NCBI RefSeq assembly: GCF_002105155.1
Contig: NW_019029022.1
Span: forward strand, 124,001-188,000
Source: Lobosporangium transversale
Taxonomy: Eukaryota
Length of the DNA stretch: 64,000 nt
Reading direction: 5' to 3'
In this document: piece after piece, positions 1-64,000 of the stretch
Numbering within the stretch: the stretch's first letter is position 1
How the letters are laid out: each line of letters begins with the position of its first letter
Made by a program: the position numbers and the translations under genes
Notes under the pieces: model-generated
What the model was told of the DNA's origin: nothing
What the model saw: only the letters and a program-made list of their open reading frames with translations
The model's database searches: none

Positions 1-1818
1 TTCCATGATGGTTTACATAAATCTCAGCCAAGAACCGGCTTGTCCATTCAATGCCTTCTTTGCGATCCTCTGGAGTCGATATGGGATCAATCAAAAACCA
101 AGCGTGGCCTCGACCTTCCTTCATCATCACCTGATGGGCAACGCCATCTTCCTTCAAACGCTCCACGAACTGTTCCATCGATGGGCGGAGGATTTCGATC
201 CCTCCATAAAAGAGCAACATTGGTGGTAAACCCGCAAATGTCTGTGTATTTAAAGGAGAAAAATAAGGGCTTTCTATAACTTCAAGTCTGCTCTGAGAAT
301 AGCTGTCAATGCAGGCCTCCGCGAGTTCGAGTGTAAGGACGTCAAAGAGAGTAGGAATATAAGGCTCTGAAATGAAAAGGTATGGACAAATAGTGTAGAT
401 ACCCAGAGGTAAATCAAGCTCTCCTTTAAATTCATCCCGTACTTTGAGAGCAAGTGCGAGCGTGATATTACCACCAGCGGATTCTCCAGCTATTGTCATT
501 TCGCATGTAATGGATGAGCAATAAGGATACTGGTCAAAAAAGTAAAAGTAATGGACAGAATAGATACAAATATTGCAGAACGATAGTCGCTCACCAAAGA
601 CGACGCGTTTGGGATCCACACCGTATTCTTTGATCAAAGAGCGATAAGCAGCGAGAGACTCCTCTAATGCATGTGGGTAAGGTTTCTCGGGTGACAGGCC
701 TACATGTACGTAATAGATCAAAGCAAGTTGGAATAGAGGATCAATTGTGATGAATTCATATTTGATGACCCACCAATACCATAGAATTACTGCCAAAGTA
801 GCCAATGGCAGATCAAAGCAGTAATATAGCAGAATTAACCTTTTTTCTTCTTTTGTTTTGTAAGAATAAAAAATTACTGTAATCGAGTGAAAGGAAGCCG
901 ATTCGGAGATTATGCTTCTCTTGAGCCTGTTTCATGACCTGCTTCATAAAGTCCAAGCACTGTAGAGGCCAGCCATCGCAAAACAAACCACCATGGGCGC
1001 AAACTACAACCAAGTCACAACCTTGACCGACCTTGATTTTTGAGATGTCAACTTTCTGGGCTTGATCTTGTCCCTGACTGTCTTTTACATGATGGACTTG
1101 ATCCTGGAATGGAATCCAATAACCTTTCCAGGTGTGGCCTTGAGGACCACGAACATCTGCCAAGCCCAACTTGGCCCAATATTGGTCTGCAGCCCAAAGA
1201 GCTTGCTCTTGAGGAGACAGCTGGTAGTTTTGAACTTTATCACCAAAGATAGCAATAGCCCACTGGTTACGGAGCTCAGGTGTACCAAGATTTTGGAGGA
1301 TATGTTGTATATACACACCAAGAGCGTATACCTTGCGTCTCTGTAGAACAGACATATGTCTGGACACTTTATTGAGAAACGCCGAAGTACAGCCTTGCTT
1401 GTATGGTAAATTTCGAGGTGCCTTGCCAATAAGGTACAACATAGAGAACTGGAGTATTCCTCCGACTAAGCAAAATCAATCAACAAATAAAATAAAATTT
1501 AAAAGAGGGATGGGCTCATGGCTTCCCCAACTTTTGTTGGCCTGAACAAAATAAAAATCACGCATCACTTACCGCCATTCAGCAAATATCGCATAAAGAG
1601 CATAGTGTCCCTAGAGTTTCAGTATTGGGGTAGAATCTATTTAGTGACGCTATATTGTGGTCGCTGGTACTGGTGAAGGAAAGGAGGGAGGAAATGGGGA
1701 TAAAGTAATTGATAATGACACGATATTATTAAAGTAAAAAAAATAAATAATAATAAAAATGGCCTTGCCGTTACTTGAGTAAGAGGTATAATGCTGGTGG
1801 CTCTGCCTGTTCAACCAT
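1..1818 (-). CDS. Multi-exon alpha/beta hydrolase (HSL-like esterase/lipase); 3' end runs off the window
   Basis: ATG at 1818 (MVEQAESH). Exons contain VVVCAHGGLFCDG, FLSLDY, SPEKPYPHALEESLAAY and the nucleophile elbow GESAGG (~475-490), separated by GT-AG introns. Confidence 0.85.
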
Positions 1819-2249
1819 GGTCTTATCAAATAGGTTTAGAAAAAAGAGTGAATGAGTGAAAGAGAAATATAAGGAAAAAAGTGAGCACAGGGAATGAGGT
1901 GAGAATAGGGTCCATAATAAGATAATAACCTTTTTTATGTCAACATGCAAGTCCTATGCGTCTCGCATAGAAGAGGCGCCGGAAATGACTGACACTGTTT
2001 ATATCCTACAGTAACAAACGCTTTGATCCTTCAAAGTATTCAGTCATGGTGATATTAATTTTTTATTTCTTTTCCGCTCTAAACACGTTTTTACTTCTGT
2101 CGTCCACCCTTCTTAAACTTTATGAGAATTTCCTGAACGGCATTTGCCACTAAATTAAAATGGATTGACCTTCTCAGCCACATGGAAGTGAAGCAAAGTT
2201 TAAAATAGAAGCATCAACAAAAGAATGCTCATTAAATTGACATCGCACA

Positions 2250-2523
2250 ATGGAACAAGAGAAAAGAGCCATGTCGACTGATCAGCTAGTTAGCGCTCTC
2301 CAGCACTTGGCAGCCATAGGTTCTATTGATACATCTCGGAACCAGGACTTGGATTTAGTGGCCAAGCGATTGCAGGCGGACAGTGCCTTTCGGTAAATAT
2401 TAAAAAGTTGTTGCTTTTTGGTCTAGCCAGAAAAAAAAAAAAGCCAAGTTGGATTTATAGAAGTACCTAAAAAATGTATCATGCTGCTCTGATACTTTGT
2501 ATTTTATAATCTTTGTACTCTCA

Positions 2524-2556
<33 letters not shown>

Positions 2557-5418
2557 GTCTCTAGTTTAGAACTTGGTCAAGATGAAAATGTTTGGAAGAA
2601 TCTTGCCATGGTATTGAAAGGGGTCGTCAAAAATGGATTGGACCCAGAACATGTGGGACAGCTCACGTGTTTGCTTCGTATTATTCGTAATTGCGTTGCA
2701 AACGTGTCTGATAATCAGAATCATGCAAGGTAAAACCCCATTTATTCCTGCATATGTTTTCTCAAACGCTTTCAAATTACCATTTTTATGACCCAATAAA
2801 TCCAATTTGTATTTAAAAAATAAAAAAAGAACTGCAAGCCTGCCACAGTTAATTCAAGAGGTTGTTTCTCAAGCAGCCCACACTCACTACGGAAACGCAG
2901 CATGTAAGCACAGTAAATCTTTTACACTCAGAAATAAAGAACCAATCATCGCCATGTCAAGCCTTAACCGATCGGACGTTTTTTTTTTTTTTTTGAACTG
3001 AGCGAAATAGTTATTATAATGTTAAGGGCGGGGGTACAGACTTTATCGAATTTATTGACAGGAAACGAGCAATCTAAGAACCTTATCTGGAAGCACCTTT
3101 TAGTCAAGGCCCCTAGTACGAGCTGTGATCAAAATTTATTAAGGTGGGGTAATTTTTTTTTTTTATTTTTATTTTATTTTATTTTTTTTGAATCAATACG
3201 GTTTGGTTTAGTTTTCGTCAAATGAAAATTTCGTCCGCTTGTTGACACTCTGCCAGTGGCTCATTCTTGCATAAAGTACACTTGTGGCTATTGAGGACGA
3301 ATCGATTGTATTGAGCACAGTCATGCTTTGTTATAACTGTATTTTTAATTCGCAGGAGCGCAGGTAATAATGCATTTACAAAAACAAAGTTTTCATGCGC
3401 ACACACATAAAACCACTCTGACACTAGCCCCCTTCTCTTTTGTTTCTAGTACCTTACTCTTCTCCACTGTTGCGGGGAAAAAGCTTTTAGTGCAGCTCAT
3501 CAACGAATCTCATGCGATCGTCAGCAAGGACGATCGCAAAAGTTTTGAGATGATTTATACTTTCTTCAACCATCTGGTTGATCAAGAGTATTTGCCAGAG
3601 CTATTTGAAAGTCTAAAGACACAGGGGCGGGAAAATGAGGAGGAATATAGTATTCGTTATCATGGAAAAGATTTTAATGGCTTAAAGGACCCTGGAGAGT
3701 TGGCATCCAAATTTCGAGGACTTGAGATTGAAGAGGTAGAAGGTGATGGAATCACTACAAGATCGCAAAAGAGCGACCATAGGAAAGAGGGTAAGAAGGA
3801 ATCCTTCTTGAGTGCAGAGCAAGTTATTCTGCTCAAATTCATTGACTCTAGGATCTATAGCCACCATCAACAACAACATCAGCGTTTGCAGGAGCTGAAG
3901 CAGCAGCATAAGAGGGCGACAAACATATTGAGCGAAACTGAACCACCAGTTAGTCTGAAAACATTGGTGTTTTTGCTGAACTTATTTACAAAAGTGGCAA
4001 CCTTAACAATAGAAGTCTTTGAGACTTTAGATCAGCCTGGTGTAGGGCAGCATGAAGTTGAGGAACTAGCGAACTTGTCGTCGGGGTTGATGCTGTTGCT
4101 TGGATGCTTTACATATTTGAGCCTATTTGACGACGGAGTTGTTATGTACTCGGTCCAGGATGTGCTCAAGGAGGATATGGAAAATAAGGAGAGGGAGGAG
4201 CAGGTTGGTGAACCCATCCCTGTCCCTGAATGGTTCAAAGTACAACACATGACGATGGTCAACCACGGACTAGTGGAGAGTTCCATTGGTAAATTTGACG
4301 AAAAGAAAAATCTTTTTATTCTTGCTTATTTTATTACTTTTTTCTTATTTTTTATATTTTTTTAATGGTTTTCAGCTATTGACTCATGCAACATATATTT
4401 CTTCCGCTCCCCCTGAATATACCGTTTTGTGTACAGAGCTCTTACGCCAAGCTGATAAGAGTTTGGTCCGAGTCACCAAACCAATTTCGGCCATGTCACA
4501 GAGTGATGAACCTACTTTAGAATCAACAACACAATCCATGGATGCCAACACTACGTCGACACTTCTCACAAACACATCGACTAAACAAGGACAGCAATCG
4601 TTCTTTGCGGGGTTGAAGCGGGATATTGTGAGGCTAGTCGGGAATTTAGCATACCGATCCCGCCATGTTCAGGATTTGATACGGGGATGCAATGGACTTG
4701 TTGTGATGTTGAGCCAGTGCAATATAGATGACGTGAATCCATGTAAGTACTCTTTTTCTTTTTCTTTTTTTCTTTTTGGATCTTTTTTTACTCTTTTATT
4801 TTTCCTTGTTCCTTTTTTTGCCTTTCCATTTTCCTTTTTTCTTACTTGTTCTAGCCCCCATTTTACTTTCCGTTCTCGTTCTCGTTCTCGTTCTCGTCCT
4901 AGTTCTTTTCCTCTCCTCAGCTTTTTTTTTCTTTAATATCTTTCATTTTAGTCTCTATTACCTCTCCGCCTTTACCCTTTTTAATTCAAGGTGCATTTTT
5001 ATTTCCTTTTTCTCTCCTACTTCTCCAAGTATCCTAAATATACTCCTTGCTTTTCTTTATTTTAATTTGTAAAATCGTTTTGTTTTGTTTTGTCTTGTTT
5101 TGTTTTGTTTTGTTTTATTTCTACCTTGTTTTATTTTACTTTATTTTATTTTAATTTATTTTACTTCATTTTATTTTTTTTTATTTTTTTTTGCATTTAT
5201 TTACCCCGTTTACCAATGGTTTTTAATGAATAGATCTCCGCGAGTATGCAATTCTAGCGATGAAGAACATCCTTTCAGGAAATCTTGAGAACCAAGCGCT
5301 AATTGAAGAATTGAAACCTATTGAAGCTGTTGATCATCCAGCGTTGCAGGAGGCACGGCTGAGTACACGATTAGATACTGTCACTGGACGTCCAGTGTTG
5401 TCACAGAAAAGGCCATAG
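2250..5418 (+). CDS. ATXN10: Ataxin-10 / Ctr86-like ARM-repeat protein, multi-exon
   Basis: Spliced C-terminus GLKRDIVRLVGNLAYRSRHVQDLIRGCNGLVVMLSQCNIDDVNPYLREYAILAMKNILSGNLENQALI matches the ataxin-10 domain. N-terminal LLRIIRNCVANVSDNQ. Stop TAG at 5416-5418. Confidence 0.85.
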
Positions 5419-6235
5419 TCTCAAAATATTTTGCTCCGAAATTCTCTCTTTTCTTTTGGATAAATAGTAGATTTCTGTCGGGAATGAAAGGTATCATGGC
5501 AAAACAGGCTTTCCTACACCTTTCCCTCTCCTTTTTAGTTTCTAATAAGTAGAGACTTTTTTTTTTTTACTTGCCGATTCGTCCATTGATATAAAGCGCC
5601 ACCAACACTAAAGATGTCTTCTTATTTTTTTTTTCCTTTTTTGGATCTGATTTTTTTCTTTTTGTCTAATTACGAGAGAGTCCAATAAGATTGATCTCTT
5701 CTAAAAGTGTTTGAAGAAACGCAGTCAAATCCACTAAGGGTTTACAACACAGACTATACCTAAAGTGGTATTTTTCTTCATTTTCGCCCTCTTTGAGCGA
5801 CGTATTGAGTTGACCTTGCATAGTCGACATAATCATGGTTTTCATGATGGATAAGTCCAGAGGATAGCAGAGGACGTGCAATTTAACCTTACAAAGTTTA
5901 CAAAGTAATATTTGTATTCCAGTAACAATCATCCCTTAAAAAGTGAGAAAAAAAACGCGTGCGCGTGTAGATCTTACTCCGATGTTTTATTATGACCCCT
6001 GTCTACCTGAACCCCTGTCCCTCACCTGTCTATAATCAACTCACGTATGCCATTGTCTTGGTTACTTTCCTTTTTATCTCACTTTTCCCTTGTCTCCCTT
6101 CGGTCCTTCCTGACTTGGTCTTTTTTTTTCTGCATCGTTTCGTCATTTCTGCGGCATTCTACCTGTGTTTCTATTCCCTCCTAATGTATTCAATACTTTT
6201 ATATATTTGCTTATAAAAAGGTTTTTTACTAAAAC

Positions 6236-6268
<33 letters not shown>

Positions 6269-8297
6269 CGTCTTTTTTCTGTCACAACAGCCATCCCCTT
6301 ACTTCCTCGTCTCCACGTTCCTCTCTCGGAAAATGTCCTATGGCAAGGACATCTCATGTTCTAGACTTGGTCATTAGCATTCAGTTGATCAGCTCTACTT
6401 CATTTGGTTTTCCTCATTCATTTTTTATAATTCTTACTTCTGTCTTTAAAAGCCTACATTTTATACTAAAAAAAAAAAAAAAAAAAAAAAAACCAAAAAT
6501 CAAAAAATCAAAAAAATCAAAAAATCAAAAAAAGAAAAAAAAATGGATATCACGAAATCAACTGTTCACTTGGACCTCTGTGGCATAGATCGGGTTTTTT
6601 TATGCCCTGAAGAGCGCGAGGTACGTTTTACCAGTGACTTAAATATGTTATCATTCAGAATTCAGAATTTATTTGAAATTGACACACGCTATCAATTTCT
6701 TCACTTTTGCAACTCTCTATAGCTCCTTAAAAAAACACGTGTATATATAAAAAAAACGTTACAACTTCAGACTTTTCAGCTGCGCAGCGTATACAAAGAA
6801 CATTCAATCTAGTCTCGACCTATCAATTATTCAACCGTTGGCATTGGCAGGAATCCTTCACAATCAAAAGATGCTCGGAGATGATCGATTTTCTCTACAG
6901 GATACAATACATTCAGGATTTCGTGTGCAACCGTAGTCGTAAAGACTATTATTTTCAACGATCATTCACCCACTGATCTACTTATCTTCAACGCTCAGCC
7001 TCTCTTTATATTATATCGTGTTTATTCATTTATTGTGGACACTCTCAATCACCCTTTTCCTTCCATTTCGTTTATCGTTAGAACTGGCATGCTTAAGTCA
7101 GTTTTTCTAATCGCTGTTTTTATTTTCCTTTTAAAAGAGGCTGATGTTTCTTTTAGCCATGTACAAAATGGACCTTGGAAGGCAACAATTCCTCCTGCTC
7201 CTCGAGGGATTATTATTCCCATTTCACACTCTATTTTATCCGTTGAACAAATATATCTCTTCTAACGTATTACATTCAAGAATGGCTATCACAAGAAATA
7301 ATAAGGTACACTACTTTCTTGCGCTTCTTTTTTTTTCTTCCTAAAAAAGAAGTGTTGCGTAGTTCAGTTTATTCTATCCTTTTTGTATCTTTTAGTATTT
7401 AACAGCTTTCCCCTCTATATCTGCATAGATGTTGCTTATCCTAGCTGAGGCTCCATCAGCACTATGACTTAACTCGTTAACAATTTCTTCTTCTCAGCCC
7501 CTTTTTACTCTAACGTTCGAGACAATGGATGAATTGTCTATCAGTGATAGTCCTGCTGGGATGCGCTGGGTGTGGCGCAGTCATAAGAAGTCGAGGTGGG
7601 CCCAGATGTGTATCGATGGGGTTATTTTTCTTTCTATCCCGCAAGATTTGCTCTTTCAATATTTTTCCTTCGACAAGAAGAAAGAAAAAAGAAAAGGGTT
7701 TCTGCTTTAAGCTTATTGAAATTGACACGGACTATGTATTCTTTCTACACCTGATCTTGTTATCAGATCTTTCTCCTGTTTCTAAAAGAAGGGTTTCTTT
7801 TTAATTTCTAAACCTAATAATAAAAAACAATATATTGTTTTATAAAGCTTTATATTTTTTTTTTTCTCCTGCATCGAACGTTGAGTATTCATTTAGATAA
7901 TTTGTTTTGTTCCTGGAGGCGCAGTGTCCAAAAAAAAAAAAAAAAAAAAAAAAAAATAGAGCCAAGACACGCGTCATGAATAAATTAACTGTATTTTAAT
8001 GCCAGGGGCAAATGGAGGGAAAAGGAGAACGTGACCGAGCAAAATCCAATCAAAATGAGTACTTATTTATACACCAAAGCGTCACCGGAATGACAAAAAA
8101 AAAAAAGGGTTAAATAGCCATTGAAGGTCATTGTGGGAGATAGAAATCATCTCCACCTTTTTATTCTCTCCTTCCCTCTCATCTCGTCTCATTTCTTTTC
8201 CTCATTCCTCATTCTTCATTTTGTTCTTCATTTCTTGTATATTTCAACCTTATCGCGCTCGGGGCTTTTTTTTTTATTTTTTTTTTTTATTAAAAAA

Positions 8298-10064
8298 ATG
8301 GGAGTCCTAGGCCAAGGATCCCTCCCATATGATCAAAGCTGTAGAAACGAAGACTCCGCTGTTACTGTAAAGTTGCCTCCAGAATGTATCGAGCAAATTG
8401 TAAAAAATCTCTGGGATGAGATCTCGACGTTGCATTCGCTGCTCCTCTGCAGCCGTTCCTTCTTCTTCATGGTGGTGCCCATCTTGTACCGAGAGCCATT
8501 TCGGTTGATCGACAATCATCGGACTTGGAGCCGTTCATCTAAGGCTAAAAAGACTGCTTATCTGATGCGGGTCTTGTATACCTGTTCAGAAACTAAGCCT
8601 AATCAATGGAACTTACAGGAGCACGCGACGCAGAGGCAAGGTCGAGGTCAAGGCCAAGATCAAGAGCAAGGTCAAATGTCTGAGAAAACTATTGAGGATT
8701 CAACATTAATCCAATCTATAACGACTTTATCAATATCATCGTCATCACTGCCTATATTAACTTCCACCATCCCAAGTTCTTCCTCCGTCATTGCTTCTGG
8801 TGATAATGATACTACTACGACAATTACGGCTATTACCCCAATAAGACATATCGACCCATTTTCTTCTAACTCTTCATCATATCAAGGAAAGACCACGGCC
8901 AGGTTTCAACGTCACCCATTTAGTCCTGAAATAGAAAAGAGGGATCCCTTGCCTGATCCGCTGACGACAGATTATCTCTATTACTACACTAATCAATCTC
9001 AAATCCCAAGAGTCTCAAGAGCGTTTTCGGTCCTTAATCCATCGATTCAACTTCATCATCGGGATCAGCATGAGTTTGAGCGTGCGTTCGCAGAATCGAG
9101 CAAGACTTTTTTATTGGCAGTCTATGGACATTTCCCAGAACGGATTAAAACTCTTTCGATGACGCCGTCACAGTTAAGTGTGATCTTGTTCCAGAAAGCG
9201 CCTAAAGTCTCCAAAACATCAATACCAACAACAACAACAGAAACAACGAGTACAGTTCAGACAGAAATATCAGATCAAGCTGGGGAACCCGCCCAGAGCT
9301 ATGACCATGATAATGGCCAAATGACTCATCCTAAGAGAGTAGAGAAGCGTATTCGAGCTGCAGGTGTTGGGGCGTTGAAATCATTAAGCCGATTGGAGCT
9401 TGACTTTGGAGCTGGCTTTATAGTCAGTACACTTGAAGAGTGGTTCAGCGAAGGCAATCAAGACGAAGCCAACACGGTGGATGTGCTGAATGAGTTTGGA
9501 GTGATGGTCAAAGCTCGAATGAGGCCAGAAAACGTACCCTTGTTGTTCATTCGAGAGCATCAAAAGTTATTTCCAACCTGCCCTGAGGATTCTGTAGTGC
9601 CCGTAGGAGACATACTTGGATATACAGCTAGTGCTATTAACGCTAGGACCAGCATCAATAACAGTAGCAATAGAAATAATATACCGGGGACATTTCTGCG
9701 AGAGCTCGTTGTCCGCGGAAGTCACTCTACATGGACGCCTACACAACTTCTTCGAAACATTGAGCCTCTCAAAGTAGTGGATCTCTCTGCATGGAATTCC
9801 AATGTACCTTATCTGGAACAAATTCCTTCGAGACGATTGGTATCGTTTAAGGTCAATATTGCACGTCGGTTAGGGTCAGTTCAGGTGCCGATCTCCTATC
9901 TGAGACAACATTGTCGACATATACAAGAAATTTGGATGCCGGCACAAGGACCTGATACGTTCAAATGGGCGATTGATGTCTCAAAGCCTATTTCTCCTTT
10001 TGTGACACAAGCAAGACTCAGAAGGCGAAGGTTATATAGAGACAATAGCAATGGTAATAGCGGC

Positions 10065-10109
<45 letters not shown>

Positions 10110-11039
10110 ACAGAAGCTGCAACAGTATTTTCGTCAACTGCTGTTGAAGCTATTGGTGGACAAGGGGGGCAGGCTAACAATGGAATACTAGACCAGCAAC
10201 AATCCATGCTATCAACTTTACCACCTGTTCCACAACACAATTTACCACTTGAAAAATGCTTCTTTGACCTTACTTTGATCCCTCCTCTCAAAAAGGTCCG
10301 TCTCTATGGTGGTCCGCAAGAGCTAGTTCCAAGTCTCGAGGATGCTCTGGATGCCTTTCGAGATTCAATAGAGGAATTGGCAGGGTATGAGGATGGATAT
10401 AGTGCACGCGCAGAATATCCCAGGATGTCGATTGACTGGTCCTGTCATTATTTGACTCATTTGGATTTGAGGGGTCGGTTTGTCTTCTTTTTCGATGTTG
10501 GAACCTTAAGAAACTGTCCTAATTTGGAGGTGGTGAAGTTGGTGATTGAATCGAATATTGGACCTGAATTCGGGAACAGTAATGACAATAGTAGTACAAG
10601 AGCAACAAGGACTAGATCTTACAGAGATGGAGAAGTTGGAGAAGAAGAGGAGGATGAGGATGATACAGCATCATTTTATAAGGTATTTGCAAGGATGGCT
10701 CGGTTGAGAGAGCTGCAACTCCGAGGAGCATCATGGGGAATCGATGACAGAGCTCTAGAAACGCTTTTAGGAGGAGAAGGGGGAGGACCAGGAACAGGAC
10801 CAGGACCAGGAGAAGAAGAGGTTCATAGATCAGCCTTAAGGAACACTTTAGAGATCTTTAGCATTGCTGAATCATATCAACCAAGCAGAAGAGTCCTGAC
10901 ATCGTTCGTGGGGGGAATGACTAAGCTGCGGATCATTCATTTGGCGACAACGTATGCTTATTTAGCGGAATCTCTCCGAAATGCTGTTGAGCCTCGGAAA
11001 TTGTTTGTAGAATATATCGGCGCTGATTCGGATATGTAG
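8298..11039 (+). CDS. Single-exon F-box-like protein with degenerate C-terminal LRRs
   Basis: First ATG at 8298. F-box-like LPPECIEQIVKNLWDEISTLHSLLLCSRSFFFMVVPILYREPF; LRR-like segments (LTHLDLRG, CPNLEVVKL, LRELQLRG); (GGAGCA)n Gly-Ala repeat at ~10065-10109. Confidence 0.75.
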
Positions 11040-11284
11040 TAAAAGCAATACTCTTAGCACAAAGGTGTTAGTTTTTATTTTAATCATTATTTATATGTTG
11101 TTGGTGTTATTAAGAGAAGGAATGCATGAAGTTTTACATGGAAATATATCAGGTATTTTAGCTGAAGCTAGATGCGCATACTTTCGAGAAAAGATCTTTA
11201 AGCTTAAGATGGATGACAGATTCTGGCTGCTGTTTGTATCAGAGCCTCTGCATGACTAATGCAATGATTTTTACTGACGTAAAT

Positions 11285-11925
11285 TTTTTCTGCTCAAACA
11301 GGCCAACTTGTTCGCACCTTAGAGTCAAGAGAACAATACGACACCATTTGTGCTGCCAACTTCTTACCCATTAACCACCAAATTATCTGTGGTCATCACA
11401 TTGGGGATGTGACTATGTAGGGCGCGCAAACAGGAGAGCTCAGCTGCACTCTCCAGGGTAAGGATATGATTATGAGGTGTGTAATGATCGCATTCAATGG
11501 TCACCATACTGCTTCGTATGATTATATGGTAACATCGGTGTCTTGGTAGCTCGGTCAGGGGATCGGCAGTATGAAGTAAAGGGTAGACCAAGTGGTGACC
11601 CTTATTTCGCATATATGTCTAACAGTCGAAAAATAGTGGCTATGCGCCGCGATAGCACTAAAAGCTTGCAAGTACAGAGTGCAGAAACGGGTGAGCTCTG
11701 TTATGAAACAGTGTGTTTTCACAGTGTGATCAACAGGTGGCTGTTAGGATCAAGAGGGCTGGTTAGTGTGGGTAGATGTGAAATCCGGAACAGTAATGTA
11801 AACGTTTGAAGGGCATGTCACGTCTATCCATGGCTTGGCTTTTTCGCCTGATTAAAAGTATATTGCCTCATGCAGTAAGGATATGACAATGCGACTGGGA
11901 TTCAAAGTCAGGTCAGTATTTGATT
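11285..11925 (+). pseudogene. Decayed WD40-repeat gene fragment
   Basis: Translation near 11763-11920 gives VWVDVKSGTVM*TFEGHVTSIHGLAFSPD*KYIASCSKDMTMRL(frameshift)DSKSGQYL, a recognisable WD40 repeat with two stops and a frameshift. Weaker repeats lie upstream (SAQTGQLVRTL; AYMSNSRKIVA..SAETGEL). Confidence 0.7.
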
Positions 11926-12549
11926 GTCGTCCCGTTCGAAGGTGAGTATGTCACAACGCTTGCACTGAATATTTCTGAAGTAAGCCACTGTTTGGTTACA
12001 GGATGTAGTGATGGTTCTGATCGGATGTAGTTTTGCACATAAAGTCTGCTAATCCTAAAACCATGAGGCAAATAATACCTCTGAACGCTTCAATAGGATT
12101 GTGGCGTGCGTTTGGGGTGCAGAAAAGACAGCATTGTCTCTTTTGAGCAATGAAGGATATAGGATTTGTTCCTTGAGGACGAACTTTTTGAAGCCACGCT
12201 TGTTGCTAGTAAAAACACAAATGGTTCCGTTTTCCGCATACTTTCAGTGCTTCCACAATCCAAGGGCTGTGATGTAGCCACCAAATGTTACATGTTTGTC
12301 AAAGCATTGACACATCCCTTGCAAAAGTTCAGATGTATGCTAAGAATATTGTTTAAGGGACGTAGAGAAGTCAATGACATGTAGCAGTGTTCAGGTGTTT
12401 AAACAGTGTCATATGGAATCCAATGCAACGCCAGTTTACAAGTAGCGGTATGATGTATCCTAACACAAAAATACTCTGGTGTGCCGCTGGTACATCATGT
12501 CAGAAACCACTGATGGTGATACTTTCCTGAGCGACGGTCCATTATATTG

Positions 12550-12580
<31 letters not shown>

Positions 12581-12659
12581 TATTGCGGTGCAAGCTTCAC
12601 CACTGAAAATCACATTTTGGGAAGAGAGTATACATGTATAGGATAAATCATACGGAATA

Positions 12660-12692
<33 letters not shown>

Positions 12693-13674
12693 CGCTCGGC
12701 TTCTTGCGGCTACAGTAGAGCGAAGGAAAAGAAGGGCCTTTACAAGGTGAAAAGCCTCTGGTCCTCAGGATGGTTTTCTGCAATATTTCATGCCGTTGGT
12801 ATACCATCTCTGTTGGGTGTTGAGTTTAAGGTTCCACTGCAGAGCTTTGGTGAGCGGTTATAAAGGAGGATTGGATGCCAAACCATCCTCTTCAAGCAGT
12901 TGACTGAGAAACGAATTAGAGAATGACACTCTTCAAATATGACGCTTCATTTATATGCAGACATGTGCTTCACTCGGCATCATTCCCAATATTGACGTGC
13001 AATAAAAGAGCTTTTGCCTCCCCGCCATCTCTTCAGGACACATATATAGGTCTCTAAAAAATATGTCAAAGATAGAGGGTTGCAATTTAATCAAAAGAGG
13101 GTTTTCTCCACAGTAAATCCTGTCCATTCGAAGTAATCCCTCTGGTGGCAACTATTCAGGGGATGCTAATCAATTCCGCTAAAATATGATGAAATCAGAG
13201 CAGATTTGGAAAATCAACAAGCATCGAACAGTCGCCACCAGTTAAGTCCATTGGTGAAAAAATTCGCCAGTGAAATCACTCGTTGTAACCGTCTCTTGTT
13301 CTGCAGTATGAGATTAGGATTCCTGTCATAACTGTTTATTACTCTCTCCTAAAATACGGATATCAAACATTCAGTCAGTGAAGACGCGTCCACACCGTCG
13401 ATTTTTAAGATTTCAAGGTGTCAAATTATGTATGACAGTTGAATGAAGTTACAGAAGGCCTTTTCTGATTTCCCTATTCTTTGGCGACAAACGCTCATGG
13501 GAACTTACTTGAGATGTTCTGGTTTCGTTGCGCCAATGACGCCTACATATTCTTTTGTACACATCGATATGACGATATGTACATTTTTTTTTTTTTTTTT
13601 TTTTTTTTATAGCTGATTCTTCACTCTCTTTTAACAACTTCTTGACAAACATCCAGCATTTTCGTTTATCAAAA

Positions 13675-14813
13675 ATGACACCCATTGGACTGGCTTGCTT
13701 TGACTTTGACTGGTAAAATAATGTTTTTCTTATGCTTGATTTTTTTGTTGCTTATTTGTCATTGCGACATGCTTAATTGTAAATGCAATGCTTACTTAGG
13801 ACACTCATTGAAACTGATTCTGATCGGTTTGTGATGGAGGGATTGTCACCTACACTTCGAGAACGACTCAATCGTCCCACTATGCAATGGACAGATCTTT
13901 TGTATGGTCTCTTCTTTTATATTTGTATATATTATGTATATATATATATATTTTAAAATCTTTTAGGAGAACTACGAAACCGAAGAAGTAACAATTGATC
14001 GCTTTACATATTTGAAAAATCGATAGAAATGCTTGTCTTCAGGAGTATCACGAGCAAGGTGGGACGAAACAGGATGTTATCAATGCAATGAAGAAGGCTC
14101 CTATGGACTCAAGCATGATTGAAGTCTGCAAGCTATTGCACAGTCATGGCTGGACATTAGTGATCCTCTCTGATTCTAATGCAGTCTATATTGATGAGAT
14201 TCTCAAGGCAAGTAAAAACAAACACTGAATTCTCTTGTCTTAACTTGTAGATCAGTTTTTTATATCTCAATGATGTAATCTCATGCGTTTATATTATGTG
14301 ATCTGGAATATATAGCACCATGAGATCCGACATTTGTTCAGTGCAGTCATCACCAACCCTGCTCACTGGGATGAGCAAGGTCGACTCCATATCCAGCGAT
14401 TGATCCCTGTAGATGCACCTCCACATAGCTGCCCCACCGGTACATGCAGTGTCAACATTTGTAAAGGTCAAGAGTTGGATCGGTTGATGCAGAGCCTTGG
14501 ACAATTAACAGCGACGGATCCAATTGCACAGGCAGCCTCTATTACAGCTACATCGCTTGTAGGGGAGGAGCTAGAAGATAATTCAACACGTTCATTGAGA
14601 ATGTTGTATGTAGGAGATGGTAGGAATGATTACTGCCCAGCACTTCGGATGCGAAACAGCCATGATTTGTTTTTCGTACGTCGTGGTAGGACATTAGAAT
14701 ACCTGTTGACAGAGTTTCCAGCAACTCGTAGTGCGATCCAATCGAGAATTGTACTCTGGGATCATCCAAGCCAAGTTTTAGAGGCACTACAGGCGGAGGA
14801 TCTGAAACTTTGA
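13675..14813 (+). CDS. HAD-family phosphatase, PHOSPHO1/PHOSPHO2 (pyridoxal phosphate/phosphocholine phosphatase) type, 4 exons
   Basis: Spliced motif I CFDFDWTLIETDSD, motif II VILSDSN, motif III CSVNICKG, motif IV LYVGDGRNDYCP. Third intron is GC-AG (14208-14315). Confidence 0.88.
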
Positions 14814-16092
14814 TTCGAGTTGTTTGAAAGATAGAGACAGAGAGTCAACAGATTTATATATTTGTGCGTATAAGAAGAAGCTCAATGGTCATCTATGAAT
14901 ATATATATGGTGTACTATCTGTTTGCGGTCTAGATAGATCATGAATTATAGTCATTTCCTGCACTCTGACACTGGAGCCATTTAGGTCGCCGTAAATCCT
15001 ATTTCAGATCCTTAACTTTTCACACAGGCAACCCGCAATCTTGACAAAGACTTTGACACAGGTGCCTATGTTTGGCCTTACACTTTAGTAAACAGTGCTT
15101 CTTCAGAGTAAAAACCTGGGTAATGATGGGTTTCATTCTTAATTTCTTGCATGGATAAAGACTCCATACAAGGGACTCTTCTTCTTCTTCTTTCTCAGCT
15201 GATTGGGCGACTGGATTTTAATAGGGGCTGCAGCCTTGAACGAAAGGATTGGTCCTCCGGAGGCTGCGGGTTGATTAGCAGAGAAGCGCAGAATGACAAA
15301 GCACAGCCATATTTTGTACTTTTATTGACATCTTGCTCTTGAAGGATAGAGTATAGAGCGAGAATCGGCATGCTCGTAAGGTTGAGACGATATCGTTATG
15401 TCTATTGATGTCTTTACTGGAGACAGCGCGGTATATTTGACAAGTATCGGATACTGCAGATATCACATTGAACTTGTTACCTGCTCTGGAAGAGAGAAAC
15501 TTCTTTGAGACCAAAGAATTAAGTTTAGATATATTTTCGAATTGACTGAATTGACTGACTAACAGAAACAACCAGTTACTAATTGTAAATTTATTTACTT
15601 CGTTAACTGCTCCATCCCATCACCCCCTTTTTTCATCTTGTTCATCTCCATCCTCGCATCCTCATACCCTTACATCCTCCTTTGCAACCAAGATTTACAT
15701 TTCTTTTCATTTCCTTGAGTACCATCTAGTGTCTTCTAATTCATCTATTCATTTATTTTTTTTTATCTTCATCTGTTTATTTCTCTCTCTACCTTAAATC
15801 AAATTCACTTTATTATTTTTTGACTAGTTGATCGCTCTTATCCTGCGGACTTGTGTACATCCTCACCCCTCTGCTCTTTTTTTTTGTCTTTAACATTCTG
15901 CATCACTCCATGGATCCGCGTCTGCTCCAAGACAAGAACTAATCGGCAATCTCTCTCTCTCCTCTCCTTTTTCCTCTCTCCTTCCCCCCCTCTTTCTTTC
16001 TCTTCGTCTTTTTTGTATTCCTTTCTTTCATATTACTCTTTTCAAGGCAGTTTTGACCCTACCCCTGCTCAACTCATAACGCGACAATAATC

Positions 16093-19000
16093 ATGTCTAA
16101 ATATCCAGGCAAGTCAACGCGAGAGGGGAAAGAAACACCAAAACACGTGCAGCTACCCTGTGTCAGGTGGCTCCCCAAGGCATCCATCCAATGGTGACAA
16201 ATGCCTCACCGAAAATAAAAAGCAACGCAGCTCGTGTGTCTGTGTTTCGAATTGGCCTCCACTCCCCCTTGAAATGTTAATATCGAGTTCTAACATGTCA
16301 CCTTGCTATCCTGTATACACTAATCAATAATTAGGCCATCATCCAGTAAATCATCCTCGAGGAGGATTTCCGCCATATCCTCCAGGATCAGGATCAGGAC
16401 CAGGACAAGTTGGACCAGGAGGCACCAACATGAACAATATTCCTGGACAGGGTCTACCAGGACCTACTCGGATTGGATTTCCATCTGGACGACCCATGGG
16501 TAACATGAGTCTTAATAATCAGGGACATAACATAGGTGGAGGCTATCCGGGACAGTTTCCTCCTTCAAACATGTCGTATGGCAATAGCAATAACAACAAT
16601 AATATGGTCAATCCCAACAACAACAGCAATAGTAACAATTCTCAAATGCCCTATGGACATGCTTCCCAACATACTACCCCAACCCATTCACCTTACTCGT
16701 CTTCGCCATCTTCGTCAGCCTACTCAAATTCGAACAAGCCACATTCGACCGCGCCATTGCGGAGGTATATTTTGCTTCCGCCACCAAGAAAACGAAAACT
16801 GCATAAAACGAGTGATTTAGGTAAAAGAGGTCGAACAAATCTTGCTTCCGAGGCTCTATTCTTCAGTTGTGATATCCATTGGCCGTAAATTGCGTGGTAC
16901 TATTACACAAATTTGACTCAACTTATTTTTTCTTTATTTGTGCCACCAATACGCAACTAGGCTATCCTGGAGTTTTTCCGCAGCGCCCCGGGCAGGATGA
17001 GGATCAAATGACGCCCACCAATGTCAAGGCTGGGTTTATGGATAAAGGCATTATACAGGTAACAAGCTAACTACATTTTTTTTTATTCTGTAATAAGCAT
17101 AAAAAGTTAGCAATATGATGTTAATTACACTTTCTTAATTTAGAATGATATTGTATCTGCTCAAGGAATACTCGCTGATGGTCTTCAGGACCCAAAGAAA
17201 CTTCGTGAGTTGGGCGCATTCATGGTAGAAGTTTTGAAGAAAAGACAAGAGAGCAACAGGATCACAGGGTAGAGTATCACAAAGCATGGACCAGAAAACA
17301 TAACACTTGAACATAGGCGTTTATTCGTGGCGTTGTGACTAGAATCATGTGGTTAACAAAGAAACCAAAATATCACTATAACCTGAATAGGCCAAGTACA
17401 TTCAGACCCCCTAGTCGCGCAACTCTAAATGACCAGAAGAAGGAGCAATGGCTGTCAGACTTGTCAGGAACAGTGTCCTTACGTCGACTTTCAAAAAGTG
17501 TGCCTCATGGATTCAAATCAGAGAAACTGTTGGAGGCTCTTGCTCAACGCCAAGTACCATTGTTGCGAGCTACCTGGTACATCAAGATTGTGGCCCTTAG
17601 TGAGATGCAACCTCAACGAAATCGACCAGGCATAACACAGCATCAGTACTCAGCTGAATGGACTGCGATCGTCAATTTATTCCTGAGAAAGCAGCTTTTG
17701 GAGATCAACCCCAACCCTACCTCAAAACCCGCTACTTCTGCACTCAACCCAGCAAGTGGGACACAGAATGTTAAGCCATGGGCAAATGAGGAGGCAAAAG
17801 AAAAATGGGAGGCCAAATGGCGATATTCTGTCATGTTGACAAAATGGCAATATAATGAAGGATTGTTGGATCATCGTCATTTTCTTAGAGTCACTGTAGA
17901 GCAACTAACAACACTAGGATTTGAACAAGTGACGTTGTTACTGAGCTTAATTTCTATGTTTCTCTCCGAATATGCGAGGTCAAGACTTTTGATGAGGCTT
18001 TTGATCGAAGGACTCTTGAGCACCCTTCAATCTGTATGGTTCTTGACATTTTTGTCCGCATAAGTATTTTGATTGTGAATAAGACGATATGATAAAATTC
18101 TATAATGCAAAGCAGTTACCTGACGCCATGGCTTTTTTTAAACAATGAGAATAGGTGCAAAAACATCCATCATATAATCAACCTGTATTTCGCTATAGCG
18201 ACCTTGAGTTGGAGCTGAAGCGAATGATTCAGGCAAGTGTATTAATTGGCAGAGCACTATATCAAGCTGTTGGTTTTTCAGTTTAATGACTTTTTTTCTG
18301 TTACCAGTCAATATTTCTCTCCACGCCAGACATGTTTGTAATACCCAAGGCTTGGGCAATACATTCCAGCCTTCTACAGCAAGTACTTCTCCAAGACATG
18401 CAAACAACTGTCTACAAGCCTGCAGTGTTTCCCAACGTCGTTTCAGTGTTGGAGGCCCAATACAAAATGATTCATGCACGCGTAAATGTCTTTACAGGGC
18501 TATCTTCTATAGGATCAGATCAAGACTGGAAAAGCGCAAGACTAGGGAACCATGTTGATGTAAGCCGATGTTTCTAGGTTTTTTTATGTATTTATTTTGC
18601 TCAAATCAATCACTCCCTGAAGCTCTTTTGACTCACAATCAATAAATTTAACCTCTTTTGGTGAAAACGCTGTAGATCCTAGACCATATAGACCATACCT
18701 CAGACCTAGAGCAAGTAGCGCAGGAATATTTTTCAGAAGCCGTCGATAGTTACACGCCATCGTCAATACCATCCACGCCGTCAAAAATGACTTTTTCTCC
18801 CGCCACCACTCCATTAGCAGGAACTTCTCTACCTATACCGCCTTCATCGCCTTCAACGTCACATACATCATCTTCATCCCAGTGGATAGACAGAGTATGG
18901 AAATCCCGTCTCAACACCCTATGTGAATGGGCTATAACAAATTCGCGCTATGGACATCACCGTGTTTATATTGCTTGTACACTTCTGGGCATTTGGCGTG

Positions 19001-22000
19001 ACGATCCCATACTGTCGCCACGTATTCCTTTAGAAGAAAGGACTATGGTGCTACAGGGCGCTCTTCTTGAGTTTCTGGATACATTTAATGGCTCTCAGAA
19101 CCAGACATCCAGCTACGGCGATGCGTCACATGGACATCAACAGCATAGCAGTCATGGGAATGAAGACACGTTGGATGCCATGGCACGGCTCTTTGGTAAC
19201 CTGATTCATGATCGCTTGTTCTCATATCAACAGTATCTTCAGCGATTGATAGCGAGAGGTGATCTACAACCAAGTAAACGGTGTCAGGAGTCGACAATAC
19301 GGCACTTGAAATATCTACAGTCATTTCCATTACATAAAGGAGCAAAGCCACACCATCTTAATCAGCGTAGAGTTGTCCTGTTTGGCGTCAATGGCGAAGA
19401 TGAATATGATCGGGAATGTTTTGAATCCATCATCTCTCAAGTCAAGGCCAAATTACCATATATGTTTTCTCCTGAAGGTAATTTGAATCTGCTCTTGGCC
19501 AGGCTGTATTAAAAAAAGTCTTTCAGTGTTTTTATTATATTTTTAGATTTAAACACCCCACTTTAAATTTACTATTACAGCCGGAAATATGACTGCTCCT
19601 GTCAAGGATTCGCCTCAGGATAGTGTAGAGCTGGCTATGCCTCTGTCTATCCAACTTACGGAACTCATTCTCTCAGCAAGCAGGTTCTGTCAGCTTCGTG
19701 TCACCACTCGGCTTCTGGATACTGTAAAATCATTCGTAGTCAAGAAGATTGAAGTTGGAGAGGATAACTGGAGGGTCATGACATCACCTGGTCTTTCTCT
19801 CATGAATGCAAGGCAATTTGCAACCGTTGTCAACGTCATGGAAGTAGCTAGCGATTTTCACTCTTTGTATGATGTAAGGACTATCAACGTCTCATTACCT
19901 TGACAGTAATGTTGCTCTATTAACTGTGATCTCAGATGAAAAGTTGATGTCGATGCTAATATAACAGTTCATTTTCGTGTCTCTGACATGATGGATTAGG
20001 TTTGCACATGGTTACTAGAGCACACCGCAGACAAAACATTACTGACATACATTGTAAACATTGCCAAGAAACACTACATGGTGTGGGCGGCTATGGGCGT
20101 ACTCATCAAATTCTCACAGGCAATTTTGGATAAAGTATGTATGAAATTATTAGCAAAAGGAAAAGCATGCGAGAAAGTAGCTTTTAGAATGTTGGCTTCA
20201 TTTTTTTCTCCTCTTTACAATAGGTTGCTGATGTTCCTGAATTTTGAATATATATAATTTTATATCATAGCATTACGAACTACAAGCTAAGAGTGTGAAT
20301 ATTAAAGCGTTGCCACGCTATCTTGCGTTTGAGGCGCACAATGTCCCAGAAGACATCCGCGCGCAGGTGAGTTGATGTAATATTTCTTTTTTTTTATTTT
20401 TTATTTTTATTTTTATTTTTTTCTTCAGCGTAGGAGTCAATCGATAGCTGAGGGATTTTTTCTATTTGGTTTATTATATTTAATAGATGGAAGGTGATTT
20501 GATCACAGGAAAGCCTGCAACAACATCTGGGGTCAATATCCCATCACAATATTTTGAACTGCAGAATTTGCTCTCGGACTCGTCTCCTACCGCGGTATAC
20601 AACCTGGCGTCGGTATTATATTCTAAATATGGTGGACTAGCACATTGGCCCCTCCAGCTTTTTAGTGAATGCGTTGACGCTCTTCATAAGCTCGACTCAA
20701 CTCTTACGGATGACCCTACCAGCCACGGATGTCCACCATCTACATCTGCTAGAATGGATCTCATTAGGGCGACTCGATTGTACGCAGAATTGCTTGTTGA
20801 AATGGCGGAACGTGTTGGAAATGGTTGTATGAACGATGTGGTTTTGTCATGGCTACGTTTGCACGACTTGGATTGGATGATGTCTGTCCTGGGATCAGTG
20901 TCTACAAACGAGGAAGCAGCTTATGAAAAGCATCCCATGTGGTTCTTGTCATTTATGATGCAGCTTGTGATCCAGGGATTTTGTTCAATTGAAGTCTTGG
21001 TTCAGGATATGTGCGGCACAATGTTAAATAAGATCGCAAATAATATTCAGCAGCCTTCATCCCATATGGAACTTCATGGAGAGCATCTTGAGGAGATTCA
21101 AATGCAGCAAACTATGCCAGATCAGTCAGCACTCCGTCTTTGCTTGACCATGGTAGTTCTATTGAGGCTACTACTATTAGAAGATGCATTTTCAAACCCT
21201 AGAGCGAGTCATGCATATGGATCCAGTCATCATACGCTGTCATTGGAGCTTCACATTCAGAGATTGGGGATCCCATTCACTATTGCCGAGCTTCATGCAC
21301 TGCAGACGCAGAGGTATTCAAGGCTGATGGCCATGCAACAGCAGTCACGGAATGAACAAGAGTGGTCAAGAGAAACTGAGACGAATCCATTGTCATCACA
21401 ACCATCGTTACTTGAGCAGCGAATGATGCTTGTTCAATTTCAAATCTGCAGAGATCTTGTATGGATTGAATCCTGTCTACCCTTAAATCATAAGGTTCTT
21501 CATGAAATTCACGAGTACCGCAAGGATTGGGCTCTCTCTGCTGATTGGTTGCGCGAGAAGTGTTTGGCTAATGTGGATGACGCTTACAAAATGTTCTTGC
21601 AGACCAGGATGGGGCAAGGGCAATGGCGAAGCGATTTGTCAGGATCACAAGCAAATACTGAGAGCAGCAACAAGAATAACAAGAAGCATTCTGAGGTCGT
21701 GGATCGCAAAATGATGGAAACTTTTCAGATGCTGGTTGCTGAAAGTCATGAAAGCCTCTTGTTACTTGATACTTATGGCGAAGGTTCGTTGACTGCAAGT
21801 ATGGTCCATCAAAGGAAATTTAGATCTATATTTTCCAGAGTTGATCCATGGACGTTCGATAGGCGCAAAGTAGAGTTTTGGCTGTTGTTGGATAATGTGA
21901 TGATGGAACGGACTGCACGAGAAAAACGTTCTGGATCTGATGGTGGATTATCTAAGGAGAACAATGGATCGAGCGGTCCTGTTCCTTCTTCTGCCTCTTC

Positions 22001-25000
22001 TTCTAGTGGGTTCATGATGATGGAAGGTGTGACTATGACAGCAGGGCCGGGTAATCCATCTGAAGGTGCTGAGCCCGTGGGATTAACGAGCAGTGGGGGA
22101 GGCGCTGGCATGAATACAGGCGTAGAGGGCGATTCTCTTCAGCAATTGATTCAAATATTTTTCCAAGAGTTTGTCTTGTCTGAAAATTCGAACAAAGAGC
22201 TCTTGGGACGGATGATTATCGGCATGAGATCAGATGCTGTTGAAGAAGTAAGCACTAAAACAAAAGAAAAAAAAAAAGAAAAAGAAGTATATAGTTTGAT
22301 CTATATCTATGTGTACTCATAAGTTCGTCCTGCTTTTATCTTCTTCAATACTAGTTCATTCGCTTTGGATACAGTATTTTGGCTGGAAATCCAAATGATC
22401 CTTTTCCGCACAATGTTATGATTGCTCATCGACCTGTTACCAGTACAGCTTACGTCAAGATCGTGGCAAACTTTCATTATATCATGGAAATCCTCCTGAA
22501 GGAAGGACAGCCTACAGTTCCACTGTCGTTGGTTGCAGATGAGAATTCTACACAATCATCTGTTACTGCTGTAGCGCCTTCCCCAACTCCATCTGCTAGT
22601 AACTCGCAGCCAACGAACAACAACGCCAACAACAACGCCAACAACAACCAGACAGTTGACCCATTGCAGGGATTGGATGCAGCACAGTTGGAGAGTAGAA
22701 TTGGATTTGCAAAGAGTCTGCTATTGCAGCTTAAGAAATTTGAAGATAGGATCAAGTTTTTTGATGTTATGCATGCGATAGGATGCTCATATGAGGAAGC
22801 ATCCAAAGTCATCCAGGATAGTGAGACAGCAGGCGCTGACATGGAAGATTTGTTGCTGAATGCCTCAATGCAACGCAGTCATCTTGCTCAGAGCCAACTG
22901 CATTTGATGTCTGAAAATAATCCGTTCCAGCAACAGCAGCAGCAACAGAAACCAGCGCACTCCACCACTTCTGATGTCTCCAACGCCAGTTCTGCAGTCT
23001 ACTTGATCGACCTTCGGACATCCCTCTGTCTGAGACTCCGACTCCTAGTCCCTTTACTCCCAGTCATCCTTCAACAGCCATCACCTGCTGCGTGTGATCT
23101 TGCTACGTATGTGATTCGTCTGACCAACTTGTTGGTGTCATCCATCGTGCATGGACAAGGGTCTGAAGAGCGTTTGTTTGAGTTTTGTCTGGACATGGTC
23201 TCATGTTTGATGGACGAAGTCCTTCTCCTCAGTGGTGGAAACGACTCTAAGGCGATGAGGAACGATATTTTGAACCAGCTTCGAGCAGGGATGCCTCTGA
23301 TGACAAACTCGATCCCAACGGTGTTTGCAAGCAGGATTTTCAGAATTTTGCCCTTTCAGCAGCATAATGTCTATTTTACAGGTCTCCGTATGTCGCGTGA
23401 TGGTGGATCCAAGGGAGGAGCATCTAAAGAAATTCAGCCGCGGCCTTGGGATTGGCTCGAGGATTGTATTGGGGATGTCGATGGGCACCAGCAATCATCT
23501 CAGAATCCGGCGCTTGGTTTAGGACTGCTGGATGGGGGATCGTCGTCATCTTCGGGGCTTATGAACGGGGACAATGGTGTTAATTCATCGTCATTGTTTC
23601 TTTCAGGATCATCCTCCTCGATGGCACAAAATGAGAATGGCAACAACACGTCTATTTCGCTCACACTCTTTGGTGCTAAGCAGATCCGAAAATCTACAGA
23701 AGGAACAACGTATGAAACACAGTTCAACTTGGGCCACGGCGGAGGCGATGATGAGCAAGAATTGATTTTGGCTGAGGAACAACAGCGTCCATGTCAATAT
23801 GACCATTCGCACCAGCAGAATCTGCTTATGTTACACCATCAACAAAAGCAGGAGCAACTGCTGCTTCAACAACAACAACAGCAACAACAACAGCAACAAC
23901 AACAGCAACAACAACAGCAGCAGCAAATTGAGAGCACAATAGAGAATAATCAGAATCAAGACACTGGATTATCATCGAATAATAATATGATGGAGATCGG
24001 TCTATTTGACCCAGGTTCCTCGGGCGATGGTAATGGGATACGGTCAGGTTCAGTACCGCCTTTACCTCGGCAACAAGAACCAGATCCCGAGCTGGAAGAG
24101 GGACAAATTGTGAGCGAGGATTTAGACATGAATAGCATGGCATGGGATAGCCATAGCATCAGTCAGAGCAACAGCAGCAACAGCATAATCCCGGGGACAG
24201 CAGCCTCTGTAGGTACAGAAGAGGGTGAAGTGGTTGAGACGAAGAATGAAGGTGAGATGGGTGGTGATATACTTGCAACCATTACTACCACCACCTCCAT
24301 CTCAGGCTCTAATGTGCCTGTGACAATATCTGCGAATGTACCTGTATCTACGCCAGCAGTTACCGCATCTATAGCAACACCCGCTATGTCTGCAGCAACA
24401 ACAGTTCCAGCAACAGCCGCAGTGGCAACAGCAGCGTCCTCAACTAACAGGAAGAAGGCGTCGACGAGCAAAACAGCCCGAGGGGCAGCCTCAACAGCGG
24501 CAGCAGTGACAAAGTCTGTACGTGGAGGGAAGGGTAGTCGTGGAGGAAAAGGAAGCAAAACTGCTATTGCAACAGTTGGCTCTGGTCCTGGAACGACATC
24601 TGTGACTGCGAGTACGACAACAACAGTTACTGCTTCATCTTTAGCAGCAACAACAGCAACGTCAGTGGATCTAACAGGGACGTTATCATCGACAGTGACA
24701 CAACTAACTCTACCAACGTCCGTGTCATTGCCTCCAGCTCCTCAGCAGCCGCAGTCACAGCAACAGCAACCTCAACCGATGATACCTCAACAGATTTCGC
24801 AACAATTCCAGCCATTTCAGACACAGCAGCAGCAGCACCAACAGATGTTTCAGAATCAAATGCGTGTTGGGGTTGGCTCAGGAGTCATGCATTCGGGACT
24901 TCCCATGTCTATTGCACTTCCACCACAGAGTCAATCTGGGTTGATAGGAGGCAATGTGAATGTGAATGTCAATGCGGGGGGTGTTGCAATGGGTGGAGGA

Positions 25001-25381
25001 CTGGGGGGAATGGTGAGTAGCCAACAGCTGATAAACAGAATGCGGCAAGCAGTTGCAGCTGCAGCAGTACCAAACGGAGGAGGGGGGGGGAATTTGACAA
25101 CGACCATTGGAGGGATTCATGTTCCATATCTGAACGGACAAAATAACCAGTCATTACATCAGCAACAACAACCCCAGCAGCTGCAACAGGCTCAGTATAT
25201 AGATCCATCAACATATATGAATAACGGAGGAGTAGGAGGGGGCATACAGAATCAGAATGGATCGATGGGATTCAACCCTGGCAACCCTATGAACATTCAT
25301 TTAGGATATTTGAATAATAATAACAACAACAACAACAACAACAATAGCAATATTAACAACAACCAATACCATCAACAATAA
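16093..25381 (+). CDS. MED12: Mediator kinase-module subunit Med12/Srb8, multi-exon, roughly 2600 aa (estimate)
   Basis: Med12 signature PPSRATLNDQKKEQWLSDLSGTVSLRRLSKSVPHGFKSEKLLEALAQRQVPLLRATWYIK; EGLLDHRHFL; LFGNLIHDRLFSYQQYLQRLIARG; Q/N-rich C-terminal tail. Confidence 0.92.
23866..23926 (+). repeat. CAA/CAG trinucleotide repeat encoding poly-Q in Med12
   Basis: Directly visible. A poly-N (AAC/AAT) tract also lies at ~25312-25362. Confidence 0.9.
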
Positions 25382-25870
25382 CCCTTCCTTAATCATAATT
25401 TTTTTTTTATTTTTGTCGAGTAGTTTAGGATGTAGAATAGTTGTAGTAAACATCACCAATTACACGAGCCGCCTTTTTTTATTACTATTACTCTCATAAT
25501 AGAAACAATGTGCCTGTATTAATTGCTCATCAATCATTAATTCAATCAAGGGAAGTTACAAGAGTAAGACACCAGTGACAACACAGCAATTGACCTATCG
25601 CCCTTTGATCCTTTCCCCGGGACAGGATAGAGTAGTCTCTATAGGAGGTGCATGGTGAATGCGAAAGCGTTCAAGTATTAAAATTGGAACATACAAAGAT
25701 GTTTTTTGTTTTTCTAGTCCCATTTGAATTTTATGAGTCAAGCCAAACAAACATTTATCATTTGATAACATTTTAAAAAAGTGGGTTTACATCATTTCTT
25801 CTTTGTCTTCTTTAGTCTGTATCTCCCCCTTTTTTTCACCACACCTGCCATTCTTGCAATCACTCCTACC

Positions 25871-27194
25871 ATGAATCTGCTCAACAATAATGACACTCTT
25901 AGTCTTCCCAAGGTAGGTTAAAAAATGCGATATGGTAATTAGTAACGTTACGCCGATAAGCATTGGTCAATTGCTTTTGCCCAAATAATAATAATTATTT
26001 TTAAAAAAAAAAAAAAAAAAAAAAAACGTAGCTTCGAAATGTCTTGATTCGACTTGAAGACACCATCATCTTTGGTAAATGAGATTCTTTTGCATTCCAA
26101 TGACACTAATTGAAGCAAAAAAAAAAAAAAAAACAACCGCTGTCTCTAAATTTTGACCTAATTGAGAGACAATGCTCCTTCTTTCATGGTGTTTGTACAT
26201 CCATAGCTTTAATCGAGCGTGCACAGTTTGCGTTGAACCAACGTATCTACGAGCCGGGAATGTACCAATATGATGATGCGAAGTACAAGGGCTCATTCTT
26301 GGGTTACTTTTTGCATGAAATGGAAAAAGTCCATGGTAAGGGGGAAAAAGAAAAAAAAGAAAAAAGGGGGATTAAAAGATGCAGACCCCCTTATTTTTTT
26401 TTTTTTTAAGCTTCTAGCTTAAAATATATCATTTTTTTTATATGTATTAGCTCGAGTTCGTCGTTACACATCACCAGATGAATATCCATTCACATCACCT
26501 TTGCCAGAGCCGGTGTTACCACCATTAAATTTTCCGCCGGTCCTACATAAGAACGACATTAATGTGAACAAGGATATCATGGAGAGATATTTAAAGGATA
26601 TAGTGCCCAAGATTTGTCCCCCGGGAGATGATCAAAACTATGGATCTTCAGCCACTAGGGATGTAGAATGTCTTCAGGCGCTCAGCAAACGTATCCATTA
26701 CGGTAAATGAAAGAAGAAATTGAATGCTTCAATCTTGCCTCTAAATTTCATTTCTTTTACTTATTTCCTTTTTGTGTGTGTGTGTGTGTTTATGTGTTGG
26801 AGGACATCTAGGCAAGTTCATTGCAGAATCAAAGTTCATTGATCCTAAGGAACAAAAGACATATATTCGATTGATCCAAAACAAAGATCGTGACGGGCTC
26901 ATGAAATTGTTGACCAATCGAACGGTGGAGGAAGCACTGTTGAGACGATTGCGTCGAAAGGCCATGATCTATGGTCATGATATTACAGAAACTGGAGAAA
27001 TCGATGGTGGTATTGCTGTTGATAACAATGGCCAACCACTGTCAGCATCAGAACAAGCTGAACAACACAAGAATCGAAAGATCCGTGCAGATGTGGTGGT
27101 GGATCTCTATGAACGGTTTGTGATCCCTTTGACAAAGGAAGTTGAAGTCGACTACTTGCTGCAGCGATTGGATGGGCTGAAGGTCCCAGAGTAA
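25871..27194 (+). CDS. ARO7: Chorismate mutase (eukaryotic AroQ type), multi-exon
   Basis: Spliced [27 protein letters not shown] ... [13 protein letters not shown] ... [31 protein letters not shown] ... [17 protein letters not shown]. Confidence 0.95.
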
Positions 27195-27404
27195 AAAAAA
27201 TAAAATAAAAAAATAAAATAAAGCTTTGGTTCAAGCAAATAAAGAATGTAATTCCCTATGCAAATGACGAACTGATCTACATGTCCTGTTACATTGGAGG
27301 AATAAAAAGATATTAGGATGCGATATGCTGTGCTCAGTTTGGGCACACCACCGGCTCAACTCTCCTTTATTAACAATTGCCTGGATGGGTCAACTCACAT
27401 TGTA

Positions 27405-27563
27405 GAGTCCTCACCAGAAAGTCGACAAACATATTTTTAAAATACTGTCTGAATCAAAAAACGATGGCTGAATTAATTCAGTGGCTTATTATCTGAAATA
27501 GAAGGCTATTTTATTTAATTTAAATCGAAAATATATTTGTCGACGACTTTCTTGAGAGGACCC
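27405..27563. mobile_element. Putative MITE (~160 bp) with ~35-bp imperfect terminal inverted repeats, flanked by TA
   Basis: Left end GAGTCCTCACCAGAAAGTCGACAAACATATTTT versus reverse complement of right end GGGTCCTCTCAAGAAAGTCGTCGACAAATATATTTT. TA at 27403-4 and 27564-5; AT-rich non-coding interior. Confidence 0.6.
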
Positions 27564-29139
27564 TAGTTAATGTTGCAAGAACGCGCCCATGTAGTACAAG
27601 ATTAAGAGGCTCCAAACTATGTACTAGTTGATGTACATGTAATAAAAAATCTTTCCACTATTCGCATCAGAAGACGATGACCTTATTGTCTTTCTTCTAC
27701 ATCTTCTATATCTATGCGGTTGTATCTTCAAACACCTATATCTCATCCCAAGAGAAATAGTACAAGGAAGTAAAAAATGGTTATCTCAACTATAACCTAC
27801 ACAGCGGGCCCGAATACTCCTTCGTTAACTCGCAAAGGAATATTTTCGATAGAACCCGAAATGCTCTTTCCAATTTATGAGTCGCAAGCCTCCCGTCCTC
27901 CAATAAGCTGGACAGAAATGTAGAAAGTATGTAAATATGAATATATGAAAATATTGGCGAAGAAAAAAAGAGGGAACGGAGTGAAAGGACCAAGGCTGAC
28001 GAGAAAAGGTGGTTGTCTTGTTTGTCTAGACGAGGGCAGCACCTCATTTCTTCCCAAAAGAGGTATCTCTGCCCTACTTCACAAAAGCAATAAGCTGGGG
28101 CGGCCATAAATGTAGAGGATCGTAGACATAGTATGGGTATAGCCTTACCGCCCAGGCTGGAGACAGCAGCTGTACCGCTCCTTCTACAAGATACCACATG
28201 AAATAGACGCTGAATAACCATCTTCCTTCCCTTTCTCCTTGAATAATCTTCCTCACTAGATGAAAGGGTGAGGCAAGAAGAGTGCGTCATTCACCGTCAG
28301 GTTAGTCTCGAATGTAGGGGTGGTTTTGTTCAAAGAGATGTTGCCGGAAGGCTGATTATTCCTCTCGAAAAGTCCAGCTGTCAAGAGCTTACGCTGCAGA
28401 TAAGACAGAATTCCATTTCCGAACTAGGTGGCGGATATATGGATATGGATGATGGATCCCTGGTAAAAGGTGGTGGATAGCAGGCGATAGCAGGGTAAAG
28501 GTAAGAGTAGATATTTATTGAGGAAGAGCTATTCAAGCGGGGATTGCGCCTTTATCTATACTATGATATGATTACACTTAAATGTCGTTATAAATCACGA
28601 TATTCAAGGACATAAACTAGGCGCGAGGCTTGCACGGCCTCAAATTTTGACGGACGTTCACACTCGGGTGGCGGACTTGTAGTTTTGCCGCTAGCCCGTG
28701 ACACCGCCATTCACCCTTATGAAGAGAGAACAAGCAGGGAGGCGGCGCTGAGCTCGAACCATCGGAAGAAGCAGCTAGGCATATCGGAGAATAGGTACAC
28801 TTGAATGAATGAGAACTAAAAAGAGAAAAAATGGAAATAAAAAGACTGTTGGGGGATAGTGAAGGCTAAAAAACATAAATGGATTACATGCCTACTCATC
28901 AAGTTCGTGAAGATCGCTGCATAGTTTCTGGGCGGAGTGTCTTAGGAACGCTTTTGATGAGCGTATAGCGATCCTTCGAGGGGCAGGAGGCGCTTCTTCT
29001 CGGCCAATGCCCTCTTAATTCTATCCTGTCTTTATCTACGTTCCATTTTCCATTCTTTGATTAATTGATCCTCAGTTTCCCTCAAAACCCCCACTGGGCT
29101 TGCAATTAGCTTGGTATTAGTCTCGGACAAGGGATGGGG

Positions 29140-29273
29140 GGAAGTGAGCCCGACATGTGCTATCCAAAGATTGGCTGAGTAGAGAATACTTCAAATATTT
29201 CACTTTTTGTACGCTTTAGAGCCAGACCGATGAATAAACGACTGCAACGCGTCAACAGTCGTGTGTGCATGCG

Positions 29274-29308
<35 letters not shown>

Positions 29309-30615
29309 AAATGAAAAGCGAACAACGATGATGCCATCCAATATCTTTTCATATTCCTACAAGATGAAGGAGGAAGAAAAACAGAAAACACTTTCAAATG
29401 GAGGCAAGGATGATACTCCATCTCATCTTCAAGCTTTGCGAGACTGTATAAACAACAGCAATAACTAAAATACAAGCCTACTGCCCTCGAACTGTTTAGC
29501 CGCTCTACATGGTGGGGTGGCGCAACAAAGAAAAAAAGATCCATTTAGACAGCGAGCAATGTGATGCGGCTGAAAGTAAAAAAATGAGTTTCAGGGCACA
29601 ACCATATTAGCATTCGCATACTCTTACTTCATTAACATTAAGCTCTAGTACTTTTTGATTCTTGGTAATAGGGCTCATTAGGTACTACCAATCAAGCTTT
29701 CATTTTTATTCTCTTCTTCTATTTCCTCTCTTCACTCCTCACAAGAGATGTGATAGACAATCGAGAACTGTGTTTCGGCAGGTTGTATCCTAATGCCTTT
29801 TCCCAGAATACGACATATGCCAATTCTCAACTCACTCGCAGTCCTTTTTTATTATTTTCATGTAAAGTAATAAAATATAAACATATGACATGTGACAGCT
29901 GATTAGGCTGTGCATTTTATTTTATTTTATTTGAAAGCGAATTAATATTTGTATGTCGACCAATAAAAAGCACACGAGTGATGTGTCTTACTTTTACCGC
30001 GTTCTGGAAAAACAAAAAAAAAAAGGTCTGTTTGGACAAAAGCTGCTACGGTACAGTTCCTGCGATAGTCTGTCTATTCCATCTGCTATTGGGAGTGAAG
30101 AGAGAGAATAAAGAAGCAAGCTTGACTGGTAGTGTCTGGTGAACTCCATTACGAAGGATTAATAATAGATACTCGAGCTGAATGTTGTTGAAAATGATAG
30201 CATGCGAGTGTTAATGTGCTTGTGCTCTGAATCTCACTGTCTAAATAGATATTTCTTTGTTGCACCACCTTAGCATGCAGAGAGCAATGTGGCTCGTGCT
30301 CTGATTGTTTGTGGGTAGCCTAATATTGTTGTTTAGATGATCTTGCAGATCTTGAAGACGGAATGTTAGCAATGCTATTCCCCACCTCCACCCATGAGTA
30401 CTTTCTCTTTTTCTCTCTTGTATGCATATGAGAAATGACGGATGATATCATGTAGTGCGCATATTATCCATTTTCAAATTCCGCTATGCCGCTTTTTTTC
30501 TTTTTTTCTTTTTTTTTTTTTGGCCGCTCTAGAGCTCTAGAGCGTACAAAAAGCAAGATGCTTGATATATTCATTATTCAGTCAATACTCTGAAATCGCA
30601 AATTGGTTTCACTTA
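29140..30615. repeat. Old, nearly spacerless palindrome (diverged arms ~750 bp, centre ~29895)
   Basis: Collinear inverted matches: CTTTTTGTACGCTTTAGAGC (29203) with ~30534-30553; CAACAAAGAAA..ATTTAGACAG (~29523-29552) with ~30237-30263; ACTACCAATCAAGCTT (~29684) with ~30118-30133; TCACTCG (29832) with CGAGTGA (29975). Confidence 0.85.
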
Positions 30616-30687
30616 TCATTTTTCCTGCGCGACTTCAAAAACCACTCATCATTCATCCATTCGTCCTTTACTCGCGAGTGCTTTCGA

Positions 30688-30694
30688 TATAAAA
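30688..30694 (+). promoter_or_regulatory. TATA box of the palindrome-borne transcription unit (mirror copy at ~36663-36669, minus strand)
   Basis: TATAAAA followed by a poly-T/pyrimidine leader and then the first splice donor. Confidence 0.55.
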
Positions 30695-30695
30695 T

Positions 30696-30740
<45 letters not shown>

Positions 30741-30953
30741 CCTTTCCTTTTCTTTTCTTTTCTTTCTTTCCCTTTTTTTCTTCTCTTCCAGTTTAGCCTC
30801 CTCGACCAACATGAAAGGTAAGCAACACTCCACAAATATTCACCCTCACTAAAGTCCTAACTCTCTCACCTTATGCTGCACTGTACTTGTTCTGACTTTT
30901 TATTTCCTGTCTATCTCTCTTTCTCTCTCTTTCACATCACTGTTAGACCACAA

Positions 30954-31642
30954 ATGATACAAACTTCTAGCCAGATACAGAGCAGAACTAGGAAACACTC
31001 TGAACAACTCAACAGCAAACTACAGACCAGAAAAAGCAAAAAAAGCCTCACCTGGTCATTCACAGAAGAGCCCTCGCCGCTGTCATCAAGTAAGTATATA
31101 GTTTATGCATGGCTTCGCTTTGTCTTGCTTGTGATTGTCCCTACCATCGAATAAGCTTAGCATACTTACAAAGCTATCTTCGTTCTTTTTTTTTTTTTTT
31201 TTTTTTTTCTTCGTCTTCCTCCTAGCTGTAATAGGGGCCACTAGCCCTAGGCTCATGGCGACGATTGTCCCAAAGACTGCAATGGGCCCATGCAGTGCTT
31301 ATCGAAATGGGGCGAAAGCGGAGCTGTAAGTACAATTTCTTTTAGAAGCACATGTCGTGATTTTCTGTCTGTACTCTGCTGTGCTCTGATTACCAAATAT
31401 TCTAACCACGCGTGTTTTTTTTTTTGTCTTCTTCCCTTAGAGGCTCATCCGCTTGGACTCTAGCCCGCCGGGCCCTCCTCCCGCCTGCCCGCCTGCCCGC
31501 CAATCCCCTTCGCCGATCCCCTTCGCCGATCCTTCCGTCAAGCCCTCGCAACTCCTTGAAGGGGGATCATTGTAGTAGCTCTAGAGAGCCTCTAGCCTCT
31601 GGACCTTACTTTGATCCGAGTGCCCTTGGGGATTTCGCGTAG
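30954..31642 (+). CDS. Putative 145-aa basic S/P/R-rich orphan protein from spliced exons 2-4 (copy 1)
   Basis: Exons 30954-31089, 31226-31325 and 31441-31642 join in frame: MIQTSSQIQSRTRK...EPSPLSS/TVIGATSPRL...GAKAEL/GSSAWTLARR...ALGDFA*. No recognisable domain. Confidence 0.4.
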
Positions 31643-32788
31643 GTAACAGATGACACACAGTTGTGGTCGTCTAAGTATGGTAAGTCAGTAGCAGTGGCCT
31701 GTTTACTAGGCCCTATAGAGCTCGAGTCCCGGCCTTCAAGGAGATCCTCCATCCAGCAGGATCAGGATCAGGATCAGGACCAGGTGTTATCAAGGCCTGA
31801 TAACACCTCAGGTAAGTATACATGCGCATACATAGCAAAGGGCATATTAACTTGATTCTACCATTGCTTTTGTTCTCTCTGTTTAGGTGGGATCTTGGCA
31901 ACTCGGAGCTCTATAGTGTTTAGTAAATAGTTCATTGTTACTGACATCATCCTTAGATTACCCCAATTAGCGAAGCTGCACCAGGCGCCTGGCTGTAGTG
32001 TGTAGTGCATGGCGTAGAGGCGTCATGTTGTGTGACCTGTTACTTGCCGTCTGAACCAAAGGTACTCTGGTCATAGTAGGGCTTCATTGGCTAGTCGCTC
32101 GATAGACTATTGCAATGAGACCTCTGCTTGGAGAAGCGAGAGCAAGGGTCATAAGAGGAGTAGAGGACCTTGAGGCATAAAAATAGATCGAAGAGCACCA
32201 TGCTTCGAATGCGGCTAGGAGCGCAGGGCCAACAGAAAGCAGACAGCAGCCGAGGGCCGAAAGCCAATAGTCAAGAGCCAGCAGTCAGCAGTCAACACCC
32301 AACATCTAACAGCAGAAAAAAAAAAAAAAAAAAAAAAAAAAAACACGCACGAACACGAACACACACAAACATAAGAGAGAAAACCCCAAAGCAAAAAAAA
32401 AAAAAAAAAAAAAAAAGATAAAAACCGAAACTAACTCAAAAAAAAAAAACACTCAAAGTCAAAGGCAGCCTCAGCCAAAGGCATAACAGGCAGCCAAAGC
32501 CATAACAGGCAGCCTTGACCAAATCAAACACACACTGCCCCGATCAAAGCAAGCGCACGCAACCTCACTCACGCCGGCCAAAGGTATCCCAGAATAATCC
32601 AGACAACCAGAGCCAGATGGCCGAAGCCAGGTAACCAAAGCCGGAAACTGAAGCCAATCAACCGAAGGGATGCCAGATGACCGATTCCAGATGATCGAGG
32701 CCGAATAGCAGAAACCGGGCGATCGCAGCCAGTCAAGCAAAGACGGTCAACTTTAGACAGTCAACTAAAGAAAGCCAACCATAGACAA

Positions 32789-32840
32789 TCAACCAAAGCC
32801 AGTCGACCAAAGTCAGTCAACCAAAGTCAGTCAATCAAAG
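32789..32840 (+). repeat. Degenerate 14-nt tandem repeat (CAACCAAAGTCAGT-like); diverged mirror array at ~34385-34470
   Basis: caaccaaagccagt cgaccaaagtcagt caaccaaagtcagt caatcaaag. The mirror reads caaccaaagtcagt cggccgaagctaac cagccgaagtcagt... on the minus strand. Confidence 0.75.
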
Positions 32841-34139
32841 GTTACCAATGTCAATCATTCAAGGCATTACCAAAAAATGTACCTAAAAAAAAAATCAAAA
32901 TATAACTAAAGGTTACCAGGAAGCACACAATAATCCATACATATCAAGACTACTTACTTCTAAAGGCTCAAAGATCTTGCCATCCTTGGGATAGGATGCA
33001 GCTTAAAAGTGAAAGCATAGTAAACAATTAGCAATAAACATTGTTTGTTCGAAGTGTTGGTAGATGGGTATCCTTGATCATTATGATTGTAGTTTCCCCC
33101 TCAATAGAAGGCAACATAACTGTAGAAGGGCAAATAGAATAAGCTGTACTGGTTCTTGCTAGCAAGCCGCTCCGTGAAAGTAACTAGTAGTGTTGCCGTT
33201 TGGGCATATCTATGACCCTGAGGCGCAATCCAATCAAAAACATGAGTAGCTTTAGTGCTATTGGCCTCTATAATCACATGTGGGATCTCTCCCCAGGCTA
33301 TAAAATAACCATTTGGGCGGATTTTTGCACCTTTGGTCTGATTACAGCAACTTAATCAGGTAGTGCATTCCGCCTGCAAAAAGACGATGAGGAAGATGCT
33401 GATCCTATTTTTTGGGGGAGGGAAAACAATACCGTGCATTGCTCTTTTTCATTGGAAGGCATGGCTTAGCAGCTTATGTGTTTAATTGGTAAGTTGCATC
33501 CACAACTACATTGTCTCAATTTTTTCCTCAAGCAAGGCCTTTGCTCATTGACTGCGAGAATGTGCCATTTCATAGCGTTTGTTGTGTTTAGTGGGTCCGT
33601 TTAAAAAACATTCAAGATTCAATTCCCGTTATTTTGAATAATAATCAAAGAACTGGCCATCAAGAGGGGATCTCACTATAAAGATGGCAGTCTACTGAAT
33701 CCACTAAGTTGCAGAAAAAAGAAAATAAACGAGGCAAATCGGGCAATAGGAACGCGTTGATCTCATATCGCTTACACAAATATACTTTCATCAAACCCCC
33801 TCCATGTCCATACTGGACCACCACAAGCGCGCGGCTGGGTGTGGCTCGTGCTCACACAAATGTATTCACTAGCCAAATTATACTCTGCATCCGAATTAGC
33901 GAGGATGATCTCAAGAGTTCTTTTATTAAAAAGCTTTATCGATTGCCATGTCGGATATTTATTGAAAACCAGGACTGCTTGAGCCCGATGGCTATTTCCC
34001 ACTTCATGTTATACACTCCAATGATACCAACGATTCAATGTTCAACTTCTTTCCTTGGATATAGTAGTTATTGAGTAAGTTATACTTTCAATTCGGGGAG
34101 GCAACTACAGTCATAACGATCAAGAACATTTATCCATCT

Positions 34140-34924
34140 ACCAATATTTCAGACAAACAATGTTTATTGCTAATTGTTTACTATGTTGGCGCTTCCGAGC
34201 CGCACTCTATCCTAAGGATGACCAGGTTCGTAGGCAAAAGACTTTTGTTTTGTTATTTAGAGGTAGATAGTCTTTTGTGGATTATTGTTTTGGCCTTTGG
34301 GCTTCTTTGAAAATATTTTTAGTGTATCCTTGCGCAGTGCCTCGGATGATTGGCTTTGATACCTTTCAGTCGGCTGCCATTAGTTGGCTGGCTTTGGCTG
34401 AATGACTTCGGCTGGCTGGCTTCGGCCGACTGACTTCGGCTGGTTAGCTTCGGCCGACTGACTTTGGTTGTCTGGATCATTCTGGATTGCCTTTGTGGTT
34501 TGATTGATGTTGGTATGTTTGTTTTGATTGAGGCACCCTGTGTTTATTTTACCTGGCGCTCCCTTTGGTGATTTGGTTAAGGCTGAGTGTGTTTACTTTG
34601 ACTGGGGAGCTCGCGGCTACCTTGACTAGCGCTGCCCCTAGTGGTTTGATTGAGGCAGCCTGTGCTGGTTTTGATCAAGGTACTCTACTATTGGCTTTAA
34701 TTAAGGTTGCCTTTGGTTGATTTAGTTGAAGCTGCCTATGTCTGGTCTGGCTGTAGCCGCTATGCTTGATCGGGCGGAGAGCGCTGGATGAAGCTGCCTT
34801 GTATTAAGCTTAGTTGTGGAAGTCTTCGGTTGACTATGACTTTGGCGTTGGCATTGGTGTTGGCTTTGGCTTTGGCTTTGGCTTTTTTTGATTTTGTTTT
34901 TGTTTTTTGAGTTAATTCTTTTTT

Positions 34925-34962
<38 letters not shown>

Positions 34963-35007
34963 TTGGGGTTTTCTCTCTTATGTTTGTGTGTGTTCGTGTT
35001 CGTGCGT

Positions 35008-35039
<32 letters not shown>

Positions 35040-36615
35040 CTGCTGTTAGATGTTGGGTGTTGACTGCTGACTGCTGGCTCTTGACTATTGGCTTTCGGCC
35101 CTCGGCTGCTGTCTGCTTTCTGTTGGCCCTGCGCTCCTAGCCGCATTCGAAGCATGGTGCTCTTCGATCTATTTTTATGCCTCAAGGTCCTCTACTCCTC
35201 TTATGACCCTTGCTCTCGCTTCTCCAAGCAGAGGTCTCATTGCAATAGTCTATCGAGCGACTAGCCAATGAAGCCCTACTATGACCAGAGTACCTTTGGT
35301 TCAGACGGCAAGTAACAGGTCACACAACATGACGCCTCTACGCCATGCACTACACACTACAGCCAGGCGCCTGGTGCAGCTTCGCTAATTGGGGTAATCT
35401 AAGGATGATGTCAGTAACAATGAACTATTTACTAAACACTATAGAGCTCCGAGTTGCCAAGATCCCACCTAAACAGAGAGAACAAAAGCAATGGTAGAAT
35501 CAAGTTAATATGCCCTTTGCTATGTATGCGCATGTATACTTACCTGAGGTGTTATCAGGCCTTGATAACACCTGGTCCTGATCCTGATCCTGATCCTGCT
35601 GGATGGAGGATCTCCTTGAAGGCCGGGACTCGAGCTCTATAGGGCCTAGTAAACAGGCCACTGCTACTGACTTACCATACTTAGACGACCACAACTGTGT
35701 GTCATCTGTTACCTACGCGAAATCCCCAAGGGCACTCGGATCAAAGTAAGGTCCAGAGGCTAGAGGCTCTCTAGAGCTACTACAATGATCCCCCTTCAAG
35801 GAGTTGCGAGGGCTTGACGGAAGGATCGGCGAAGGGGATCGGCGAAGGGGATTGGCGGGCAGGCGGGCAGGCGGGAGGAGGGCCCGGCGGGCTAGAGTCC
35901 AAGCGGATGAGCCTCTAAGGGAAGAAGACAAAAAAAAAAACACGCGTGGTTAGAATATTTGGTAATCAGAGCACAGCAGAGTACAGACAGAAAATCACGA
36001 CATGTGCTTCTAAAAGAAATTGTACTTACAGCTCCGCTTTCGCCCCATTTCGATAAGCACTGCATGGGCCCATTGCAGTCTTTGGGACAATCGTCGCCAT
36101 GAGCCTAGGGCTAGTGGCCCCTATTACAGCTAGGAGGAAGACGAAGAAAAAAAAAAAAAAAAAAAAAAAAGAACGAAGATAGCTTTGTAAGTATGCTAAG
36201 CTTATTCGATGGTAGGGACAATCACAAGCAAGACAAAGCGAAGCCATGCATAAACTATATACTTACTTGATGACAGCGGCGAGGGCTCTTCTGTGAATGA
36301 CCAGGTGAGGCTTTTTTTGCTTTTTCTGGTCTGTAGTTTGCTGTTGAGTTGTTCAGAGTGTTTCCTAGTTCTGCTCTGTATCTGGCTAGAAGTTTGTATC
36401 ATTTGTGGTCTAACAGTGATGTGAAAGAGAGAGAAAGAGAGATAGACAGGAAATAAAAAGTCAGAACAAGTACAGTGCAGCATAAGGTGAGAGAGTTAGG
36501 ACTTTAGTGAGGGTGAATATTTGTGGAGTGTTGCTTACCTTTCATGTTGGTCGAGGAGGCTAAACTGGAAGAGAAGAAAAAAAGGGAAAGAAAGAAAAGA
36601 AAAGAAAAGGAAAGG

Positions 36616-36640
<25 letters not shown>
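34140..36640 (-). ncRNA. Putative five-exon structured transcript, copy 2 (convergent with copy 1)
   Basis: Mirror of copy 1 up to the poly-A tract near 34927-34959. Its 3' part is diverged but keeps the 33-bp AATAAA island (34153-34185). Confidence 0.6.
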
Positions 36641-36661
<21 letters not shown>

Positions 36662-37932
36662 ATTTTATATCGAAAGCACTCGCGAGTAAAGGACGAATGG
36701 ATGAATGATGAGTGGTTTTTGAAGTCGCGCAGGAAAAATGATAAGTGAAACCAATTTGCGATTTCAGAGTATTGACTGAATAATGAATATATCAAGCATC
36801 TTGCTTTTTGTACGCTCTAGAGCTCTAGAGCGGCCAAAAAAAAAAAAAGAAAAAAAGAAAAAAAGCGGCATAGCGGAATTTGAAAATGGATAATATGCGC
36901 ACTACATGATATCATCCGTCATTTCTCATATGCATACAAGAGAGAAAAAGAGAAAGTACTCATGGGTGGAGGTGGGGAATAGCATTGCTAACATTCCGTC
37001 TTCAAGATCTGCAAGATCATCTAAACAACAATATTAGGCTACCCACAAACAATCAGAGCACGAGCCACATTGCTCTCTGCATGCTAAGGTGGTGCAACAA
37101 AGAAATATCTATTTAGACAGTGAGATTCAGAGCACAAGCACATTAACACTCGCATGCTATCATTTTCAACAACATTCAGCTCGAGTATCTATTATTAATC
37201 CTTCGTAATGGAGTTCACCAGACACTACCAGTCAAGCTTGCTTCTTTATTCTCTCTCTTCACTCCCAATAGCAGATGGAATAGACAGACTATCGCAGGAA
37301 CTGTACCGTAGCAGCTTTTGTCCAAACAGACCTTTTTTTTTTTGTTTTTCCAGAACGCGGTAAAAGTAAGACACATCACTCGTGTGCTTTTTATTGGTCG
37401 ACATACAAATATTAATTCGCTTTCAAATAAAATAAAATAAAATGCACAGCCTAATCAGCTGTCACATGTCATATGTTTATATTTTATTACTTTACATGAA
37501 AATAATAAAAAAGGACTGCGAGTGAGTTGAGAATTGGCATATGTCGTATTCTGGGAAAAGGCATTAGGATACAACCTGCCGAAACACAGTTCTCGATTGT
37601 CTATCACATCTCTTGTGAGGAGTGAAGAGAGGAAATAGAAGAAGAGAATAAAAATGAAAGCTTGATTGGTAGTACCTAATGAGCCCTATTACCAAGAATC
37701 AAAAAGTACTAGAGCTTAATGTTAATGAAGTAAGAGTATGCGAATGCTAATATGGTTGTGCCCTGAAACTCATTTTTTTACTTTCAGCCGCATCACATTG
37801 CTCGCTGTCTAAATGGATCTTTTTTTCTTTGTTGCGCCACCCCACCATGTAGAGCGGCTAAACAGTTCGAGGGCAGTAGGCTTGTATTTTAGTTATTGCT
37901 GTTGTTTATACAGTCTCGCAAAGCTTGAAGAT
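34927..37932 (-). repeat. Right outer arm of large inverted repeat (~3.0 kb)
   Basis: Reverse complement of 29425-32416. Outer junction ATCTTCAAGC / GCTTGAAGAT is sharp. Confidence 0.97.
35713..36402 (-). CDS. Putative 145-aa orphan protein, copy 2
   Basis: Mirror of 30954-31642 with the same splice sites. Confidence 0.4.
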
Positions 37933-38270
37933 TGTACGCGAACAAGTGCCTACACAAGCAAGGCGTCATTTAATATGGCGACAACGCATCCCAAGATCCC
38001 AAATGAGCATACGCCTGAACTGGCCCTTTGTAGCTTAGAATGTAGCTAGGTAAACTCGATAGCTAGATAGCAAACAATTTCTCAATAAAGATTAAAAAGT
38101 GTTTGATTCAAATAGCAAGTGACGCCTCTCTTAATGCATCTTCTGTTGCGCTGTGTCTGTGCTTTGGAACGATAATGATCAAAAGGCAAGCTCAGGCGAA
38201 TTCGCAAAGGGCAGCCGCTTCTCTGAATGTCTGTTCCTATGCGAAGCAGTCTGTATCCTTTGAGACCATT
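37932..38270 (+). repeat. 339-bp direct repeat, copy 1
   Basis: Matches 39345-39683 with about 10 substitutions counted by eye (~97%). Begins exactly where the palindrome arm ends. Confidence 0.95.
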
Positions 38271-51404: not shown

Positions 51405-53244
51405 TTAGTTGCATTCATCCTCTCCAGGGACAGCAATGCACAGAAAACCAACGCGTAAAGCTTCCTCACTCTCATTCCTTTGACGTATCTGATAGGCCCA
51501 TGCTTCAGATCTGTCCCACAACTCCATCACATCCTTGCCTTCCCTAGCAACATGTTCTGCTTCGACAGTGCACTGAGGTGTCAGGACTATAGCTTCTTTA
51601 GCGGTGCTATGGTGCTTGTAGTCATCCAAGGGATGTGTGATCCTGGCTGGGAAAAGATCCACCCCATCCTTTGTCTTTGTTCCAGTAGTCTCTCCATACG
51701 CAAATTGGATCCACATCGTCTGTACTCGCTCCATGAATCGTTTTTCATCCTCATTCAAGACTTTCTCGAGTGCATAGTCTGGTCCGAACACATACACAAG
51801 ATCAAGACCATGATGCGCACCCCAGCCACGGCCAACAGCATCCACTGCCTCAATAGAGCGTTCAAAATAATACTGAAATAACTTGAACCTTTCTTCTCCC
51901 TCCTTTGAACCCTCGCGCAACGACTGTGTTGATGGTTGGGAGGAGTCCAAATCTTTGCGCTTGGAGAGCACTCGCAAGACAGAGAAAACTGGGTAGGCAA
52001 ACACACAATGATCCAACACTTGCTCAGATACTTTTTTAGCATCTAAATCAGTCTTTGGCTTCCCATATACCTTTTCCCACAATTGTTGGCTGACTTCATC
52101 AGGAGGACAGAACCTCTCGTACAACCTTGGCAGCCCTTTTAGTGTTGTGGGGCCCATGGCCGGTAGAAGCGAGCTCGCCTCATTTAACATGCATCCAGCC
52201 ATGACAGCTTTGACCCCTTGGTCGAACATTTCAGCCTTTTGGGCTCGTATGTAAATATCTTTAGGAACCATCAGTCCGTCCGCATAAGGTGTGACCAGTC
52301 GAACCCTCTTAGAAGATACAGCTAAAGCCAGCTCCATGCTTGGCACTTTTTTCAGTAGCTCAAGCTTCTCTTTCCCGGACAACTCCTTTGGAATATTAAA
52401 ATGATCGACCAGAAAATCAAAGTAAAGCTTTCCTTCCACATGGGGCCGAATGGCTGTAAGAGGGGTAAAAGCGCCAGAATGCATGATCGCTCGATGGAAG
52501 AGGCCATGATGCTGAGGGATTAACATGTGGTAATTGACGCATACAGCACCAGCTGATTGACCCATAGCCGTGATATTGGAGGGATCACCACCAAAAGCTG
52601 CAATGTTGTTGTGGACCCATTCAAACGCAAGACGTTGGTCTTGAAGTCCCCAGTTCCCGGTAGCCCTCTCGTAATCAGTCTTGAGATTTGGATCCGACTC
52701 AATATCTGCAATAAGCTCTGGACAAGAGAAGAACCCGTGGAAGTTAAGTCGATAGTTGGGAACAACCACAATCACAGGACGCCCTAGCTTTGTTGCCTGG
52801 CGGACCAGATTACTGCCATCTAAAATATCCGACTCTTTCTTTTTTTAGTAACTGCTCTCTTCTGCTTCCATTATTATGAGAAGGAAAGGTTCTTATTTTT
52901 AAATGCTTATCAAATCTTACCATAGAGCTCCATAACATTGGCGCCATCACAGGATCCGCCCCCATGAATGAATACAACAACGGCTGCGCCTTTGGATTTT
53001 ACTTCTGCTGTCTCGACCACCTTCTTCTTTAGTGTGTCCTCATGCACAAAAACGTTGAGGTTTAGACAATGTTTCTCATCAAACTCGGTGGTTTCATCGT
53101 CAAAGTCGACAGGTGAAAAAGTATTGATGTGCCTTGAAATGCGCCCTTCTGCTTTGGGTTGAGGACAGACTGGTCTAAAGTGAGCAGAAAAAAAAGAAAC
53201 AAGAGACATTCATTGATATGACTGTATTGAAAGCAAAAAAAGAA

Positions 53245-53278
<34 letters not shown>

Positions 53279-53566
53279 TCGACGACAAATTACAATATTG
53301 CCTGAAGAGGAGTCTTATTGATAGAAATATGTGTATATCTTCATGGTGTCCTTATTCTTGTTGCACTTTGGACACACATACCCTAATTTGGTCGCATCAC
53401 GAACACCGGTCCATGGCTCAGGCTTAACAGCAGGCCGCCATCTCTCCTGAACAACACCGAAGGGAACATTCAAGAAGCGAACAACATCTTTGTTTGGATC
53501 CAATGCACCTTGAATGATACCTTGGTTTGCAATATGAATTTGAGTTGTGTCTGATGGCTGACTCAT
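51405..53566 (-). CDS. Type-B carboxylesterase, paralog 1, 3 exons
   Basis: FLNVPFG, CLNLNVF, FIHGGG, NYRLNFHGF, NWGLQDQRLAFEWV, nucleophile GQSAG, candidate triad Glu (LNE) and His (AHHGLDL). Confidence 0.92.
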
Positions 53567-54197
53567 ATTGGAACAAATAAAAAAAATAAAATTGTGCAAG
53601 AGTGAGAAAAGGATACAGAGCAAAAAGTGTGATGTTCATGATTTTTATTTTTTTTTCCTTTGAGCCTTCCAGGCTTCTGGACCCCTTCTGCCCCTTCAGT
53701 GACACTGATGGCTGTAAATTGTTACGGCAGTGAGACTGATGGGTGTAGATTATCGTGGGAATATTTTCTCCCCAGACTGGGCCACGTGTTACAGGTGTAG
53801 AACTCAAGATTTGGATCATGAGAAATATTCGGTCCACAACAGATGACCAACATTGCTACTCGCGCGCCTTGTAACTAAAAACCATGCTACAATTAAGAAA
53901 TTTGTCAAATCGTCCAGCTTCCCTGTCTGTTTACCCTCTCTGATATTTTTATTTATTTATTTTCTTATTTATTTATTTATTTTACTTTCAATTTCGCTTA
54001 TTGCATTTTGGACTCATTGAGAACTCGAAATATAGAGTTCGTCCAAAGGTAAGTAAAAAAAGAAAACAAAACACTAGCACTCTGAAGGATAGGGAAATGT
54101 GGAAGAAGAAGTTCAGGAAGCTGAGGTTCTTAGGTCGAGACATGTTATCTCCTATATTGCAAAGAAAAGGACAAATAGATTAATAAAGCATTCACAT

Positions 54198-54561
54198 TGT
54201 TGGTTTTAGTTTTAGTCACGTGTAGAGGGTTCGCCACCAACTATTTAACGAGCAACAGCTCAGGAAAATCTGGCTCCTTGTTCCTTATTTTTACACAAGA
54301 GCCATTTGAGTACTGACTGTTCTCGTCCAGGTAAAGAGCCCTCACAACGTTCGTCGTTAGTAGCCATAGATCATTAAAGGTTCCTTATTTTTACACAAGA
54401 GCCATTTGAGTACTGACTGTTCTCGTCCAGTCTTTGAGTAGTGTGTGTGTTCTTTTATTGTGTTAGAATTATTTATCTATCTGCAGCTGGAAGTGACCGG
54501 CTTCATAATCCACCAAAACGACCTAAATCTCCTACCACATCTGCCCCTAAATTTTGCAACA
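54198..54561 (+). repeat. 5' LTR
   Basis: Matches 60763-61126; contains an internal ~51-bp duplication (54280-54330, 54380-54430). Confidence 0.97.
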
Positions 54562-54568
54562 ATATTTC

Positions 54569-54580
54569 TGGTGATCTATG
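54569..54580 (+). promoter_or_regulatory. Primer binding site candidate TGGTGATCTATG
   Basis: Lies 7 nt after the 5' LTR, starts with TGG, and is also complementary to LTR 54365-54376. Confidence 0.6.
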
Positions 54581-57541
54581 CAGGGGGTGGCAGCTACAAT
54601 GTCTTCCAATTTATCGATTCTTCTTACCATGATCCCGAAGTGGCCGTCGGCAGAGGCTGAGGGTCTAACCGCCGCGACATGGATCAGCGATTTTGGAGGT
54701 GTTATCGAAGGAGAAACCCTGAGCAACAAGTTGATGTTCGTCGAGAGGCAGGCGACAGGCAAGATCCAACGCTGGATCAGGCGTTGGAGGATGACAAACA
54801 AGACGAATGGTGCCTGGAGCCAGTTCGTCAGCGATTTCATCATGGAGGCCTCTACCCCTAGAAGCCAGGATGTCACCCTGGACGAGTTGCATTCTATTAA
54901 GCAAGGAGAAGATGAGACGACAGCCAACTATGTACAACGAATGAAACTTACCATGGAACTCCTCGACCCAGAGTCTGGTTGCGACGCACAGCCGTACAAG
55001 ATCCCAACAGCCACCGAGCGTCTACTGGCGTACAGATTTTGCAAGGGTTTGAGGCAAGACCATCCTTTCAAGGTCAAGAACAAAGAAGCGCCTGCGACCT
55101 TGAAGGAAACCTTCGAATCAGTGACACAATTGGTTGAAGGAAATCGTTGGGGCATTGACACCACTGAGAGCCGTGTCATAGCTCGCAGCAACGCTGAGCA
55201 TGCTGCACCAATCGAGACGAATGTTCTGCTTGGATCGACCCTAGTGCCGAGGACGCACTACTCTGGCTTCCTAGCGGACTTCAAAGACGACAAAGAGAAA
55301 GTTAATCAATTAAGCGTAGACGAATTAACAGACATGTTCGGAGCCTGGACCCTTGCTGCCGAGGAGCGAACTCCGGAGGCGCGAATCGCTCAGACTATCT
55401 CAAGAATGAGCCCGGCTGTAGCGAGGCGAGTGTTTGGTTCCTCTGAATTGGCCAAGCATATTAGAGTGGAGGCTAGACCTAATGCCGTGCTCCAACCCGC
55501 CGAAGTTCGAAGTCAGCAGGCTATCCCTATGGCCCGTAGAACCTGCCATAAATGTAATCAAGAGGGGCACCTCTTGTCGTTCTGCCCATTGGTGGAATGC
55601 TTCCGATGTGGCGAGCGAGGCCATACTTCGAAGGTTTGCACTAAGGAACAAGGAAGCCCCGCCACAGGCGCCAATAGCGTCCCATTGGCCACTCAAACTA
55701 ACTCCTCGCTAAGAGTGCAAAGTTTAGAAATCTCCGCCACTAATGTCGCCCAATCATTTATCACGACTAAGCCACAGCGATTAAATTCGACAGGTGCCCA
55801 GCGACGTCGCAGTGAGAGGACAGGCACTCCTGCAGGTCCATCGTCTCAACGAAGAGAGGAAACGAGAGGCACTACTCCACCTGTCCGAGGAATGCAGTGG
55901 GAGGCTGAGGCATCCACTAGTAGTGCGCAACCTTCTGGGGACCCCCACTTCCAGACAGTGACTTTTGATGACAGAGCGGTCGACGGGCGAGAGAATAATG
56001 TTGCAGAAGCTCCAAATGCGACGCCAAAGCGTACCAGGAAGCGTGTCATTCCTGATCCAGTGTTCGTTGATGCGGTCGAAGGATTGAATTTTGATTTGGC
56101 CACTCACTCCAAGTACCGTGGAAAGATGGCAGTGCAACTCAAGGCAGCTGTTACCGAGGCCTGGGCCCGCCATGCCCCTCCAAGAAGAAGCAAGCCTAAG
56201 AGGAGTCAGTCAGCAATAGCTATGGCCAGGAACGTTCAAGGTGGCAAAGGTGATGTCACGACCGTCACCGCCTTGGGACGAGACTTCAACAACGCCGTTA
56301 TTGATCCAGGCAATGACCATACTATGATGGGCCTACATGTGGCAAACGCACTCGGACTGAAGTTAGAGCCTGCTACTCGTGCGGTGCTATTGGCCCATGG
56401 GTCCTTCCAGAAGCTTGCGGGCCGCACAAGACCTATCGATATTTATGTGTCCGGGATCCCCTTGAGAATGTCGATGGGAGTGATCGACTGTAAGGGCACA
56501 TATGACTTCCTCCTTGGCGATGACTGGCTCAAGGCGCTGAAAGCCAAGGCTGATTGGAGCAACGGTATCGTGTACTACGTGGAGAGTGAGGGAAGGACTA
56601 TCACCCTTGGTGGCGGTCTAAATGTTCGCGCCTCAACCCCTCAGCCTACGACATCAACGTACTTGTCTGATGAGAACGATGAGTATGATGATGAGTACGA
56701 CGACTATGAGGATGACGAATCAATCTACGAGACGGAAGAATCCGATGCTGATGCAGGGTACAGAGCCTTGAGAGTGAAGACAATAGAGGTCGGTGACCCG
56801 GATCTGCAGGCGATGACCGCAAGAGTGTTCTCTAGCAAGATACAGTGCGAGAATGACGATGCTCGCGTAAAAAGGCAGCCGTTCGCGGTTGACGGAGTCA
56901 ACGTGGACATCAACCCAAATTTGTCCAATGAGCAGTACGGACAGATTGTGGAGTTACTTGAAAGGAATAAGGACAGGCTGACTACCAACCTTGAGGACCT
57001 CGAAGTGACGTCTATTTTAGAACATGAGATCAACATTCAACCAGGCGCCAAGCCAGTGTACGTAGGATGGTGCAAACGGTACTCGCCGAAGGAGCTTGAC
57101 TTCCTTAAGAAGAGTGTTGATGATGAGCTTAAGGCAGGAAAAATCATAGAGATGGAGAGCGAGTGGTGCGCGCCGCTGAGTCTTGCTCCTAAGAAAGACG
57201 GATCCTTGCGCAAGTGCGTCGCATACATAGGCCTAAATAAGGTTACCGAAAGGGAGAGCTGGCCACTGCCAAACATCGAGGAAATACTTGACAACTTAGG
57301 CGGATTCGAGTACTACAGTAGCCTGGACGGATTTCAAGGTTATTACGTGATTGGCATCAAAAAAGAGCATGTCAAGTATCTTGGCTTCCGTACGCCTTTT
57401 GGGACGTTTGCATACAAGGTAATGCCATTTGGGCTCAAGAACGCGCCACATACCTTCAGTCGCTTCGTTAGAAAGTGTACTCAGACCTTATCGGAAGAGT
57501 GCTTGAGGCGTACATGGACGATGTGTGCGTGCGCACGATGA
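54578..57541 (+). CDS. Gag (two CCHC knuckles)-protease-N-terminal RT polyprotein
   Basis: CHKCNQEGHLLSFC, CFRCGERGHTSKVC; protease AVIDPG...DFLLGDDWL; RT PKKDGSLRKCV, SLDGFQGYY, VMPFGLKNAP. Confidence 0.92.
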   Translation: MQGVAATMSSNLSILLTMIPKWPSAEAEGLTAATWISDFGGVIEGETLSNKLMFVERQATGKIQRWIRRWRMTNKTNGAWSQFVSDFIMEASTPRSQDVTLDELHSIKQGEDETTANYVQRMKLTMELLDPESGCDAQPYKIPTATERLLAYRFCKGLRQDHPFKVKNKEAPATLKETFESVTQLVEGNRWGIDTTESRVIARSNAEHAAPIETNVLLGSTLVPRTHYSGFLADFKDDKEKVNQLSVDELTDMFGAWTLAAEERTPEARIAQTISRMSPAVARRVFGSSELAKHIRVEARPNAVLQPAEVRSQQAIPMARRTCHKCNQEGHLLSFCPLVECFRCGERGHTSKVCTKEQGSPATGANSVPLATQTNSSLRVQSLEISATNVAQSFITTKPQRLNSTGAQRRRSERTGTPAGPSSQRREETRGTTPPVRGMQWEAEASTSSAQPSGDPHFQTVTFDDRAVDGRENNVAEAPNATPKRTRKRVIPDPVFVDAVEGLNFDLATHSKYRGKMAVQLKAAVTEAWARHAPPRRSKPKRSQSAIAMARNVQGGKGDVTTVTALGRDFNNAVIDPGNDHTMMGLHVANALGLKLEPATRAVLLAHGSFQKLAGRTRPIDIYVSGIPLRMSMGVIDCKGTYDFLLGDDWLKALKAKADWSNGIVYYVESEGRTITLGGGLNVRASTPQPTTSTYLSDENDEYDDEYDDYEDDESIYETEESDADAGYRALRVKTIEVGDPDLQAMTARVFSSKIQCENDDARVKRQPFAVDGVNVDINPNLSNEQYGQIVELLERNKDRLTTNLEDLEVTSILEHEINIQPGAKPVYVGWCKRYSPKELDFLKKSVDDELKAGKIIEMESEWCAPLSLAPKKDGSLRKCVAYIGLNKVTERESWPLPNIEEILDNLGGFEYYSSLDGFQGYYVIGIKKEHVKYLGFRTPFGTFAYKVMPFGLKNAPHTFSRFVRKCTQTLSEECLRRTWTMCACAR

Positions 57542-60141
57542 CCTGGGGAGAGCATTTGAGAGCCCTCGATCATACGTTTGCGGCAGCTCGCGCAGGAGGA
57601 GTCAAGTACAAGACTAGTAAGCTCCATTTCGGGTATGACAAGGTGAAGTTTACTGGCCACGTGGTCGGCAAAGATGGAATTGAGGTCATGCCAGACAAAG
57701 TTGACAAGGTCAAGAATTTCACCCCATTACGTAGCAAGGAAGATGTACGTGCATTCTTGGGCTTGACGGGCTACTATCGAAGGTTCGTCGAAAGCTACGC
57801 TCAGATTGCAGAGCCGCTGACGAGGCTCCTCAAGAAAGGTGCAAGCTTCACCATGGGTCCTGAACAGGTGGCCGCAGTAAAGGGTCTCAAAGCCAAGTTA
57901 ATTCAAGCTCCGGTACTTAAGGCTCCAGATTTCGAGAAGGATTGGGTGGTCTCGTGTGACGCCTGCAAATACGCTATGGGCGCAGTGCTAGAACAAGAAG
58001 ATGAGGAGGGTAAGTTGAGACCGGTCTACTTTTACTCGAAGACCTTTCAAGGAGCCGAACGCAACTACTCTACCTTTGAGCAAGAGTGCCTCGCCGTTGT
58101 CATAGCCGTCAAGAAGTTTCGGCCTTACATCCTGGGTAGGTCCGTTGTCGTTTACACAGACCATGCGCCACTCAAATGGTTGTTTTCCAAGACTGATCTG
58201 ACTGGTCGACCTGCGCGGTGGCAGATGATTCTGTCGGAATTCGAGCTGGTCATTAAGACCAAACCAGGTACGAAGAACGGCAATGCAGACGGGATGAGTC
58301 GCATTATGTCGGAAGGAATAGCCACGGATGACATCGATGACGAGGTGCCAGAGTGTCTGAGCCGAAGGGCAGAATCCACAGGAGAAAAGTGGCTGGCGAG
58401 CCAATGGTACGCGAACTTCTACATGTACCTAGCCGAGATGAGACTGGAGTTAGAAGACAAAGTTGAAATGAGGAGGATCAAGAGACAGGCATACAGGTTT
58501 CGACTGACGAAGGAAGGTGACCTACTGTATAGAGATGCCGACAACAGAGAGAAGAGGTGCGTAGTTGAGGATGAAGTCGAGGGTGTGCTGAAGGAGGCAC
58601 ACGACAAGGGCGGTCACTATGGAGCAGAGTCTACCCTAGCAACAGTTCGTGACGTGTGTTGGTGGCCAACGATGAGACGGGATGTATTCCACTGGGTCAA
58701 GTCTTGCGGCCGTTGCCAGCAATTTGGAAGTCGAGTGAAACATAACAGGTTGCATCCTACGGTCTCCGAGTTCCCATTTGAAGTTCTCTTCGTTGACTTG
58801 ATTGAGAACTTAGTCGAAACGCCTAGGGGGATGACCACCATAGTCGTCTTCACAGATTCCTTCACCAAGTGGACTGAAGCACATGCAGTGGCCAACAAAG
58901 GCGCGCAAGGCGTCCTAGCTGTTCTATTTATGAAGATTATCTGTCGGTTCGGGCTCCCTGTTATGATTAGATCGGATGGAGGCCCCGCATTTCGTAACGA
59001 ATTCAAGACTTTCTGTGACCTCTGGGGGATCAAGCACGTCACTGGTTCGACAAGGCATCCGCAAAGTCAGGGACAGGTCGAGGCGACAAATAAGCTTATC
59101 GAGGAGCGACTGAGGAGAGTACTGCCAGCTGGATCTAAGGATTGGGATGCATTCCTACCGAAAGCAGTATTCGACGTGAATTGTCGAGTCGTTAGGAGCA
59201 CAGGAGTGTCGCCAATGGAAGCACTTATGGGCTACACAGGACAGTCAGCGTTACGGCGACTGTTCGCGGACGACAAGTTCCTCGTTTCAGCAGAGGCACC
59301 GGAAGAGAACGATGTAGTCCTAGAAGAAAGCATGGCGAGATTTATCGTAAGAAGAGAGGGAATCCGTGAGTATGCATACTCATGCAAGCTTAATGCCAAT
59401 GACAGGATGAAACGTTACTATGATCGACGTGTTCGCCCACAATCGTTCGAAGTAGGATCAAGGGTTTACATGTTCAATTTGGATTTCGTCACAGGCTTTG
59501 GACGCAAGCTGGAGCCGCGTTGGTTAGGTCCATTTGAAGTAGTCTGGGCGAATGAAAAGGGATCATATGGGATCAAGACGGGTCGAACGCATTATGGCAC
59601 AAAGGATGGGGTAGAAACAATTAATGGAGACTTCCTCAAGCTCGCAACTCAAAGGCAACGATTATGGGAAGATGATTTTATTGAGAACCTACAGAGAGCT
59701 ACTGAGAAGAATCCCCACTACGCCGACACCGAACAACCTCTCGCGCCAGATCAATTACACCAGCCAAGTCTGGGTCGGGGGCGGGAGGACACAGCAAACG
59801 AAGGCACTCCAATCCAATCTCCACATCCCTTGTCGCCAAGGACAGGTCAAGCTCAATCTCGTGACGCTCCTCAGGCGCAAGTTGCACCTTCCGTGAACGA
59901 AGCCTCTCGCGAAGACGCGACTGGTCAGCCAAGCCTCTGGAGAATGCCACCTCGCCGTGAAGAAGATACTTCGCCCGTACGCGTTTCTCAATTGGCTCGT
60001 CTATGTCTTGAAAGGCCTCAGCTGACCGCTTATTTAGCTCTCGAGCGGGGGGGGGAACTGTCTGGGACTGAGGAGATTCTGGAGAAGACTTCTCCGCTGC
60101 AAATGGCGAAACAGAGGAAGGGCCAACCTCGTGGTCAGTAA
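57475..60141 (+). CDS. Remainder of Pol (RT YMDD, RNase H, integrase), joined to the upstream ORF by a frameshift near 57470
   Basis: AYMDDV; FLGLTGYYRRFV; CDACKYAMGAVL; TDHAPL; integrase H..H..CGRC, VD..SDGG..QVE, GPFEV. Confidence 0.92.
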   Translation: MYSDLIGRVLEAYMDDVCVRTMTWGEHLRALDHTFAAARAGGVKYKTSKLHFGYDKVKFTGHVVGKDGIEVMPDKVDKVKNFTPLRSKEDVRAFLGLTGYYRRFVESYAQIAEPLTRLLKKGASFTMGPEQVAAVKGLKAKLIQAPVLKAPDFEKDWVVSCDACKYAMGAVLEQEDEEGKLRPVYFYSKTFQGAERNYSTFEQECLAVVIAVKKFRPYILGRSVVVYTDHAPLKWLFSKTDLTGRPARWQMILSEFELVIKTKPGTKNGNADGMSRIMSEGIATDDIDDEVPECLSRRAESTGEKWLASQWYANFYMYLAEMRLELEDKVEMRRIKRQAYRFRLTKEGDLLYRDADNREKRCVVEDEVEGVLKEAHDKGGHYGAESTLATVRDVCWWPTMRRDVFHWVKSCGRCQQFGSRVKHNRLHPTVSEFPFEVLFVDLIENLVETPRGMTTIVVFTDSFTKWTEAHAVANKGAQGVLAVLFMKIICRFGLPVMIRSDGGPAFRNEFKTFCDLWGIKHVTGSTRHPQSQGQVEATNKLIEERLRRVLPAGSKDWDAFLPKAVFDVNCRVVRSTGVSPMEALMGYTGQSALRRLFADDKFLVSAEAPEENDVVLEESMARFIVRREGIREYAYSCKLNANDRMKRYYDRRVRPQSFEVGSRVYMFNLDFVTGFGRKLEPRWLGPFEVVWANEKGSYGIKTGRTHYGTKDGVETINGDFLKLATQRQRLWEDDFIENLQRATEKNPHYADTEQPLAPDQLHQPSLGRGREDTANEGTPIQSPHPLSPRTGQAQSRDAPQAQVAPSVNEASREDATGQPSLWRMPPRREEDTSPVRVSQLARLCLERPQLTAYLALERGGELSGTEEILEKTSPLQMAKQRKGQPRGQ

Positions 60142-60415
60142 GGGCAACCACCTCAGGAGAAGCAGAAGAAGGGGGAGTGACAACGACGGCAGGAGCAGGA
60201 ACAACGGCAGGAGTAGAAGAAGAAGCAGAAGCAGGAGGAGTGGTAGGGGTCGAAGGAGTGATAGGAGAGTGAGAAGTGGCAGCAGGACGCGACTCTGGAG
60301 ACGTGCCCAAAGACAGACTTAAGCTCTTGTCCGAAGAGGGAAGCATTGTCTTGGTGGAAGTGGTTGGTCTTGGGCAAGGAGGAACCTCGTCTTTCTTAAT
60401 AACAGTGCGGGCCAT
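59699..60415 (-). CDS. Antisense extra ORF of the retrotransposon (238 aa), unknown function
   Basis: ATG at 60415 after a poly-T leader; S/P/T-rich N-half and charged helical C-half; AATAAA on the minus strand at 59677-59682, just after the stop. Confidence 0.65.
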   Translation of the reverse strand: MARTVIKKDEVPPCPRPTTSTKTMLPSSDKSLSLSLGTSPESRPAATSHSPITPSTPTTPPASASSSTPAVVPAPAVVVTPPSSASPEVVALTDHEVGPSSVSPFAAEKSSPESPQSQTVPPPARELNKRSAEAFQDIDEPIEKRVRAKYLLHGEVAFSRGLADQSRLRERLRSRKVQLAPEERHEIELDLSLATRDVEIGLECLRLLCPPAPDPDLAGVIDLAREVVRCRRSGDSSQ

Positions 60416-60762
60416 GATGACGATGAAGTAGTTCAAGCAGGGCAAGGAGGAAGGAGTTGCGAATGAAAAAAAAGAAAAAAAAAAAAAAAAAAAAAGGGAA
60501 TGGAGGAATGAACCAACATTTATGTCCATGGCAACATCATCATGTGGAAGTAATGGCGTGATCACGGATCAAAATGATTGGCCGAAGAAAGAAAATTTTC
60601 CTTGGTCGATGCCAAGGCGAACCAAAGGGTGACAAGAACAATGATGCAATGACCAAAATGCGGGGTAGCAAGAGTCAAGGTGGTAGAAGCGCAAACAGCA
60701 CAATGAGTTTCTTTCTTTTTGAGCTGCGGCTTGGCGGAGCCGAACTTCGCAGCTGGTGGGGG

Positions 60763-61126
60763 TGTTGGTTTTAGTTTTAGTCACGTGTAGAGGGTTCGCC
60801 ACCAACTATTTAACGAGCAACAGCTCAGGAAAATCTGGCTCCTTGTTCCTTATTTTTACACAAGAGCCATTTGAGTACTGACTGTTCTCGTCCAGGTAAA
60901 GAGCCCTCACAACGTTCGTCGTTAGTAGCCATAGATCATTAAAGGTTCCTTATTTTTACACAAGAGCCATTTGAGTACTGACTGTTCTCGTCCAGTCTTT
61001 GAGTAGTGTGTGTGTTCTTTTATTGTGTTAGAATTATTTATCTATCTGCAGCTGGAAGTGACCGGCTTCATAATCCACCAAAACGACCTAAATCTCCTAC
61101 CACATCTGCCCCTAAATTTTGCAACA
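60763..61126 (+). repeat. 3' LTR
   Basis: Preceded by PPT GGTGGGGG (60755-60762); matches the 5' LTR. Confidence 0.97.
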
Positions 61127-61671
61127 ACATCAGTACCCAAAATTCTGTACCTAGATTTTTAGTACAGTAAAGCTTTATAATTGTCCGGAAGGGTCTGAGA
61201 GTGCCTTGTCCCGATATTCAAAAAGTTCATGTTGCGCTCAGACCAGCATTGCAGAGGAGAGCACGAAGATCCCGATGCGTGGTACTAACTAAACATTGGC
61301 CCGAACAAATCCTATGTAAAGTAAAGTTGAATATCTTTTTGTTCAAACAATGGCCTTTCAAAAAAAAAAAAAAAAAAATGGAGAGAAAGGCTTGTCTCGT
61401 TGACAGCCATCTCCCTCGCAATATGAACTAACACATGAACTAGCTTTCTGGCATTTTGGGTACAGAGCGCTTTACTAGATACAGTGTATTAGGATAAATA
61501 AGATATTTCTTTGACCTCTTTCATTAACAGCCCTGAAGCCCTTTATATATCTGCAGCGGAAGTACTCCTATGGAAGATTTGATAAGAGGCAATTAAGGAA
61601 GTATCCTTCTTCAAAATCGCTTTAAGTATTATAAAACACGTCCTTGTCCTCTGGCAGCTTGTGGCCAGTTT

Positions 61672-63755
61672 TCAGCTCCACTCCTTCTCTCCAGGGGCAG
61701 CAATTCCCAGGAAACCAACGCGTAAAGCTTTCACACTGTCATTCTTTCCATGTGTCTCATACACCCACTTCTCAGATCTTTCCCACAACTCCATCACATC
61801 CTTGCCTTCCCTAGCAACATGTTCTGCTTCGACAGTGCACTGAGGTGTCAGGACTATAGCTTCTTTAGCGGTGCTATGGTGCTTGTAGTCATCCAAGGGA
61901 TGTGTGATCCTGGCTGGGAAAAGATCCACCCCATCCTTTGTCTTTGTTCCAGTAGTCTCTCCATACGCAAATTGGATCCACATCGTCTGTACTCGCTCCA
62001 TGAATCGTTTTTCATCCTCATTCAAGACTTTCTCGAGTGCATAGTCTGGTCCGAACACATACACAAGATCAAGACCATGATGCGCACCCCAGCCACGGCC
62101 AACAGCATCCACTGCCTCAATAGAGCGTTCAAAATAATACTGAAATAACTTGAACCTTTCTTCTCCCTCCTTTGAACCCTCGCGCAACGGCTGTGTTGAT
62201 GGTTGGGAGGACCTGTCCAGGTCTTTGCGCTTGGAGAGTGCTCGTAGGATAGAAAAAGTAGGAAAGGTGAAGTGGTAATCCTGCAATACTCGTGCACACA
62301 TTCGCTTTGCATCCGAGTCGGTCTTTGGTTTTCCATACACCTTTTCCCACAGCTGTCGGCTGGTTTCATCAGGGGGACAGAATTTTTCGTACAGTCTCGG
62401 TAACCCCTCTACTGTTTCTACCCCAAGGGCTGATACGAACATAATCATCTCGTGCAATGTGGCTCCAATCATGACAGCTCTGACACCTTGGTCGAACATA
62501 TCGGTTTTATGAATCCGTAAGCGTACGTCTTCAGGGATCATCACTCCATCCACATAGGGTGCGAACATTCGAATCTTCGCAGAAGATGCGATTTGTCCCA
62601 ACTCTTTACCGGGCACTTTTTTCAGTAGCTCAAGCTTCTCTTTCCCAGATAGCTCCTTAGGGATATTAAAGTGATTGACCAGATAATCGAAATATATTTT
62701 CCCTTCCACATGAGGCCGGATAGCTGCAAGGGTAGTCATAGCACCGGAATGCATAATTGCCCGGTGAAAGAGACCATGATGCTGAGGAGTCAACGTATGA
62801 CAATTGATGCTTATAGCACCAGCTGATTGACCCATAGCCGTGATATTGGAGGGATCACCACCAAAAGCTGCAATGTTGTTGTGGACCCATTCAAACGCAA
62901 GACGTTGGTCTTGAAGTCCCCAGTTCCCGGTAGCCCTCTCGTAATCAGTCTTGAGATTTGGATCCGACTCAATATCTGCAATAAGCTCTGGACAAGAGAA
63001 GAACCCGTGGAAGTTAAGTCGATAGTTGGGAACAACCACAATCACAGGACGCCCTAGCTTTGTTGCCTGGCGGACCAGATTACTGCCATCTAAAATAGCC
63101 GACTCTTTTATTTAATAACTGCTTTCTTCCCCCTTTCTTTCACTCATTCATTCATTCTTTCTCTGATCCCTTAATGTGAGAAGGAAAGATTATAATTTTA
63201 AATGCATATCAAATCTTACCATAGAGCTCCATAACATTGGCGCCATCACTAAATCCACCTCCATGAATATACACAATGACAGCTACACCTTTGCCCTTCG
63301 CTTGTGCTGCCTCGGTTACTTCCTTTTTCAGTGTATCCTCATGCACAAAAACGTTGAGGTTCAGACAGTTCTTTTCATCAAACTTCGTAGTCTCGTCGTC
63401 AAAGTCGATAAGTGAATAGGAATTAATCACTCTTGAAAAACGCACTTCCCCTTTTGGTTGAGGACAGACAGGCCTAAGGAGAAGAACAGGAAACCCATAC
63501 AGAAGTTCATTGGTATGCATTTCTTTTTTCTTTTATTTTCTTTTCTTTTATTTTTATTTTTTGGATCCATATACCCCAATTTGGTCGCATCACGAACACC
63601 GGTCCATGGCTCAGGCTTAACAGCAGGCCGCCACCTCTCATGAACGACACCGAAGGGAACATTCAAGAAGCGAACAACATCTTTGTTTGGATCCAATGCA
63701 CCTTGGATAACACCTTGGTTTGCAATGTGAATCTGAGTTGTGTCTGATGGCTCAT
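61672..63755 (-). CDS. Type-B carboxylesterase, paralog 2; homologous ATG is out of frame (possible recent pseudogene)
   Basis: Same exon structure and motifs as paralog 1 (YIHGGGF, GQSAG, AHHGLDL). Start reads ATGAG-CCATCA versus ATGAGTCAGCCATCA in paralog 1, a 4-bp deletion. Confidence 0.8.
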
Positions 63756-64000
63756 ATTGGAAAAAAAAAAAAAAAAAAAAAAAAAAGTAGAGGAAAAAGG
63801 GAACGGAAGTAGGATATAACTTGAAAAGAAAGAAAAGAAAGAAAGAGATGGAGTGAGAGAAAGAGAGGATAGGGTAGGAAGGGCATCTTTTTCTACGAGC
63901 CCCGCAGTAAGGAATTTTCTCTTAAGGTCATTTGCTTTATGAACCCATCTTGCCTGAAACTATCGGCCTTGGATCCAGAGCTTGAGTGCACAGTCATTCT

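What the first reader, a model, noticed from the sequence alone, without database searches (positions are those of the whole stretch)
29425..37932. 8.5-kb palindrome with identical outer arms but diverged inner arms: apparent arm-to-arm homogenisation
Seen: 29425-32416 and 34927-37932 differ only in homopolymer lengths where checked. Identity stops abruptly at a poly-A tract, yet inverted homology continues at much lower identity to ~33120/34075, leaving ~950 bp of unique spacer. No transposase or TSD is visible. Inference: the duplication is old (inner divergence), while promoter, introns and the structured exon are kept identical by gene conversion or flip-flop recombination, as in mammalian Y-chromosome palindromes. 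Unexpected between two housekeeping genes.
Basis: partly seen in the sequence, partly recalled or inferred. Interest (0 to 1): 0.85.

Follow-up and report, generated by a model that had tools for sequence, protein, structure and literature searches.

The report
Mirror-image twin hairpin-RNA genes, soil fungus
A soil fungus carries two identical, mirror-image 3-kb copies of a unit repeated elsewhere in its genome, likely a spliced non-coding gene whose RNA is predicted to fold into a long hairpin, and the twins were likely made identical by DNA copying from one to the other.

Summary
Arms 29425-32416 and 34936-37932 show 0 substitutions in 2,992 columns. The tails inside them are only 71% identical, around a 956-bp core. 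Public contigs support the outer part of the arm and the right junction, and an older fold-back running across 29425 supports the left junction. The inner half was not read-tested. The host is a Mortierellaceae fungus, probably Lobosporangium transversale.

Each is a copy of a multi-copy unit found only in this species: four more copies appear as gene models on three other contigs. The unit has five consensus splice donors, reading frames that shift between copies, and a 600-nt fold-back that favours one strand (-291 versus -226 kcal/mol; G·U:A·C 16:3). It most likely works as a long hairpin-RNA gene feeding RNAi, which was not tested.

Copying between homologous sequences best explains the identity. 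Repeated conversion and a single recent overwrite cannot be told apart, because the DNA runs look like one strain. A Y-chromosome-like role is unsupported. An inverted-repeat centromere remains possible (about 10%).

The parts
29425..32416 (+). Left identical arm
   Evidence: 0 substitutions against the right arm; outer part matched by contigs of 3 DNA runs
34936..37932 (-). Right identical arm; its outer end joins direct repeat DR1
   Evidence: junction letters shown in the X5 loose end, and contig lengths fit it in X1, X3 and X4
32417..33121 (+). Left diverged tail: A/C-rich 14-bp tandem repeats and a better-kept block with AATAAA at 33033 (likely the 3' end of the unit)
   Evidence: the 3'-end role is inferred
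34078..34935 (-). Right diverged tail, 71% identical to the left; matching AATAAA at 34163-34168
33122..34077 (.). Unique core, 956 bp, GC 0.415, at most 67% AT in any 100 nt
30190..30740 (+). Most repeated part of the arm, probably the unit's promoter (TATA-like motif near 30688, then a T/CT tract)
   Evidence: summed contig depth about 11-20 times the flank, with many variant contigs (no copy number); promoter role inferred from motifs
30780..33121 (+). Inward, likely spliced non-coding transcription unit, left copy (donors at 30818, 31090, 31326, 31680, 31812; start approximate)
34078..36576 (-). Inward unit, right copy
   Evidence: mirror of the left copy
31542..32143 (+). 600-nt imperfect fold-back, left copy; helices of 70, 19 and 66 pairs; predicted intron 31812-31886 in the loop
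35212..35813 (-). Same fold-back, right copy
   Evidence: mirror coordinates (pair I2)
29112..30644 (.). Older head-to-head palindrome (29112-29880 / 29915-30644, 74%) that runs across the left outer edge at 29425
   Evidence: score 317 against shuffle maximum 57
37730..37852 (+). Intron of an outward transcript, seen removed in an RNA-like run; its contig runs 859 letters past the right junction (mirror place 29505-29627 on -)
   Evidence: joint 29504 to 29628, CT..AC, run X5; an unspliced contig is also present
37933..38268 (+). DR1, 336-bp direct repeat (TG...CA ends, AATAAA inside, no TSD)
   Evidence: 10 mismatches to DR2; weak likeness to the tail block (score 47 against shuffle maxima 34 and 29)
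39346..39681 (+). DR2, second copy, about 150 bp upstream of the HIT zinc-finger gene
39000..39345 (+). Possible decayed relic of the family's promoter part
   Evidence: shares an 11-mer found exactly only at 29203, 30543, 36804 and 39231; alignment weak, 10 of 300 shuffles reach it

Best explanation
The palindrome is two tail-to-tail copies of a repeated unit found only in this species, likely a spliced non-coding gene whose RNA is predicted to fold into a 600-nt hairpin that would feed the RNAi pathway, and the copies were likely made identical by DNA copying from one arm to the other. Shown: the identity, the paralogues elsewhere, the fold-back sequence, and one spliced outward RNA. Inferred: inward transcription and splicing; that the RNA is non-coding; Dicer processing; and that the two copies arose long ago, their tails drifting to 71%, while conversion tracts stopped at the poly-A on the inside and at the non-homologous junction with DR1 on the outside. 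Flipping of the middle would be possible but would only swap the two tails, so no switch function is expected.
For: Family: four L. transversale gene models on contigs of 22.7, 113 (two) and 426 kb match the arm's exons, and no other species was hit. High summed depth over 30190-30740. Non-coding: frames shift between copies at the end of exon 3 and in exon 4, and two models read exon 2 in different frames; no Pfam family reached its cut-off. Splicing: 5 donors on the inward strand (4 of 5000 shuffles). Hairpin: -291 kcal/mol (z -16.8) on the inward strand against -225.8 on the other; G·T:A·C 16:3, p 0.004, Fisher p 0.008 against the two other old fold-backs pooled; 0 of 60 neutral-decay simulations reach the strand asymmetry; removing the loop intron tightens the fold. 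Copying: 0 of 2,992 against 29% divergence in register across the edge; the third close copy differs from both arms at 1 or more sites.
Against: No small-RNA data, no RNA laid on the inward unit, and no target found: the only long match in the window outside the arms is a simple repeat in the loop. Several fold-backs were tested for G·U excess, and the part of the old palindrome inside the arm also leans to G·T (34:20, p 0.08; 32:15, p 0.02), so strand-biased mutation may contribute. Under two of three scoring sets the hairpin alignment covered only the outer stem, with 7:3. The consensus splice model leaves a 145-codon ORF. In X3 and X4 the arm contigs carry a 2-letter insertion behind 30278, and collapsed contigs carry a T>C at 30487; these are probably other family copies, but a small arm difference is not excluded. 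No contig covered the left junction, which proves nothing either way. Recurrent conversion is not distinguished from a single event.
Confidence: 0.45

Rival explanations
1. The unit is a non-autonomous mobile or segmentally duplicating element. A single recent homology-directed overwrite (template switch at the poly-A, exit at DR1) produced the identical arm. The hairpin has no host function.
For: Dispersed copies from about 76% to 99% amino-acid identity in the gene models; a cluster of nested and partial copies; sharp edges on both sides; the DR1 start coincides with the arm end; synteny is broken here against a relative; arm contig depth 2.4-3.3 times the flank hints at a third near-identical copy.
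Against: No transposase, reverse transcriptase, TSD or ribozyme. The hairpin's strand bias suggests selection on the RNA. Introns argue against ordinary retroposition (own knowledge).
Confidence: 0.3
2. The locus is an inverted-repeat centromere of the Candida tropicalis or Komagataella type: a 2.5-kb middle flanked by 3-kb homogenised arms that are shared with other chromosomes.
For: The geometry matches C. tropicalis: 2-5 kb core, 2-5 kb IRs, IRs 82% identical between chromosomes, tandem repeats inside, ORF-free region (PMC4741521 passages). The interval is 12.6 kb and gene-free. Synteny breaks here, as at 4 of 12 Mucor centromeres (PMC12611239 passage).
Against: The arms hold a spliced transcript, whereas K. 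phaffii centromeres are transcription cold spots (PMC5010909 passages). The core is not AT-rich (58.5% against 71% in Mucor) and no LINE was found. The middle looks like two gene tails. Two family copies lie on one 113-kb contig.
Confidence: 0.1
3. The arms are twin copies of a young protein-coding orphan gene for a small S/P/R-rich protein, kept identical by conversion as in Y-chromosome palindromes.
For: A 145-codon ORF spans three predicted exons; four database gene models exist.
Against: Frames are not kept between copies, and model lengths run from 79 to 265 aa; no homologue outside the species; the ORF's end lies inside the hairpin stem.
Confidence: 0.1
4. The perfect identity is an assembly or polishing artefact: the arms were collapsed or one arm was duplicated.
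For: Differences only in homopolymers are typical of long-read consensus (own knowledge). The inner half and the inner junctions were not read-tested. X1 may be the source sample, and contigs drop variants.
Against: Contigs of 3 of 3 DNA runs match 857-911 bp of outer arm with 0 other letters, at more than twice flank depth. The right junction is in RNA contig letters. The left junction is crossed by an old collinear fold-back. The two tails are distinct yet homologous.
Confidence: 0.05

Closest known systems
Drosophila hairpin-RNA (hpRNA) loci, for example D. simulans hp-tHMG solo and cluster (PMC10317233, passages); maize Tpd1 hairpin (PMC11390486, passages)
   Same: Lineage-specific, spliced non-coding transcripts with a long imperfect fold-back; local duplications and multi-copy arrays.
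   Different: There the siRNAs, Dicer dependence and targets are shown; here none is. No related target gene was found in this window, and the two copies form a larger palindrome.
Large palindromes kept alike by arm-to-arm conversion (human Y, recalled; willow W, PMC7023750, search listing only)
   Same: Near-identical inverted arms around a unique spacer, with evidence of old origin.
   Different: About 3 kb rather than tens to hundreds of kb; no sex chromosome known here; the arms belong to a dispersed family; conversion was not shown across strains.
Inverted-repeat centromeres of Candida tropicalis (PMC4741521) and Komagataella phaffii (PMC5010909), passages
   Same: Arm and core sizes, ORF-free interval, arms related to sequences on other contigs, tandem repeats.
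   Different: The arms here carry spliced RNA and gene-like structure; the middle is partly a diverged inverted pair; kinetochore binding is untested.
Fungal milRNA and hpRNA loci (PMC9757828, passages)
   Same: Intergenic fold-back on one strand.
   Different: That text has 0 hits for 'Mucor' or 'Mortierell' and says natural long hairpins need exploring; this fold-back is about 600 nt and multi-copy.

Membership tests
hpRNA locus (Drosophila type) | Long imperfect fold-back on one strand | tested here: met
   Helices of 70, 19 and 66 pairs; z -16.8; strand asymmetry
hpRNA locus (Drosophila type) | Transcribed, spliced precursor on the hairpin strand | tested here: inconclusive
   Donor excess and paralogue gene models; RNA contigs were laid only on the outer arm, where they show the opposite-facing transcript
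hpRNA locus (Drosophila type) | No conserved protein-coding frame | tested here: met
   Frameshifts between copies; no Pfam family; no hits in other species. A 145-codon ORF exists in this copy
hpRNA locus (Drosophila type) | Stranded, Dicer-dependent small RNAs from the stem | not testable with these tools
   No small-RNA run was listed
hpRNA locus (Drosophila type) | Homology of the stem to a target gene | tested here: inconclusive
   None in this 64-kb window; the rest of the genome is not held
Conversion-maintained palindrome (Y type) | Arm identity far above the age of the duplication | tested here: met
   0 of 2,992 against 71% tails in register
Conversion-maintained palindrome (Y type) | Derived alleles shared by both arms across lineages | tested here: inconclusive
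   The 3 DNA runs laid show no strain differences
Inverted-repeat centromere | 1-5 kb core between 2-5 kb homogenised IRs in an ORF-free interval | tested here: met
   definitions
Inverted-repeat centromere | Transcription cold spot (K. phaffii) | tested here: not met
   Spliced RNA contig in the arm
Inverted-repeat centromere | CENP-A or kinetochore binding; one per chromosome | not testable with these tools
   No ChIP or Hi-C data; no genome held
Mucor mosaic centromere | AT-rich core (about 71%) with flanking LINE1-like elements | tested here: not met
   Core 58.5% AT, at most 67% per 100 nt; no RT ORF; definition from bioRxiv 706580 passages
LTR element or TRIM (DR1-DR2) | TG...CA ends, TSD, PBS and PPT | tested here: not met
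   TG...CA present, but flanks AAGAT and TTCTT are no TSD; no PBS or PPT seen by eye
Penelope-like element or retrozyme | RT/GIY-YIG ORF or hammerhead ribozyme in the terminal repeat (features recalled) | tested here: not met
   No Rfam match at gathering level in 25000-43000; motif scan finds no complete core

The most novel reading that the evidence does not exclude
This is the first centromere seen in Mortierellomycotina: an inverted-repeat centromere whose homogenised arms are spliced hairpin-RNA units shared among chromosomes, supplying siRNAs in cis for pericentric heterochromatin.
Probability: 0.1. Interest if true: 0.85.

Novelty: new variant of a known kind. Interest (0 to 1): 0.5.

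Why it matters
Identical-arm palindromes occur in many genomes, so the architecture alone is modest news. The content is more interesting. A multi-copy, spliced, apparently non-coding unit with a long strand-biased hairpin, found only in this species, would be a natural long-hairpin RNAi locus in an early-diverging fungus. In flies and maize such loci mark genetic conflicts. My searches (open-access text only) listed no description of such loci, or of centromeres, in Mortierellaceae. The four database 'hypothetical proteins' are probably mis-annotations of this unit. One small-RNA library and one CENP-A or Hi-C experiment would settle the main readings.

Tried and rejected
- No whole genome is held, so family copies are known only through proteins and contig depth.
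- Rfam: nothing at gathering level among 13 weak hits. No tRNA.
- Telomerase-template and hammerhead motif scans were negative.
- Exact-pattern scans found 0 matches in metagenome contigs and in viral contigs.
- One search listed no RNA holder on record. X5 is a guess; I treat it as RNA because it lacks the chorismate-mutase intron.
- No contig covered 29264-29424 in any of 4 runs, and X5 did not cover 27210-29424 or about 29940-30740. These holes are no evidence.
- Homology between the left flank and the stretch between DR1 and DR2 is weak (z 3.3; 10 of 300 and 152 of 300 shuffles) and is kept only as a hint.
- I dropped the idea that the hairpin has fewer indels than the other fold-backs; by rough count of events it does not differ clearly.
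- The 22-nt match of the hairpin loop to 16377-16412 is a simple repeat and was rejected as a target.
- The longest ATG-started ORF in the outward spliced RNA is 65 codons.
- Only 2 of 80 fetched loci (L001, L002) carried the HIT gene, and only L002 reaches upstream of it, so the direction of the synteny break is unknown.
- Look-ups of earlier findings by place, by sequence and by a second word set returned nothing.
- No supplements were opened; they could hold Mortierellaceae repeat or small-RNA tables.
Full report
Observation. The arms 29425-32416 and 34936-37932 align with 2,992 matches, 0 substitutions and 5 gap columns, all in homopolymers. At the terminal poly-A identity falls, but homology stays in register: 32457-33121 against 34078-34743 is 71% identical over 608 columns, far above local shuffles. 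A 956-bp unique core remains.

Host and setting. The nearby SDH5 protein is closest to Mortierellaceae proteins, and the paralogues below are named Lobosporangium transversale, so that species is likely. The palindrome lies in a 12.6-kb gap between chorismate mutase and a HIT zinc-finger gene; 0 of 51 ORFs scanned in the gap reach a Pfam cut-off. In the one relative's contig that reaches far enough (L002, 1 of 80 loci fetched), SDH5 and HIT are neighbours as here. There, however, a YJU2-like ORF (name recalled from the translation) starts about 190 bp upstream of HIT, with no chorismate mutase and no long inverted repeat. The locus is therefore a synteny break of unknown direction.

Is it real? 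Four of 8 listed runs were laid on 26500-30740. Contigs of 3 of 3 DNA runs match the outer arm from 29425 to 30281, 30335 and 30307 with 0 other letters. X3 and X4 carry a 2-letter insertion behind 30278, probably from another family copy. These contigs run on for 338, 1,214 and 1,215 letters beyond the arm end, lengths that fit DR1 and the T-run at 39124-39150; the junction letters themselves are shown for X5. Their depth is 2.4-3.3 times the flank, which is no copy number but fits two or three copies. No contig covered the left junction, but an older 74% palindrome (29112-29880 / 29915-30644) runs collinearly across 29425 (score 317, shuffle maximum 57), so that side is native sequence. X1 may be the source sample, and the DNA runs show essentially no strain differences. 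The inner half rests on the assembly alone.

What the arms are. First, a repeated unit. Summed depth climbs to about 11-20 times the flank over 30190-30740, with variant contigs 85-99% alike. Four gene models elsewhere match the arm's exons: P0121 (22.7-kb contig), P0122 and P0124 (113-kb contig) and P0123 (426-kb contig). P0123 equals the window's exon 2+3 translation at 78 of 79 residues. No other species was hit.

Second, a spliced unit. Five GTAAGY donors face inward against one outward; 4 of 5,000 shuffles reach five. The paralogue models join exons at introns 1-3, which is annotation rather than RNA evidence. Direct RNA evidence exists only for an opposite-facing transcript: X5 removes 37730-37852 and continues 859 letters past the right junction.

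Third, probably non-coding. The consensus splice model leaves a 145-codon ORF, but frames shift between copies and models run from 79 to 265 aa.

Fourth, a hairpin. 31542-32143 folds at -291 kcal/mol on the inward strand and -225.8 on the other, with helices of 70, 19 and 66 pairs. G·T:A·C mismatches are 16:3 (p 0.004), against 49:42 in the old palindrome and 47:45 in the tails. None of 60 neutral-decay simulations reaches the observed strand asymmetry. Against this, several fold-backs were tested, and a sub-part of the old palindrome also leans to G·T (34:20 and 32:15). I put selection on the RNA structure at about two in three.

Fifth, an end. The best-kept block of the tails holds a matching AATAAA in both copies, which suggests that homology stops near 33121 and 34078 because the unit ends there (inference).

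Mechanism. Two family members came to lie tail to tail long ago. Later copying made 3 kb identical, bounded by the poly-A and minisatellite tail inside and by a non-homologous junction with DR1 outside. Because the identical part joins an old homologous tail in register, the copying was homology-directed, and because the third close copy differs from both arms, the latest donor was probably the other arm (inference). If the arm-DR1 junction is as old as the DR pair (10 of 336 mismatches), about 90 substitutions would be expected without later copying, which favours repeated conversion. If the overwrite itself cut DR1's left flank, one event suffices. I cannot choose firmly between them. Inversion of the middle is possible, as in K. 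phaffii centromeres (PMC5010909, passages), but would only swap tails. The likeliest function is Dicer processing of the hairpin into small RNAs (inferred, untested; no target found in this window).

Comparison. It works like Drosophila and maize hpRNA loci (PMC10317233 and PMC11390486, passages), but membership is open because small RNAs were not testable. It resembles inverted-repeat centromeres in geometry (PMC4741521, passages; PMC12711049, abstract and outline). It fails the transcription-cold-spot feature of K. phaffii and the AT-rich core of Mucor (bioRxiv 706580, passages). DR1-DR2 fails LTR-element tests, and no ribozyme or RT supports a Penelope-like element. The Y-palindrome comparison is recalled; one search listed only two plant papers. 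Earlier notes of this scan describe similar palindromes in several other eukaryotes (unchecked), so the architecture is not rare.

Verdict. A real structure of a known architecture with unusual content: new variant of a known kind, interest 0.5.

Noticed in passing
window 54198-61130: Recent Ty3/gypsy-like LTR retrotransposon (class recalled from the translation): 368-bp repeats with 1 mismatch and gag-pol in two overlapping frames (54575-57541, 57472-60141), lying between duplicated carboxylesterase-like genes.
   Followed up: no
window 51402-53591 and 61669-63780: Tandem duplication of a carboxylesterase-like gene, 83-92% identical.
   Followed up: no
window 27397-27573: Small imperfect inverted repeat (78%) with a second copy elsewhere in the genome, seen as raised depth and a variant contig.
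   Followed up: partly
window 30525-30544 and 31782-31808 (mirrored in the right arm): Perfect 20-bp palindrome in the most repeated part of the arm, and a 27-bp near-palindrome in the hairpin loop.
   Followed up: no
window 31680-31886: A predicted intron 31680-31811 would end directly at the next donor (31812), a recursive-splice-like arrangement; using it would remove the inner stem of the hairpin.
   Followed up: partly
window 31542-31629 / 32056-32143: The outer stem has regularly spaced 2x2 internal loops rich in like-with-like mismatches; 22 of 34 mismatches are neither G·T nor A·C. Unexplained.
   Followed up: partly
window 38950-38976 and 39726-39752: 27-bp direct match after DR2, suggesting that DR1-DR2 is a partly deleted tandem duplication rather than an LTR pair.
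   Followed up: partly
window 37933-39830: The outward transcript and the repeat relics face the HIT zinc-finger gene, which here lacks the short divergent promoter seen in L002; its promoter may come from the repeats.
   Followed up: no
proteins P0121, P0122: Two gene models on different contigs are identical over their first 68 and roughly last 125 residues, a second identical pair within the family.
   Followed up: no
window 27790-29050: About 1.3 kb with short ORFs and no Pfam match or RNA contig, possibly a decayed gene.
   Followed up: partly

Follow-up and report, generated by a model that had tools for sequence, protein, structure and literature searches.

A spliced, expressed and multi-copy gene with a long predicted RNA fold-back in a palindrome of Lobosporangium transversale

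The window, that is, the whole stretch of 64,000 nt that was analyzed, carries recognizable fungal genes, including MED12, ZNHIT3, SDH5, a phosphodiesterase and carboxylesterases, together with a Ty3 element. The sequence identifies the host as Lobosporangium transversale or a very closely related fungus, for its ARO7 exon (26802-27191) shares 99% identity with that of L. transversale and about 54-75% with other Mortierellaceae. Between ARO7 (which ends at 27194) and ZNHIT3 (at about 39825) lies an island of 12.6 kb, and no Pfam family reached the curated cut-off in 30 read-through frames covering its flanks, upstream region, stem and spacer. A short inverted repeat (27403-27565; 31 of 35 positions paired around a loop of about 90 nt) is located directly downstream of ARO7. 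Elsewhere in the window, an intronless ORF of 973 codons (8118-11039) has no Pfam match and presumably resembles the F-box/leucine-rich-repeat type proteins of Mortierellaceae. In the Ty3/gypsy element (54198-61130), which we judge to be young, the 368-bp LTRs are 99.7% identical and have TG..CA ends, and 4 bp of target sequence are apparently duplicated; its gag-pol is split into two overlapping frames (54575-57541 and 57472-60141), which suggests a frameshift. It is sited between two duplicated carboxylesterase genes, tandem paralogues at 51402-53591 and 61669-63921 that are 83% identical across 1.86 kb.

The island contains a palindrome whose arms carry two copies of an intron-bearing gene, tail to tail. 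The features are as follows.

29112-30644, no strand: older inverted duplication (head to head) of the region upstream, with its centre near 29900 and no overall G:U bias
29425-32420, plus strand: left arm of the palindrome
30688-30817, plus strand: TATA-like site, pyrimidine tract and exon 1
30947-31089, plus strand: exon 2, A/C-rich and U-poor; an ORF of 145 codons starts at 30954
31226-31325, plus strand: exon 3
31441-31811, plus strand: exon 4, with C-rich repeats near 31466-31537 that are missing from several other copies
31560-31730, plus strand: 5' arm of the fold-back, holding a consensus donor at 31680
31812-31886, plus strand: intron 4, within the terminal loop of the fold-back
31897-32125, plus strand: 3' arm of the fold-back, split by a side branch of 60 nt (31969-32028)
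32316-33013, plus strand: variable tail, rich in A and poor in U, in which 14-nt repeats lie at 32730-32840
33014-33121, plus strand: conserved 3' block with AATAAA (33033) and 3' flank, mirrored at about 34078-34185
33122-34077, no strand: unique spacer of 956 bp, with close variants in DNA runs
34930-37932, minus strand: right arm of the palindrome with the second gene copy
35230-35795, minus strand: the same fold-back in the second gene copy
36409-36267, 36129-36030, 35914-35544 and from 35468, minus strand: exons 2, 3, 4 and 5 of the right copy

The anatomy proposed in the sequence-only reading, a five-exon gene with a TATA box, four introns and an AATAAA signal, was largely found in the sequence. 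A TATA-like site is present at 30688, and the introns occupy 30818-30946 (donor GTAAGC), 31090-31225, 31326-31440 and 31812-31886 (all three GTAAGT). Each of them combines its GTAAGY donor with a pyrimidine tract and a TAG acceptor; of the 21 GTAAGY sites that the window has on its plus strand, five fall within this 1 kb. The AATAAA at 33033 lies inside a block of 32 nt that is identical in both tails. The spliced RNA, predicted at about 1.9 kb, has a computed length of about 1.89 kb, the exon 2 described as U-poor and A/C-rich consists of 42% A and 14% T, the tail has the 14-nt repeats ascribed to it, and the stop of the ORF (31640-31642) precedes donor 4 by 169 nt, where about 170 nt had been given. 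An upstream ATG at 30811 opens an ORF of five codons after splicing. The gene is probably transcribed by Pol II and polyadenylated near 33050.

Seven of the eight public runs listed contain part of the stretch; four studies and one organism label are represented, and none of the runs is recorded as RNA. We compared the contigs of four of the eight (three DNA runs and one RNA-like run, X5) over positions 30800-34830. The RNA status of X5 is a guess, supported by exact GT..AG joints that are missing from the three DNA runs. Splice junctions 1 to 3 of the four that had been predicted are represented in the X5 contigs: contigs pass from exon 2 straight into the opening letters of exon 3 and likewise from exon 3 into those of exon 4, and for junction 1 the end of exon 1 is present as just 14 loose letters ahead of exon 2. 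The fourth intron was seen in its retained form only, since X5 contig 27 (31626-31977) reads through it unspliced and another variant also enters it, with the caveat that a rarer spliced form may be lost from contigs. The consensus GTAAGT donor at 31680 is apparently unused, as no joint from it is among the contig joints listed; its use would remove most of the upper stem described below. Both tails in the window have their own X5 contigs (32632-33032 with no differences and 34521-34830 with one), so that both local gene copies appear to be transcribed; contig depth was not taken as a ranking of expression. X5 cover is absent from 33095 to 34444, spacer included, a gap that is no proof against read-through. 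At 34557 the window has C and all four runs have G, which indicates an assembly error or a strain difference. Altogether, the gene is real, spliced and expressed.

The palindrome arms extend from 29425 to about 32420 and from about 34930 to 37932, and homopolymer lengths are their sole differences. Perfect complementarity stops at about 32420; from there the two tails are homologous but diverged (about 70-80% alike), reconverge on the 32-nt block with AATAAA, and can be aligned as far as 33121 and 34078. The older duplication upstream pairs 29112-29880 with 29920-30644 and folds well on both strands. This arrangement may have arisen by repeated inverted duplication, after which one arm was recently overwritten by a copy of its counterpart, although the perfect identity of the arms may be a polishing artefact. 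A direct repeat of 339 bp with 97% identity (37932-38270 and 39345-39683) begins exactly where the right arm ends, and an additional repeat of 22 bp (38950 and 39726) is suggestive of an old tandem duplication of 1.4 kb. We rejected the 339-bp repeat as an LTR pair: it has TG..CA ends, but no target-site duplication was seen. The mirrored promoter at 29170-29222 is not followed by any clearly intact gene, and an 11-bp motif, possibly a promoter element of the gene family, occurs four times in the window (29203, 30543, 36804 and 39231), each time close to a long run of T or A within the island. Read on the minus strand, positions 28806-28869 weakly resemble the 3' end of intron 1, with a similarity score of 44 compared with 38 for the best of 20 shuffles, and may be a remnant of a paralogue to the left.

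The gene had been described as present twice; the DNA runs suggest a family whose size we estimate at roughly ten or more copies from several distinct variants and a depth elevated about tenfold. Each of the three DNA runs contains three different deletions of 58-59 nt near 31465-31537, several 3' flanks and variant spacers. A contig of 325 nt over the upper stem has a depth of 90.6 in run X2 and 79 in run X4, compared with 7-17 and 6-13, respectively, for the tail and spacer contigs listed; such depths are not copy numbers, and one run may be the source of the window sequence. Because introns and 3' flanks are kept in the copies, the family may have spread by inverted duplication at the DNA level. 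Membership in a known repeat family had been named as an outcome that would overturn the original proposal: the gene does belong to a repeat family, but one that matched no known family. Scans of metagenomes with two motifs returned 0 loci for each. The arms contain no fungal telomerase template motif.

The sequence-only reading placed the structure of this RNA in GC-rich hairpin exons, with one hairpin formed across the exon 3/4 junction. That hairpin can form, but 84 of 500 shuffled sequences fold equally well (z -0.9), which is the level of chance, and the region from exon 3 to early exon 4 has a z-score of +0.3. The significant structure is a fold-back between exons 4 and 5. Self-comparison showed that 31661-31727 is complementary to 31901-31966, and folding lengthens this pairing to a rod spanning 31560-32125. 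The rod has a predicted energy of -305.5 kcal/mol, with a z-score of -6.7 on the transcribed strand (none of 20 shuffles was as good) versus -2.9 on the other strand, also against 20 shuffles. It comprises 145 predicted pairs, arranged in a lower and an upper stem (about 140 bp), most helices having a probability above 0.9; in the predicted fold, 91 of the 154 windows of 21 nt have at least 17 paired bases. Removal of intron 4 leaves the predicted stem intact. Among the non-simple fold-backs in the 64 kb that fit within 700 bases, the rod ranks second to the upstream inverted repeat.

The composition of the arms may reflect selection on the predicted hairpin as RNA. When the arms were aligned by identity only, 16 G:U and 3 A:C oppositions were counted (binomial p 0.002), whereas the control, the upstream DNA inverted repeat, gave 50 and 46 (20 and 10 for its inner part alone, p 0.049); the tail control (47 and 53) is symmetric by construction. 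The excess of G:U could also come from a transcription-linked mutation bias, although the rest of the transcript is A/C-rich. Among the 40 of 165 variant rows listed, five changes fall in the main stem and all five keep pairing, with the G:U pair in other copies for four of them and in the window for one; no two-sided compensatory change is among these rows, and one of the five stem pairs has a probability of 0.49. In the loop sub-stems, two of three changes break pairs, and a common variant of the DNA contigs has a deletion of 1 nt at the paired position 31711. The longest unbroken helix measures 14 bp, and the stem tolerates 28 mismatches of the transversion type; a young inverted duplication would be less broken.

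The position of the fold-back also changes where double-stranded RNA would be expected. For the long perfect dsRNA proposed originally, transcription would have to continue through both the spacer and the diverged tail, and two convergent transcripts share the same sense sequence and do not pair with each other. In contrast, a fold-back within exons 4 and 5 would provide double-stranded RNA inside each transcript, without any read-through. The earlier proposal of a structured lncRNA or a bifunctional RNA stands in so far as the RNA is spliced, structured and probably non-coding; its bifunctional part is weakened by the interruption of the ORF in other copies.

The interpretation that we favor, with about even confidence, is a family of hairpin-RNA genes, of the hpRNA or pri-milRNA-like kind, that would be a source of small silencing RNAs. 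Each copy would be transcribed, spliced and probably polyadenylated, as suggested by the spliced contigs for junctions 1 to 3, and exons 4 and 5 would fold within the transcript into the predicted rod with intron 4 in its loop. By analogy with known systems, an RNase III-type enzyme (of the Dicer type or another) would cut the rod into small RNAs, which would load on Argonaute and guide the silencing of a putative target. Of the features that characterize hpRNA and milRNA loci, a spliced, mRNA-like precursor was found in one run, and the predicted fold-back is fit for duplexes of about 21 nt. In 55 kb of the window no target stood out from chance: the best 21-nt matches of the arms had 3.5-4 penalties, close to the 4-5 of shuffled arms.

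Plant-type primary microRNA genes have a TATA box, introns, a poly(A) signal, short upstream ORFs and a long imperfect stem bearing G:U pairs, and they form families of paralogues. The Lobosporangium gene shares these features, but it has a fungal host and no defined miRNA/miRNA* duplex. Drosophila hpRNAs such as hp-CG4068, Nmy and Tmy are defined by Dcr-2-dependent siRNAs of 21-22 nt and often match a target gene (PMC10317233). Like the Lobosporangium gene, they have a spliced mRNA-like precursor and a long fold-back, are lineage-specific and are sometimes multi-copy, some being exact or tandem genomic copies (PMC10317233). Unlike them, the Lobosporangium gene is known from its sequence and a predicted fold, in a species for which Dicer is reported missing. 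Fungal mi/milRNA loci are similarly intergenic, lack an Rfam match and have stem segments able to hold a duplex; their well-supported hairpins are usually short, however (PMC9757828), whereas the Lobosporangium rod is about 570 nt long, carries a side branch and has intron 4 in its loop. Mucoromycota are able to process hairpin transcripts, as hairpin-triggered silencing in Mucor proceeds via Dcl-2; these triggers are engineered constructs, whereas the Lobosporangium gene is endogenous (PMC8705501). RNAi in Mortierella alpina is reportedly the subject of a study cited in PMC8705501. The word 'Mucor' does not occur in the main text of PMC9757828. Lobosporangium is listed with a dsRNA virus in PMC10224137, and this virus is a possible candidate target. 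The presence of ERH in L. transversale (PMC10605862) has no bearing on the interpretation.

It is possible, if rather doubtful, that the product is instead an intact, structured long non-coding RNA, in which the rod serves as a protein-binding scaffold or a localization element. Deep RNA contigs cover the stem well, the rod has regular non-canonical internal loops (two tandem GA/AG loops in the predicted drawing) between short helices, and conserved 5' exons and a conserved 3' block flank the variable tail, all of which would suit an RNA that acts uncut. However, Rfam gave no match at the gathering score (best E 1.2 over 27200-39900) and for the stem region there was none even with E allowed up to 10, and beyond the rod one local tail hairpin is the sole significant structure. 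A single rod with symmetric mismatches is, moreover, also the anatomy of small-RNA precursors. The main objection to the hairpin-RNA reading concerns Dicer: a supplement of PMC12663654 states 'No Dcr detected' for the L. transversale proteome, at 96% BUSCO, while 47 of the 52 Mortierellomycetes proteomes are recorded there as having Dicer. In the same material, different assemblies of Dissophora ornata and of Gamsiella multidivaricata disagree on its presence, so that Dicer calls depend on annotation. The missing Dicer of L. transversale may be an annotation gap; if real, its absence would favor the intact RNA over the hairpin-RNA reading.

A selfish or neutral repeat, either a non-autonomous DNA element or an unstable segmental duplicate, that is transcribed and carries the hairpin as a relic is unlikely, although several observations fit it. 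The copies, about ten or more in number, the nested inverted duplications of different ages, the 339-bp repeat that begins exactly at the arm end and the lack of relatives in the metagenome motif scans are all compatible with such a repeat. Yet the 30 read-through frames of stem, spacer and flanks contain no transposase or reverse transcriptase, no target-site duplication is evident at the ends of the arms or the stem, and the arms contain no hammerhead core. Furthermore, the G:U excess is strand-specific and the introns work. An autonomous transposon or a Penelope-like element was rejected on the same searches.

Another reading, which we consider improbable, is a family of small, fast-evolving proteins or peptides with a structured 3' UTR, some copies being pseudogenes. 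The ORF of 145 codons is in frame over two confirmed junctions and is still long for chance, since 49 of 1,000 local shuffles gave one of that length (p about 0.05). Its codon-use score of -0.13 is the highest of its own three frames, compared with -0.02 to 0.16 for five coding frames of the host. All six of the exon 2 changes listed among the paralogues are non-synonymous in this frame, indels of 13, 58, 59 and 1 nt break it in other copies, and the deepest RNA contig over exons 3 and 4, with letters read by eye, has a stop after codon 83. Expressed copies are thus interrupted by a stop and by frameshifts, and the upstream ATG lies ahead of the ORF. The exon 2 peptide had no homologue among proteins over 79 aa, nor had the other-frame peptide of exon 3 in an exon-level search of proteins above 73-80 aa. 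Since it is broken in other copies, the ORF is probably not the gene product, and stop and frameshifts in copies, non-synonymous changes and missing matches together are not what a conserved protein-coding gene would present. In exon 2 (30947-31089), five of the same six listed changes fall at third positions of the frame from 30947, and four are silent; this pattern may be left over from an ancestral coding frame or be due to chance (p about 0.05). That frame, however, lacks an ATG within exon 2 and is interrupted there by three stops, and its single match, an unrelated tandem-repeat protein, was spurious. The in-frame TAG was rejected as a sign of editing or recoding, as stops occur in all frames and RNA-only differences are inseparable from strain or paralogue differences.

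Least probable is a small regional centromere with a core of about 1 kb, homogenized inverted arms and pericentromeric transcripts, for although some yeasts have inverted-repeat centromeres of similar layout, the 12.6 kb from ARO7 to ZNHIT3 are devoid of recognized protein genes and spacer variants exist, the spacer has an ordinary GC content (41.5% versus 42.1%), the arms hold a well-formed gene with introns, housekeeping genes are no farther than 2-3 kb away, and we found no supporting paper.

For the hairpin-RNA family, we found no prior description of endogenous hairpin-RNA genes in Mortierellaceae in the open-access literature, and an expressed, multi-copy family of this kind is apparently undescribed so far. 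The natural occurrence of long hairpin RNAs is, according to PMC9757828, still to be explored, and a multi-copy, spliced and expressed long hairpin gene would allow a direct test in a fungus of an early-diverging lineage. Drosophila hpRNA genes mark recent genetic conflict, and the target could therefore be a selfish element. Should Dicer be truly absent, the case would be stranger and would imply another way of using long RNA stems: it is possible, though rather doubtful, that a Dicer-less fungus keeps and amplifies spliced RNAs with a selected rod of 140 bp, in palindromic pairs, either for a Dicer-independent small-RNA pathway or as a new class of multi-copy structured lncRNAs.

What the first reader, a model, noticed from the sequence alone, without database searches (positions are those of the whole stretch)
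31542..32143. ~600-nt rod-like RNA hairpin with strand-specific G.U bias and an intron in its apical region
Seen, pairing by hand: 31684-31727 with 31901-31945 (36 Watson-Crick, 6 G.U, 2 mismatches, 1 bulge); 31639-31649 with 32037-32047; 31567-31629 with 32056-32118 (repeated 2x2 internal loops); 31542-31566 with 32119-32143. Of the transition-type differences counted, ~15 give G.U pairs on the + strand and only ~2 give A.C mismatches, which indicates selection on RNA structure in the spliced sense. Side hairpins: AGGTGTTATCA/TGATAACACCT (31782-31808) and 31975-31999. An alternative 11-bp pairing CTCCTTGAAGG (31552) / CCTTCAAGGAG (31733) competes with the rod. Mirror copy at ~35212-35813. Inference: a Dicer substrate (pri-milRNA-like) or a protein-scaffolding arm.
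Basis: partly seen in the sequence, partly recalled or inferred. Interest (0 to 1): 0.88.

Follow-up and report, generated by a model that had tools for sequence, protein, structure and literature searches.

The report
Multi-copy fungal long hairpin RNA genes
A fungus (likely Lobosporangium) carries several copies of a spliced, likely non-coding gene whose RNA is predicted to fold into a 600-letter double-stranded rod that selection has likely kept paired and that is likely cut into small silencing RNAs, a gene type known from flies and maize that the papers searched do not describe for this fungal group.

Summary
The rod is real. 31542-32143 folds at -284.8 kcal/mol (z -11.75), and an identical mirror copy lies at 35212-35813. 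Strand-neutral alignment gives 18 G.U to 3 A.C, against 95 to 96 in two old DNA palindromes beside it (Fisher p 0.002). The z-score alone does not separate the strands (-11.50).

The rod is the last exon of a spliced, multi-copy gene family. One run behaves as RNA and joins the upstream exons in the + sense. Related gene models exist only in Lobosporangium transversale, and they disagree on reading frame. Paralog differences mostly keep the pairing, and the 42-pair upper duplex is unchanged in two fully accounted contigs.

The apical 'intron' is retained in that run's contigs, and the 11-bp switch has near-zero predicted probability. The expressed copies differ from the window's copy.

Best reading (0.5): a hairpin-RNA-like family feeding Dicer. 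No small RNA or target was seen.

The parts
31542..32143 (+). Predicted RNA rod: 151 pairs in the main stems (68 A-U, 65 G-C, 18 G.U), inside the last exon
31542..31629 (+). Basal 5' arm, pairing with 32056-32143; helices of 1-12 bp broken by six 2x2 loops, two of them GA/GA
31636..31681 (+). Middle 5' arm, pairing with 32029-32049 and 31946-31968; the most variable stem among paralogs, with mostly pair-keeping changes
31684..31727 (+). 5' strand of the 42-pair upper duplex (helices of 14, 13, 11 and 4 bp); candidate small-RNA source (inferred)
   Evidence: no substitution in two fully accounted contigs
31901..31945 (+). 3' strand of the upper duplex
31757..31811 (+). Apical region: hexamer repeats (one more unit in common paralogs) and side hairpin 31781-31811
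31812..31886 (+). 75-nt intron-like segment with canonical splice signals; retained in contigs of the RNA-like run
31975..31999 (+). Side hairpin; a paralog contig swaps A31980-U31994 for G-C, with both sides in one record
   Evidence: loose ends paired by hand
30534..30694 (+). Promoter-like block with a TATA-like word at 30688 (inferred); a 70% similar copy faces the other way at 29142-29222
30792..30817 (+). 3' end of putative exon 1 (start unknown); intron 30818-30946 has GT..AG ends; splicing not examined in RNA
   Evidence: gene model P0002 uses this donor
30947..31089 (+). Exon 2; its end is joined to exon 3 in an X7 contig (intron 31090-31225)
   Evidence: loose end at 31242
31226..31325 (+). 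Exon 3; joined to exon 4 in an X7 contig (intron 31326-31440)
   Evidence: tables 5 and 5c
31441..32306 (+). Last exon (3' end not determined) holding the rod; 31466-31523 is absent from the expressed paralogs
35212..35813 (-). Identical mirror copy of the rod
34867..37932 (-). 99% identical inverted copy of 29425-32483; differences are homopolymer lengths and 14 mismatches at the inner end
32491..34728 (.). Old tail-to-tail palindrome between the two genes (arms 32491-33113 and 34083-34728); used as a control
29119..30634 (.). Old head-to-head palindrome; its core 29577-30244 is a second hairpin with no significant G.U excess (22:13, p 0.18)

Best explanation
This is one copy of a multi-copy, spliced, likely non-coding gene family whose last exon is predicted to fold into a long imperfect hairpin that is likely cut by Dicer into small silencing RNAs. 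SHOWN: the inverted complementarity, the G.U excess on the spliced strand, other copies of the gene, and splicing of a paralog's transcript upstream of the rod. INFERRED: the rod arose by a local inverted duplication of the kind seen repeatedly at this locus. It then drifted under selection to stay paired as RNA, so G.U pairs were tolerated and A.C mismatches removed. The whole unit, promoter and introns included, was copied as DNA to several places. UNTESTED: Dicer takes one or two ~21-25-nt duplexes from the 42-pair upper stem, and Argonaute uses them against an unknown transcript, most plausibly a mobile or otherwise selfish element. The short-helix basal half would position or protect the precursor rather than be diced.
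For: G.U:A.C is 18:3 in the rod against 95:96 in adjacent DNA palindromes (Fisher p 0.002). Of 15 listed paralog substitutions in the stems, 2 break a pair against 5.4 expected (p 0.015) and 7 fall at unpaired positions against 3.0 expected (p 0.018). Applying the 11 substitutions and hexamer insertion of X7 record 25 gives -292.0 against -284.8 kcal/mol. One two-sided change lies within a single contig, and further matching 5'/3' changes appear unphased (paired by hand; P0009). The upper duplex has no substitution among 10 and 11 changes in two contigs (P 0.036 and 0.038, not independent), so its sequence is kept and not only its pairing, as expected for a small-RNA source. X7 joins exons 2-3 and 3-4 at GT..AG ends. 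Copies: two gene models on other contigs of one annotation set and two in another, and 59-142 contigs at 85-100% likeness in three DNA runs. Spliced, multi-copy hairpin genes match Drosophila hpRNAs (PMC10317233, passages). G:U hairpins still trigger RNAi in plants (PMC9263138, abstract). Hairpin-triggered silencing works in Mucor and Rhizopus, and RNAi works in Mortierella alpina (PMC8705501, passages).
Against: No small-RNA data were seen, and Dicer and Argonaute genes were not checked in this organism. No target or parent gene was found: 387 arm 21-mers match the rest of the window no better than 97 shuffles (best score 4.5 in both), though the window is a small part of the genome. Basal helices are mostly 4-7 bp, poor for Dicer, and tandem GA loops suit protein binding. 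37 of 77 variants were not shown, and the shown ones are the best supported. In the diverged model P0009, 4 of 10 inferred single changes break the window's pairs, no fewer than the 19 of 60 expected without compensation; its own 3' arm is unknown. The control palindromes are not known to be transcribed, so transcription-linked mutation bias is not excluded by that test alone. The window's own allele (31466-31523) was not seen joined in the RNA-like run.
Confidence: 0.5

Rival explanations
1. Structured long non-coding RNA that acts whole. The rod, with tandem GA and UU loops and hexamer repeats at its tip, binds proteins or localises the RNA and is not diced.
For: Regular 2x2 loops and short helices. 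Side hairpin 31975-31999 is kept in two diverged paralogs. Long unprocessed precursor pieces, including the retained apical segment, are present in X7 contigs.
Against: Sequence invariance is concentrated in the one long duplex. No Rfam family matches. Dispersed, diverging copies fit hpRNA dynamics (PMC10317233, passages).
Confidence: 0.2
2. The unit is a non-autonomous DNA mobile element, or its cargo. The hairpin RNA serves the element's own replication or its escape from silencing.
For: Promoter, introns and rod were copied together into different upstream contexts: the N-termini of P0002 and P0011 have no match in the window. Nested head-to-head and tail-to-tail palindromes. Unreviewed notes report hairpin-bearing and Mutator-type transposons in this genome (e1-10421669, e1-10421634).
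Against: No transposase or other Pfam family in the unit's ORFs that were scanned. No target-site duplication was evident by eye at 29425/37932. The left arm boundary lies inside an older palindrome. Introns in the copies argue against retrotransposition of the spliced RNA.
Confidence: 0.15
3. Neutral, decaying inverted duplication. Transcription-linked C>T and A>G bias on the coding strand mimics G.U selection.
For: The locus forms palindromes repeatedly. z-scores are equal on both strands. The basal arm alone is not significant.
Against: Two-sided changes, pair gains and the unchanged upper duplex. The transcribed flank 32144-32310 is A-rich, not G/T-rich (A 0.365, T 0.114).
Confidence: 0.08
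4. Small-protein mRNA whose 3' UTR folds back on the coding region and blocks splicing or translation.
For: Four annotated hypothetical proteins cover the 5' arm. An ORF runs through exons 2-4 in the window. Five of 7 apical variants fall at third positions in the P0001 frame (counted by hand). Splice-like sites in the arm are predicted to be paired (0.76-0.94).
Against: The models use different frames and acceptors for the same DNA. The main X7 contig has a stop just inside exon 4 in the window's frame (table 5c). No relative outside this species: of the 10 hits among 1.84 billion representatives, the 3 that match the peptide are this species' models; 3 of the other 7 were read and are unrelated repeat proteins. 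No Atlas hit. The predicted arm intron is bridged by X7 contigs.
Confidence: 0.05
5. Endogenised viroid-like or retrozyme-like rod RNA.
For: Length and rod shape resemble fungal viroid-like RNAs (712 nt in PMC13343976, abstract start only).
Against: No ribozyme family at gathering score or at E up to 5. No terminal direct repeats around the rod. It sits in a spliced gene. The 11 viral-contig hits do not extend beyond 28 nt.
Confidence: 0.02

Closest known systems
Drosophila hairpin RNA (hpRNA) genes (PMC10317233; passages read)
   Same: Spliced mRNA-like precursors with long duplex arms; tandem, local and dispersed copies, some exact; fast, lineage-specific turnover.
   Different: Fungal host. 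No Dicer-dependent siRNA and no homologous target shown here. The basal arm is broken into short helices by 2x2 loops.
Maize/teosinte Tpd1 and other hp-siRNA loci (PMC11390486; passages read)
   Same: Long non-coding hairpin, lineage-specific, structure favoured on one strand.
   Different: Those give 22-nt DCL2 products with a known target and include near-perfect, kilobase-scale stems. This rod has about 150 pairs in imperfect arms.
Fungal milRNA precursors (PMC9757828; section 11 and passages read)
   Same: Intergenic fungal hairpin with no Rfam hit.
   Different: Well-supported milRNA hairpins are short, with under 20 nt between the duplex strands. Here the rod is 600 nt with a ~170-nt apical region and is multi-copy.
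Engineered G:U hairpin transgenes (PMC9263138; abstract read)
   Same: G:U pairs keep the RNA duplex while breaking the DNA inverted repeat.
   Different: Artificial and in plants; any escape from self-silencing here is only inferred.

Membership tests
hairpin RNA (hpRNA) genes | Long intramolecular duplex in one transcript | tested here: met
   151 pairs, z -11.75; prediction only, no probing
hairpin RNA (hpRNA) genes | Spliced, mRNA-like primary transcript | tested here: met
   Exon 2-3 and 3-4 joins in X7 contigs for a paralog; cap and poly(A) not seen
hairpin RNA (hpRNA) genes | Dicer-dependent ~21-22-nt siRNAs from the duplex | not testable with these tools
   No small-RNA library was listed
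hairpin RNA (hpRNA) genes | Arms homologous or antisense to a target gene | tested here: inconclusive
   No match in the window beyond shuffles; whole genome not held
hairpin RNA (hpRNA) genes | No conserved protein product | tested here: inconclusive
   Gene models disagree on frame and have no outside relatives; no translation data
fungal milRNA precursor | Short hairpin with under 20 nt between the duplex strands | tested here: not met
   Apical region 31728-31900 is about 170 nt against PMC9757828 section 11
fungal milRNA precursor | One dominant 19-25-nt product with its star strand | not testable with these tools
   No small-RNA data
fungal milRNA precursor | Conserved in related genomes | tested here: inconclusive
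   Present in two annotation sets of one species; a 20-mer had 0 metagenome hits
viroid-like RNA / retrozyme | Self-cleaving ribozyme and terminal repeats or circular form | tested here: not met
   No Rfam ribozyme and no flanking direct repeats; circular form not testable
foldback / Mutator-like DNA element | Terminal inverted repeats with target-site duplication and shared ends among copies | tested here: inconclusive
   3-kb inverted arms exist, but one end abuts a 339-bp repeat and the other lies inside an older palindrome; ends of other copies not available
known structured RNAs in Rfam 15 | Covariance-model match at gathering score | tested here: not met
   0 hits in the window; 2 sub-threshold snoRNA hits outside the rod

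The most novel reading that the evidence does not exclude
An early-diverging fungus has evolved its own amplified family of long hairpin-RNA genes, a fungal counterpart of fly and maize hpRNAs. The genes are born and spread by repeated inverted duplication, tuned by G.U drift to stay double-stranded as RNA but not as DNA, and aimed at a selfish element in the same genome.
Probability: 0.3. Interest if true: 0.78.

Novelty: new variant of a known kind. Interest (0 to 1): 0.57.

Why it matters
Hairpin-RNA gene families that expand within a lineage mark hidden genetic conflict in flies and maize (PMC10317233, PMC11390486; passages). Well-supported fungal small-RNA hairpins are short (PMC9757828). 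None of nine paper searches (listings read) showed a long, multi-copy hairpin gene family in Mortierellaceae. If small RNAs come from the invariant 42-pair duplex, their sequence names the target directly, so one small-RNA library would test the idea. If they do not, this is a structured RNA family under selection with no Rfam match. Public annotations currently call these loci hypothetical proteins.

Tried and rejected
No whole genome is held, so copies could not be aligned and no covariance model was built. The run search reported no RNA holder listed; X7 was only a guess, and the share values were not used as evidence. 4 of the 8 listed runs were laid, on 31226-32310 only. Summed depth over the rod is about 11, 13 and 18 times that of the window-identical contig in X1, X2 and X4, but the tool warns this is no copy number; treated as a hint only. 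The lack of X7 cover at 31466-31523 is bridged by a joint that also exists in DNA runs, so it marks a paralog, not splicing.

A 20-mer from the upper stem had 0 metagenome hits. A 17-mer had 11 viral hits, none extending past 28 nt. Synteny via the neighbouring chorismate-mutase-like exon returned 21 loci; 5 were compared with the window and 2 scanned for hairpins. Gene order differs and the best inverted-repeat scores (59, 58) are at background, so this is inconclusive.

The exon-2 peptide search found no protein at E up to 1 among 3 candidates. Pfam on 11 short ORFs gave one sub-threshold hit outside the rod. No similarity was found between the rod and the second hairpin, or the 339-bp repeat. 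RIP was considered: the contexts of the G.U sites show no CpA pattern by eye. Sequestration of the apical splice sites was not supported (pairing 0.33-0.57, similar to the spliced introns at 0.41-0.81), so its retention is unexplained. A bacterial promoter scan was not informative. tRNA scan: none. PMC4289472 is not held. No supplements were opened. Earlier-note look-ups by sequence and by words returned nothing.

Full report
SETTING. The window is fungal, with spliceosomal introns, Med12 and Sdh5 genes and a Ty3-type element. An F-box-like protein falls among Mucoromycota clusters. The only relatives of the peptides readable from this locus are hypothetical proteins of Lobosporangium transversale, so the host is likely that species (inference). 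The locus lies between a chorismate-mutase-like gene (about 25870-27194) and a zinc-finger HIT-like gene (about 39824-40630); both names are recalled from the sequence and come from no call.

OBSERVATION. The + strand of 31542-32143 folds into one rod at -284.8 kcal/mol; 0 of 20 shuffles fold as well (z -11.75). The - strand gives -222.5 and z -11.50, so z does not separate the strands. I aligned one arm to the reverse complement of the other with no credit for G.U. This gave 18 G.U to 2 A.C globally and 18 to 3 locally (p 0.0015). The same scoring on two older DNA palindromes next door gave 33:41 and 62:55, together 95:96 (Fisher p 0.002). The second hairpin at 29577-30244 gave 22:13 (p 0.18). 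The basal half of the rod alone gave 9:3 (p 0.15). The 11-bp alternative helix has probability 0.0 at every pair.

ARCHITECTURE. 29425-32483 is repeated in inverted form at 34867-37932 at 99% identity, and the rod copy is exact. The centre between the arms is itself an old palindrome at about 61-79% identity. The second hairpin is the centre of another old palindrome that reaches a promoter-like block on each side. The locus is therefore an alternating head-to-head, tail-to-tail array of different ages, cut on the right by a pair of 339-bp direct repeats.

TRANSCRIPT. Run X7, listed only as a guess at RNA, behaves as RNA. One contig joins 31325 to the first letters of exon 4 and then to 31524, and a loose end at 31242 is the end of exon 2. 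The skipped pieces have GT..AG ends on the + strand. The three DNA runs cover intron 3. The expressed form lacks 31466-31523, a deletion that also stands in the DNA runs, so expression is shown for paralogs and not for the window's allele. X7 record 25 spans 31626-31977 without a break, and a more diverged paralog also continues into its own version of the apical segment. None of the 8 listed joints removes 31812-31886. The segment has good splice signals but is retained in what these contigs show; rare spliced forms cannot be excluded.

FAMILY. 62, 142 and 59 contigs of the three DNA runs lie on 1085 bases at 85-100% likeness, with many alternative letters. Two gene models lie on contigs of 22,734 and 112,965 nt in one annotation set and two on short contigs in another. 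These models read the same DNA in different frames and with different acceptors. In the window's own ORF, the main X7 contig has an early stop. Among 1.84 billion representatives the search gave 10 hits: 3 are these models, 3 others that I read are unrelated repeat proteins, and 4 were not read. I read the family as non-coding (inference).

SELECTION ON STRUCTURE. One search lists 40 of 77 variant places, 15 of them in the main stems. Two break a pair against 5.4 expected (p 0.015), and 7 sit at unpaired places against 3.0 (p 0.018). The changes of X7 record 25, applied to the window sequence, fold at -292.0. I paired the 30-letter loose ends by hand. One contig swaps A31980-U31994 for G-C, with both sides in one record. 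Another changes A31957 to G, matching the listed U31670-to-C change, turns one G.U into G-C and one G-C into G.U, and adds two letters opposite the two-base bulge at 31682-83. A third turns two wobbles into Watson-Crick pairs and changes G32062 to A, which matches the codon implied by an Ile in P0009; it also changes A32042 and A32058, whose partners are not resolved. The 5'/3' phase is not shown for the last two. Against this, 4 of 10 single changes implied by P0009 break the window's pairs (19 of 60 expected). In two contigs whose differences are all accounted for (10 and 11 substitutions), none falls in the 89 nt of the upper duplex (P 0.036 and 0.038, not independent).

MECHANISM. Most likely a long hairpin-RNA gene family. 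Polymerase II makes a spliced precursor and the last exon folds back. Dicer would cut the 42-pair duplex and Argonaute would silence a matching transcript. G.U drift would keep the RNA paired while the DNA repeat decays, as engineered G:U hairpins do in plants (PMC9263138, abstract). Dicing and the target are untested, and a target scan within the window was no better than shuffles. Rivals: a whole-RNA scaffold (0.2), a mobile-element RNA (0.15), neutral decay with strand-biased mutation (0.08), a structured mRNA (0.05) and an endogenised viroid-like RNA (0.02).

COMPARISON AND NOVELTY. It looks like Drosophila hpRNAs (PMC10317233, passages) and maize hp-siRNA loci (PMC11390486, passages). Membership cannot be granted without small RNAs. 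It fails the short-loop feature of fungal milRNAs (PMC9757828, section 11 and passages). RNAi works in Mucor, Rhizopus and Mortierella alpina (PMC8705501, passages). Rfam has no match. Nine paper searches (listings and abstract starts only) showed nothing on such a family in Mortierellaceae; most subscription papers and all supplements were not seen. Verdict: a real feature, under likely RNA-level selection, a new variant of a known kind; interest 0.57.

Noticed in passing
window 29577-30244 (mirror about 37113-37780): Second long hairpin (-244 kcal/mol on +, -219 on -, for 29560-30260), the core of an old palindrome flanked by two outward-facing promoter-like blocks; G.U excess not significant (22:13).
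   Followed up: partly
window 37932-38270 and 39345-39683: 339-bp direct repeats (97%) with TG..CA-like ends and an AATAAA, 1.4 kb apart, abutting the right arm of the palindrome; no target-site duplication seen by eye; possibly a small LTR-type or long-direct-repeat element.
   Followed up: partly
window 30534-30614, 29142-29222, 39213-39240: Two short upstream motifs recur in front of the gene, facing the other way on the left flank, and in swapped order between the 339-bp repeats; possibly a shared transcription-factor module.
   Followed up: partly
window about 38290-38370: Short hairpin-like complementarity noticed by eye just inside the first 339-bp repeat; not folded.
   Followed up: no
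window 32727-32838 and 34371-34468: Degenerate 14-bp tandem arrays in both arms of the central palindrome.
   Followed up: no
window 32316-32424 (- strand) and its mirror 34928-35050 (+ strand): Poly-T tracts ending in an acceptor-like TTAG on the strand opposite the gene; could mark an antisense transcript from the centre that would pair with the hairpin RNA.
   Followed up: no
window 31639-31710 / 31720: Public gene models call an intron here, inside the 5' arm, with two different acceptors; both acceptors are predicted to be paired, and X7 contigs bridge the region.
   Followed up: yes
window 54198-61130: Apparently young Ty3/gypsy retrotransposon (368-bp LTRs, 99.7% identical) between two 83% identical carboxylesterase-like gene copies (51402-53220, 61669-63517; name recalled, not tested).
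   Followed up: no

What the first reader, a model, noticed from the sequence alone, without database searches (positions are those of the whole stretch)
59677..60500. Gypsy element carries an antisense gene overlapping the end of pol, with its own leader and poly(A) signal
Seen: a 238-aa minus-strand ORF (60415-59699) preceded by a host-like poly-T leader and followed within ~20 nt by AATAAA. About 440 nt are open on both strands, and the pol tail there is low-complexity with no recognisable chromodomain. The C-half looks helical and basic (IEKRVRAK, RLRERLRSRK). Established: antisense extra ORFs exist in some plant Ty3/Gypsy lineages and HTLV-1 (HBZ); I know of no characterised equivalent in early-diverging fungi. 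Inference: an accessory regulator or anti-silencing factor.
Basis: partly seen in the sequence, partly recalled or inferred. Interest (0 to 1): 0.7.

Follow-up and report, generated by a model that had tools for sequence, protein, structure and literature searches.

The report
Backwards extra gene overlapping retrotransposon polymerase
A young fungal jumping gene carries, on its opposite strand and overlapping the end of its polymerase gene, a 238-codon reading frame with no known relatives; the element makes spliced opposite-strand RNA, and the frame likely encodes a nuclear protein that would tune the element's own activity, a kind of extra gene already known from plants and the grey-mould fungus.

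Summary
The anatomy is confirmed. A young Ty3/Gypsy element (identical 364-nt LTRs, 4-bp TSD) carries a 238-codon minus-strand ORF (60415-59699) overlapping pol by 443 nt, with a T-tract 59 nt upstream and AATAAA 16 nt downstream. One RNA run holds a contig with two minus-strand GT-AG introns cut out of RT/RNaseH, absent from DNA runs, so antisense transcription of the element is real. An unspliced contig covers the ORF, but its strand is only inferred. With the pol tail held fixed, the antisense product is more helical and charged than chance and carries an NLS-like motif. AlphaFold gives a confident helical hairpin; the pol tail looks disordered. A 65%-identical relative stops pol right after integrase and has no such module, so it is a lineage-specific feature. 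No homologues were found, so dN/dS could not be run, and all copies are near-identical. Use of the AATAAA is unproven: RNA runs past it. The kind is known (maize Grande gene23, Retand, Botrytis brtn, HTLV-1 HBZ), and this scan noted fungal cases on other DNA. New here are the unrelated protein, the true overlap with pol and the long spliced antisense RNA. Function is inferred only.

The parts
54198..54561 (+). 5' LTR, 364 nt, TGTTG...CAACA; preceded by TSD ACAT (54194-54197)
   Evidence: identical to 3' LTR; flanks ATTCACAT / ACATCAGT
54569..54586 (+). candidate primer-binding site starting TGG, 7 nt after the LTR
   Evidence: sequence; no tRNA match tested
54602..60141 (+). gag-pol (gag, zinc knuckles, protease, RT, RNaseH, integrase, Tf2-like SH3). 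One base is missing near 57471 in this copy; five runs show an extra A there, giving one 1846-codon frame in the family
57323..57453 (-). antisense intron C, 131 nt, GTATGT...TAATAAC...CAG, inside RT
   Evidence: joint in RNA contig of X5, absent in X1, X2, X4, X6, X8
57988..58073 (-). antisense intron B, 86 nt, GTAGAG...pyrimidine tract...TAG, inside RNaseH
   Evidence: joint in RNA contig of X5, absent in the DNA runs
58429..58525 (-). possible antisense intron A, 97 nt, GTAGGT...CTAAC...TAG (inferred, no contig bridges it)
   Evidence: the two X5 contigs end at 58428 and 58523, which fit these borders with a shared 3-nt word
59659..60141 (+). 160-codon pol tail beyond the point where relative L001 stops; predicted disordered, no Pfam domain
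59677..59682 (-). AATAAA 16 nt after the antisense stop; use as poly(A) signal not shown
   Evidence: X5 contig runs through it
59699..60415 (-). antisense ORF, 238 aa: S/T/P/A-rich N-half (78 of 124 residues, 11 S/T-P motifs), charged helical C-half
59975..60031 (-). bipartite NLS-like motif, residues 129-147 (KR-x13-KRVR)
   Evidence: pattern match, seen in 1 of 600 null proteins; untested
59792..59992 (-). predicted antiparallel helical hairpin, residues 142-174 and 181-208, pLDDT 81-96
60466..60495 (-). T-tract upstream of the antisense ATG; candidate promoter or 5' leader element
   Evidence: sequence; start site not mapped
60754..60762 (+). polypurine tract-like TGGTGGGGG
   Evidence: sequence
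60763..61126 (+). 3' LTR, followed by TSD ACAT (61127-61130)

Best explanation
This young, non-chromoviral Ty3/Gypsy element has a 238-codon antisense frame between integrase and the 3' LTR and is transcribed and spliced in antisense; the frame is likely a real accessory gene whose product is predicted to be a nuclear protein with a disordered N-half and a helical-hairpin C-half, and it most likely acts, together with its RNA, to damp and time the element's own expression. Shown: the ORF, the overlap, spliced minus-strand RNA over RT/RNaseH, an RNA contig over the ORF, no such module in a 65%-identical relative. Inferred: transcription starts near the T-tract inside the element; the ORF RNA is antisense and continuous with the spliced RNA; part of it reads through the AATAAA across gag-pol and is spliced at cryptic sites on the back of pol; the protein is made and enters the nucleus; it binds a host transcription or chromatin factor through the hairpin, as HBZ does through its zipper. 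The pol tail is most likely a secondary read-through: pol lost its stop when the module arrived and now runs over the back of the accessory gene, perhaps kept open by weak selection.
For: Two CT..AC joints in one X5 contig, none in five other runs; both have canonical minus-strand donor and acceptor; a random skip fits GTA..YAG in 0.14% of cases; none of 7 plus-strand donor-like sites is spliced. X5 has no cover on the host control stretch 61286-64000 that DNA run X4 covers, so X5 behaves as RNA. X5 contig 58523-60414 spans the ORF except its first base. No stop or frameshift in the ORF in X1, X2, X4, X5, X6; only A46V and S28S. With the pol tail fixed, 600 open-frame null proteins rarely match the real one: helix propensity 1 of 600, charged fraction 0 of 600, NLS-like motif 1 of 600. 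AlphaFold single-sequence pLDDT 75.9 for the antisense C-half against 51.2 for the pol tail. With the ORF's own codon usage the tail's low hydrophobicity needs no selection of its own. L001 ends pol at the integrase end and reaches a polypurine run and an LTR-like TGTT about 70 nt later. Precedents: Grande gene23 has its own upstream promoter and a nuclear product; brtn in Boty; HBZ down-regulates HTLV-1 (PMC7264820, PMC10186651).
Against: No homologue by sequence or fold, so no dN/dS and no conservation. Family copies are near-identical, so an intact ORF says little. The RNA evidence is one run of assembled contigs: strand over the ORF, start, end and level are not shown, and no contig bridges 58428-58523. 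A sense RNA primed at the plus-strand A-tract could also give the ORF contig. Translation is not shown. The pol frame also stays open more than expected (0.4-2.5%), so the tail may be under selection too. The tested protein features were picked after seeing the protein. Atlas recognition score 1715 is below the 2300 that most known families reach. A helical hairpin is a common, uninformative fold. The direction of the effect (damping) rests on analogy only.
Confidence: 0.55

Rival explanations
1. The antisense RNA itself is the regulator (transcriptional interference or double-stranded RNA against the genomic RNA, as for Drosophila micropia), and the ORF is incidental or secondary.
For: The spliced antisense contig spans 54563-58428, nearly all of gag-pol, and its modelled spliced form holds no ORF longer than 130 codons besides the 238-aa one. 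Micropia makes non-coding antisense RNAs (PMC7264820).
Against: ORF length (0.3%), helical, charged and NLS-like features, good start context and the only internal AATAAA right behind the stop are not needed for a non-coding RNA.
Confidence: 0.17
2. The protein is an anti-silencing or activating factor that protects the element and raises transposition.
For: The family is young with identical LTRs; run X8, which reads as bisulfite-converted, shows 181 of 181 cytosines converted in 8 pieces, CpG included.
Against: No domain or fold links it to chromatin enzymes or readers. Mucoromycota mostly have little 5mC (PMC11258239 passages), so no methylation needs no explanation. At two RT/RNaseH sites the assembled RNA path is the spliced antisense one, not the genomic RNA.
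Confidence: 0.12
3. The module is a captured host gene or a nested fragment that came with its own promoter and terminator and is carried as a passenger with no role in transposition.
For: Host-like T-tract and AATAAA; absent from relative L001; T-tracts precede host ATGs such as the neighbouring esterase gene.
Against: No paralogue in the window and no hit in the protein collection, which does hold at least one protein of this host. A 146-codon open pol read-through is unlikely for a fresh insertion.
Confidence: 0.1
4. The pol tail is the selected product (a disordered integrase extension for targeting or nuclear import), and the antisense ORF is its shadow.
For: The pol frame has 0 stops in the overlap where 3-6 are expected, and 8 in the rest of the ORF span.
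Against: 92 codons of the ORF lie outside pol and are open; the same register has 45 stops in 741 codons over the pol core; the antisense product is the structured one.
Confidence: 0.06

Closest known systems
Antisense additional ORFs between pol and 3' LTR (aORF-3R) of plant Ty3/Gypsy elements: maize Grande gene23, rice RIRE2, Retand/TRP28
   Same: Position and orientation; non-chromoviral host element; candidate promoter inside the element; predicted nuclear product; function unknown (PMC7264820, PMC11963269).
   Different: No TRP28 (PF04195) or SMC-like hit; the pol-LTR spacer is about 620 nt instead of 2.9-6.6 kb; the ORF overlaps pol by 443 nt (the word 'overlap' does not occur in PMC11963269); fungal host.
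brtn of Boty-like Ty3/Gypsy elements in Botrytis cinerea and Sclerotinia
   Same: Fungal Gypsy with an antisense extra gene (PMC7264820; PMC4227169 and bioRxiv 2021.04.13.439636 passages).
   Different: Boty has a chromodomain (PMC4227169); this element has none and its integrase falls outside the chromodomain-bearing hits. Sequence similarity to brtn was not tested directly.
HTLV-1 HBZ and HIV-1 ASP
   Same: Antisense gene in a retroelement, spliced antisense RNA, basic region plus helical dimer-type domain (HBZ), true overlap with a sense gene (ASP over env) (PMC10186651).
   Different: Those start in the 3' LTR; HBZ is a bZIP, here the model is an antiparallel hairpin; no sequence or fold link.
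Drosophila micropia antisense RNAs
   Same: [quoted passage not shown]
   Different: Micropia RNAs are non-coding; here a long ORF lies at the likely 5' end.
Antisense Zn2Cys6-like or Cys-rich genes in fungal Gypsy elements noted earlier in this scan
   Same: Same position and strand; small protein with a helical part.
   Different: This protein has four scattered cysteines (14, 204, 209, 230), no cluster, no intron in the ORF, and overlaps pol.

Membership tests
Ty3/Gypsy LTR retrotransposon (Metaviridae) | Two LTRs with TG...CA ends and a target-site duplication | tested here: met
   364-nt identical LTRs, TSD ACAT
Ty3/Gypsy LTR retrotransposon (Metaviridae) | Domain order gag-PR-RT-RH-IN | tested here: met
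   Pfam order
Chromovirus | Chromodomain at the integrase C-terminus | tested here: not met
   No PF00385 at E<=1 in pol or E<=10 in the tail; integrase outside the 4-row chromodomain group, weakly resolved tree
Antisense additional ORF (aORF-3R) class | ORF antisense to gag-pol, between pol and the 3' LTR | tested here: met
   60415-59699; 274 nt lie beyond pol, 443 nt overlap it
Antisense additional ORF (aORF-3R) class | Present and intact in most copies of the family | tested here: met
   Majority contigs of 5 of 5 unconverted runs carry it intact; copies are near-identical and contigs drop rare variants
Antisense additional ORF (aORF-3R) class | Conserved like the other element proteins across diverged copies | not testable with these tools
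   No diverged homologue found
Antisense additional ORF (aORF-3R) class | Transcribed in antisense from its own promoter | tested here: inconclusive
   Antisense strand shown by introns over RT/RNaseH; strand and start over the ORF not shown by contigs
Antisense additional ORF (aORF-3R) class | Nuclear product | not testable with these tools
   NLS-like pattern only
Retand TRP28 genes | Transposase_28 domain PF04195 | tested here: not met
   No Pfam hit at E<=1 or E<=10 for the C-half
HBZ-like bZIP proteins | Basic region followed by one continuous leucine zipper | tested here: inconclusive
   No bZIP Pfam hit; model is a hairpin; fold searches give only generic hairpins
Boty brtn family | Sequence homology to brtn | not tested
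   No brtn sequence was fetched; general searches gave no hit

The most novel reading that the evidence does not exclude
A fungal retrotransposon has recently gained an orphan antisense gene that is overprinted with pol: one 443-nt stretch encodes a folded nuclear regulator on one strand and a selected, disordered integrase extension on the other, while the long spliced antisense RNA shuts down gag-pol. That would be a retrovirus-like latency switch (HBZ/ASP type) evolved independently in a fungal LTR element.
Probability: 0.2. Interest if true: 0.75.

Novelty: new variant of a known kind. Interest (0 to 1): 0.5.

Why it matters
The function of antisense extra genes in LTR retrotransposons is an open question (PMC7264820, PMC11963269). 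Here is a compact, recently active, expressed case in a cultured fungus with a close relative that lacks the gene, which makes a clean with/without test possible. A true two-strand overlap with pol would also be a rare example of gene overprinting in a eukaryotic transposon, and the spliced antisense RNA shows that RNA-seq counts over such elements can be mostly antisense.

Tried and rejected
No whole genome was held, so copies could not be compared one by one. Homology searches for the antisense protein gave nothing: Pfam, 5.8-billion-protein search whole (0 of 2926 candidates) and C-half (0 of 267; only proteins of 130-417 aa were searched), ESM Atlas, exact look-up, viral contigs, earlier scan notes. 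The HMMER search of 1.84 billion representatives never ran, so distant relatives remain open. No dimer prediction was obtained: no verdict. Fold searches: no Foldseek match at E<=0.001 in PDB or BFVD; VIA best Z 8.7, rmsd 1.8, 67 aligned, among unrelated hairpins; ING3/ING5 and ESCRT-III rows rejected as generic. Related elements: 0 in viral contigs, 0 in prokaryote contigs, 2 of 28 candidate stretches in metagenomes; L002 breaks off in RT/RNaseH and says nothing on the 3' end. No run was on record as RNA; X5 was a guess that I then tested. Holes in X5 cover at 60415-60762 and 58429-58522 prove nothing (records are filtered), so neither the start site nor intron A is claimed as shown. Contig depths of X5 (350 over 58523-60414, 27 over gag-pol) and of X4 (60 on the element, 8-10 on most flank pieces) are not used as measures of expression or copy number. 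Read-through from the neighbouring minus-strand esterase gene was considered; no X5 contig lies on it, which is no proof. A histone-H3-tail mimic (N-terminus MART) was considered: only three residues match the recalled H3 tail, and the paper search listed nothing on point; rejected. My first test suggesting selection for a hydrophilic pol tail (0 of 400) vanished with the ORF's own codon usage. The donor list was written after seeing the introns, so its minus-strand hits are partly circular; 2 of 9 listed minus sites are shown spliced. Rfam: 0 hits on the element. A search for 'thymine blocks' found no paper holding that term among the 10 listed.
Full report
Element. The finding lies in a full-length Ty3/Gypsy element at 54198-61126. 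The LTRs are 364 nt, identical, TGTTG...CAACA, flanked by the 4-bp duplication ACAT, so the insertion is recent. Pfam gives gag, zinc knuckles, protease, RT, RNaseH, integrase and a weak Tf2-like SH3, and no chromodomain. The window copy has a frameshift near 57471; runs X1, X2, X4, X5 and X6 show an extra A there, which gives one 1846-codon gag-pol in the family. The host is a fungus by intron-rich genes and a phosphoglycerate dehydrogenase whose best solved relatives are 'dehydrogenase 2' chains at 332 bits against 255 or less for the rest (that these chains are the yeast enzyme is recalled). 'Early-diverging' is my impression and was not tested. No genome was held.

Observation. The minus-strand ORF 60415-59699 encodes 238 aa and overlaps pol by 443 nt. 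A T21 run ends 59 nt before the ATG (context ATC-ATG-G). AATAAA starts 16 nt after the stop and is the only one between the LTRs on either strand; 3 of 10 long host frames have one within 200 nt of their stop. An ATG ORF this long arose in 0.3% of 2000 Markov resamplings. The same antisense register has 45 stops in 741 codons over the pol core, so it is not a generally open shadow frame.

Which strand is the gene? In this register antisense codon position 2 falls on the pol wobble base. Holding the pol tail fixed, the antisense frame stays open in 0.4-1.8% of trials. Among 600 open null proteins the real one is extreme for helix propensity (1 of 600 as low), charged residues (0 of 600) and a bipartite NLS-like motif (1 of 600), and mildly so for hydrophobic moment (about 4.5%); leucine content is ordinary. 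These features were chosen after seeing the protein. AlphaFold on the last 119 residues alone gives mean pLDDT 75.9 with a hairpin at residues 142-174 and 181-208; the pol tail region gives 51.2 and mostly coil. The reverse test first suggested a specially hydrophilic tail (0 of 400), but this disappeared when the ORF's own codon usage was kept. What remains is that the pol frame has no stop in the overlap where 3-6 are expected (P 0.004-0.025 for the shuffles, 0.007-0.015 for resampling, lower still with N-half preferences). So the antisense frame looks like the primary gene, and the tail like a read-through that is open by a 1-in-50 to 1-in-250 chance or by weak selection.

Relatives. The only close relatives came from metagenome contigs (2 of 28 candidates). 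L001 is 65% identical in RNaseH-integrase, pairs with the window element at 100/100 support in an otherwise poorly resolved tree of 13 rows, ends pol at the position of residue 729 and has about 60 nt, a G-run and an LTR-like TGTT after its stop. It has no room for the module. With one relative and no root, gain in this lineage and loss in L001 cannot be told apart; gain is my inference. The antisense protein has no hit anywhere searched and no specific fold match. The most sensitive search did not run.

Copies. Seven of 8 listed runs hold the element (4 studies, one organism label); I laid 6 of the 8. In X1, X2, X4, X5 and X6 the ORF has no stop or indel; the only differences listed in it are A46V and S28S (one search did not show 267 rows, mostly from X8 and one diverged contig). 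LTR ends joined to several flanks show more insertions. Because the copies are near-identical, intactness is not evidence of selection, and dN/dS cannot be computed.

Transcription. Run X5, a guessed RNA run, has no cover on host stretch 61286-64000 that DNA run X4 covers. One X5 contig (3677 nt, 54563-58428) skips 131 nt at 57323-57453 and 86 nt at 57988-58073; both skips read CT..AC on plus, and none of X1, X2, X4, X6, X8 shows them. On the minus strand they are GTATGT...CAG and GTAGAG...TAG introns; a random skip fits GTA..YAG in 0.14% of cases. None of 7 plus-strand donor-like sites is spliced. The element is therefore transcribed in antisense across gag-pol, and at these two sites the spliced form is the one that was assembled. 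A second contig runs 58523-60414, unspliced, over integrase, the AATAAA and the ORF except its first base. The gap between the two contigs fits a third intron, GTAGGT...CTAAC...TAG at 58429-58525, but nothing bridges it. Contigs cannot give strand, start, end or level; I infer, and do not show, that the ORF RNA is antisense and starts near the T-tract. The AATAAA is not an absolute terminator if the two contigs are one transcription unit. This is one run of one study.

Chromatin. X8 carries only C>T or G>A changes, and in 8 listed pieces every C or every G is changed (181 of 181, CpG included). I read it as bisulfite data with no 5mC on the majority path, in gag, RT, the ORF and the leader. 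Mucoromycota generally have little 5mC (PMC11258239, passages), so this neither supports nor excludes anti-silencing.

Mechanism. Most likely the module is an accessory gene with its own internal promoter. Its protein would enter the nucleus through residues 129-147, bind a partner through the hairpin and be tuned by phosphorylation of the S/T-P-rich N-half (11 motifs); all of this is inferred. I favour a damping role, because the element's antisense RNA covers the whole of gag-pol and the best-studied analogue, HBZ, lowers sense expression; protein and RNA may act together, as PMC7264820 proposes. Odds: about 0.75 that the ORF is a translated gene, 0.55 for the statement as a whole.

Known kinds. 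[quoted passage not shown] Retand ORFs mostly carry TRP28 in 2.9-6.6-kb spacers (PMC11963269, part 1 of 5 and passages). brtn was seen only in passages (bioRxiv 2021.04.13.439636; PMC4227169); Zhao 2011, Gomez-Orte 2013 and Lankenau 1994 were seen only as citations. HBZ and ASP: PMC10186651 passages. No supplements were read; they could hold overlapping cases. Searches for a case in early-diverging fungi found 0 papers, and none of 13 titles listed is on point; subscription papers are not covered. Earlier notes of this scan report Cys-rich antisense genes in fungal elements of other genomes (unchecked AI notes, which gave me the brtn lead).

Verdict. A real, likely expressed antisense accessory gene of a known kind, with three differences from the cases I read: an orphan protein, a 443-nt two-strand overlap with pol, and a long spliced antisense RNA over gag-pol. 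New variant of a known kind; interest 0.5.

Noticed in passing
window 29425-32424 and 34928-37932: About 3 kb inverted repeat, 97-100% complementary in four pieces, around a 2.5-kb spacer, with no credible ORF (3 frames >=120 aa in 28500-41000, one being Sdh5); a further direct repeat at 37932/39345 follows. Could be a foldback element, an inverted duplication or an assembly artefact.
   Followed up: partly
window 51405-53635 and 61672-63766: The element sits between two tandem minus-strand carboxylesterase genes (about 91% identical over a 300-nt reference stretch).
   Followed up: partly
window 57471: This copy lacks one base in RT that runs X1, X2, X4, X5 and X6 show; either a copy-specific frameshift or an assembly error.
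   Followed up: partly
window 54280-54330 and 54380-54430 (and the same in the 3' LTR): Each LTR holds a perfect 51-nt internal direct repeat 100 nt apart, plus a minus-strand AATAAA at 54459-54454 that could end the long antisense RNA.
   Followed up: no
window 54563-55652 joined to 57064-57161 (runs X1, X2): An older, about 82% identical, internally deleted relative of the element exists in the same organism; it gives no view of the 3' end.
   Followed up: partly
window 55621-58133, 60191-60762 (run X8): Run X8 shows only C>T or G>A changes, 181 of 181 sites in 8 pieces: reads as bisulfite sequencing with no 5mC on this element's majority path.
   Followed up: yes
window 60763-61132 (runs X4, X5): LTR ends are joined to several different flanks in DNA and RNA contigs, so further insertions or solo LTRs exist and some lie in transcripts.
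   Followed up: no
window 59692-59687 minus: A donor-like GTAGGT lies 6 nt after the antisense stop, upstream of the AATAAA; not spliced in the X5 contig.
   Followed up: partly
L001 1470-1472; L002 1-1182: L001 has one in-frame stop in integrase; L002 is a truncated copy of the same sister family next to a large host gene without Pfam hit.
   Followed up: partly
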